A DNA stretch of 49,740 bases, the filler included, from Sphacelaria rigidula (Eukaryota), in NCBI GenBank assembly GCA_964200075.2. It is 3 parts of 3 records of this genome, joined end to end, with 100 filler letters (N's around TTAATTAATTAA, not from the genome) between each part and the next. Parts side by side here need not be neighbours in the genome. Positions count along the whole stretch, not along the records: positions 16,617 to 33,131 come from CAXNAA020001331.1; 2 more parts are not named here. One strand, written 5' to 3'. Below, in pieces: positions 1-49,740 of the stretch. Below the pieces are notes generated by a model. It did not search any database, was not told where the DNA came from, and was given only the letters and a program-made list of their open reading frames with translations. The translations under genes were made by a program, and so were the position numbers. Each line of letters opens with the position of its first letter. The first letter of the stretch is position 1.

Positions 1-1084
1 GCCTGACCCCGTTTGAAACCAAATACACGCGCAACGTAAGTGGGGAAGGATGCCTGACACACTTACGAGCCTCTTTTTTCGTGCAACCAAATCCCCCCCC
101 CCCTATCGGAGGATGACTCCGACCTACTCCCGCGGTCTCACGGGTAACTTCTGCTGCGGAGGTTTGGAAAGGAAGATACTTTCGCTCTGTCTTACTCTTT
201 CGTATCTTCCCTGCAACAGAGAAATGGGACTTCAACCTCATTTTTTGTTTCAACCCCAAAAATTAGGATCGGCTGTTTAGTGGAGAAGTAGGAAGAATAA
301 GGTTTTCCCCAAATGGATTTGGCATTTTCCTCATTCTCGATCGCGGGTAGAGGGGGGGGGGGTGTGAAGGGGTGGCTCATGGATTTCGCGATATGGGACC
401 CCTCGCTGCATCACCAACTCCCCTTTAGCCTAACAAAAGACACATTTAGGGTCCTGCAAAAAAGAGCATCATAGCACTTTTCGGCATAAAAGTGACCGAT
501 CATCCGCACATGAAAAACACGAAACGTTGACTCCATGCTCTCGCCTGCTTTTACAGAACCATCCCACGGGTGGATGCTCGTGTTGTTACGTACTCTTACA
601 ATACTCGGTTAGACACGCTCCCCCCTCATGTAATTATCGTATCGGAACTCAGGGAAAACTCGTGGGTTATTTTCCTGGTCGCGGTTGGATGTACTCATTG
701 TGAGGTTACCCTGTGAGCTTGCATCTAAATGCATACTCCTCCTTCTTTTGTAATTTACAATAGCTTCGCGTTTTGCGGTCTCAACTAGCTCTGCCTGTTT
801 CCCGTCCATAAGTCACAGTTTTCCGGTCAACTCTTCCGTACTGTATTCCTTTTTTGTAGCCATTGCTCGACTGTAATGATTCCTCACTGTTGCTTGTTGT
901 TATCAATCCGTACGCTGGTACTGTGCTCAAACGTTTAAATCATATCACCTGTAGATCAGGTATGTTTCCCTTTTGGTTAGTCAGCCGAAGAAACTACTTC
1001 TGGTGTGCGACGTCTCTTCCTCGAATCTCCTGCGATGCACCTTACTGCACGGAAATGGTAGACGCGCAACTACTGCTGCTGTCC

Positions 1085-1430
1085 TTGTTCAAACTGTTCC
1101 AAACGCTCACTGCATGACTCCCTCAAGTTGACATAACGCGCTATTCTGCTGCTGTCTTCTGCTCCAACCGTACCAAACGCTCACTGCGTCACTCGCTCAA
1201 GTTGGCTCAACGCGCTATTGTGCTGCTGTATTTTGCTCAAACCGTATCACACGCTCACTGCGTCACTCACCCAAGTTGGCTCAAGCGCTCTGACTGCTGC
1301 TGTACTTGCCTCAAGTTGGCTCAAGCGCTATAACTGCTGCTGTATCTGCCTCAAGTTGGCTCAAGCGCTATGATTGCTGCTGCATTTGCCTCAAGTTGGC
1401 TCAAGTGCTATGATGGCTGTTGTATTTGCT
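1085..1430. repeat. Tandem array: three ~75-bp units followed by four 40-bp units
   Basis: ACGCTCACTGC recurs near 1103, 1177 and 1251. CAAGTTGGCTCAAG recurs at 1272, 1312, 1352 and 1392. Confidence 0.9.
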
Positions 1431-1527
1431 CACACTCGCTTACTTCCCTGTTACCCGGCTGCAATCGACCCGTTTCAAATCCGCTAGCGTAATTGATCAA
1501 GGGAGCGCCTCTTAGAGGACCTGCTCT

Positions 1528-1643
1528 GGGCGGGGGAATGTGTAGTACCTTCTTGTATTAATCTCGTCTACTCTTCACTCACCAAACATCAACCGTGCAC
1601 GCTCCACCCGAGCTGCTCTCTCTCACCTCAAAATGCAATAACA
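1528..1643 (+). mobile_element. Polypurine tract and short (~103 bp) 3' LTR of an LTR retrotransposon
   Basis: GGGCGGGGGAA (1528-1538) just before TGTAGTA...AATAACA (1541-1643, TG...CA ends). No second LTR is in the window. Confidence 0.5.
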
Positions 1644-1654
1644 AACACACCGAA

Positions 1655-2081
1655 AACACGGGATGTTACAAATTGGGGATGATAAATCCGGATAACTAAA
1701 ACCTTCGTATCCACATCAAATCTTCGAAATATGATTCCGTTTCTTCGCCTTCTGATAGCTATCGACAACTGCTACACGCCATAGACATTTGGACTTTGAT
1801 CACCAAAATGTTGAAGTCCTAGGGTGAAAAACAATTTCGGAACCATTTTTGGCGTCCGTTCGGACACCCGAAATTCCCAAAAAATAGTTTTCTACCTAGG
1901 ACCCCAACATTTTGGTGATCGAAATCCAAACTTCTATGGCGTGTAGTAGTTGTCAGTAGCTATCATTAGGTGAAGAATTGGAACCATATTTCGAACACAT
2001 GGTGTGGATACGAAGATTTTTTTTTTCCGGGTTTCTTATCCCCAATAAAAGATCCATCCCCAACTTGTAGGATCTCGTGTT
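1655..2081. mobile_element. Fold-back (almost fully palindromic) MITE-like element, ~430 bp
   Basis: Arms pair over ~200 bp (e.g. CTACACGCCATAGA/TCTATGGCGTGTAG, GATCACCAAAATGTTG/CAACATTTTGGTGATC) around the centre GGCGTCCG-TT-CGGACACC at ~1860. Confidence 0.85.
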
Positions 2082-5000
2082 CGAACAAGAATTATCCGGG
2101 AGGGTAAGCTTGCACACTGGGTTCTCTCATATGTTCATCATCCAGTCATAACACAACCGGTTACCGCAGACGATATCGGGTACTACTCATGATATGTCAT
2201 CAATCTGCCCCGCATGTACCCGTATTAATCCACGTATACATCCACTAGTGTTTAGGTCGGCATGTTCTATTAGCATCTACCTACTCAACCCTGCGGCATT
2301 AATCTCGAACTGAGCACAGGAATGCATACACTGCAGTGATGGGAAACTAACACCACCACACTTTTGGCATGTGGTTCTTTTGTGTTGGCGAGAACTCGGG
2401 ATCCAATTTTGTGGCAGGGTTCACCGACTGAGTTGCGTGTTGGAGTGGGCGATCGAATTGCCAACGCGCTCATGGACAGTCGAGGCGGTGCAAAACTGCA
2501 CGTGGTTCAAATCTGCTTCGCATCTTCCTGTATGCAGAGGGTCAGGACGCTGTGCTGTCTGTATGTCGCGTTGCTTGCTTCTTTTCCACATCACGCCTGC
2601 ATGCTGTGCGAAACACACACCATCTAACAGCATTACAGGCCGCTACTGTTGTACAGTCGGTTCTGTTTGCGCTGTACCTATATGTTAGTGAAGAAGTACA
2701 GCTTCACGGATTTCACCCAGTCTTTTCGATTCAAACCATGCAAATTCGCTCTGATCCAAAGATAGGAAAGCGAAGTGAGTCATTTCCGCCGCACGAACTC
2801 GCCCGAGTCGAAAAAAATCGAAAAGGCACGGCCTGAACCCCCCTTGCGATAAAAAATGAAGGCAAGCACCGCAGAAGGAAGGTGGAGAACCGAACAGTCT
2901 TGCGCGCAAAAATAAAATTGGAACAGAATCTGACCCTTTTTCGCCCCCGGCTACGGCGCCGCACCACGCAAGCGGAGATGAAACGATATGGGCTTGTTGG
3001 CTGTGCTTCACAGGTCATGTGGCCAAAGTTTCAGCGCGTGAAAGCACCCACAGCGCACGTATGGGCGTTCCTCCGCACCTCAAGTCCTCTTCAGCAGTGT
3101 GGGACTGGGTTTCGCAGATATTGTCATTTTCCAGCGGGCGTCCTAGTAGAGGTCGATGTTTGTTTCCCCTTGCTACAGCCGTCGAAGGACTCATGATGTG
3201 GATGTCAGTGCACCGGTGCATCAAAGTGTGTAACAAGGGTCGGTATACGGAGTTTCCGCCCCGGGTAGGCCGTGTGGAGGGCGTATGGTCCGTATTACGA
3301 GAACATCTTCCACCACCGCGCTAATATTCGTGCCGCGACGGAACGTGCCTCCGCTTGGTGTACATGCAGAGTGCATCATACCCAACTCGTGTGCCAAGTT
3401 TCACGTAGGGTCTTACACCCTGGGGGGAGAACTTCACAACCAAGGTTTCAGTAAAAACGGCATAATAATAGCAGTCGGCCAGTGAAGATACGGCGGGAAC
3501 GATTGCGCCGCATATTTCGCGTAGGGGAACAGAAAGCATGCAGCCGCCGTATCTTCACTCTGACTGTCCCGTCTTAGTGATGTCTATCGATGTGCAGGGG
3601 CCCGCAAGCGCTCTCTCGGGCTGCGTGCGGAACATGAAGTCGCGGCACCTAATCTTCCCCATGAGACCGTGGACAATAATGCATGCAACCTACAGCATCC
3701 ACCCGGCAGCAGCAATGCATATGTTTGACTGACTGTAAAAACTGTGTCGTGGACTCAGGGTGTGGGGGCGGGCGGGCGGCAGGTTCTCTGTTTTGAAGAC
3801 AGACTACTGGGTGGTTCTGTTCTTTTGTGTGTGCTTCTCGCCCTCTGCCATGCTGTCATGCGTTTTCACCTGACCGCCCATGTCCCTCTCCGGGTTTTGA
3901 AAAGCCCCGGTGGCAAAGTATGAAGGAAACGATATTACCGTCTCTTACAAAGCTCGAAGGGGCATCTCGACCTTGATCACGTTTCATCAATAAAAAAATA
4001 CCTTGCTAGCCATGGGATGGTAAAGTTGCAACATCGCGAAAGTATTTCCCTTTATGGCGCGGGGAGGAGGTGGAGGTATGCTGCAGCATTTCCTCCGGCC
4101 GTTGCAACACGGCTGTGCGAGCGTCATCCAGGAAATGATTTTACTACGAGTCAAGCGACGGTAGGGGTGCACATTTCAGTTCAAAATATTTCTGAGGCTG
4201 AACACTAAGGCTCGCCCACAATATGTTTGGGATGGAGAGTCCTACGGCAAAGAGGCTCAGGACATTGAAACAAACATCCCTGCGCTGATATAGCCCTCAG
4301 GATTTGCTAGCGTGCGACCATTTTGGTCCATCACTTAAGAGGGTTCTCCCGCTGTAACCAAACATAGGCGCGTAGGTGTTTTCCTCTAACACGACTTCCT
4401 CTAGACTGCATCGGACAGTGAAGACATCCCCGCCTGGGCCAACCAGCGCTCGCCACCGACGGAGATATCCCAGACACGGGGAAAAGTTCCTGCACAATTT
4501 TAACTGTGGACTCCCGGACGGTACTTTACAGTATTAGACTGAGGCCCGCCGTGTGGAAGAATCGCTGCAGAAAACAGTTTTGAAAGAGACTACGGGCGCC
4601 GGCCCGGCGGGCATACACAACATTCACGCGGGGCAGACATTTCAGGGGCGTTGTGACCGATAAGCGGGACGATGCAAACATTTTGTTTGCAACACTACCG
4701 TTCCGCGATCGCGACGCCTTCAGCGGCATGTAGTGCCTCCCCTATTGTTGGCCTGCGGATCAGCGTCCGGTTACGGGTAGACAACACGAAATCCCGACCC
4801 TCATCGCACACTAGTCACCCTGCGTTTGGTAGACACACCCCGTCTTCCAATTTTACAGTGGTACAGTCTGCGATGCTGTCAGCTCCATATTTACGGCATA
4901 CATAACCCCCGGCAACTTCACAAACCCTGCCCTGAAACCTAGTGGCCCTCTACTCTCGCTTCATCGCCGGCGTGAAACTCCGTTATTCCCCACCTCCCGC

Positions 5001-5325
5001 GTCACGAGTGACTGCCAACACCTGATCACGAACGAGATACGCGCGGTGAACACGGTTGAACTTCGACATCAATGGTGGCCACGGACGGCGAAACAGGGCC
5101 GGAATAAGGTATGTAAAGGGATTTTGTGAAGTCTATGTAATGAGCTTTATGAACACCCCACTGTTGGAGGTGTCTCCATCACGAGTAAGAGCGGCACTCC
5201 GTGTCGAAAGGGATGCGTGGTCAACGGTGAAACGACAAAGGCAATCAACAATTGAGTCTCCCCCCCCTCCCCCCGCAATGCGCACCTCCCGCGTACAGTA
5301 TGATATCCGCTGAAACTGTGCTCTG

Positions 5326-8300
5326 TCATGCCAGGGTTGCCCGTTCGAGGCAGCGGTCGACCTCGTCCATGCCGATGTCGTCGCTGAAGTCAAAACATGC
5401 ATCCGAGCAGGTGCTGCCGTCCATGTCCGACCCGACCGACATGGGATCGGCGATTTCATCTTTACCAGTGTCACGTTGCCCTCCCGTCTCCCACCGCAAC
5501 ACTTTAGGGTATGAACCCGGTGCTGTGGCGTTGCTCGGGTTGCATCGCCCCTTACAGCGGCAGGGAATGGGATGACAACCTTTGCCCAATCTCGCGCAAG
5601 TGCACCTGCGCCGGCATTGGTGCTTCTCCGCCGCGGTAGGATTACACCCGCACGTAAGCTGCTTGATTTTGCCCGTGCTGTCGATGAATGCATGCTTCGA
5701 CAAGTTGAGGACAATGTTGTCATGTGTCACAGCCTCCCCTGCCTTGCCCGACGCCGTATTCCATCCGCGATCCTTGGAGTCAACATGGGGCATGGTATCA
5801 GTCATCCCCCACATCCAGTATTGGTCAATGGCCAAACGACTAAGGCAAGCAACAAATGAGTACGCCCCCCCCCCATCCAGTATTCTAAGACAGCAGCTGC
5901 TCGCTTGACCTGGCATCGTAACGCACCCTCTGGCGGAACCAGCTGCCTTGGCTTCGTGTCGCCCATCTGACACGTCAACAACCTCACCCACTTGACAAAT
6001 GTTGCAGTGCCTCCGCCGGCCTGATTGTAAAAAATATCCTGGGCGCGGGTTCCATTCGTCGAGAATGCGGATTCCCGTTTATAGTAAACCGCTACAGCGA
6101 GAAACTTCACTTCATCCTCATCGACTGCCACCGACCCGCCCTAAAATCGCAACAGCGCCTTCGGGAAGAGACCTGGCACGCGCAGGCCTTTGAGAAGCGC
6201 CTGACACATCGACTGGAAAGGCAGGCCATGGAAGTAGGGCAGAAAGTCACAAACACTCAGCAAGAACACCAGCACAAAAAGGGCGACCCTCAAACCGCCG
6301 TGTTCAGCCACCCACGTGCTACTCCCTTCCCACGCACCCACAGCACCATCTTGTAGATTCGTGACTGCTTCGTACACGCGATTGATGTTGACATATTCCA
6401 CGCCGTCGGCGACGGATCGTCACGCGCGTGCGCTCCTCGCCGTTGGTGCAAATGTTTCCCGCCGCCATAGCCAGGAGGACGATCATCAACTGATCCGTGT
6501 CGACAGACGTCACCAGCCCACCTCTCGATCCTTGCAGCACCACGCTCGAGGTACTTCGTGTGATTAATCAAGAGATGAACAGTTGCCACCTCCCCCTCTC
6601 CGATTTGCAGCCCAGTTTCGCGCTCGATCCGTCCCTGGTGACACATGCCGTCGCGCGCGTGGAGGAGATTTACGGGCACCGCGCAGCCGCGAGGCACATG
6701 CGCCAGATCCCCTCTGGCTGTGTCCCCCTCGTGGCGCCGGGTCTCGATTTCTTCGCGCGGTGCGCACGAGCGCGCGGGTACCTGATAAGCGTGGAGTGCA
6801 GGTGCCCCTATGGCATGCGCCGCCGTGGCGAAGGAGGGTAGAGGAGGCTGCGGCACAGGGGCGGAGCCCCCTCCTCTGCCCTCGCGGTCGCCCGTATCCG
6901 GCGCTTGTCCATCTCTGGCATCGACCGCGGCAGAATTTATCGCTGGTTCGCGCCACAGAGGTAGAGAGGCACTGCTGTATTCCGTTGGCTACGCATGGGA
7001 TTTCAACAGGAGACAGACACCATGCGAGGGGTTGGCGGGCAAGGCCATTACTCGCGACGGTTCATCCGCTCCGCACGGATGAAGCGCAGATCCTATGTCG
7101 TCCGCTCCGCCAGCGGCGTCAGCGGCGCCGAGTGCATGATCAAACGACATCTCTCCGCTCAGAATCGGGCGCCCTGGCGCCGCCGATGGGACCCGCCCTG
7201 CATGGATGGGACCCGCCCCCGCCACCCCTCCCCTGACGCTCAACAAGGGCATCAGGGGTCTGTTCACCGTCAAAGTGGCGAGCGGCCGGCGATTGGCCTC
7301 TACTGGTGCCGTGCAAGACACTCCCACATTCCCTTGTGCCGCGTGCAAGCCAGTGACAAAGTTGGGCGGTACGGACGGTGGCTGGCGGCCGGCGAGTCCC
7401 GCCAGACCGCCGGTGCTTGCAGTAGTCACTCCCTGCGGGTGTCCCTCACCCGGGGGTGCGTTCTGACGTGTCGCCGGTACGTCGCAGCCCCCCCCCGCCA
7501 TGTCCAGCGCCCCCCTCTTCTTCTCCGTGCTCTGCCGCAGCTGTGGTGGTCCTGTCATCCAGGCGTCTCGTTCGGCATGATGTTGCCGTCTCCGTCGCGT
7601 CACAGGAGACGGGAGAACGGAGGTGGTGCGGACTCCTCACATCCGGGCAGGTAGCGGTCGCCTCGACGCCGTAAAAAATGACCTTGGCGTCGGTCGCCAT
7701 AAACGCTTGCGTGTCACCGAGTGTGCTTTCGCGGATCGCTCGAGCCATATCAGAGCGAGCGATTGTCCGCCGCCCTGATGTATGACTGAAATTCCAACCG
7801 GGCAGGTAGCCCGTCCGTGCAAGTCGCGTTGAACACGCGATCGCACTTTTCCCCCTTGGCCTGTCGCCCTGCATGTTCATGCGCTTTTATGGGCGGCACG
7901 AGGTCGGACCGGTCGCAGCAGATGACCACCATCCTAGCGCCATGGGCGCAGTTTGCGATGATTTCCTCCGGTGATATTCCACGACTCCCGCCTCACCACC
8001 TGCGACAGCGTCAGGTGGTGGGGTCTTGTGTAACTCGCACGGGAAGTCCACCGCATGTCCCTCAGCCGAGTAGAACTCCTCGTCCCTGATGGCATCCGGG
8101 CACACCTTCTCCATAAACTTCCTCGGGCCCACAAATTTGTTTGCATGACGCAAACCTGCATTCAGGAGCGGCGGGCAGGAAGGAGGGGGGTGGGTGCTTG
8201 TCTGCATGAGGAGGATGTGGAAAGAATAGACCTCCCCCCCCCCCCCTCTCTTTCGCGAGGCACGACAATTGTTTAATGGATTGATTTTCTCACATTAGGT

Positions 8301-8445
8301 GCTCGCCACAATCTAGCCCGTCGTCAGGAGCAGCAAAAACACAGAAGAAACAAATACACAGAACAGACAGAAGCAATGGCCTCAGAAAAGAAACAAGAAA
8401 GGACACAGCGAGAACAACGAAGAGTACACCACCACCACCATCACC

Positions 8446-8477
<32 letters not shown>

Positions 8478-9420
8478 GCCACAAGAAGAGCAAGAACGAA
8501 TATCAACAGAAATAACGACAACTAACAGCGACCACGCGCACGAACACAAACAACAACACGGCGACCCCGCATGACGTACGTGGTTGCAACATTACACCTC
8601 GTGATCACCAAAAAAAGGAGTAAATTGAACCAAAATAAAAATTAAACAGAAATGAACGTGAAGAAAGGAGTAAAATAGGCAAGAAGACAGAGTCAGGCTC
8701 GTTCGCCGGGAGCGGTGGGGGTGCACAAACGAAACAAAAACGGCCAAGAAACTGCCAGGAACAAGAGATGAGCAAATCAGAGAGGGTACTAAACGCAGGG
8801 AGGCGCACACAACCGGTGATACATGACCTCCACTTTCAAGCAGTCATGGTTTCAAGACAGGTAGGTGCAACCACCCACCTTTATCAAAGATACATGCTTT
8901 GGCGGCGTTGGCATTGGGAGCGCTTGACACAGGGTGGTCTCAGCGGCGCAGCAGAGTATACCGGGCGAGACAGGGGTCATGGTAACGAACAGTTATAGAC
9001 GCGTAGGCCACAAGATCGGAAAATTGACTTTTTGAGGGGGGGTTGTCCCCCCGGTTTATTGCCGAAGCGCACGCGGCTGCGGTCAGCTGCGGAGCGCAGA
9101 GACCGTTGGCATGGAAGCAAAAGTCAATACATAAGCCCCGCAAAGCCCGCCAGACTTTGCGTTTTTTGTCAGTGCTTGTCAATCAATTTCTTGCTACAAA
9201 ATCAACAGAAAAAAATCCGAACTGTCTTCATGGTCAATTTCCTGCCGCTATGTTGACATAATTTATATACGCATAACGGCATATTTATTTCTGAAATGCT
9301 TGCATGGGGGTGGGGTGGGGGGGGGGGCAACGTGCTCGCAACCTTTTCTCCGTGCTGTCCAGTGGGCGAGACACAAGCAGCGGGGAGAATCGCACAGGAA
9401 TGTACCTCCATCAACGATCG
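5326..9420 (-). pseudogene. XPG/FEN/XRN-like 5' nuclease domain plus CXC finger of the Academ protein, fragmented
   Basis: Acidic motifs DG, D..K.E, GEGE, DTD and CD are spread across ORFs 9263-9877, 7750-7932, 6290-6856, 6319-6543, 6141-6401, 5802-6131 and 5326-5991. Confidence 0.72.
8276..8830 (-). mobile_element. 3' end of an (AATC)n-tailed non-LTR retroelement inserted in the Academ region
   Basis: Reverse complement resembles 35340-35640 (GCTCCTGAC.ACGGGCT.GATTGT...CTAATGTGAGA.AATCAA). Confidence 0.7.
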
Positions 9421-9861
9421 CCATGGCTTGCGGGACGACCGTCCCGAGGTGTAGCACAGCTTGCACGAGGTCCTCCGGCGTCACACGGTCGCCGCGACTG
9501 AGACGCGAAGTGAGGATGTTGTGATGTTCGACCGCCTGCATGCTGAGACTGTTCACACTTTTTTTCAAGGCCGAAGACCTCCCCTCCTGTTTCGTGGATA
9601 TCTTCCTGCTACGTGCCGGAGGGACGAATCTCATCTTCCGCTTCAGTGTGCCGTGAGCCGATGTGTCCTTGAACACGCATCTCTTGATGACCCCTGTCCA
9701 CACCTCTTGACACTGGGTAGGGACATCAAGGATTTCGGCTCCTTCCTGAGCTCTGAGCACGCGGCCGTCCAACGCCACGAGATTCTCGCGGCCGTCAGCG
9801 CTAAAGCCGAGGCAGTCACGCACGACTTTGACGGCACTGGCCACGGCGGGCTGACGTTTTT

Positions 9862-12222
9862 TTATGAGGCGACCCACGGCGCCTCCCTCGTGAGGAGGTG
9901 GAAGAACGCTTGCTCGATCTTGCCAATGGCCCTCTCGCGCGCGCCCACGATGGCAGCCAGCTTCGCGACAAAGGATTTCGTGATTTTCTTCGTTGCTCCC
10001 TTGTAGCCGCGGTTGGACATCTCTTGCCTCTCGTCCAATTCCAGGCGGGAGAAAGCATCCCCGCCCAACGGGGTCGAGAATAACTGGGTCAAGGCCCGGT
10101 GGTCGTCATCGGTCATGCGTGCCAGGGTCCTCAAGTGAACAGCAACTTTCCATTGGCATCGGTCCTTCCCGTAACCACAGAACATCGGTGCCGCCATGCG
10201 CAGGCAGGCATTAAGCAGCTTAAAATCTCCAGTGCGCACACCACTCCTCATCCCCGCGTACGCCGGGTAGTCGACGAGGAGGAATTCCGCCCAAACCTTG
10301 AACGTCTTGTGATCGACTGCTCGGCGCTTGATCCATTCCATGACCTGCTCAGCGCCGGCTGCTCCTTCGCGAAACGCTGGCCCTAGCTCGTCCCGCATGA
10401 TGGCCGTGATAGCCACAATGAAGGATTCGTAAAGGACCGTGAGCTGGTGGTGTGCCCGGCGGTAATTGGTCCCCTCTGCGGCGCTGGAATCGTCGTCACC
10501 GAGGTCTTTCGCCACGAACTCAAGGCCAGTACCCCACGTTATTTTCAGCAATGCCTTGGCAACGTGCATGAAAATGTGAAACTCCCCGGGCCACAGGAAC
10601 ACCTGCTCCAACATCTCTGGGTGCATCTGACAGTAACGGTAAACCCAGCGGAAGGTCTCCTCGTCCCCAGCTATCACGGTGCGGTGGCGTCCATCACGCT
10701 CGCCCAGCCCCAACATGCGGCAGACTCTGTGTAGGGCACGCTCACTTGCTTCATAGTCTTTAGTGGACCCCTCTTGGATAAACATGTGCACTGTCTGTTG
10801 CCGTATCCGGGGCTCCGGCAAGATAACACAGATAGGCACCGTGCGGAAGAGCACAAAGTTGGCATAACATACGCGAACGGAACACACTTGCAATACACGA
10901 CCGCCGTCTAACAGTCAACCATTAATCTCAGACTTCGGTACGGTTAGACGAGACAGCGGCATGTGTACCGGACACGGCACCATCATGCCGTCACTGTACA
11001 ACGTCAGCCTCGTGACACCCCAGCCGTTAACGTTCCCGCACGGTGCGGGCGATATCTCCTGGGGCCATAACGTGGGCACATGCGCGGCACGTATGCGATA
11101 GTCCCCCTTGGTGTGGCGAGGTGGACGTCAGCCGATGAACGTGAAGCACCCTCACGCCCGCACCCCACAGAAAATAATAAACGCGAACAAGTGACCCCGA
11201 CAGATTGCATGATACAACACGAACTATCCACTCCCACAAAATAAGAGCCAAAACTCTGCACTGGCGCAGACCCCCTTTCAACTGCTGAGAGATCGCACCC
11301 CTACGGTAGCATTTGTGCCCCACTCAAATGAACCAGATTCGAAACACCGGAACAGACGACGAAGCATACTTACCTTTCTCCACTCCGCTTCCATGCAAAT
11401 TTTATCGCCTCTTCGGCCACCAGCTGTGCTCCTGCAAGCGCTCCCGAAGAGATCCATCACGTGACTGTCATATATCTCTCGGGTTTGGTCAGGATGCAGT
11501 CCGTCCCTCACATCCACCACCGTGAGATCCTTGAGCGGGGTTCACTCCGAATAAGGAGATAGCTTTAAATTCCCGAGCTCTGGGTGGTCCTCTTCCACTA
11601 CCACGGCTGTTGCGGAAATAAAGGGCTGATATTGCGGCCCTTCGAGGTTCATGGTGGGATGCATGTCACAATTATCAAACGCCGCCGCGGCCACTCCCGC
11701 CCTCTGGGATATGGCGTGGTCTCCTCCCCGCCGCTGGACCACGAACTCTTTCCACTTCCTCGTCTGGCTGTCTGACAAGCGGATCTCAAGCCCCGCCATA
11801 AAATCATTCACTTTTCTCGTCGCCCCGCGAGATTTTAGCACCTGGGCCAGCATCCATGCATGGGGAGGCCTACTCGCGCGCCGCAGCACGGCAGTGATGA
11901 ACATCGTCACCAAGAAGTATGACAGGATCTCCTCTTTTGTGCTGTCGTTCCTTGTCTCGCCAGGGGCGAGTGGAACCGGCGCGGTTGTGTCGGCCGTATG
12001 CTCCACCTGCTGCGGCGCAGGTTCTTCGGTAACCCCACCCCCCATATCCCACCGAAACATCGCATGGAACAAAACGCGTAGCGACGTTGGCAATTTCGTC
12101 ATGTACTCAGATACGGGCACTAGCTCTCTCTCGATATCATCTACTAGCGTGGTGGACCTACGAACGTTCTTGAGCTCACGGAGGCGACGATATCGTCGCG
12201 CACGATCCACCCGGCTTTTCAC
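9862..12222 (-). pseudogene. Academ-type (DUF6589-like) DDE transposase core, frameshifted and probably intron-containing
   Basis: ORFs 11542-12222 and 9862-10893 carry the DN.D, GD and D...E signatures. There is a strong donor AAG|GTAAGT at 11373. Confidence 0.78.
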
Positions 12223-14627
12223 ACGGCGTCTTTACGTTGCTCCGGCGAAAGAGAGGCGGTGGCCGTGTGAGCATCCATGGTCACCGCCGCCCGTAGGTCA
12301 TTCAGCCTCTGCTCCATCGCGGCCAGCCTACGTTGGAGATCGCTGATAATCGCACCTCTGTTTCTACACAGCAAATGGAGCTTTGCGACCTCTCGGGAAA
12401 CCCGCGAGGAAGAAGGAAATTGCAAACCCTCCGCCCATCTATTGCTGATGTTTAGACACCTCGCAGTGCGACGGAGGCTACGTCGGACACGCTACGCCCG
12501 AGATCCGCCATTAGCTGTCGCGCGAGTTTCCGCACATACGTACGGTTCACGTCCGGACACTTTTCTTCCCCCCGATGTCCGAGTAGCCACTCCTCCACGT
12601 CCATGCAAGTTACTACAGCTCCTGTACTCAGCATGGCCTGCGCGCGCTGGGTGGTGCGGGACACCCATCCCCGTCGGTTGGGGCTTTGTCGTGGGCAGAC
12701 ATCATACGCGCTTCCTCCATGTTTGCAGAATGTAGGTATTTCTTGAACGAGCACCGACAGGCATTGCACGAAATGCTGTTGGCTGCCAGCGCCTTGTTCC
12801 CCTGTGACAGTAGTAATGAACCTCGGCGTCCGCCCCCTCCAACGGTGAAGTACTCCGACATTGCCTCGCACGCCTCTCCAGCTCGGCGCGAAGACGTCCG
12901 TGCAACGCCTGCGGACTCCTGATGGTTCCCGCAGACGTGACACCTTTGGCGAATGCACTTGAGTTTCGAACGCTCGAACGCCCGAAAGAGATCGTAGAAA
13001 CAATCGTCTCTTGAGCATAGGCATTCCGAGGAGGACGGTATGCACCATGAATGGCGGTGGACAGTCTGCCACCCCCATATTCACTCCACCACTTAGCCGC
13101 CAGACTCACTTTGTGCGCACCGAAGTGATTGAAGTCAGTGGCTGGCCGATGGCACGCAGCACATCGCCTGTCGCCCCGCGCGTGATCCGCGGTATAATGT
13201 GTGCACCAACCCACAACCCAAGGGCCGGCCGATCCGCATTCGGGCTTGCCACATTGCGGCCGCTTCCCGCGGCCACGTGCTGGGGCGGAAGAGACCTTTG
13301 TACGTCGCGCGGAGGAAGCCAAGCGACTTGTGGTTGGCGGCTGGCTCGTGTGTTGCTCATCGCGGGCGTGACGACCCCTCCGCGTTGCCATTCGCGATCC
13401 ACTCCCGCCGGCGGCGTGGCCGCCTCCAGGGCGTTCCAATTGCGCCGGGGTGGAGTCTTTCAGCGCAGAAGGGGGAGACAGGTCACAGGGTTCGCCGTTG
13501 GAGGCCTGTGTTGCTGCCGATACAGCGGCGGCAGTCAGCTTAAGACGGGGGACGGATCCCGTTAGCGCCCGATGATGTACTCCGGAGCCCACAACGTCGG
13601 CGCCGAAGGTGCGGGATCGGGATCTCTTCTGTCGCTCCATTCGGTCAGTTGATCCCACGCGGAATCCATCAGTATCCGGGGGCGGATCTGTTCTCTTCTC
13701 CATACGCGCAGGCGGAGTGGCGCAGTTTTCCGATGCGAGACCGGCGTGAAGGACGAGGCCATGCCCATCACCCGGTGTGTCTTGGTTTGGAAACATTGAA
13801 GGAGCCTCGGGTGTTGACAGCGCGGCGCCGCCTGGGGGGCGGAGACAACGGCGACGAGTGAAATTCCAGTTCTTCCCATATAAAGGACCGTGTGCGAGTG
13901 GCATCCGATTTATCCTTGCACAAGGTGAGACAAGTCTAAGTCGCTTTCTGTCCGTATGTCATCCTCTGCATGAGAAGCACTTACCAGGGAGGGGTGCAGG
14001 TGATTCTGCTGAGTATCCTGCAGCAACAAGGCGTATGTCTGCCAGGCCTCCGGCCGACACCTGCAGCGGGTTGCGAATGCACAGTCGAGGCAGTGTGTTT
14101 TCGGGGGATTGTCGGCGGCAAGCGGGAGGGCGGAGATAGGTACCCGTGTCGCCCACGTGACAGCCGCTGGTGTACCATGAGTCCTATTTGGCGGACTCCC
14201 ATCGAAGAATTGACATATCGTTTGGAGCGGTGTCCAATGCCAAACGATTGCCGTAACACGGCGTGGTGTTGACAGTTGGTGACTACCAGTTGCGGCCAGT
14301 TCCATAATGAGATATAGTCCGGAAGAATGAGCTTCTACCCTCCAAGAGTATTTCCGCCGCACTTTCAGCGACTGTGCTCGGCGATTTGTTTCGGCTAAGT
14401 GCACCTTGATGATGGCGTGGATGCTTCATTCCACGCGTTTTACCAAAGCCGTAACTGTTCAAATCTGACCAAAATCCTCATATAACCCTCATATCGGTTC
14501 GGGGGGGGAGTACGGTTGGTCTCAGCGCTGTGAGCTGACGGGTTCGGTACAAAGCGGTGAGACACTCCGTGCGCGGCCGAGGGGCATCAGACTGAGCAAA
14601 AAAGCATCGGCCGCCGTCGCTGAAAGT

Positions 14628-15050
14628 GTGGGGAAAGCTCTGTTTGCGGCTAGACGCTCACTGTACTGAAAAGTATTTTTCAGTATGTGATTGGCCGTTA
14701 CGGGCAGTTGCGAAGCGACAACACCGGGCGGTGTTGAGGCCGTCATTATTTATTAGGAACTGGTGGGCAAGGTATTTCCATTCTGGTGGGGAGCCCGCCC
14801 AACAGGAATTATATTCCAAAGGGCAGGCCCGAGAAGAGCAAAAGAGTGGGGAAAGCACTGTATGCGGGGAGACGCTCGCTTTGCTGCAAAATAGTTTTTC
14901 GTATGTAATTGGCTGTTAGTGGCAGTTGCAAAGCGACCACACCGGGCTGTGTTGAGGCAGTCATTATTTCTTAGGAACTGGTGGGCAAGGTATTTTCATT
15001 ATGGTGCGGAGCCCGCCTACCAGGAATCATAATCGAAAGGGTAGGCTCGA
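14628..15050. repeat. ~219-bp tandem duplication
   Basis: GTGGGGAAAGC...ATTGGC.GTTA...TTAGGAACTGGTGGGCAAGGTATTT...GGAGCCCGCC occurs twice, starting ~14628 and ~14847. Confidence 0.9.
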
Positions 15051-15779
15051 CAAGAGGGACAGGAATCATCGGCCGCCATACATTCGTCGTGATACAGGAC
15101 CCCATGCGAAGAACAACGACGGTGTTTTGAATCCCTGACAACATGTGCTTCACATACGGACGACAATGCGATGCAAACATTGTACAGGGCAACAGATGCG
15201 TGTCTCACCGGTGTCCCCACGGCGTTTACTCCCTCGTTCTTGGAGTCGCGGCCTGTCACGCAACTTCCCCCCGGCGGCGTGTTCATGGTACCACACCTGC
15301 CAATCACGACCGCAGTGAGCGATGGACCGTCGGACCTGTGGTTATGTGATTGATTGCTAGTGTCATGTACACAAACCCGCGCCCACTGCGACCCTACTTT
15401 CAACCCCGATGTACACGCCGGTGCCGTGTCCCACCCGAGAAGGACGCACGATCATCACGTACAAGAATGTTTTCGTGAGATTGGCAGAAGAGCATTGGTC
15501 GAGAGCGGGTTATATCATTCGCTTCATCTTGACCAATTACTTATCCTGTGTGTGCTTTCGTTCGCTTCAATCACTCGCGAAAGGTTCAAGCGGACGCCTC
15601 TACCGTACTCAGGGATATGAAGGAGTTCATTGGCAAGCTACAATGGAAGGCGTGTGGGGCCCCGTGGAGGGGCATCTCGGAACAGAAGTTATTCATTCAT
15701 GTATTCACCGCTGCCTACTCTGGAATGTATCCTCACCTCTCCATCTCACAAAACCTTTGTTACATCATATGCGACAGCT

Positions 15780-15990
15780 AAGTACAGTGGAGTACATAAC
15801 AGTGCAGTGCAGAATGGGACAGGACAGTAGAGTGCAATACACCGTAGCACTGTAAAGGGCAAAATAGTACGGTTCAGTACAGTACAGCACAGTGCAGTAC
15901 AGCACAGCAGAGTACAGCACAAGGCAGGACGACACCGAATACAGTATACTGCAGTGCAATGCAACAGTGCACAGCAATACACAGTACATG
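15780..15990. repeat. (CAGTA/CAGCA/CAGTG)n degenerate pentamer microsatellite
   Basis: Directly visible low-complexity tract. Confidence 0.85.
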
Positions 15991-16516
15991 ACCGCATCGA
16001 AACTCTATTATGCCGCTTTACTACAGCACTGTTCGCAATTCAATTTCGCCGACTCTGCCACCAAGCATGCATGCAAACACTTGCTGTGCTAATGTTCGCG
16101 CCGGCACCATTTTACATGATTATTTTTCAATTGGATTGAATACATTATGGGCTACTCTCTACGCCTCGCCAAAGCGTGGGGTCTACGTCATGGCCGGCGC
16201 CGGGCGGCGTACCATTGCGATCGCCATGCAGCAATGCAAAGCAACACGATCCATACCATATAACTGCGGAAACAGTCACCTCGGCAGCCAGATCTCCGCA
16301 CCGACAGTCCTACCTTAAACTAGGCTTTCCAGCGATGCCGCTTGTTGAAATTCCACCCCTCCGCTGGGGGCGCAACCACCACGCCAACTGTGCGTGTTCT
16401 GCGTCTGTTCCGAGCTCAAACATTGTACGATGACTTTTGTACGCAAGCAGTTCCACTGATTTTTTTTTTTTTTTGCGCGCAAAACAATAAAAAAAACACT
16501 TCCGGTGTTGACCCTC

Positions 16517-16616
16517 NNNNNNNNNNNNNNNNNNNNNNNNNNNNNNNNNNNNNNNNNNNNTTAATTAATTAANNNNNNNNNNNNNNNNNNNNNNNNNNNN
16601 NNNNNNNNNNNNNNNN
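16517..16616. other. Assembly gap with six-frame-stop linker
   Basis: N-run, TTAATTAATTAA, N-run. Confidence 0.95.
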
Positions 16617-19475
16617 GGGGGGGGGGAGGGAGGGGGGGGGGGGGGGCGCGAGGAGTGTTGTTCGTACGTGGGGATACTCATTCTTTGCTTGCCTTAGTCG
16701 TTTGACAATTGACTACGCATCCCTTTCTATTCCTCATAGAGACACCTCCAACATTTAGGTGTTCATTACGTGGGGGCGAGTAGTCCAAATACCAACTCGC
16801 GAACAAGTTTCACACACAAGAAGCGGCCGCGTTGATGCTCAGGAGCTAGTATCTGCTTATACCTGGGTGTCTCACGACAGTGGTGATAAAAATCACCCGT
16901 AGCACGATGGGGGAATGGGCAATATACTAGCTTCGCGTATTCATAGCACCGAGTGATAAGTTGCGACAGATGACGAAGGCGAGAGGAATTCTTGTGAAAC
17001 ACACAGCCCCCATCTTTCGATGAAGTTCCACGTTCAGAATGATGCAAGCAAAGACACCGTGATGCGGCTCGTTAAAAATGGGTCCACCATATTGCGAGGT
17101 ATAGGCTGGCAGATAGAGCTCGGAAATGGTTTGTTGAATAGTTACGTGTAGCGCACGCATTAACCAGTAAAATGGTACATGATGGTTGGGTCATCGAGCG
17201 GCGCAGCCGCAAGCCAGAAGCCTCCCCCCGGCAGAGGGGGACCCCGCTGGAGGCGTCGTGCCGGAGGCACGTTTTTACACGATTTGGCTTCACTAGAGCC
17301 AAAAAATACGTTAAATTTGGGCTAATTTTCAAGGGCTGTGTGTAGTATTCGTAGCCGGTAACGGTAAATAATTATTCGAAACCATTATCCAAAAAATTGG
17401 CATAACGATCACCATTATGACCATTATACTGATAATGGCCAGTTATAACTGATACCATTTCCGAGCTCTCCTGGCATCTGTATCGGCGGACGTACCTGTG
17501 GCGGATTTTTGTAACCCTAGACGCACAAGCAATTTGTGTGGTAACAACTCGAGAGGTTGAATCCTACTCGACGCATATTTAAGAAAGCAGAGAGATCCTT
17601 GCCTCCTGATAGGCTGTGGTGTCCTCCTTGTCCACCTCGAGATCTCCCCCGGCGTCCATCTCATCCCAATCGCCCAGGATACGATAAAATGGCAGGCTGA
17701 TTTGCCAAACAAACACCATGTCACGTTGCAGAAGTGATCGCCGGCGGAACGCGGGGGGTGGTCAGACCTTTCATTCGGAAATGCCGTGAGGGTTGACGTA
17801 AAGCTAGTTCTACGTCCTGTTTCATGAGCCTTGGCGTCCCTAATAACAAACTACTTTTACAACCAGAAAAATGGCTGTTGCAGTCCATCAAAAACCAACG
17901 CAGCGAGCAGACGATACAAGAGCATGCACGCGTCATATACCGCTATTGAGAGCGCTACCCGTGAAAACCGGTGCGCTCATGGGCAGATCAGCGCCCCGAC
18001 AAATGCAATAACTTGGGGAATTTCGCTGAAGAAGTTGCCTCATGCTGCATAATCAGAGATACGCGGATTAAGCACCTGCGTTTACGACGCCTCCACACGC
18101 CCAAAATTCCGCAAAAAAATGCGCAGGGTGGTCGGTTAGGTACATACCCCCATGTTCGTTTGCTGCCAGTGTGAGTGTCGGTGGTGTGCTGCCCGTATTA
18201 GTGTCGGTGGTGTAGAACTAGAAAACTTGGCCGAGTCATTAAGCAAACGAGTACTTGTACTAAATTCCAGGATGACCTTACAAGTGCTTCGCCCTGCAAA
18301 ATCACAAAACGCCTACCTAGACGGCCCACCAGCACATTTGCTTTGCATCTCTCACGTTGGATCGTCCATGTACGCGCGCATGCCTCCAGGTGTAAACCCC
18401 GACGCCGGATTCGAGCTGCTCGAGAATCGTATGGCAACCTCACAGCCGTGGTTGAGGTGTGGTCGATCGTTGGCTCGTAAGGCCTGGGCAACGTGGAGGC
18501 AGGGTAACGCAACAATCAGCAATTGGAAAAGTACGACCCTCCACATTCTCGAGAGCATGGTGCTGCAGTCCACGGGCGTCTCCAGTGGATTTTTTCCACC
18601 TAGATCATAATCCTACACCTTCCCTTGTCGTGTTTTCGTCTGGTGACAAAACGTTGGAGAGGTGCACCCTTCTTCAGCGAAGTGACTTCCGCTAACGTAC
18701 CTCGAGTGTAATTGCTGCTACGTGTCTCGGGGCGTGATTAGGGCTTGGATATAGATGCTCATCATCTTCCGTCCTTTCATTTTGCGATGAGCGCCCTGGT
18801 TGTTGTCTTGGTCCGAGAGGTGCTCCGTCCGGCGGGGGCGTTTGTTCCAGGGAGTCTGACTTTGTGGCGGATCACCGTGGGCGATACATGCAAGACGGAT
18901 TCTTCGTTAGCTGCATGCCATATGCAATTGCGGTGTCGGTATATCGCAGTGAAGTTAGAGCATCCAGTCTGCGTAACTTCAGCAGCACCGCTCGTGTAAA
19001 GGCTGCATTGCGGTCGTGTTCCAATATCATAGAGAGGCGGGTGATGCATCTATTCGCGGTGGCAACTGGGTATACCCGCGCTGTATACCGGGTCGTCGAC
19101 GGTCAGTTCGTCAGGTGACCGCTGGTGAGCTCTAAGCTATCGGTTTGGGGCCTTTGCAGTAGGATCATTTTCTTACCTCCGTCGCGACAGAAACACGAAG
19201 TTGAGTTAACACACACTTATGCAGGAGAGTGCTCATTTGCTTGTTTCTCGACTTCTTCGGTCTGCTATTTTCTATCTGTCTGACATCTTACTCGTTTCTC
19301 GAATTTCCTTCAACGAGTGTTTCCGTTTGATTCACACACTGGATATGTCTACTGTGCGTGTACAGTATCTTGCGACAACGGCTGGGTGCCCCGGGGGTAA
19401 GTAGATATGCAACAACCAATCGACCAATCGATCAATCTAGTATGCACCTCACTGGCAGCCGAGGAGCACCAGCAG

Positions 19476-19495
19476 TGTGCGTGTGTGTGTGTGTG

Positions 19496-19534
<39 letters not shown>

Positions 19535-19650
19535 ATTCGTGTGTTCGTCGTCCCATCTATTCTGGACGCCAGTCTACACCTTACGGTATATATTGGCGCA
19601 TCAGGCGGGGTCACACATGAGGGAGGTCAACACAGGACTTTTTGTTTATT
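19476..19650 (-). mobile_element. Truncated SINE 3' end with (CA)n tail
   Basis: TCTATTCTGGACGCCAGTCTACA...GGTCAACACAGGA is shared with 33518-33600, and the adjacent (GT)n runs 19476-19531. Confidence 0.7.
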
Positions 19651-19982
19651 TTTAGCACTTCTTGTACCGAACTGAACATGGCGGAAGTGGCAGGACTCCC
19701 CATCATCTCCACTTGTCTTCATTTTTTCCCTACTAATTGCTGACTACCATGCACCCCTCCCCCGAGGTGGTGTGTTGCGTGGTGCTTCTCTTGTGATGCC
19801 TAGTATATTCGTACACATGGCTGTCCCTCTAGGGGTATAAGGACAGAACCTTGCGCTTCTTATCGATTTGGTTGGTGATCTTGGTCCCTGAGTTTGCCTC
19901 CCTGTTTGGCTTCGCGTGCTGAGTGGACCAATGGACCCTGCCTGCAGTAGCCCGAACGGTTGCATACGGCATCGGAACTTGA

Positions 19983-20763
19983 CCCTTAGACAGCGATCGT
20001 CTCGAAACAGTTTCACAGGCTGACAGTCCGGAGACATTCGGGGGTTTCTAGCGGCCGGGGGAGTGGCTTTTGCGGGGGAGGGGGGGGGGGGGTCTGTCCG
20101 CAGAGCAGCCGAAAAGCTCACCAAGTCAACCATGTGTGTTTGTAAGTTTTCCGCGGAAGATACTAAGCGAGGAACGAGGCCCGAGAGGCGCGTAATGACC
20201 ATTGTGACCAATCACGGCCGTCAAAATGAGCACGTAGATCCCCTATAAGTGTACGTACAGGTGGACTACTTCGCTGTCTACCAAGCATTCCTCATTTTGG
20301 TCACGGCAAATCAACCATAGACCACATGGGTACAAATGGCGTGTGTTGTACTCTGCTCGAGGCCTGCGCCGCCTGTCTCACGCCTCATGTGTTGCCATCA
20401 TAGCTTCACACTGCATTTGGTGTTGTTGTTGAATACTAAGCGGAGGCATCAGCAGCATGCAGTAAATTGTGTTCAGGGGAGAGCGATGGCACGCTGACTG
20501 TTTCTTGCCGCTGTATCCACGGAGACATACCACACACACATTATGCCTCTGTACGCTATTGACTGCACTGTCAAAACCGACCAGGGGTTCTCCGGACCGG
20601 TTTCCTATATAGATGCCCATCATCAATCAATCAATCAATCGATCAATCCACATGATGATGAACGACGAAGGCGTTTTGTGTAACGAGAAAGGAGCTATTC
20701 TGAACCCTAAATGTAGCATAGTCTACCTCAGTCCACCTGCGAGGGAGGGTCGCTGTCGAAGCG
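19983..20763. mobile_element. ~780-bp piggyBac-like MITE, copy 1
   Basis: Collinear with 45938-46687. Ends are CCCTTAGACAGCGA / TCGCTGTCGAAGCG, and it carries an extra (ATCA)n tract at ~20620. Confidence 0.7.
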
Positions 20764-21739
20764 TCAGGAGGTAAGCACTTTCTTTTCCCCCTTCTTTTCC
20801 TTTCTTGTTGTTGGGCCCAGTATGATCGAAGGTATGTTGTTCAATAAAAATTCTCCAATTCAGGAGATCTCCCAACGGCCCATTGTTATCAAGATCTGCT
20901 GTTGCTGTTGGATATGTTATTACGGATGTAGTGGTGATCTCGTCGTTTGCTTGCCTTCGCCGGCAAAATGAAGGACAGGATAATGCTGCCTGCCCATGTA
21001 GGGCGTTGGAAACTACGGCAAACATCCTTCTCGCAACCTCTCTGTGAAACGGGGGGGGTAGTCGGGCAGGCGAGGGCATGATCGATCAGCTCTCCAGGGA
21101 TGCAGTAGCAGCACACACACACACACAAACACAAAAAAAATATACAGACCGTAAAAAAATTCGTGCAAAGATTGCAGCATGCTTACGTTCTGTCAGTTCT
21201 ATGCGCCGATACACCCACTAGACCGCCAGCTATAGACTTTACAGACGGTGCGGTAGCGTACACTCGTGGCAGCACAGCAGGCAAGCAGGTAGCTAATGAA
21301 TTGTTTCTGCTCTTCACTTCGAACATGCGTATGTCCGCAAACGCCGACCACTGTGCTTGACCCCAACATCTCCAACACCGCTGCCAACGTACACACCGTC
21401 TAAGAAGATGGACACCGCCGATCCACGGTGATTTTTACTCTACGACATGGCCTAGGGTGTCACTGGCAAGGTTTCTGATGACTCTCGCACGCTTGCGAGC
21501 GCCACGGCGTGCTCACAGGGCAGCGCTGCGAAGTCTTGCGCTGCAGTCCGAAGTGTTCAGACTTCTCCTGACGTGAAGCGTACGAGAAAAAATCACACCC
21601 TGGACAATACAACATCTTTTCCATATATATTGGTCGATCATGTTGGAATTTTGCGATACAGAGGGCGCCCGCACTTGATAACATCTCATTTTGAGCGAGG
21701 CTCAGTTTTTGTTAGCTGCCCCAACCCAGCACAAGTGCT

Positions 21740-21935
21740 TATTTCGTCGCCCCATCCTTGTCCAAAAACGATGTTCTTGTTCATATTTCAGCACCAATTG
21801 CTCCATTCGTGTGCAACAGTCGTTATGCACAAGTTCTTGTTTGCCATGATCTTATTTCGTCGTCCCATCCGTGTCCAAAAACGGTGTTCTTCTCCGTATT
21901 ACAACACGGATTGCTCCATTGGTGTGCTACAGTAG
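21740..21935. repeat. ~113-bp tandem duplication inside the TIR element
   Basis: TATTTCGTCG.CCCATCC.TGTCCAAAAACG.TGTTCTT...ATTGCTCCATT.GTGTGC.ACAGT at ~21740 and ~21853. Confidence 0.85.
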
Positions 21936-22244
21936 TCAGTATTACGGCACTTTGGTGGCGCTCAACTGCACTCGGCGGGCATGAGAACACTGGTGCTGCT
22001 GTTTGGCGCAAGAAAACACCCCCCCATGGGGCAACTATCAACCTTCTTGGTCCAATAGGGTGACGTTGGGGGTGCGTACCCTTCCCGCTCTACTGTATGT
22101 GGCTGCAGCGGTACACCACATGTGCGGGTTCTTGGTCTTAACCCCAGGTCCAATTTGAGCACGTGTTCTTATGGGCAAGTTCTTAATATTTGAAGTATTT
22201 GGGCCTCAAATTCTCAAGTGCCATGTTCTTAAGTGCGGGCGCCC

Positions 22245-23645
22245 TCTGTATATTGCCGGCGTAATATATATTGGTACCCTTGCATGACCAATACATATTA
22301 GAGTCGCATTGGTGAGAACATATTACCCGGTCAACATATATTGGATCTGCGTGGGTGCCAATGTATTGACCGGTCAATATATATATATTGGATATCATAA
22401 GTATGGTGTACGCTCTGAGGAAGATCCAGACGCGATGGATGCTCGAGCCCGTGCAGATTGGGAAAAGCTTCAAAGGGAGCCGCAGAAGTTCGCGTGAATG
22501 ACTACGGAGAGTAGTCGAATGCGTTTGACACATACATACAGTATCTACATACTAGATAGAAAATATGGTGACAGAAGAGGCGACCTGGTATATATGCCTC
22601 CTGATACCTAAGTGGCCACCGGTGCGGGGCCGCCCATCGCCTTCCCAGCATGTAATTAATATATCTTAGCGAAACATCACGATGACAGAAAACGCGGGTC
22701 GATATGCGCCTTTTGGTACCCCTGTGGTCACCGGGGCTGTGTTGCTTATACCCTGGACAATACAATATGTTCAAATATGATACCAATACTTGGTATTGGA
22801 GCCAGCTCAAATATTGTCCTTTCAAGATATATATTGTGTTGGAATGTCCTCGGAGACATTGGAGCAACAACATATATTGCTCGTGTCATGGTCATGAAGT
22901 AATGTATGACAATATATGTCGGACATACCTTTGCTCCGGGAATAAAACATTCGATATATATTGTGCATGCCGGCCGTGTATGTATTGAAGTGTCAAAATA
23001 TATTGAGTCGAAGCGATGCGTAGCATATTACTACCATAATATATATTGAACGCAAACCATGCAAAACGTATTGTTTTCCCAATATATATTGCGCACGCTC
23101 ATCACATAGCTTTTGTGCAGTCAATATATATTGAACACGCTCGCGGAGGGATATATTGAGCGTTTTCGGCACGTGGTGATACATATTTCAATGGCGCCCA
23201 CGAACATAGAGTTGCCCACTATACTAATTTCAATACACTTTGCAATCTACATGTTGAAAATAAAAATATATTGCTACACCAATATGTATTGTCACCATCC
23301 GTTCCCTCGTGTATTGTCCGCCCAATATATATTGGACGCATTGACGCACGACATATTGGAGCGGCAATATATATTGGCGCTTCGGGTGTCGAGTATATTG
23401 AATCATCAATATATTTTGACCTCGTGTGGCAGCCAATATATTACTCGACAAATATATGTTGGTGCCTTCTCGCACCAACATATTACGAGGCCAATACATA
23501 TTGAGGTGATGCGTGTCGTGATATATTGTTCCGTCAATATATATATGGCATGTCGCGAGCCTTGACATACTGCTCGCCCAATATATATATTGACCACCCG
23601 ACGCGTCGACATATTGAGCGGGCAATATATATATATATATATATT
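22245..23645. repeat. Phased motif array TATTG-N6-CAATATATATTG with unique spacers (~21 units, 42-43 bp period)
   Basis: The 12-mer or close variants start at 22262, 22289, 22332, 22375; 22825, 22868, 22910, 22952, 22994, 23037, 23080, 23122; and 23280, 23323, 23365, 23407, 23450, 23492, 23535, 23579, 23623. Confidence 0.9.
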
Positions 23646-25382
23646 ACATTTTGTATTGTCCAGGGTGTGGAAAAAATCAAGCTGCTTTATCTTCGGCGAT
23701 CGCTGAGCGCCGGGTCTGAAAACGCCCAAAATTACGGGGATCTCGGCAGACTGAAGATGTACCGGGACAGAATCTGCTCAAATAAACTAGCGGGCGAAGC
23801 CCGCATCACAAGTCAGAACCCACACACAAAGAAGGTAACCCAAGGTGAGTTGAAAGAAGCGCGACTATGGCCGAGCGGTCACACTCGGCACTTGACCAAA
23901 AATGAGGACCCCCAAAATCAGGCGGAGGGCTAAAGCAGGACACATGTCCTGTTTCACTGTGCCGCAGCATAGACACACTTACGCCCTCTCTCATGTGTTG
24001 GAGCATTCACTGTACTCCGGGGTGTTGACGCATTGCGAAGACAGCTTGGATTGCATGAGCTGCGATATTGTCGTTGTGTTCGCCTCCCCAGAAATCAATG
24101 TCAGTCGGCACGCAGTGCTGGCTGCACACTGTTGAAAACTCCATGGTGTGTTGGCTGTTTCGCCTTTCGTGAAAAAATCAAGGCGCTGTCCGCTGCTACG
24201 ACACTCCTGCTGGTGCTGTGTGTTGGGGGAGTGTACTGTACTCTACTACTGTGTTTGTTCAGTGTACTCTACTGTGATACGTACTGTTACTATTAATGAT
24301 ACCATGTGAGTTCGGGCGTCATTGGCCGTGAGATTCGACCGTACGAACACTAGGTTCAAGACTACTCTCTCGACAATTCCCAAGCAAAATGAAGCGATCT
24401 GATGGGCAATTCACAAGCGATATGTCCCGCTCCAAATGCGGTCTGCCGGGATCTCCGAGAAAACAGTGCCGATAATGATGGGCCTTAGTATCAATTTTGA
24501 TCGTTTGCTTCTTTTTTTTGTATCGCGTCTGCGTGAGTTCTTCTGGGTCCAATTTCTCTTTCATTTACCCTACTCTCAGGTAGTCAGCCTGAGATTCAGA
24601 TGCCCAGTACAGAGTACTGCGGAGATATCGGAACGGTTTTTAATGTGAAAACAACAACAACAACAACAACTCCACGTTGCTTCTGCGATGCTTGCCTTTC
24701 TTTGTATCGCGAGGAAGGCCGAACGGTTTCTTTCCCTCGTCGGCGATGCGGTGAACTCGAATGCTTCGTAACCACGACATAGTCGCTCTAAGCTGTTGGC
24801 AAGATGTGAGGAAAAATTCCATGTTGTATGCCTTCACCGAGAATGTAATCCACATCCAACTCGTCAAAGAGTTGCGACCCGACCGACTGAGCCATCAGGG
24901 CAACCGACAAGGAGGGGCACACTATGCAAGAGAAGAACTCATCACTTACAGAAGTGAAACAGATCTTGAGAAACTCTGACGCATACCAAGAGTATCAGCA
25001 CGGCTTCTCGATAGCAGCTGTCTGGATGTACAGCTGGCTGCCTCTACATGCCTTGCACGTAGCCCCGAACCATTTCGAGGTATCTGTATGCGACTACCTT
25101 CTTGATGTAAGATCGTTGACCCGAGAGCTCACTAGAGATGTGGTCAGTGGATCCTCAGTGATGAGGCAGTGGAAGCAGTATAAGACAAACCCCACGGTTG
25201 CAGAGTCGTTGTGTCGTGAATTGATTGCTGATGCTAGGCCTAGACTCAGGTGGGAGTCTGGACAACGAAGTGATGCGAGGGAGCTGGGAACCAATCCTGA
25301 TAGCTCAGAACTAGAATATGACACATGTATAATCCTAGCAAACGGGGGAAGGCGTAATGCTTCCTTTGATCATCTTGTATGG

Positions 25383-26220
25383 TAGTCACGAAAACGCAGC
25401 TGTACGCAGATCGGGGGACCTCAGATCCGGAAACGCCTTTTCTGGACTCCAATTTGGCCCAAATCGGGGAAGCTCAGACTCGTATGTCAAGATTTGAGAA
25501 CGGTTTCCCCTGACTCTGAGCGCAGATCGGGGGAAAATGGAGGTCCTCCGGCTCTGTAGGAAGTGACGTACGTACATTGACGTACGGTGATAGGGCAACA
25601 GGTGTTCGAGATTTTTCCAACTGCAGCAGCAGATACCCTCGTGACAGCACAGGGCGTGCCTACCGGTGCCAGCTGCTGGAGCAGCTCAGCACGGGGTTTG
25701 ACAAGCAGGGAAGAAGTGTTGACGCCGTACCCTGCTGTGATGGTAATAATTTATGCTGCATTACGCTACTGTATGCACCATCATAATCCATGTACTTGAA
25801 GGGCGATGAATGTCGCTGCACTCGTGAACTCTTGCCGCACACTGTGCACTGTCGTCGCGATACCGACTGTATCGTCATGTATTCCCACACGGCATTACCG
25901 AGTAACGAGATTGTGGAGGCACTCCATTGCATTCCCCCTAGGGTACCACGGTACGACGCTGCTCTTGAAAGATGCCTCACTGTCTGCCTGTTCTTCGGCT
26001 TCATTGTGACACCACACCCCTGCAGAACATGACCCTCCGTGCCTAGAGAAATTTTACGAAATCTTCGGAGGATGACACATACAGGCGCACGCACGAATCT
26101 GGGTTTCGCGAATCTGAGACCCCCGATTTGGCACAGGTTGGGGTTCCGCCAGATTCGGGATTGACTGCCAAACAAGTTGGTCTTAGGATCTGGAACGATT
26201 CTTGGATCGATCCGTGATAG
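25383..26220. mobile_element. Degenerate MITE with inverted subterminal CA(A/G)ATCGGGG repeats
   Basis: CAGATCGGGGGACCTCAGATCCGGAAA (~25407) mirrors TTTCGCGAATCTGAGACCCCCGATTTG (~26104). Confidence 0.45.
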
Positions 26221-26974
26221 AATCACAAAATCAATGACAGGTGCGTGTCGTCAGTTGTCCGTGATACCACCACCGTGTCACCTACAGTGCAGTAGATCAC
26301 AGAACAGTATACGACGTTGATGCTGCACTGGTATGCCCGTGAATGGGGGCCTTAGCGACAAAAATCCGCGGTCAACAAATAAAAAAAAGAAACGCGGAGG
26401 GATAATGAAGACGCCATAGACTGGTTCGATCTGTGCCGAACCTCTGCCGAGCAGGAGACACTTTCCATCCCAAGTCTAGGTTTAGTATGCGACAGCTGTA
26501 ATCCTCTCCATCGCCTCGTTCTCAACACAGGAAGCAAAGCGGCCTGTGGCACTTCACACTACCCCGCACACACACTAGACCTACGGACTATAGGAGCCGA
26601 TTTGACCAATTCGCCATAGCGGACCCGAAAGGCCCCAGAGCGTTAAAGGTAACGCGTTTTCAAGTACATTTTGGGTTTGGTGCAGCGGTTTGCAGAGTGC
26701 TGCTGCCTCTGCAGTGCGCGTTCCGGAAAACCGTCTCTATACTCGCTAGTTCCGGTGTGTGGGGAGCACACGCATCAAACCGCAATCCAATCCTCTGCTT
26801 GGTTTCCGAGAAAATCTCGTTGAAAGAAAGGCACAACAAGAGACTGCAACAAAAGGGGCACAACAACAGCACGAGCAGTAGCTTCCATCCTCCTGTTGTT
26901 GTAAACCCGTGTACAGGTGTACAGCAAGGTCAGTCACAGGTTTGCTATACGAGCTGGTTCACGCGTATCACCCA

Positions 26975-27900
26975 AAACTGTGTCATCAGCAAATGCCTTT
27001 CGCAGTACCTACCCAATAGTCGCATGCATGATATCGTACTTACCACCATGAACAGCTCAAGAGCGTGACATAGCCGGATTTGTGTCTAGGGCCATTCTGG
27101 TAGCGCCCTTCAAATTGTTATGAAATTAAAAAAACACGAATTCCAAGCCCAATTTTCACCGAATGTCCACATGCTTCAAATCGTAGTAACCGCCATCGGC
27201 TCGGGAATCAAACGGGGAAAACAGATTTAAAGACGGTTGAAACGGGGTCGAATTATACCTGAAACCGTGATGTTTCGTTAATGTGGAGTTTCGACGTCGT
27301 CTCATTTTCACTAATGATACGCACGAAAGACCCAGGAAGCCTCGTGAGGGTTTGCCCTATATCTGTAGTAGAAAAGCTCAGATCACCCCCTTGTAGGTAT
27401 TGATACTCCAATTGGAAAAATTGCGTTCTTCACAATACCAACAAAAACTTCCGTTCTCTACCGGCTGCCGGGGGTCCCAGTATAAAGACCCCCGGAAGGC
27501 GGTACAGAATACCTCAATAGAAAAATAACAATACGATGCCTCCCGGAATAGTCCAAGGAACACATGTACAAGGTTTGGTCGAGAAACTCGAAATCATCAC
27601 ATAGTTTTTCTTGCCTTGAAGTAAAATTCATCCAAAATGACGTTTTCATACTAAAACCAAGTAGTTACGAGTTGCATGTTTCAAGTTCACGTCCTCGCAC
27701 AAACACGCAAACCTTCACGCAGTTATTAGGAGTTAGACCCTGAAACCTTGCACAAATGTGCTATGGATTATTACGCAAGTTTCGACGGACAAGGTTTTTT
27801 ACTTCTTTATTTTTTCACCGTTTTTCGGGGGTCCGACGTGATTCGAGTCGTTTTTTCGGAGTAGTCTCCATTCGGGGACCCCGGAAAACCGGCACTGCGA
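26975..27900. repeat. Dispersed repeat, inverted paralogue of 36290-37570
   Basis: GAATTCCAAGCCCAATTTTCACC, GCGTGACATAGCCG and AAATGCCTTTCGCA are mirrored at 37350-37550. Confidence 0.8.
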
Positions 27901-28599
27901 CTTTTCTTTCGTTTTTTTGCGAACAAGCTGTTGCCGCATAACCCGAGGCAGAGCCCAACGAAAATTCGTCGTAAAACTCGATTAACTGATGCTTACATTT
28001 CTATGTTCACGTCAAAGAAGGCCCAAAAACGTCACTTTCGTACTAAAATCGAGCGGTTTGCGGTTTCACCGTGGCACGGCAAAGTTCATCGCACAAACGC
28101 GAAAAACCTCACACCGTCTCAAGCCTTTGACCGCGAGGATAAGTCACCTGCTGGATAGGCATCAATTTTTACTCGAAAAAAGTACGCATTGTGCAGATGG
28201 ACTACCCGCACCACGGTCTGAGGGTTAAGGAGTTAGACCCAGAATGTTTGCACAACTGTCATGGGTGGGAATGGCGGCCAATTTTGGGTACTATATTCCT
28301 AGAAAGTGCAAACTGAACGCTATATGCGTCAGAAGTGATTCGTAACCCAACGAATCATATCAATGGGAAATACGCGCGTCACCTACAAATAACGATCTGG
28401 CTCATATGAAACGAAATATATTTACAGTACATTTATCCAAGTCTGGAAATGGTCGGTGTTGAGGTGATATTGTTACTCCGGATAGCTCGCTCCACAACAG
28501 TAGGTGGAAACTCTTATTGCACTAGCTAGTGTCCTGCTTCTGTCTGTACCACTCGGGAAGCACACGCCCCCCAGCTGCCACCCCACGTGTACCGTCATC

Positions 28600-29350
28600 G
28601 CGAAGATAACACGACAAGGACACAAGCAGCAGCAGTTGTGGCCGCCACACACCAACGTAACTGTAGTGAAAGGCGTGCTTGACAGAGTGCTAGAACGAGA
28701 ATGTACGGAAATTTGGAGATCATGAGGAGCAGCGTCGTGCATGTGAAAAATACGGAGAATGACGTTGATGATGTTGACGATCAAGAGGTTCACGCTGTGC
28801 GGATTGGTTGCGCGCTGCATGTCCTACACATAGCTGTGACTGTTGGATTGGAGAGTGAATTTTTCATGGGCCCCGTGGGGCCGATGGGGTCAAGGTCATG
28901 GCATGAGTGGAAGGAATCCCATCTTGTCGGCCGCTTGGGCACGGTCTGATACACTTGGTCCAAATCAACATCTTCAACGTCAATTTTCTCTAACTTCAAA
29001 ATCTCGTAAGGGACGAAGTTGGACAAACGTGACAAAAAGCAATTGTGAGGCCGGCAGAGACCGGATGGATGGTGATATGGGAGGGGGCGACGCTCCTCAA
29101 ATGAGGTGAATTGGTGAGTCACCGACTGCGCTCCTTCTCGCCTGTGTAGTGTCCCGTTTAAACAGCGAGTTGGCTCATGTCGCATAGCTTTCATGTTCTT
29201 TGCAACATGTACAGGCAGTCACGTGAGACATCGTTGCTCTGCCGACCCGGTAATACATGGCCAGTGCGTCATCGAAAGTAAAAATCGCTCTGGACACCTT
29301 GGGTTCTGTCTCGAAACCGTCTGCAACAAGACAGCCGTATTTCAACGGTG
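28600..29350 (+). pseudogene. hAT-like transposase remnant
   Basis: RIGCALHVLHIAV (hAT C..H motif, ~28800) followed in another frame by PAETGWMVIWEG (degenerate TRW motif, ~29052). Contains stops and frameshifts. Confidence 0.55.
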
Positions 29351-29381
29351 AACTCGTCCTCTAAGAGTCAAGGAATAAAAG

Positions 29382-31063
29382 CAAGGTTGTGTTCTGTAGG
29401 GTACGATTTCCTGTATACCCGGAGTATGTTGCCGGGTATTTACCGTACCCGACAGTTCTGTGACCTTTGCAAGACTTTCATACCGGTACTCGACAGTTCT
29501 GTAATCTCTGTAAGACTTTTACACCCTTACCCGATAGTTCTGCAATCTCTGTAAGACTCTCGTACCGTCACAGGGGGGCACGGGTATGCTCTTGATGAGA
29601 TACCTGATTGCGGGTACATTTTTCTGTGCAACCTCCGTACCCTACCCGACAGTTTCTGTGAGTTCTGTAAGCCTCCCGTACCCTTACCCGACAGTTCTGT
29701 GCGTTATGTACAAAATGTTTACCCGTACCCGGAGCGCGGGTATGCTCTTGAAGAAATACCCGATTGCCGGTACCGGTTTTCTGTGAGCCTCACATCCCGT
29801 ACCCGACAAGTTCTGTAATATCTGTAAGACTTTCATACCGGTACCCGGCAGTTCTGTGAGCTCTGTAAGCCTCCCATACCCCTATCCGCGGTTAGGATAT
29901 ACCGTTATAGGTATACCCGATTGCAGGTTTGAGCACAGGTAGATACATACCTTGGGGAGGTGCGGATATAGGTTAAATCCAAACACATGACCTGAAAATG
30001 TACTTCCCATCGATCAACACCCCCAGCTCCTTCGTTCACTTGGAAAATTGTTTAGTTTGGGATCTGACGGGATACGAGGTACCGCTGAGTGGAAACACGA
30101 CACATGAGCAGCCCTGCAGACCGTCAGGATGGATCACCCCAAGACTCGAGTGGTGGCTCGGGCGGGGGTGGTTCATCCGCGCCACCAGAGGATGACGTAG
30201 CAAGACGCACGTTATCGACGTTGATGGTGATTGTGTTGTGGTCAAACAACCCTAGGCCGTTATCGACATGTACAGCGCAGAGTATGAGCTGCCACCGAAA
30301 GTCGTCAACGCCGTCGGCGATTTTGTCGCGTGCCGAAGGGCTTCCAGGGGACAGGCAGCCGTGAATGCTCCCTCCTGTACTCTCTGGGAGTGTGCGTGAG
30401 GCCGATAGATGTTGACGATCCCGTGCACATGTACTACTGCGATTGTTCGTGCAGCCTTTCCCCATCAACCCTGTGAAGCCGTTCAGAGTTTTCGTGAACT
30501 TTCGTCTGTATTTTAGCCACTATTGTAGCGACGTAGGTCCCACCACAGGGGTGATGATAACCCCAAGATCGTGTTCTGTAGGGTACGGTTTTCTGCATAC
30601 CCGGGGTATTTTGAGGGATATATACCGTACCCGACAGTTATGTAATCTCTGTAAGACTCTCATACCCTTACCCAATAGTTCTGTGAGTTCTGTAAGCCTC
30701 CCGTGCCTTTACCGGGGAGCACGGGTACGCTCTTGATGAGATACCCGGTTGCGGGTACGGTTTTCTGAGCAACCTCCATACCCTACCCGACAGTTTCTAT
30801 GAGTTCTCGAAGCCTCCCGTACCCTTACCCGACAGTTTTGTGAGTTCTGTACAAAAACTCTAACCAACCCCGAGGGGTGGGTATCCCTGAAAGAGTTACC
30901 CGATTACCGGTACCGGTTTTTTGTAAGCGTCCCATACCGTACCCGACAAGTTTTGTAATTTCTGTAAGACTTTCATACCGGTACCCGACAGTTCTGTAAG
31001 TTCTGTAAGGAATCTTTTACCCTACAGAATGTACCCGTAACCTACAGAAAGAACACAACCTTG
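29382..31063. mobile_element. CAAGG-terminated MITE family: two ~500-bp ACCCGACAGTTCTGT-rich copies (29382-29890 and 30564-31063)
   Basis: Left TIR CAAGGTTGTGTTCTGTAGG at 29382 with a variant at 30564. Right TIR CCTACAGAAAGAACACAACCTTG ends at 31063. Confidence 0.75.
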
Positions 31064-31089
31064 GATAAAAAGTTATTCGTTCATGATAC

Positions 31090-31920
31090 GTGAAGTTGTC
31101 CTTTGTGCACATCCCCACAGAACAGAGCAGCACATGGCGGACCGCCACCAAAGCAAGTGTTATGACATTGATTGGTGCCAGAAAATTAACATTGGGTCGA
31201 AGATGCGAGTTGGCGCAAATCGCATGGTTTACATCTTTTTTGCAGTATGTACTCGTTCAGGCAGTCACTTGACAAATCGTGGCTCTGCCGACCTGGGCAT
31301 ACATATATTGCGTAGTCAAAAATAAAAATCACTCTTCGCGCCTTGGCTTCTCCGCTGGAACCTTCAGACACAACAGCCAAAGCTCATGTGTGGCGTCACC
31401 CTCTGCAACTCAATACATGAAGGGAACTCGCCGTTCAAACGCGAATTTGCTCTGTGTGCACAGCCGTACAGAACGAAGCAGCACCTGGTGGCACGCCACA
31501 AAGTGAAATGCCGTCACACACTACTCGCCGCAAGAAAAAAAACACGCAGCCCAAAACAAAGCTTGTCGAACGTCGCGTAGTTTGAATCTCATTCTTATAT
31601 TATTAATAGTATATACAGTTACTAAATACATGACCACAGTCGCCAGCAGATGTAGGGCAGGGTGCACATACTAAAATCGCTCTCGACGCCTTGGCTTGTG
31701 CACTGGACCCCTGACAAGAAGCAGCCACCAGCTTCGTCTTTCTTCCGTGAACTCTCCCTCTGTAATTCGACATTTGAAAGGATACTCGTTGTTGAAGGGC
31801 AAAATTGTCCTTTGCGCACAGCTGCACAGAACAAAGCAGCGCCTGGTGGCACGCAACCAAACTGCATGTCGTCACAACTTGCTTGCGACAAGAAAAAAAT
31901 ATGTGCACCGATTTTTTGGA
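31090..31920. repeat. Diverged ~355-bp tandem repeat (about 2.5-3 units)
   Basis: GCACA.C...ACAGAAC..AGCAGC.C.TGG.GG recurs near 31106, 31458 and 31815. Confidence 0.75.
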
Positions 31921-32456
31921 CCTTGCCATCTTCGACCCTGGACGACGCTACTGATCCTCAACCCAAAAGTGCCGATCGCGCAACGCCGAGAACTCGGCAA
32001 CGAAGCAAAGGATTGGGCTGCGGTTTCTTGTGTGCGCTCCCCAAACACCCAAGCTAGGTCACCGAGTTACATTTTTGCGTTTGCGCATGATGATAAGTCG
32101 CAAAAAAAACAAATATACCAAAATGAGGTATTTTGCGCTCTGGGGGGGGATTTCCGGCCCGCTGACGCGACGCCAGCAAAATATGAATCCAGATTTCCTA
32201 CGAGTAGATCTTGTGTGTATGCGGGGGGCTGTGAAGTGCCGTGGGCTGGCTTGCTTCCTGTGTCGAGAACCGCGCCATCTCCAGTACTACAGGTTTCCCA
32301 CACAAAACCAAGTTAATAAGTGATGAAGCATGTGTTCTGTTCGTGAGGGCCTCGGCACAGGTCCGACCACCTACTGACGCGTTCATTATTCCTCCGCGTT
32401 ATTTAATATTTTAAATTCGGTCGTAAGGGCCCCATTCCTACGCATAATTGATGTTT

Positions 32457-33110
32457 CAGGCTGGGCCGCCCAAGAAGCCACCAGGAATGTTGAAACGCAT
32501 TTCCTTCGCTAAACTTCGGATCGTTTTCGATAAAATTTTGACGCGATGTACAGGACGTATGTGCGAACACTTCACCTCCCACCCCCTGTTTTTTTTTTCG
32601 TTGGTTATTGGCAATTTTGTTTCGTAAAAAACTGTTCTGAAATGTTCCTTTGCCAATAACTCACGAAGAAAAAAACAAAAGCAGGGGATGGAAGGTGAGG
32701 TATTCGCACATACGTCCTGTACATCGTGTCGAAATTTCATCGAAAACGATCCAAAATTGAGCGAAGAAAATGCGTCATTCCGTCGACAAGCGGTTTTTTT
32801 AGAATATGGAGGTGGACCAGTTACGAATAATTCAAACGCATTTCCTGCGCTCAATTTTGGATTGTTTCCGAGGAAATTTTGAGACGATGCACAGAACGTA
32901 TGTGCGAATACCGAACCTTCCCTCTTACGTTTTTTTCATTTTTCTGCGTGAGTTACTGTCGATTTTGTTCCGAAAAAAACTCTTCTGAAATGTTCCGTCG
33001 TCATTAACTCACGAAGAAAAGAAAAAACATACGGGAGGAACGAAGAGGTGTTTGCACATACGTCCTGTACATCATGTCGAAATTTCATCGAAAACGACCG
33101 AGTATTGAGC
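32457..33110. repeat. Repeat family with alternating-orientation modules, copy 1 (cut by the gap)
   Basis: Starts GCTGGGCCGCCCAAGAA.CCACCAGGAATGTTGAAACGCATT, as at 48807. CGATGTACAGGACGTATG occurs in both orientations. Confidence 0.85.
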
Positions 33111-33131
33111 TCGGGAATCGTGCCACAGCTT

Positions 33132-33231
33132 NNNNNNNNNNNNNNNNNNNNNNNNNNNNNNNNNNNNNNNNNNNNTTAATTAATTAANNNNNNNNNNNNN
33201 NNNNNNNNNNNNNNNNNNNNNNNNNNNNNNN
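33132..33231. other. Assembly gap with six-frame-stop linker
   Basis: N-run, TTAATTAATTAA, N-run. Confidence 0.95.
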
Positions 33232-33489
33232 TTTCGATCATATCTCTTACTTTTGCCTTGTACCCCGCGTCTTCCTCTATGGACAGCATTTCGTCTTGGT
33301 TTCCGTGTACCGGGGAGAGATGGGTAGATACTGTATATTCCTTGAGACCACGGACCCGCCCCGAGGATGGGGAGGAGATAGAAACGAAAAAAAAGTGTGG
33401 TTTCTTGCAATCAGTTGTAGTGTTACACACACACGTACAACGTGCAATATCTCTCCAGTACTACATAGTATATGTATCTCAACATGTTT

Positions 33490-33873
33490 CAGCATACACT
33501 GTGCGTGCTGTCATCCCGTCTATTCTGGACGCCAGTCTACATATTTCGGTATATGTGGGGGCATCAGCTGGGGTTACACAGGAAGAAGGTCAACACAGGA
33601 GTGTTTAGTTTGTTTCAGCACTCCACCTTCTCTCTACGGTGCTAGCCTCACTTTCTTTTTCATCTTACTCTTCATCTCGAAAAGGTTTCAGTGGCCCCTT
33701 TTCCTCGTCAGCCGTGAAGTCGTTTTTTTGTGTACTCACGACACAGGCGCTCTCCACTGTTGGGCATCATGTCAGAAAAAATCTGAGATTGTGTGACTTC
33801 ACCGAGATTCGAGTCGACCTCCCAACCGTCAGAATATTTCGAGGTTACCAACTGAGCCATGGAGGCGATCGGC
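33490..33873 (-). mobile_element. tRNA-derived SINE
   Basis: Minus-strand head GCCGATCGCCTCCATGGCTCAGTTGGTAACC...GACTCGAATCTCGG has box A and a degenerate box B. The body is shared with 19540-19650. Confidence 0.7.
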
Positions 33874-34259
33874 TTTACAGTGCGTATCTATTTGTCTTCA
33901 TACACACATATGTTTCACGGCTGAATATCGTTCCGGCTCGTGTGAGTGACACGCTTGAGAAACTTCTTGAGAAAAAGCAGGTGCTAAAAGAGAGGCAGAT
34001 ACTGTTATATGAATTTGGCGGGCATTCTGTGCACAAAAAAAATCTTCGACCGTAAATATTACAAAAAGAAAACACTAAGGTCCGGTAAGCGATGGGCCGG
34101 TGAACCACCAACACAACGTACACGCTAGCTGTCCTAAATCAAAGAGAGTGCAACAGATGCGGACACATGCGACGGGGGGAATGTTCTGCTCTCAGTGGAT
34201 CAAGTTTCAATACATATATACCTGAAGGTGGGCTCTCTCTAGGTTCTCTCTAAGAGCCA

Positions 34260-36000
34260 TTGAATGTGTGGTCATAAGATAGCTGTACACAAGATAAACA
34301 GAACGGAAGTACTCATCAAATGTAACTGCAGCGAGGAGAGGGAAGGGGGTCGAAAAAAATAGAGGGGGAAACCAAAGAAAACACAGCGCAAAAGTGGAAA
34401 AGTCAATCGAAACGAAACAATTTCACTACTATAACACAAGAACAAGAAAAGAGAGAGAGTGCAATTAGACACAAACAATAACAGAACAAACAGAACAAAC
34501 AGAACAAAACACATTTTTGTTTTGTCTTGGATACGTGTATCATGTGACCACGGCTGGATCCCTGGGGGGTTAGTTAAAGTGCGACAGTCAATCAATCAAT
34601 CATAAGAACAGAAAAGACAAGCACAAGCACAAGCCAAACGACGCGACAACGAGATGCTGGTTGTGGGAATGATCGCAAGAGGAACGGATGTGCTCGGTTT
34701 GTGTCACACCTGTCCCGCCTGCCACTTCCTCGTCTCCTTCTCAATGTCTCCTGCGGACTGCGCACGCGGTCCCACGAGCGGTTGGCTCATGAGCACGTCA
34801 AACAGCTGAACAGTCGTGGATTATGACACAAAAACGTTTCGAAACAGCAAATGCGCGGTGATACATCAATCAATTTGACGTCGCGGAAAATAACAGCAAA
34901 GAAAAAGAACAACGTGTACTTCATTCATTCAAGAAATTTGAGGCAAAACAATCATGTATATCACCGTATAGCAACGGTTGTGCAGCTGCTTGTTTGGCCG
35001 CGGCTTGTTTGGTCATTTTCCATGAAGTTGCCCGCTACGAACCCAGATATGGTTACATGGACCTACTCGAGGGAAATGAACGGTAATAGAAACGCTCGCT
35101 AAGGCAAACCGAAGAAACGTCGGGAAATTTGATTGATGATTGTTGGTTGCATCAAGTGATTCTCGAGGGACCCAGCCGTCGTTACAAGATAGATACATGT
35201 CTCCAAGATGAACGAAACGGAACTTCTCGCTGAAGAAAAAGAAAATTGAGATAGCGTATATACATATAACCATATTCTTTCATTTTTCTCTCGTTTTTTT
35301 TTCATTTTTCTCCTGTTTCTCCTGTTTGTTCCTGATTACGAGCTGGAGTGTTGCAATCAGCCACGTCATGCACGATCATCATCCTTTTTGTCTTTGTTCG
35401 TGCTTGTGTCTGTCTATGTGTTTGTGGTTATTTTGTTGTTATTGCTGTTGTTGTTTGTTGTTGTTGTTGTTGTTATCGCTGCCCCTTTTCTTTCCTTTCT
35501 GAGGCCGTTGCTTCTGTCGTTTTTCTGTTTCTTTCTTTCTTTTTTGTATTCTTTTTTATTGTTCTGTTCTATTCTTGTTGCTCCTGACTACGGGCTGGAT
35601 TGTTGCAATCAGCTAATGTGAGATAATCAAATCAATCAATCATAACCAAAAGGTATAAACTGAGGGGAAAATGAACAAATAAATGAAAATAAACACCCAA
35701 ACATAAACGGAAGCAAAACCATGCAGGAAGGGAAAGGAAAGGAAGGAAGAAGTAGAAAAAAATAAGTAAAACAAAGAAAAAAAGAAACAACTGAACAAAC
35801 CTTAAGATGGCCGATTCCTGCAGGATACCTTCAGGTGAAAAAAAATGTCGCGCGCAAAGAATCCAAGATATACACGGGGGAAACAGAGAGTTAACTACCA
35901 TGAACGCCAGGCCAAGAACTAGTATCCGTTCCCGTCGGAGTAAAACCCCGTCCGCCCCCTGCCAGAACCTGAGGCAGCCATGCTGCTGTACACAAAGCAG
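34260..36000. mobile_element. Cluster of non-LTR retroelement 3' ends flanking FAN exon 8
   Basis: CGGCTGG.TCCCT.G...(AATC)n family at 34545-34601 (+) and 35130-35300 (-). A second family is at 35330-35641 (+), with A/G-rich 3'-UTR-like tracts. Confidence 0.6.
34710..34805 (-). CDS. NSMAF: FAN-like exon 8, start of BEACH domain (...ETRKWQAGQ)
   Basis: ttcag|CTG acceptor and CAG|GTGTGA donor; 32 codons ending in the T.KWQ.G motif that opens BEACH domains. Confidence 0.85.
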
Positions 36001-39000
36001 GAGCGCGGAAAAAAGTTGGGATTCCGCTACTCCTAAGCCCAGCCCTATCCCCTCGCCCTACCCCTCGACCCCATCCTCGAAACCTACTCCTCTACACCAA
36101 ACCCCACAGGCTGGTTAACGCTCATCAACAACAAAAATACTCATCCACAAAACGTCACGCCGTTTTCGGAAGTTAGACCCGGAAAGTTTGCACAGTTTTT
36201 CTCCGGGTGATGACGCCACTTTCAAAGGTCGAGTTTTTTCTTACTTATCGACTGTTTCTACCTTTTTTCGGGAGTCCCACGGATTTGGAGGAAACTTGGA
36301 TCCGTCGGACCCCCGAAAAACGGTATAAAATTCGAAAAAAAATATCTCATTCATCGAAGGTTGCGTGATGACCCATAGCACATTTGTGCAAAGTTTCAGA
36401 GTTCAACTCCTAAAAACGGCGTGAAGTTTTGCCCGTTTGTGCGATGACGTGAGCTCGAAGCATGGGAAGTCGTAACTACTTGATTCAAGTATGAAAATGT
36501 CAATTTTTGAGGTGACGTTACCACTCGGTAGTTTACAGATATTTCTCGGAAATTTATGGTTTGTGCAGGTGCTGATGCATTTCCAATATAACACTAACCC
36601 CAACCCAAACCCCAACCCCAACGAAGACATACCGAGAACACTCGGGCAAGGGGGGTGCAACGTATTCCCTAGGCGAAGCGTGCGTTGCCAGACCTCAAAT
36701 CGACGCCCCAGGCGCCGAATTAGACAAAAACGGGTTCTGCGCACGCTAGGAGCACACCAGGAGCATAGCGCCCTCCAAAGATCCGGATTTCGGTGTTCAC
36801 ACTAAACCCAATACTGCACCTATCCACAAACCGTAAATTTCCGAGAACTATCTGTCAACTACAGAGTGGTGAAGTCTACTGCAATTTTTTGTGAACTAAA
36901 CGTCAAGGAGAGAAAAACTATATGATCTCTTCGAGCTTTTTCACCAAACTTTGTACATATGTTCCTTGGATTACCCCGAGACGCATCATCTTGTTCTTCT
37001 TCTCTTGAAGGATTATGTACCGCTTTCCGGGGGTCTGCACACTGGGACCGCGGAAGCCGGTAGAGAACGGAGAAATTTTGAAATATTGTCAGAAATACAA
37101 TGTTTCCGATTGGAGAATCAATACCCACGCAACTGCCAAGTGTGAGGACAATCTGAGCTTTTCTACAGCAGATACTAGGGAAAGAGTCACGAGGCTACCT
37201 GGGTCTTTGGTGCGCATCATCAGTGGAAAATAGACTACGCCAAAACCCCACATCGCCGAAACATCACGGTTTGGGGTATAATTCGACCCCATACTAACCG
37301 TCATGAAATCTGTTATTTTCCGTTAGACTGGGTGAAGCATGTGAGTATTGGGTGAAAATTGGGCTTGGAATTCCTATTTTCAAATTCAGAACAATTTGAA
37401 GAGTGCTGATTGATAGATGGGTACCTTTTCGCCGTTAGGGCCACCATTATGGCCTTAAACACAGATTCGGCTATGTCACGCTTTTCAGCTGTTCATGGCG
37501 GTTAGTATGATACTATGTTTGCGACTATTGGGTAGGTATTGCGAAAGGCATTTACTGATGACACAGTCATGGGTGATGAGTGATAAGCATGAAACAGTCT
37601 GTAAGCACGTCTGAGAAACCGACCGTGGGGAAGGGATGAATCAGAAATTGGCAAATGAACATGTGTCACAGCATGACAAGTGGCAATAGCATAGCACAGC
37701 ACTCGTGATAGACAGCACACCTCAAGCTAACTGCACACAGAACGGAGCTACTCCGCTCTAGGGTCAGGGTTATCGGTGTCGAAGTTCAGCTGGCGACAAA
37801 TGTTCCGAAAAGAGATCCAGAGGCCGACTGGTGTAAGGTGTCCGCGATCATAGAACGCTTACATTCACTATATAATCGGCAGCCCAAAATCACCATATAT
37901 CAACAACCACACTCTACATCCGAGGCCTCTTCAGTCGTTCTAAGCTCCGGTGCCTCAAGGCCTACAAAGACATGGAAGAGCAATACGTTTGCGGAAAGAA
38001 GGACGAGATCTCCACACGTTGCGTACCTCGTCTCTTTGCTTGGACGACTCAAAGTTGAAGAAGGCAGAGCCTCCGTCCCCTTCCATGAACAGCTCTAGCC
38101 CGGTCTGCCGCAGCATGTGTCTGTACCCCCCGCCCCCACCACCCCCACCCCGCGGCAAGCAAACGTGGAACATCATCACAGACACCAGGAAAGGGAGATA
38201 TAAGCTTCTTGAGCAACAAGTAACAACCGTGCATCAGCATCTACCGCACCCGCCGATGTACATGTTATTCCCTCGCTATGCGCGCGGCTACGCGATATCA
38301 GCAGCACTACCAGTAATCCCAGTATAAAGTACGATCAACAATACTCGCGCTCAGCTGAATGTTTGCCACGGTAGACTCCTCGCCTGTTTTGACTCCAACA
38401 ACACAGACAAGCATTTAGCCGCCGGCATCTATACGACACTGCTTGCTTAGGACATGTCCACACCAACATGTAACGATGACCCCACCACACCAAACCTCCG
38501 TGGGTCGATTTCAGGCGTGCCGGGACATCCCAGCTCGAGCATGTGACATGAGGACCCTGTGATACCGTTTGCGTACCCTACTTTGTGAGTCATGTACCGT
38601 ACCGATACCCCGCCCGGCCACAAGGCAGCACGAAGGCCCCACAGTTGGCACGACATACGGTACGAGTAGCGGCCCGCTCATAAGAAAGTGAAAGTCAAGC
38701 TGAGCCTGACGTACTTCTCTGATGCGAAGATCTGCTGTATTGGACCTAGTGTGGCGGTGTTCACTGAGGCTGAACACTTTGTCACTTCTTTTGGAAAGCT
38801 CATGCTGATTTTCGTACATCCTAATTTCTCACGAGCGGGATGCTACCGTATAATTACTGCCCGAAACACTGGAAATATGTTTCAACCACCTTTACGCTAG
38901 TCATTGCACTGTGCTCAACATCGATATTTACACGCAACTGCGTGCATTCTACTGTCTCAACCTACTTCAACGATATTACCTTCGCTTGAAGGCGTGAAGG

Positions 39001-42000
39001 ACGCCTGCCAAAGCAAACGATGCCACTGGTTCCCCCACGTTGTTCAGCTCGGCCGGCTGGAAATATACCCTGACCAATGCACACGTCAAGCATAGGCGAC
39101 AACACCAGATGCGTGATAATCATGAACGACTTTCATCGCCTAAAAACTAAAAACTCCAAACGACGAAGAACAATACAACGAGCACCCACGCTGCGGATTA
39201 TTATTATCATCATTATTATCATTATTTTCGCACATTAGTCCGATTTTTTAAACCCATGGTCACACACGTATGCTCGCCCTTCCAGTACTGTCACTGCCAA
39301 TCCTTACATCCGATACAAGCGCTCAGTGCGGGTTACCAAAGTTTGTTTTCCATGGCGCTGAGATAACTTGGAGATACACGCACATGTCCATCTCTATGAC
39401 GTAGACAGGAACCAAGCAACGAAACTGTGTATGTCCCTGTATATCCCTCTTCCTGCGGAACATCCACCTCTGCTGAATCTCCGGCTGTATATCTTCCTTT
39501 TTTTTCCACAGCAAAAGACCACCTGGGGCATACCGGCACACATACTCAAAACAACCACAGGCGATACAATTACCTGGCATCGGTGACCATGATGCATCCA
39601 GGATTTCTGAGCAGAGGCGTTATTCGATCCACTCGCACTGGGCATGGGAGAAGCAGGGTCTCCCTGCCAGGACGCCACAAAAAAGGGCAAAAAAAAGGCA
39701 AAAAAGAGCCGCAAGAATGAAAAAACAATGGAAAACAAGGTATCGAATGACGGATAAATTCAGACCGCGGCAGTAGCGGTATGCTCGGTAGACAGCCAAC
39801 ATTACTTCACGGGCGGGGCGTGTCAACTGCAGCATGACAACCGTTTAGTGACTATATTGCCGCCCGGTGTAAAAAGTTATGTTATTGGGACTGATTGATG
39901 TTTCGACAAAAAAACGATTCTTCTTTACGCGGCACTCTTGCCCAACCCAGGCACCCTACGCTGTTCATCCGCTCCGCAACAGCTCCTGGTAGTTGTGAGG
40001 GGAAAGACATTTAAACAGTTGCGAAAAGGTCCCCAGTCCTTTGGGTCAGATCGCATTTAGCTAAGGCTACTTGTAGTTACTGTCATCATCCAAAATCGAA
40101 ACCGAACCCGAACCCTGGTACGGTACAGTGACGAAATTTTCAATATCTTTATGTGTACTATAATAGTGTCTGGCGACTGGTGAAGATACCTCACGTCGCG
40201 ATAGGTCCAAATACCATCATAAGACACGGTATTTATTCCTCGAAGAGACGGTGTATTTTTGATTATGTCAAACGCCATCATCCGTCAGGTCAAATCAAAC
40301 CGTCACCTGAAATCTACGAGGTGTATGGTGTCGAATTTCCGCGTGGAATCCCTGAGACGCTCTTCCAGCAGTGGATTCAGCAGTGGCTCCTCGTATCTGA
40401 ATCGCAGCCACGACATGCACACACAAACACGCACATACACATACGTGCACGTGTCCATGTACAAGAAGGCAAATTAAACCATATTGACGCACGTCGAGAA
40501 CTAACTGCGCAACAACAACTACCGCTGCCGCCAACTTAATTGATTCATCGATTGATTGAGTGATCGTCGCACATTAAACTGATCTCCGAGGGACCCAGCC
40601 GTGGTCATTAGACACAGCATAGGTGTACTCAAGGTAAAGAAAAACGGGAACGCTCGCGAAAGAAGGAGAACAGTGGAGACAAAAACAAACGGAGCAATAT
40701 GAAAACCCATAAACCAACACCAACGAAGATAAACTCAGCTAACAGAAAAAAAAAACAGGAAGGGAGGAGGAGGGAACGCAGAAGGAGTAGGAAAGATAAA
40801 ATAAAAAGTAGAACGCACTCAACAACCAAGAAACAAACTAGACACGGCCGGCCCCTGCAGCATGGCTTCAGGGGGGAAAAGGTCGTATGCAAAAAGCACA
40901 TGCACCCATACACAGAAAACAACGACCTACATCATCATAACTCGGCAATCAGAGCCAGGTCAGGGGTCTATTCCAAACAGCTACGAGAGCCTCCGTTGAA
41001 AATGCGATTCGCGCATTAGAAGAAGCCAAATGCTCTGTCATTCGGACGCACACCTTGCTACTTACCCATGACCCCTCTCTTTAACTCGCAGGGCGACCTC
41101 CCGCAATCGTCTGGCTTCCCCGAGGAACTCCCCTAGAGGCGTGTGCAGCAAGGAGAACGAGAAAGTCCAGTCGCTCCATTCATCTGCCGCTCCGCTCCCT
41201 CCAGCCTTCTTAGTTTTATACGGGCCCACCTGACGACGCAAAACATGGTTGAGGAAGACATGGCCGTCTAGAGCATGATTGTCGATTGTTTGGTGGACCA
41301 ACACAAGGTGGAAACTGCAGCGATAAGCTCGGTTACAAATGTAGGGGAACACATCAGTCACTCCCGCGCGCCGCTACTGGGCCTACTGTCATAATAGCAA
41401 GTACGAGTACAGTCGTACTACTACCATAATACTGGTACTGCTCGGGGCTGCTGGTAGGTACATCCTTGGCCAAATAGCTGTTGGTTGGAAACGGCGTTCA
41501 CTCGCTCTCGGCGTAATTTTTACGTACATTAGGCGCTCCCAGAGCGAATTCGATATCCTCCTGAAGCGCTAATGGTGAGTGGAAGGAAATAAGGTTGATT
41601 CGAAGACGCTACTGTAGCGCATCGACCTGTAGCATCCTCCACCACCTCACCTCATCGTCAACACCGTCCCGCCAACAACCTGCAAAGAAGTGGGGAAAAC
41701 ATCTACTGTTCCACGAAAAAAGCGGGGGTGATGGCACTTTCTACGATAGCCCCCCCCCCCCCCCCCCCCCAAAAAAACAAAGGGGAGACCGAAGCGCGAC
41801 GGCACCCCGCCAACCAAACACACAAAANNNNNNNNNNCGAAAGAAAGAAGGAAAAATATATATTGTAGAGAGAAAAAAGGGGGAATAAAAAAAAAAAAGA
41901 AAAAAAAACACACCACAACAAAAAAAAAAAAAAAGGGGCTGGTTTGGAGGGCAATATCTACACGTGAATCGAAATGAAAAAAGCCGAGCACAAGGAGCGG

Positions 42001-45000
42001 CTGGGAATTCCAACGCCTGGGTTCGTTTTCGCCAGCGTCACCCATACGAGGCTCTTCATGCAGCCTGAAAATAAACATCAGGCGCTGTATGACCATTCTC
42101 TCCGTGACAGGTTTCGGCTGGATTTGGGAGGGGGTTATCGTAGAAAGTGTTTGATGCGAAAAGGCAATTCCTCGGCGGACACTAGTGGATTTTTTTTCCT
42201 TTCACGTGATGGTACCCACATCACCCCCCCCCACACACACACTTCATGAGCCTCTTCGTACGTTTTGCTTTAACGAGATAGGCTTTAGGGGTGACCATTT
42301 TCGCCGGCTAGCGGTGAGGATGTATATTTTGCTTTACATGTCTTCTACGTGTATTGGCTTGCCAAGCCAAGAATCTCCACAGAACTCTTTTCCGTGACAC
42401 TGTGATATCTACTCCGAAGGTCGCCCACGAGTTGTCTCCTCCCAACATTTTTACGACTTTTTTGTGCCCTTTTGACTTCAGGGGGAGCTTTTCATCTTTT
42501 CATCGTCGCCTTGGTGGGAGTCGGAGCTTGACCCGGGATCTTCGGTTCATGAAGCGTACGATTTCTCGCTCGGTGCCGCCAATGCGAAGACGTGATTCCT
42601 CGACAGACACTCCTGGGATTTGTTTCCTCCTTCTATGTGGTGCTACTCACAGGAATCGATATTTGCCTATTAATAGCCTGTTCGCTACACACCTGTGTAA
42701 CAACAGCTCTCTTGTGACGAAATGACACGCAACATGGCGGAACAAACGTCTCGACGGCTGAGATTTTCAGAAAATTCAAAGAAACTCGCCAGGTTAACCT
42801 CAGGTTCTGGTGGGAAGTCTACACGGACGCCGGAGAAATGAGCACTGGCGAACCGATGTCTCTCAATAGCTCAGAAACGTCTTTGAAACTAATCTGTAAA
42901 TTTGTAGCCTTATGTAAACAAAAAGGCAGAGTGGACAGGCATGGGCACGAGTTTTTACCTTCAAAATTAAAGGGATGATGATCAATTCCATCGACACTTT
43001 TATAGTTACATGAATCGATCAATCGATCAGATTCAAACCTCTGGAAATATACAAACAATGGGACTACGCAAAAGAGACCTGCCTCATCATTTCGCCGGCT
43101 CTCCACGACAATGGTGCACCGAAATCGAAAGCCCTCGTCGACCCTGCCGCCGCCACCACGTCCCGCATTCTGTACGTCTGCCCCACTTCCCCCAGAGATG
43201 CCTGCAACACGTTCCATCTGGGTTTCCATGTGCCGGAAGGGATACTTGACCAGCGGTAGCAGACGATCTGCCGGCTCGAAGAGCAACCCTCTGCTGCACA
43301 GTTTGAGCCTGCCTTGTTGTCGCGGACGGGGATATTGTGATGGTGTGGCAGTAGAGGTGGAGGTGCTGGAAGAAATTGAAGGGTAGGAGTACGCGCTGTA
43401 GTCCTGCAGAGTCGAGATATTGTGGAGTAGGCGTTGCTTTGAGCTGTTGCTTCAAACAGTACAAAGGATGGGATTCGTACATTGCAGATATGTTGCGCTT
43501 GTTATCGACAACAAGTTTGTGGTGGGGATTACTCATAGCACATGCCCTAAGTATTGTGAACGGTTCGGAACGAGACTCGTCTCGGGATAGTAGATGCAGT
43601 GACAGTCTCGTGGGATAAACAAGGTAAGGTGTACCTTGATGAGGCGCGGAGGCGGGGTATCCTCGACGTCCCATGGAACCGTGGATTGGTCCAGGACATC
43701 AATGGGCGGATCGCAGACCAATTAAAACGCGTGATTGTGTTCTGGTACACGGTGGCACAAGTTGTCATCCCTGCGGCATGCAGAAAAATCAACACAAAAT
43801 AGCGACCAGATCGGCTACTCAAACAGTAGAGAGGCGCGTTTCGAGCAGCGTTGACCGCCCTGCCCCGCAGGGCACCTGTCAAAATCAGGCGAAGCAAAGA
43901 GCAGACTGCGCAGTGGACATCAAAGATAGGCGGACAGTACTGTCAAATTGTAGCTTCTGACACGTAAGAAACATGAAGTTCCTGAACCACAGTACTGTGC
44001 TGCACCGAGTGCGCTACTGTACTGGATGATAACGTACGCATTTTGTGTCGTGCACCATCAAGGCATTCTCAAGTGCACGGAACAACGCCTCGAAATGGAG
44101 CAGGGCTGCCTTGACATGGCCAGAGCGTAGTTCGCTTACATTGCAACAGTAGAGTAGCGGTAGCCAAGCGTGCAACAGCAGCGGTACATGAAGATGCTTC
44201 CCACACAACAAAAACGTGCATTGGCTCCGGAAACGGCCACACTAACAGGATTTGTCGCGTATTGATTTATTTGTATTCACCCAAATGTTGCCTGCGGTGG
44301 ATTTCGTACAAGAAAATTCAATGCGTGTATCCATTCGAGCGCTATCTCAGCGCGCAAGTAATACAACATAAGCGTCGTCGACGCCAGATGATATTTACCC
44401 ATTCAACATAATATACTTGCTCAGGTCGACCATAAGTGGACCACTGTACACAGGAGGTCGGGATACCTTTTGCCACAGCGCTTGCCTCGAGGCATCGGGA
44501 AAACCTCTAAGTTGTATAACATAGAGTAAAGGAGAGCATAGGACACCCCCCCCGTTATTCCAGCTGCGGCCGGTATATTGTTTCTGCTTGTTGTCATGGC
44601 TACGGAGGCGGAAACATGGCGCACGATGGGATGCACCTCTGAACGCTGCTACAATCGCGCTCTAGGTCGTGGCGGCGGCTCTGTCAGCGTGATGTAATTG
44701 CCTTTGCCACGTGGGTGGCCACTGTGCAACGTCAAGGTCCACGGTTTTGTCAACGGAGCAATGATTCATGAGTAACAAGACAGTAAGCCAAGTCGGCTGC
44801 AATCAGCTACGAGTCATACAGTCAGCCACAAGCAGGTATTACTCAACTTGTACTTTACTATACGTTTGTCCCACCAGCCGGTCCATCACATTACAATCTC
44901 CATTGCCTGTTATACCTATACGTACGGTCTCTTGGCAACGCCCCCTTGCAATCTACGCGAGGTCGTACCCCTGCTCGCAAGCTTTCGGCTGCATTGATTC

Positions 45001-47804
45001 TGTGTGGACACTGGGCAGCTGTAATGTTGGACGTACGTCAAAGGAATGAAGATCTTTGGGCGAATTCGGCTCGAGCTTCAAGGGTCAATCTATGGTCACT
45101 CCAGTAGCAAATTAATGGTGCATTTATGATCATGCTGAATTTAGTATAGCTTTCCTCTCATCTGTACACCCTCAAAATGACCCCCCGCTAGGAAACATTG
45201 CGCAGGACTGTCAGGTAAAAAAATTAAATGGAATCGGGGCTCGGCACTCAGACGGTCAACACAAGGACATAAGAACGACAGGGTCAGGTACATGTACCTA
45301 GGGGCGTCCATCGGTCACAAACAGGGACAGACTGAGTCACAAACACAAAATGTAAAGGTTTCCGGCGACGGGGATGGCCATGAAGCCGTGAGGACCAGCA
45401 CCTGCATGAGAAGGGCGACTCGTGTACAGAGTCGAGCTAGGGGGCATTGCACAGAGGTTTGCTTGGTGAGGACGATTCGTCATCTAAGCCCGAGACTACC
45501 TGGGTGTGGGGGCGACCCCACCGTGGTGCCTTCCCGTACACCGGACCGCCTTAATGACAATTCAGCTTCAGGGCTGAGTTCGAAGCGGCGGCGACGTGCA
45601 GCGCACTCGAAAGCGCTGCATGAAAGTAGAAATAGCGAAGTGCACGGTAAAGGTTCCTACCTGTCTCCTGGGGACGAGGGGAAAAAATGGCCATAACAGC
45701 CGTATGAGAGGGGGACAATATGCATGCCTGACTGTTTCTTCCTCCGAATCCCTACATCTGTTTCTGGCAGTCGAGTTAGAGGTTGCTCAAGCCCGTCGCC
45801 CCAATTTCACTGTTGACCTTGAATATTTAGATCTTGACCCCTTGGTCGCGAGGGTAGTCCATCTGGATCATGCATACCTTTTCAAGTGAAGTTGGGGCCA
45901 ATTCAACTCATGACCTATGCTCGCCGTCAAAGAGTAACCCTTAGACAGCGAGCGTCGCCTCGGAACAGTTTCACAGACTGACAGTCCGGAGACATTCGGG
46001 GGTTTCCAGTGGCCAGAGGGGTGGTTTTTGAGGGGGGTGGAGTGTCTGTCTGCAGAGCAGTCAAAAAGCTCACCAAGTCAATCATCCGTGTTTGGAAGTT
46101 TCCCGCGGAAGATTCCAAGCCAGGAACGAGGCCCGAGAGGCGCGGAATGATCACTCTGACCAATCACGCCCGTCAAAATGAGCACGTACTTCCCCTACAG
46201 GTGGACTGCAGGTGGACCACTTTGCTGTCTGCCCGCATTTCTCATTTTGGTCGTGGCAGTTCAACCATATATTACATGGGTACAAATAACTTGTGTTGTA
46301 CTCTGCTCGAGATATGTGCCGCCTGTCTGACGCCTCGTGTTGCCAGCATAGCTTCACATTGTCTGTAGTGTTGTTGTTGGACACTAGGCTGAGGTATAAG
46401 CAGGCTGCAGTAAATTGTGTTCAGTGGAGAGCGATATACACACTTATACTGTCTCTTGACGTTGTATCCAGCGAAGACATACAGCACAGACACATACTGA
46501 CTCTGGATGCAATTGACTGCAGGGTCAAAACTGGTCAGGGGTTCTCCGGGACTATTTCCTATATAGATGTCAAATATCCACAGGTGCATGAACAAAGGCG
46601 TTTTGTGTAGCGAGAAAAAGTTGTTCTGAACTCAAAATATGGCATAGTCCAACTCAGTCCACCTGCGGGGGGGTCGCTATCTAAGGGCGAAGGGGGTTGG
46701 CAGTCTCAAGTGATTGCCCATCGTGCATCGTAGCCGCACGCGTTTTCGCTGAAACCGGCGCCATTGGCACGGATTTCAGCTTTACGAATCCACATCATGC
46801 CTGGAGCACTCTTTGCACCTCCCGTTGCCCGAGGGTCTCTCTGTCTGCCATGAACTGGGTCAGGGTTGGGTGTTGGCTCAGCGTATGAAGAAAAGAAGGC
46901 ATGTTTAACCATGAGTTTGGGGTGACGGGTATGGATACAGTAAACCCTCTTCGTTTCTGACGGTTCGGAGGAAGCAAGAAACGCCAGGTTTTCGTTCTTC
47001 TAGCACTGCCGAACCAACGACGGTCGTACATTTTCGAGCCCTTGCCACAAGGTGCATTAATCTCCGAGTACGACATGTGTTTCTACTGTATCTCCGAAGT
47101 CCGTCCGATTCTTTTGATTCTTCAGGCAAAGGTTTGCCAGGGCTGTCGGGGTACGGAGTTTGCCCGCGATCAGAAATGTCACAGCAAGCCGGTATCGTGT
47201 ATCCCGGCGCAGCCAGAACGACATACCCCACCAGGAACTGCCAGTTCAGCATACTAACCCCATTGGCAGCATGAATGCGGTAGCATTGCCTGAACTGCAC
47301 TGTACTGGAGCGCAAACTGTGTTGCCTGGAATGCACAATGCACGTATAACTACTGACTGACCATGATGGAAAGAGGGGTTGACGTTCTTGCTTGAGCGAC
47401 ATGGTTGATATTTACCCTTGAGAACAGCTCCGTCTGAGATCGACACACAGGCGCACGGCATCGCGTTTACATCGAGGCTGTCATCTCATCAACGCTCCAA
47501 ACGACAGATACATTACATCGCAGTATAGGCTACAGCTTTCAAAACATCCTCACTGTACTGTACGGTACGGTGTTGTGCTTCAACTCTTGCAGCGGGGTAG
47601 TCCGAAAGTGCTTCCGCAGTACCCGCTGGCTACTGTCTGTTATCTCCTTGTTTGTGTACTGGCTGCAATGCTGTACTGCCTGCGGTTTAAACAACTTGCC
47701 TGGAAATAGTACTCTCCGTGCTCCAGCGCAAGAAGGTTGAACCTAACCTTCTTGCTCTGCGATGATGATCTCTTTGTGAAGCTCCATGGCTCTTCCATCG
47801 ACAT
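34710..47804 (-). CDS. NSMAF: FAN/NSMAF-like BEACH-family protein, 5' part (8 exons, 350 codons; BEACH core and WD40 exons not found in this window)
   Basis: Manually spliced exons 47804-47700, 43403-43083, 41229-41066, 40396-40307, 39663-39574, 39069-38980, 38120-38027 and 34805-34710 join in frame (1050 nt, no stops). The protein reads MSMEEPW...RFNLLALEHGEYYFQ|DYSAYSYP...QGRLKLCSRGLLFEP...|VGPYK...|...FDTIHLVDFR|ETLLL...ITPLLRNPGCIMVTDAR|VYFQP...FKRR|HMLRQTGLELF...FFNFESSKQRDE|LFDVL...TRKWQAGQ. This is collinear with remembered FAN motifs (RFSLLLL..EYYFE, GSLKICSKSVIFEP, VAPYK, TPL..NPG...TD..LYFQP, KRRH...GLEVF, QWQRG). Confidence 0.9.
36165..37570. repeat. Dispersed repeat in FAN intron 7 with a palindromic left end and a nested MITE
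   Basis: Inverted match to 26975-27900. AGTTAGACCC.GAAA.TTTGCACA (36171) mirrors TGTGCAAAGTTTCAGAGTTCAACTCC (~36385). Confidence 0.75.
36520..36870. mobile_element. ~350-bp MITE with ~50-bp TIRs and an internal telomere-like tract
   Basis: ACCACTCGGTAGTTTACAGATATTTCTCGGAAATTTATGGTTTGTG / CACAAACCGTAAATTTCCGAGAACTATCTGTCAACTACAGAGTGGT. Absent from the paralogous repeat at ~27630. Confidence 0.8.
38027..38120 (-). CDS. NSMAF: FAN-like exon 7, PH-BEACH region (HMLRQTGLELF...FFNF...RDE)
   Basis: tacag|A acceptor and GAG|GTACGC donor; matches the PH-BEACH RR.LL..TALE.F....FNF pattern. Confidence 0.9.
38980..39069 (-). CDS. NSMAF: FAN-like exon 6 (VYFQPAELNNVGEPV...FKR)
   Basis: gtcag|G acceptor and AG|GTAATA donor; 90 nt, phase 2-2. 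Confidence 0.88.
39574..39663 (-). CDS. NSMAF: FAN-like exon 5 (ETLLL...ITPLLRNPGCIMVTDA), GRAM/PH-like region
   Basis: ggcag|G acceptor and AG|GTAATT donor; 90 nt, phase 2-2. Confidence 0.88.
40307..40396 (-). CDS. NSMAF: FAN-like exon 4 (YEEPLL...FDTIHLVDF)
   Basis: ttcag|A acceptor and AG|GTGACG donor; 90 nt, phase 2-2. Confidence 0.85.
40540..40920 (-). mobile_element. (AATC)n-tailed non-LTR retroelement 3' end in FAN intron 3
   Basis: TTGATT..TCGATTGATTG...CGAGGGACCCAGCCGT is shared with 35130-35180 and, in the opposite orientation, with 19380-19438. Confidence 0.65.
41066..41229 (-). CDS. NSMAF: FAN-like exon 3 (VGPYK...VKERGH)
   Basis: cgtcag|GTG acceptor and GG|GTAAGT donor; 164 nt. 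Confidence 0.85.
43083..43403 (-). CDS. NSMAF: FAN-like exon 2 (DYSAYSYP...GRLKLCSRGLLFEP...RRNDE)
   Basis: Acceptor ctctgcag|GAC, 107 codons, in frame with ORF 42819-43286, ends GAG|GCAGGT. Confidence 0.85.
45938..46687. mobile_element. 750-bp piggyBac-like MITE, copy 2, in FAN intron 1
   Basis: 14-bp TIR CCCTTAGACAGCGA / TCGCTATCTAAGGG (CCC...GGG ends). The TTAA TSD is not intact. Confidence 0.72.
47700..47804 (-). CDS. NSMAF: FAN-like exon 1 (MSMEEPW...RFNLLALEHGEYYFQ)
   Basis: ATG at 47804, 35 codons, ends CAG|GCAAGT (GC donor). Confidence 0.85.
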
Positions 47805-48058
47805 CTTCAACCTCTAGTGAAGCTCTTCCCTGTCTGCAGTCTAGCCCCCACGGCAGAGCAGGAACCCTGCAGTGATGATTGAACTCATTCTTTCACAGGT
47901 TGTTATAATCCACGATGCGATTTTTTCTAATGACATCATTTTCGACATCGATCAGATAATGGCTTTGAACGCGTGACCTTGCTCGGTTTATGCTCTGCGA
48001 CATCATCGCCAGTGTCGCGCGGGAGTAGTCCACGACATTTTTTGCGGGGTGGTCTGTG
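47805..48058. promoter_or_regulatory. Putative bidirectional promoter / shared 5' region
   Basis: 254 bp separating two divergent ATGs, with no recognisable repeats. Confidence 0.45.
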
Positions 48059-48121
48059 ATGCCGAAGCACAAGAAAGATAAGGCTGTTCCTAACGTGCGG
48101 CATCAGCCGCTCGTCCTTCAG
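48059..48121 (+). CDS. BYSL: Probable first exon of a bystin/ENP1-like gene (MPKHKKDKAVPNVRHQPLVLQ)
   Basis: ATG at 48059, 21 codons, CAG|GTATTT donor. MPK.K......H.PL..Q resembles the bystin N-terminus. Only one short exon is visible. Confidence 0.5.
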
Positions 48122-48805
48122 GTATTTGTATATGGTGAAAAAAACATGCGTAGTTTTGTGCGGTCACTCTTGGCCATGTATCGCCCATGACGGGGTACAA
48201 CACCCCCGTGTGTGATGCACTGTCACCGTTGATCTTTTGATGGTAAAATACGTGTCACTGTCGACGATGGCTTGTTGGGGTACATCATAAAAGTATTTTC
48301 CCGACGATGAACCTCTGGCAACACGCGATCAGAAGAGAATCGGTCGTCGAAGTTGAATGGCTTGGGGATACTGCACGCTAGCGCCCACCGTGCGTTTGGG
48401 TTAACCGATTGCAGGCGCTTGATCATGGCGTTGTTCGTGCATGGCAATATACATCCTACTATCCCATGACAGTGACCGACTTTATCTCATAGGTATGTTG
48501 GTGGGCTGGGGGCGAAACAGTGGGGTGGCCCTAGGCTAGATTTGATGGCTCTCACCGACCGATGTACCGCACTACGGGGTATACCACCTGGGTAAATATC
48601 ATACCTGACCTCGATTTCCTGCTCTGAAGAGCGCCCCACATTGCCGTAATATTCCGTTTACGGCAATATGCCAATATATTTCCCACATCACAAGTTTAGG
48701 CAGCGGGCTCGTGGCTGCTCACCCCTTGAGTGCTCACGTCCACTAGTTGAACACCAAGAGGACGGGCTTGGGGAAGACTATTGAACCGTCATGTGTACAA
48801 TACGA

Positions 48806-49420
48806 GCTGGGCCGCCCAAGAAACCACCAGGAATGTTGAAACGCATTCTTCTCGCTCAATTTTTTATCGTTTTCGATAAAATTTTGACACGATGTACAGG
48901 ACGTATGCGCGAATACCCAGCCTCTCCCCCAATGTTTTTTTTCTTCGTGAGTTATTGGCAACTTTGTTCCGAAAAAAACTGTTCTGAAATGTTCCGTCAC
49001 CAATAACTCACGTCGGGGAAAAAAACATGTGGGGAAAGGTTCGGTATTCGTACACACGTCCTGTACATCGTGTCAAATTTCACCGGAAACGACCCAAAAA
49101 CTGTTTTGAAATGTTCCGCCACCAATAACTCACGTGGGGAAAAGAGAAAACATGGGGGGAAAGTTTTGGTATTCGCACATGCGTCCTGTACATCGTGTCA
49201 AAATTTCATCGAAAACGATCCAAATTTGAGCGAAGAATACTCGTCATTCCGTCGACAACCGGTTACTATTATATATGGAAGTGGACCAGATACGAATAAT
49301 TCAAACGCATTTATGCTGTTCAACTTCAAGCTGTTGTTGATGAAATTTTGACACGATGTACAGGACGTATGTGCGAATACCGAATCTTTCCTCATACGTT
49401 TTTTTTCTTTTCTGAGCGAG
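48806..49420. repeat. Repeat family with alternating-orientation modules, copy 2
   Basis: Collinear with 32457-33110. Confidence 0.85.
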
Positions 49421-49740
49421 TTAGACCCTCTTTTATGGCAAAAGAATCTCGATTTTTTAGGACCCCGATTCTGAAAAAATCGGAAAAAATCGGGGGAACT
49501 CAAATTCGTGAACTCAACATCAAGGGGACCATTTTATGGCACAGACGTTACAGTATCACAGATTTGTGAAACGGTTCTGTACACAGACGGTCATTTTATG
49601 CATGAGTGTTGTACTGCATTCTCGTGCATGAAGCCCAAGAGTAGGCAGGCGGTAAACAATCCTTCGAGTAGTGTCGTACCTTGATACCCTAGAGTAATAG
49701 AGTGTAGGACACTTCATCAGTACAGTACATGATAATGCTT

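What the first reader, a model, noticed from the sequence alone, without database searches (positions are those of the whole stretch)
22245..23645. CRISPR-like repeat/unique-spacer array phased at four helical turns inside a TIR element
Seen: ~21 copies of a bipartite palindromic motif, TATTG-N6-CAATATATATTG, at a near-constant 42-43 bp period in three runs. Both the N6 and the ~17-18 nt spacers differ in every unit (e.g. AGTCGAAGCGATGCGTAG, GACGCATTGACGCACGA, GCGCTTCGGGTGTCGAG, ACCTCGTGTGGCAGCCAA). Ordinary satellite decay would erode motif and spacer alike, so motif and spacing appear to be selected. All units share one orientation and are concentrated towards one end. Established: many cut-and-paste transposons have subterminal transposase-binding motifs, and 42 bp is about 4 x 10.5 bp. 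Inference: a phased protein-binding lattice, or more speculatively an array of recombination sites (inverted arms around a 6-bp core) or a processed small-RNA array. No cas genes are present.
Basis: partly seen in the sequence, partly recalled or inferred. Interest (0 to 1): 0.85.

Follow-up and report, generated by a model that had tools for sequence, protein, structure and literature searches.

The report
Transposon packed with evenly spaced docking sites
This is a high-copy, non-coding jumping-gene relic in a eukaryote whose body is a regular 42-base lattice of one short palindromic motif, most likely landing pads for its transposase, and not a CRISPR-like memory array.

Summary
21 cores like CAATATATATTG lie in three runs at 42-44 bp spacing, and a 22nd lies at the element's left end. 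16 of the 22 carry an upstream ATATTG half-site six bases away, all in one orientation. The N6 and the spacers carry almost no information.

The array fills a cut-and-paste transposon, 21594-23669, with a 19-bp TIR and a perfect 8-bp target-site duplication. A 590-bp TA-flanked MITE interrupts it, and it contains an extra internal copy of the left TIR. No ORF in or beside it matches a protein family.

Public contigs show a high-copy family. About 50-115 distinct contigs cover each array position in each run. Pieces of 230-360 nt match at 82-88%, whereas out-of-register units match at only 54-59%.

The most likely reading is an old tandem array in which only a protein-binding motif and its spacing were kept by selection for mobilisation. 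That makes it a transposase docking lattice. This is inferred, because no transposase was found. It is a new variant of a known kind, of moderate to low interest.

The parts
21586..21593 (.). Left copy of the 8-bp target-site duplication (GAAAAAAT)
   Evidence: Read. It is identical to 23670-23677 and directly abuts the TIR.
21594..21612 (+). Left 19-bp terminal inverted repeat (CACACCCTGGACAATACAA). It contains a CAATAC half-site-like hexamer.
   Evidence: exact match, 3 matches in the window against 0.03 expected., I1: the arm extends to 37 nt at 84%.
21621..21632 (+). First core-like palindrome (1 mismatch), 27 bp in from the left end
21657..22250 (.). Foreign nested insertion, not part of the array. 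It is a 590-bp MITE (21659-22248) with about 26-36-bp inverted ends, flanked by duplicated TA. It split a half-site of the first full unit.
   Evidence: I2 (36 nt, 86%). joint 21656->22249 (skips 592) in 11, 14, 8 and 4 contigs of the four runs, so other copies lack it..
22250..22390 (+). Left run of units (cores at 22262, 22289 degenerate, 22332, 22375)
22400..22746 (.). Motif-free interior with no protein-family match. It is variable between copies.
   Evidence: One search shows loose ends and joints at 22465-22570.
22747..22765 (+). Internal second copy of the left TIR (2 mismatches) without a target-site duplication of its own. It is followed by the palindrome CCAATAC-TTG-GTATTGG at 22783-22799.
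   Evidence: I7.
22807..23133 (+). Middle run of 8 units (cores 22825-23122, spacing 42-43 bp)
23134..23261 (+). About three decayed units (a half-site at 23153 with no core, and core-like remnants). The decay is shared by the family.
   Evidence: table 3, place 23172: the family reading is also non-canonical.
23262..23646 (+). Right run of 9 units (cores 23280-23623). It ends in an (AT)10 microsatellite at 23625-23644 that grew out of the last core.
23651..23669 (-). Right 19-bp terminal inverted repeat
   Evidence: exact match on the minus strand.
23670..23677 (.). Right copy of the 8-bp target-site duplication (GAAAAAAT)
   Evidence: Read. joint 21579->23673 (skips 2093) in 1, 2, 2 and 0 contigs: copies of the surrounding repeat that lack the element.

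Best explanation
Positions 21594-23669 are one copy of a high-copy, non-autonomous cut-and-paste DNA transposon of a eukaryote. It has a 19-bp TIR and an 8-bp target-site duplication. Its superfamily is unresolved.

Most of its body is an ancient 42-bp tandem array. Substitutions have randomised the 6-nt and roughly 16-18-nt spacers. Three things were kept: a 12-bp palindromic core (CAATAT|ATATTG), an auxiliary half-site (A-Y-ATATTG) six bases upstream, and the unit length.

Inferred mechanism. The core is the dimer-binding site of the DNA-binding domain of the family's transposase, which is supplied in trans. About 42 bp is four helical turns, so all sites face the same side of the helix. Many protomers could then bind cooperatively next to both TIRs, hold a high local concentration of transposase and help the two ends pair. 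Lineages that kept motif and spacing kept being mobilised, which is why those features alone survived.

What is shown: the anatomy, the mobility signatures, the high copy number, the fixed spacer order, and motif and length conservation against saturated spacers. What is inferred: the binding protein is the transposase, and phasing is what matters.
For: Mobile element.
- The TIR gives 3 matches against 0.03 expected.
- A perfect 8-bp direct repeat flanks the outer TIRs.
- Contigs join the flanks without the element (joint 21579->23673).
- A deletion derivative joins 22282 to 23311.
- 3,689-10,053 contigs per run lie on the 3.6-kb stretch at 80% identity or more.
- In the array rows that table 3 printed (10 of the 40 rows shown; 475 more were not shown), 45-116 contigs cover each position in each run.
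- No coding signal: 0 of 9 internal ORFs have a Pfam match at E<=1, and none of the 127 window ORFs is a transposase.

Constraint on motif and spacing.
- Motif columns carry 0.7-2.0 bits, and N6 and spacer columns carry 0.0-0.3 bits.
- Spacers are 27% identical against 25% when shuffled.
- Whole units are 56% identical on average (136 pairs of 17 units). Even so, 16 successive distances stay within 42-44 bp.
- CpG observed/expected in the spacers is 1.2, so CpG decay does not explain the contrast.

The array is older than the family's spread. Copies are 80-99% alike and share their spacers, while units within a copy are at saturation.

End association. A core lies 23-27 bp inside each outer TIR, and the TIR itself holds a CAATAC hexamer.

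Precedent.
- Galileo THAP sites recur in the tandem repeats of its long TIRs (PMC3688188, abstract).
- Lemi1 proteins bind the subterminal motifs of the Emigrant MITE (PMC1636448, title and abstract start only).
Against: - No autonomous partner or transposase was found. The window holds none, no genome is held, and my scans of public collections returned only chance matches. The identity of the binding protein is therefore pure inference.
- All units point the same way at both ends. Classical subterminal sites are usually mirrored or irregular. The palindromic core softens this objection but does not remove it.
- More than 20 sites filling about 70% of a 923-bp inner element is far more than known transposases have been shown to need.
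- In Hermes, mutating interior repeats cost only about 30% of activity (PMC10368747).
- The mean period of about 42.4-42.9 bp is only compatible with four helical turns. No test of phasing was possible.
- The composite structure (second left TIR at 22747) is unexplained.
- The left-end sequence has much lower summed depth than the array (table 2). Part of the array family may therefore sit in other contexts.
Confidence: 0.6

Rival explanations
1. The lattice binds a host protein rather than the transposase. The transposon would carry or have become a dispersed array of sites for a host factor that binds palindromes. Candidates are a chromatin, silencing, boundary or replication-origin factor, in the manner of the repeated palindromic EBNA1 sites of a viral plasmid origin (recalled, not checked here).
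For: It rests on the same conservation of motif and spacing. The uniform orientation and the even filling of the whole body, rather than clustering at the ends, look more like a platform than like end recognition. The array has much higher summed depth than the left end (table 2).
Against: Selection by the host on hundreds of dispersed copies is hard to sustain. Conservation along a transposing master lineage is the simpler source of constraint. Cores sit next to both TIRs. There are no data on any host factor.
Confidence: 0.12
2. The array is a neutral minisatellite carried by the transposon. It would be a by-product of slippage or unequal exchange at palindromes. The AT-rich core would persist for mutational reasons, such as AT-repeat slippage or hairpin-guided repair or conversion, and would have no binding function.
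For: Unit number varies between copies by exactly one unit: the joints 22913->22956 and 22918->22961 skip 42 bp in 1-2 contigs. Cores grow by AT steps (22375, 23535, 23579, 23623, table 4). MITEs with internal tandem repeats, a palindrome per unit, a microsatellite at one array end and a fixed order of variants are described (DTC84, PMC3879986, abstract).
Against: Slippage of (AT)n cannot preserve the flanking CA...TG, the separate upstream half-site at a fixed 6-bp distance in 16 of 22 units, or the unit length, while the spacers reach random identity. In the described tandem-repeat MITEs whole units stay alike. Here units are 56% identical, and TRF does not detect the array even at score 30.
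Confidence: 0.15
3. The array is CRISPR-like, a processed small-RNA array, or a row of site-specific recombination sites (6-bp inverted arms around a 6-bp core).
For: The pattern of repeat plus differing spacer is regular. The transcript would fold well (z=-6.9), though repeated palindromes are expected to give that. A few runs guessed to be RNA hold 6-11% of the sampled words.
Against: Spacers and their order are the same in the other copies. Spacers have no matches beyond chance elsewhere in the window: 3 hits against 0.5 expected, one of them the nested MITE's end. Rfam gives nothing at E<=1. The host is a eukaryote, and no cas or recombinase gene was seen among the ORFs scanned. The arms are only 6 bp, far shorter than the arms of known tyrosine-recombinase sites (recalled).
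Confidence: 0.03

Closest known systems
Subterminal repeats of hAT elements (Hermes STRs bound by BED domains; PMC10368747, passages read)
   Same: Both have short motifs repeated inside the ends and beyond a short TIR. Both have an 8-bp target-site duplication. In Hermes a palindromic pair is bound cooperatively, spacing relative to the TIR is critical, and the transposase is multimeric.
   Different: Hermes has 4-bp motifs at irregular, asymmetric positions (17 and 14 per end). This element has a 12-bp palindrome plus a half-site on a strict 42-43-bp lattice, all in one orientation, across the whole element. No transposase is available to test membership.
Galileo and Foldback-like elements (THAP-domain sites inside the tandem repeats of long TIRs; PMC3688188, abstract read)
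   Same: Transposase-binding sites recur once per tandem-repeat unit, which suggests higher-order multimers and specificity through multiplicity.
   Different: There the repeats are part of long inverted arms. Here the TIR is 19 bp and the arrays run in direct orientation. The units here are much shorter and diverged outside the site.
Tandem-repeat-containing MITEs (DTC84 of Donax trunculus, PMC3879986, abstract; Tetris, PMC4079207, listing only)
   Same: A non-autonomous element built around an internal tandem array, with a palindrome in each unit, a microsatellite at one array end, a fixed order of unit variants and variable unit number between copies.
   Different: The abstract describes only diagnostic changes between units, and I recall units of about 150 bp (not checked in a call). 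Those elements have putative AA target sites and short inverted repeats. Here the units are 42 bp and 56% identical, with only the motif conserved, and the element has an 8-bp duplication and a 19-bp TIR.
CRISPR arrays
   Same: Only the visual pattern: a regular repeat alternating with differing spacers of similar length.
   Different: The host is a eukaryote. The repeat is a degenerate 12+6-bp motif. The spacers are fixed across the many contig copies (45-116 per position per run). No cas genes are present. The array lies inside a transposon that has a target-site duplication.

Membership tests
Class II cut-and-paste (TIR) transposon, non-autonomous | Terminal inverted repeats | tested here: met
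   The 19-mer is exact at 21594(+) and 23669(-). 3 matches against 0.03 expected.
Class II cut-and-paste (TIR) transposon, non-autonomous | Target-site duplication directly flanking the TIRs | tested here: met
   8 of 8 identical bases at 21586-21593 and 23670-23677.
Class II cut-and-paste (TIR) transposon, non-autonomous | Many dispersed copies, and sites without the element | tested here: met
   3,689-10,053 contigs per run lie on the stretch. The joint 21579->23673 occurs in 1, 2, 2 and 0 contigs. The joint ends are imprecise by about 9 bp at the 80% identity setting.
Class II cut-and-paste (TIR) transposon, non-autonomous | No transposase gene inside | tested here: met
   0 of 9 internal ORFs have a Pfam match at E<=1.
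hAT superfamily | 8-bp target-site duplication | tested here: met
   P, some MULE and other superfamilies also make duplications of about 8 bp (recalled).
hAT superfamily | Terminal bases fitting the hAT end consensus (Y-A-R-N-G, recalled) | tested here: not met
   The ends read C-A-C-A-C.
hAT superfamily | Transposase with a BED finger, an RNase-H-like core and a hAT C-terminal dimerisation domain | not testable with these tools
   There is no autonomous copy in the window and no genome is held.
CRISPR array | Spacers differ between copies or strains and derive from foreign DNA | tested here: not met
   Contig pieces match at 82-88% across 5-8 units, against 54-59% out of register. For example, 97, 110, 101 and 72 contigs agree on one N6 base at 23360.
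CRISPR array | Near-identical full-length repeats and adjacent cas genes | tested here: not met
   The exact full motif occurs only 3 times. No cas family appears among the 137 ORFs scanned. The contigs are eukaryotic.
Tandem-repeat-containing MITEs (DTC84 or pearl type) | Internal array of units that are alike over their whole length | tested here: not met
   Mean unit identity is 56%. TRF finds no array at score 30.
Tandem-repeat-containing MITEs (DTC84 or pearl type) | Fixed order of unit variants, a microsatellite at one array end and a palindrome in each unit | tested here: met
   shared order; (AT)10 at 23625-23644.
Foldback or Galileo-like elements | Long, internally repetitive arms in inverted orientation | tested here: not met
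   All units share one orientation: 16 of 22 upstream against 0 of 22 mirrored. Similarity between the two ends stops after about 20-37 nt.

The most novel reading that the evidence does not exclude
The element is more than a transposon with many transposase sites. It would carry a self-contained nucleoprotein lattice: more than 20 in-phase palindromic sites that nucleate a cooperative filament or multimer. That lattice would be kept by selection long enough to randomise every spacer, and would give the element a function beyond end recognition. Possible functions are tethering or segregation, origin-like activity, acting as a transposase sink that regulates the family, or recruiting a host chromatin factor. 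It would be a eukaryotic transposon counterpart of iteron or EBNA1-type repeat arrays.
Probability: 0.1. Interest if true: 0.65.

Novelty: new variant of a known kind. Interest (0 to 1): 0.3.

Why it matters
If the reading is right, this family is an unusually clean natural footprint of what a transposase needs. Evolution has erased everything in the array except a 12-bp palindrome, a half-site at a fixed distance and the 42-bp register. The binding site and its required geometry can therefore be read directly from the sequence.

This gives a precise handle for three tasks. The first is finding the autonomous element and its DNA-binding domain. The second is testing cooperative, phased binding. 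The third is annotating the thousands of related fragments in this genome.

It also serves as a caution. Patterns of repeat plus unique spacer in eukaryotic DNA can be old tandem arrays under site-specific constraint, not acquisition arrays.

Tried and rejected
- Whole-genome search: no genome is held for this window.
The same scan of viral contigs gave 27 loci. None of the 146 stored loci holds the 19-mer TIR or a single exact core, so all are chance matches. The pattern was too short for collections of that size.
- A two-core pattern (two exact cores 29-32 bp apart) gave 0 viral loci. It gave 4 loci in prokaryote genomes, which are isolated pairs in Clostridia and Tannerellaceae MAGs with no array and are unrelated.
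- Earlier notes of this scan: nothing on this genome or on similar sequence.
- Coding reading (42 = 14 codons): the period alternates between 42 and 43, and the ORFs inside have no family match.
- Structured RNA: no Rfam match at E<=1. The strong fold z-score is what repeated palindromes give and was not counted as evidence.
- CpG decay as the cause of spacer divergence: rejected, because CpG observed/expected is 1.2.
- Inner element 22747-23669 as an independent insertion: rejected, because its left flank does not repeat the 8-mer found at its right flank.
- A second copy of the element, its interior or its flanks elsewhere in the window: none found.
- Summed contig depth (table 2) is not used as a copy number.
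- Literature: no paper holds the 12-mer. Searches on subterminal repeats, tandem-repeat MITEs and phasing returned the analogues cited in this report and no description of a lattice like this one. Most subscription journals are outside that library.

Full report
**1. What the window is**

No whole genome is held for this window. The window is three contigs joined by N/TTAATTAATTAA/N linkers at 16517-16616 and 33132-33231. The finding lies in the middle piece.

The DNA is repeat-rich and almost free of recognisable genes. Of 137 ORFs scanned against Pfam, two have a match: a DUF6589 ORF and a FAN-type PH-domain exon. Look-alike clusters of the DUF6589 ORF are eukaryotic. The public runs that hold the stretch are one coded organism plus algal, protist and marine metagenomes. 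I did not try to name it further.

**2. The observation**

It is real and far from chance.
- CAATATATATTG with at most 1 mismatch occurs 15 times against 0.07 expected. 13 are in 22245-23645, one is at 21621 in the same element, and one is outside.
- TATTG-N6-CAATAT with at most 1 mismatch occurs 26 times, counting both strands of a palindromic pattern, against 0.58 expected. 25 are in the region.
- There are 21 in-phase cores in three runs, and a 22nd at 21621. Successive distances are 42-44 bp.
- 16 of the 22 cores have the upstream half-site with at most 1 mismatch. 0 of 22 have its mirror image downstream, so all units point one way.
- The consensus over 20 units is A.ATATTG-N6-CAATATATATTG. 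Motif columns carry 0.7-2.0 bits, and the N6 and spacers carry 0.0-0.3 bits.
- Spacers are 27.0% identical pairwise, against 25.4% when shuffled (p=0.03). The N6 is 26.1% against 25.1% (p=0.19). The best local match between any two spacers is no better than in shuffles.
- Whole units are only 56% identical (38-73%; 136 pairs of 17 units). This is why Tandem Repeats Finder reports nothing here except the (AT)10 run at 23625-23644.

**3. Anatomy**

- The 19-mer CACACCCTGGACAATACAA occurs exactly at 21594 (+) and 23669 (-), and with 2 mismatches at 22747 (+).
- The outer pair is flanked by a perfect 8-bp direct repeat, GAAAAAAT, at 21586-21593 and 23670-23677. The transposed unit is therefore 21594-23669, 2,076 bp.
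- A foreign 590-bp MITE (21659-22248) interrupts it. This MITE has inverted ends and a duplicated TA (I2). Removing it restores a complete unit, GATATATTG-CCGGCG-TAATATATATTG.
- The remaining layout from left to right is:
  - left TIR;
  - a core 27 bp in from the left end;
  - about 4 units;
  - a 347-bp motif-free interior;
  - a second left-TIR copy at 22747;
  - 8 units;
  - about 3 decayed units;
  - 9 units;
  - an AT microsatellite grown from the last core;
  - right TIR.
- The inner TIR copy has no duplication of its own, so the composite moved as one piece. How it arose is unexplained.
- Similarity between the ends stops after about 20-37 nt.
- None of the 9 ORFs inside has a Pfam match at E<=1. 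Rfam finds nothing at E<=1.

**4. Other copies**

The only access to other copies was one read-laying run on 20800-24400, with four runs of contigs at 80% identity or more.
- 8,631, 10,053, 9,743 and 3,689 contigs lie on the stretch. For X1 the identity classes are 624 at 99% or more, 1,482 at 95-99%, 3,228 at 90-95% and 3,297 below 90%.
- In the array rows that table 3 printed (10 of the 40 rows shown; 475 more were not shown), 45-116 contigs cover each position in each run.
- The longest listed pieces cross 5-8 units at 82-88% identity. For example, one piece covers 23082-23439 with 58 other letters and 4 gaps in 356. Another covers 22989-23331 with 52 other letters and 2 gaps in 341.
- Blocks of units compared out of register within the window reach only 54-59%. 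Such pairings would not pass the 80% filter. The copies therefore share spacers and spacer order.
- Single positions confirm this. At 23360, inside an N6, 97, 110, 101 and 72 contigs read the same other base.
- Joints show four things:
  - copies without the nested MITE (21656->22249; 11, 14, 8 and 4 contigs);
  - copies of the surrounding repeat without the element (21579->23673; 1, 2, 2 and 0 contigs; ends imprecise);
  - a deletion derivative (22282->23311; 0, 4, 1 and 0 contigs, plus about 40 contigs per run in X1, X2 and X4 whose loose end at 22282 runs into a unit like the one at 23323);
  - copies shorter by exactly one unit (skips of 42 bp).
- Most copies lack 2 letters at 23581, so the family's core there is the canonical 12-mer.
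- Caveats. These are contigs, summed depth is not a copy number, and only the best-supported rows were shown. The summed depth of the left end is much lower than that of the array, which I cannot fully explain.

**5. What this rules out**

That is what I find. The spacers also have only chance-level matches elsewhere in the window: 3 against 0.5 expected, one of them the nested MITE's end.

Some units keep weak residual similarity (81% over 59 nt between 23319-23374 and 23575-23632; mean local score 4.02 against 3.70 +/- 0.07). This fits an old tandem duplication. CpG decay does not explain the contrast between motif and spacers, because CpG observed/expected is 1.2.

**6. How it most likely works**

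The units are at saturation outside the motif, yet the copies are 80-99% alike. The array is therefore much older than the family's spread. During that time the motif, the 6-bp gap and the unit length were kept. With this many substitutions one would expect many indels (inference), yet 16 successive distances stay at 42-44 bp.

The simplest source of such constraint is selection for mobilisation along the transposing lineage. On that view the core is the dimer site of the transposase's DNA-binding domain, the lattice places all sites on one face of the helix, and multimeric binding next to both TIRs helps end recognition and pairing.

There are three precedents. Hermes BED domains bind a palindromic pair of subterminal repeats cooperatively, with critical phasing (PMC10368747, passages read). 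Galileo THAP sites recur in tandem repeats (PMC3688188, abstract). Lemi1 binds the subterminal motifs of the Emigrant MITE (PMC1636448, listing).

The points against this reading are set out in the Against line:
- no transposase was found;
- the orientation is uniform;
- there are more sites than known systems need;
- the composite structure is unexplained.

I give the whole statement 0.6. The transposon identity alone I would put above 0.9.

**7. Comparison and novelty**

It works like subterminal-repeat arrays of hAT, P or MULE elements, and it looks like a tandem-repeat MITE (DTC84: palindrome per unit, microsatellite at one end, fixed order of variants; PMC3879986, abstract). It differs from the first kind by its strict lattice and direct orientation. 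It differs from the second by units that are conserved only at the site.

The superfamily cannot be assigned.

Two earlier notes of this scan describe arrays of the same kind in other genomes: e1-2578110 (a MULE end in a rotifer) and e1-636639 (a Naegleria MITE). These are unchecked leads.

I found no printed description of such a lattice, within the limits of that library.

Verdict: a real and tidy feature, a new variant of a known kind, with interest 0.3.

Noticed in passing
window 16517-16616 and 33132-33231: The window is three contigs joined by runs of N around TTAATTAATTAA. The second piece starts with a 30-nt G run (16617-16646), which looks like a sequencing artefact. Repeats 'shared' across these joins (for example 26967-27805 with 36334-37577) lie on different contigs.
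   Followed up: partly
window 21657-22250: A nested 590-bp MITE with a TA duplication and about 26-36-bp inverted ends. It has an internal 86-bp duplication (21738-21823 and 21851-21936, 85%) and several GTTCTT motifs. Other copies of the host element lack it.
   Followed up: partly
window 21163-21593 and 23678-24190: The DNA into which the element inserted is itself a high-copy repeat (table 2). A similar GAAAAAATCAAG site stands unoccupied at about 24170.
   Followed up: partly
window 29375-29888 and 30557-31009: Another repeat family carries 41-bp tandem units (79% matches, TRF) around a GTTCTGTAAGA-like motif. It is present twice, about 1,140 bp apart. This is an ordinary homogeneous array and a useful contrast to the finding.
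   Followed up: no
window 1073-1429: Tandem arrays of 74-bp (3 copies) and 40-bp (4 copies) units that share CAAGTTGGCTCAAGCGCT.
   Followed up: no
window 9865-10914 (-): A 350-aa open frame with a borderline DUF6589 match (27.3 bits, cut-off 27). Look-alike clusters are scattered over arthropods and Mucoromycota, a patchy spread that suggests a mobile-element protein. No TIR of the studied family lies nearby.
   Followed up: partly
window 42822-43451 (-): An exon-like frame with a FAN-type N-terminal PH domain (E=1.2e-10). It is one of only two ORFs in the window with a Pfam match that reaches the family's curated cut-off.
   Followed up: no
window 22783-22799: A 17-bp palindrome, CCAATAC-TTG-GTATTGG, just inside the internal TIR copy. 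It is a variant arrangement of the same half-site with a 3-bp gap.
   Followed up: no
L147-L150 (prokaryote genome contigs), around 2001-2056: Four gut or anaerobe MAG contigs carry a lone pair of the same 12-bp palindrome 41-44 bp apart in intergenic-looking AT-rich DNA. The pairs look like operators and are unrelated to the element.
   Followed up: partly
window 14623-15056 and 48974-49224: Two-copy tandem duplications of 218 bp and 125 bp. The second belongs to a repeat family also present at 32460-33110.
   Followed up: no
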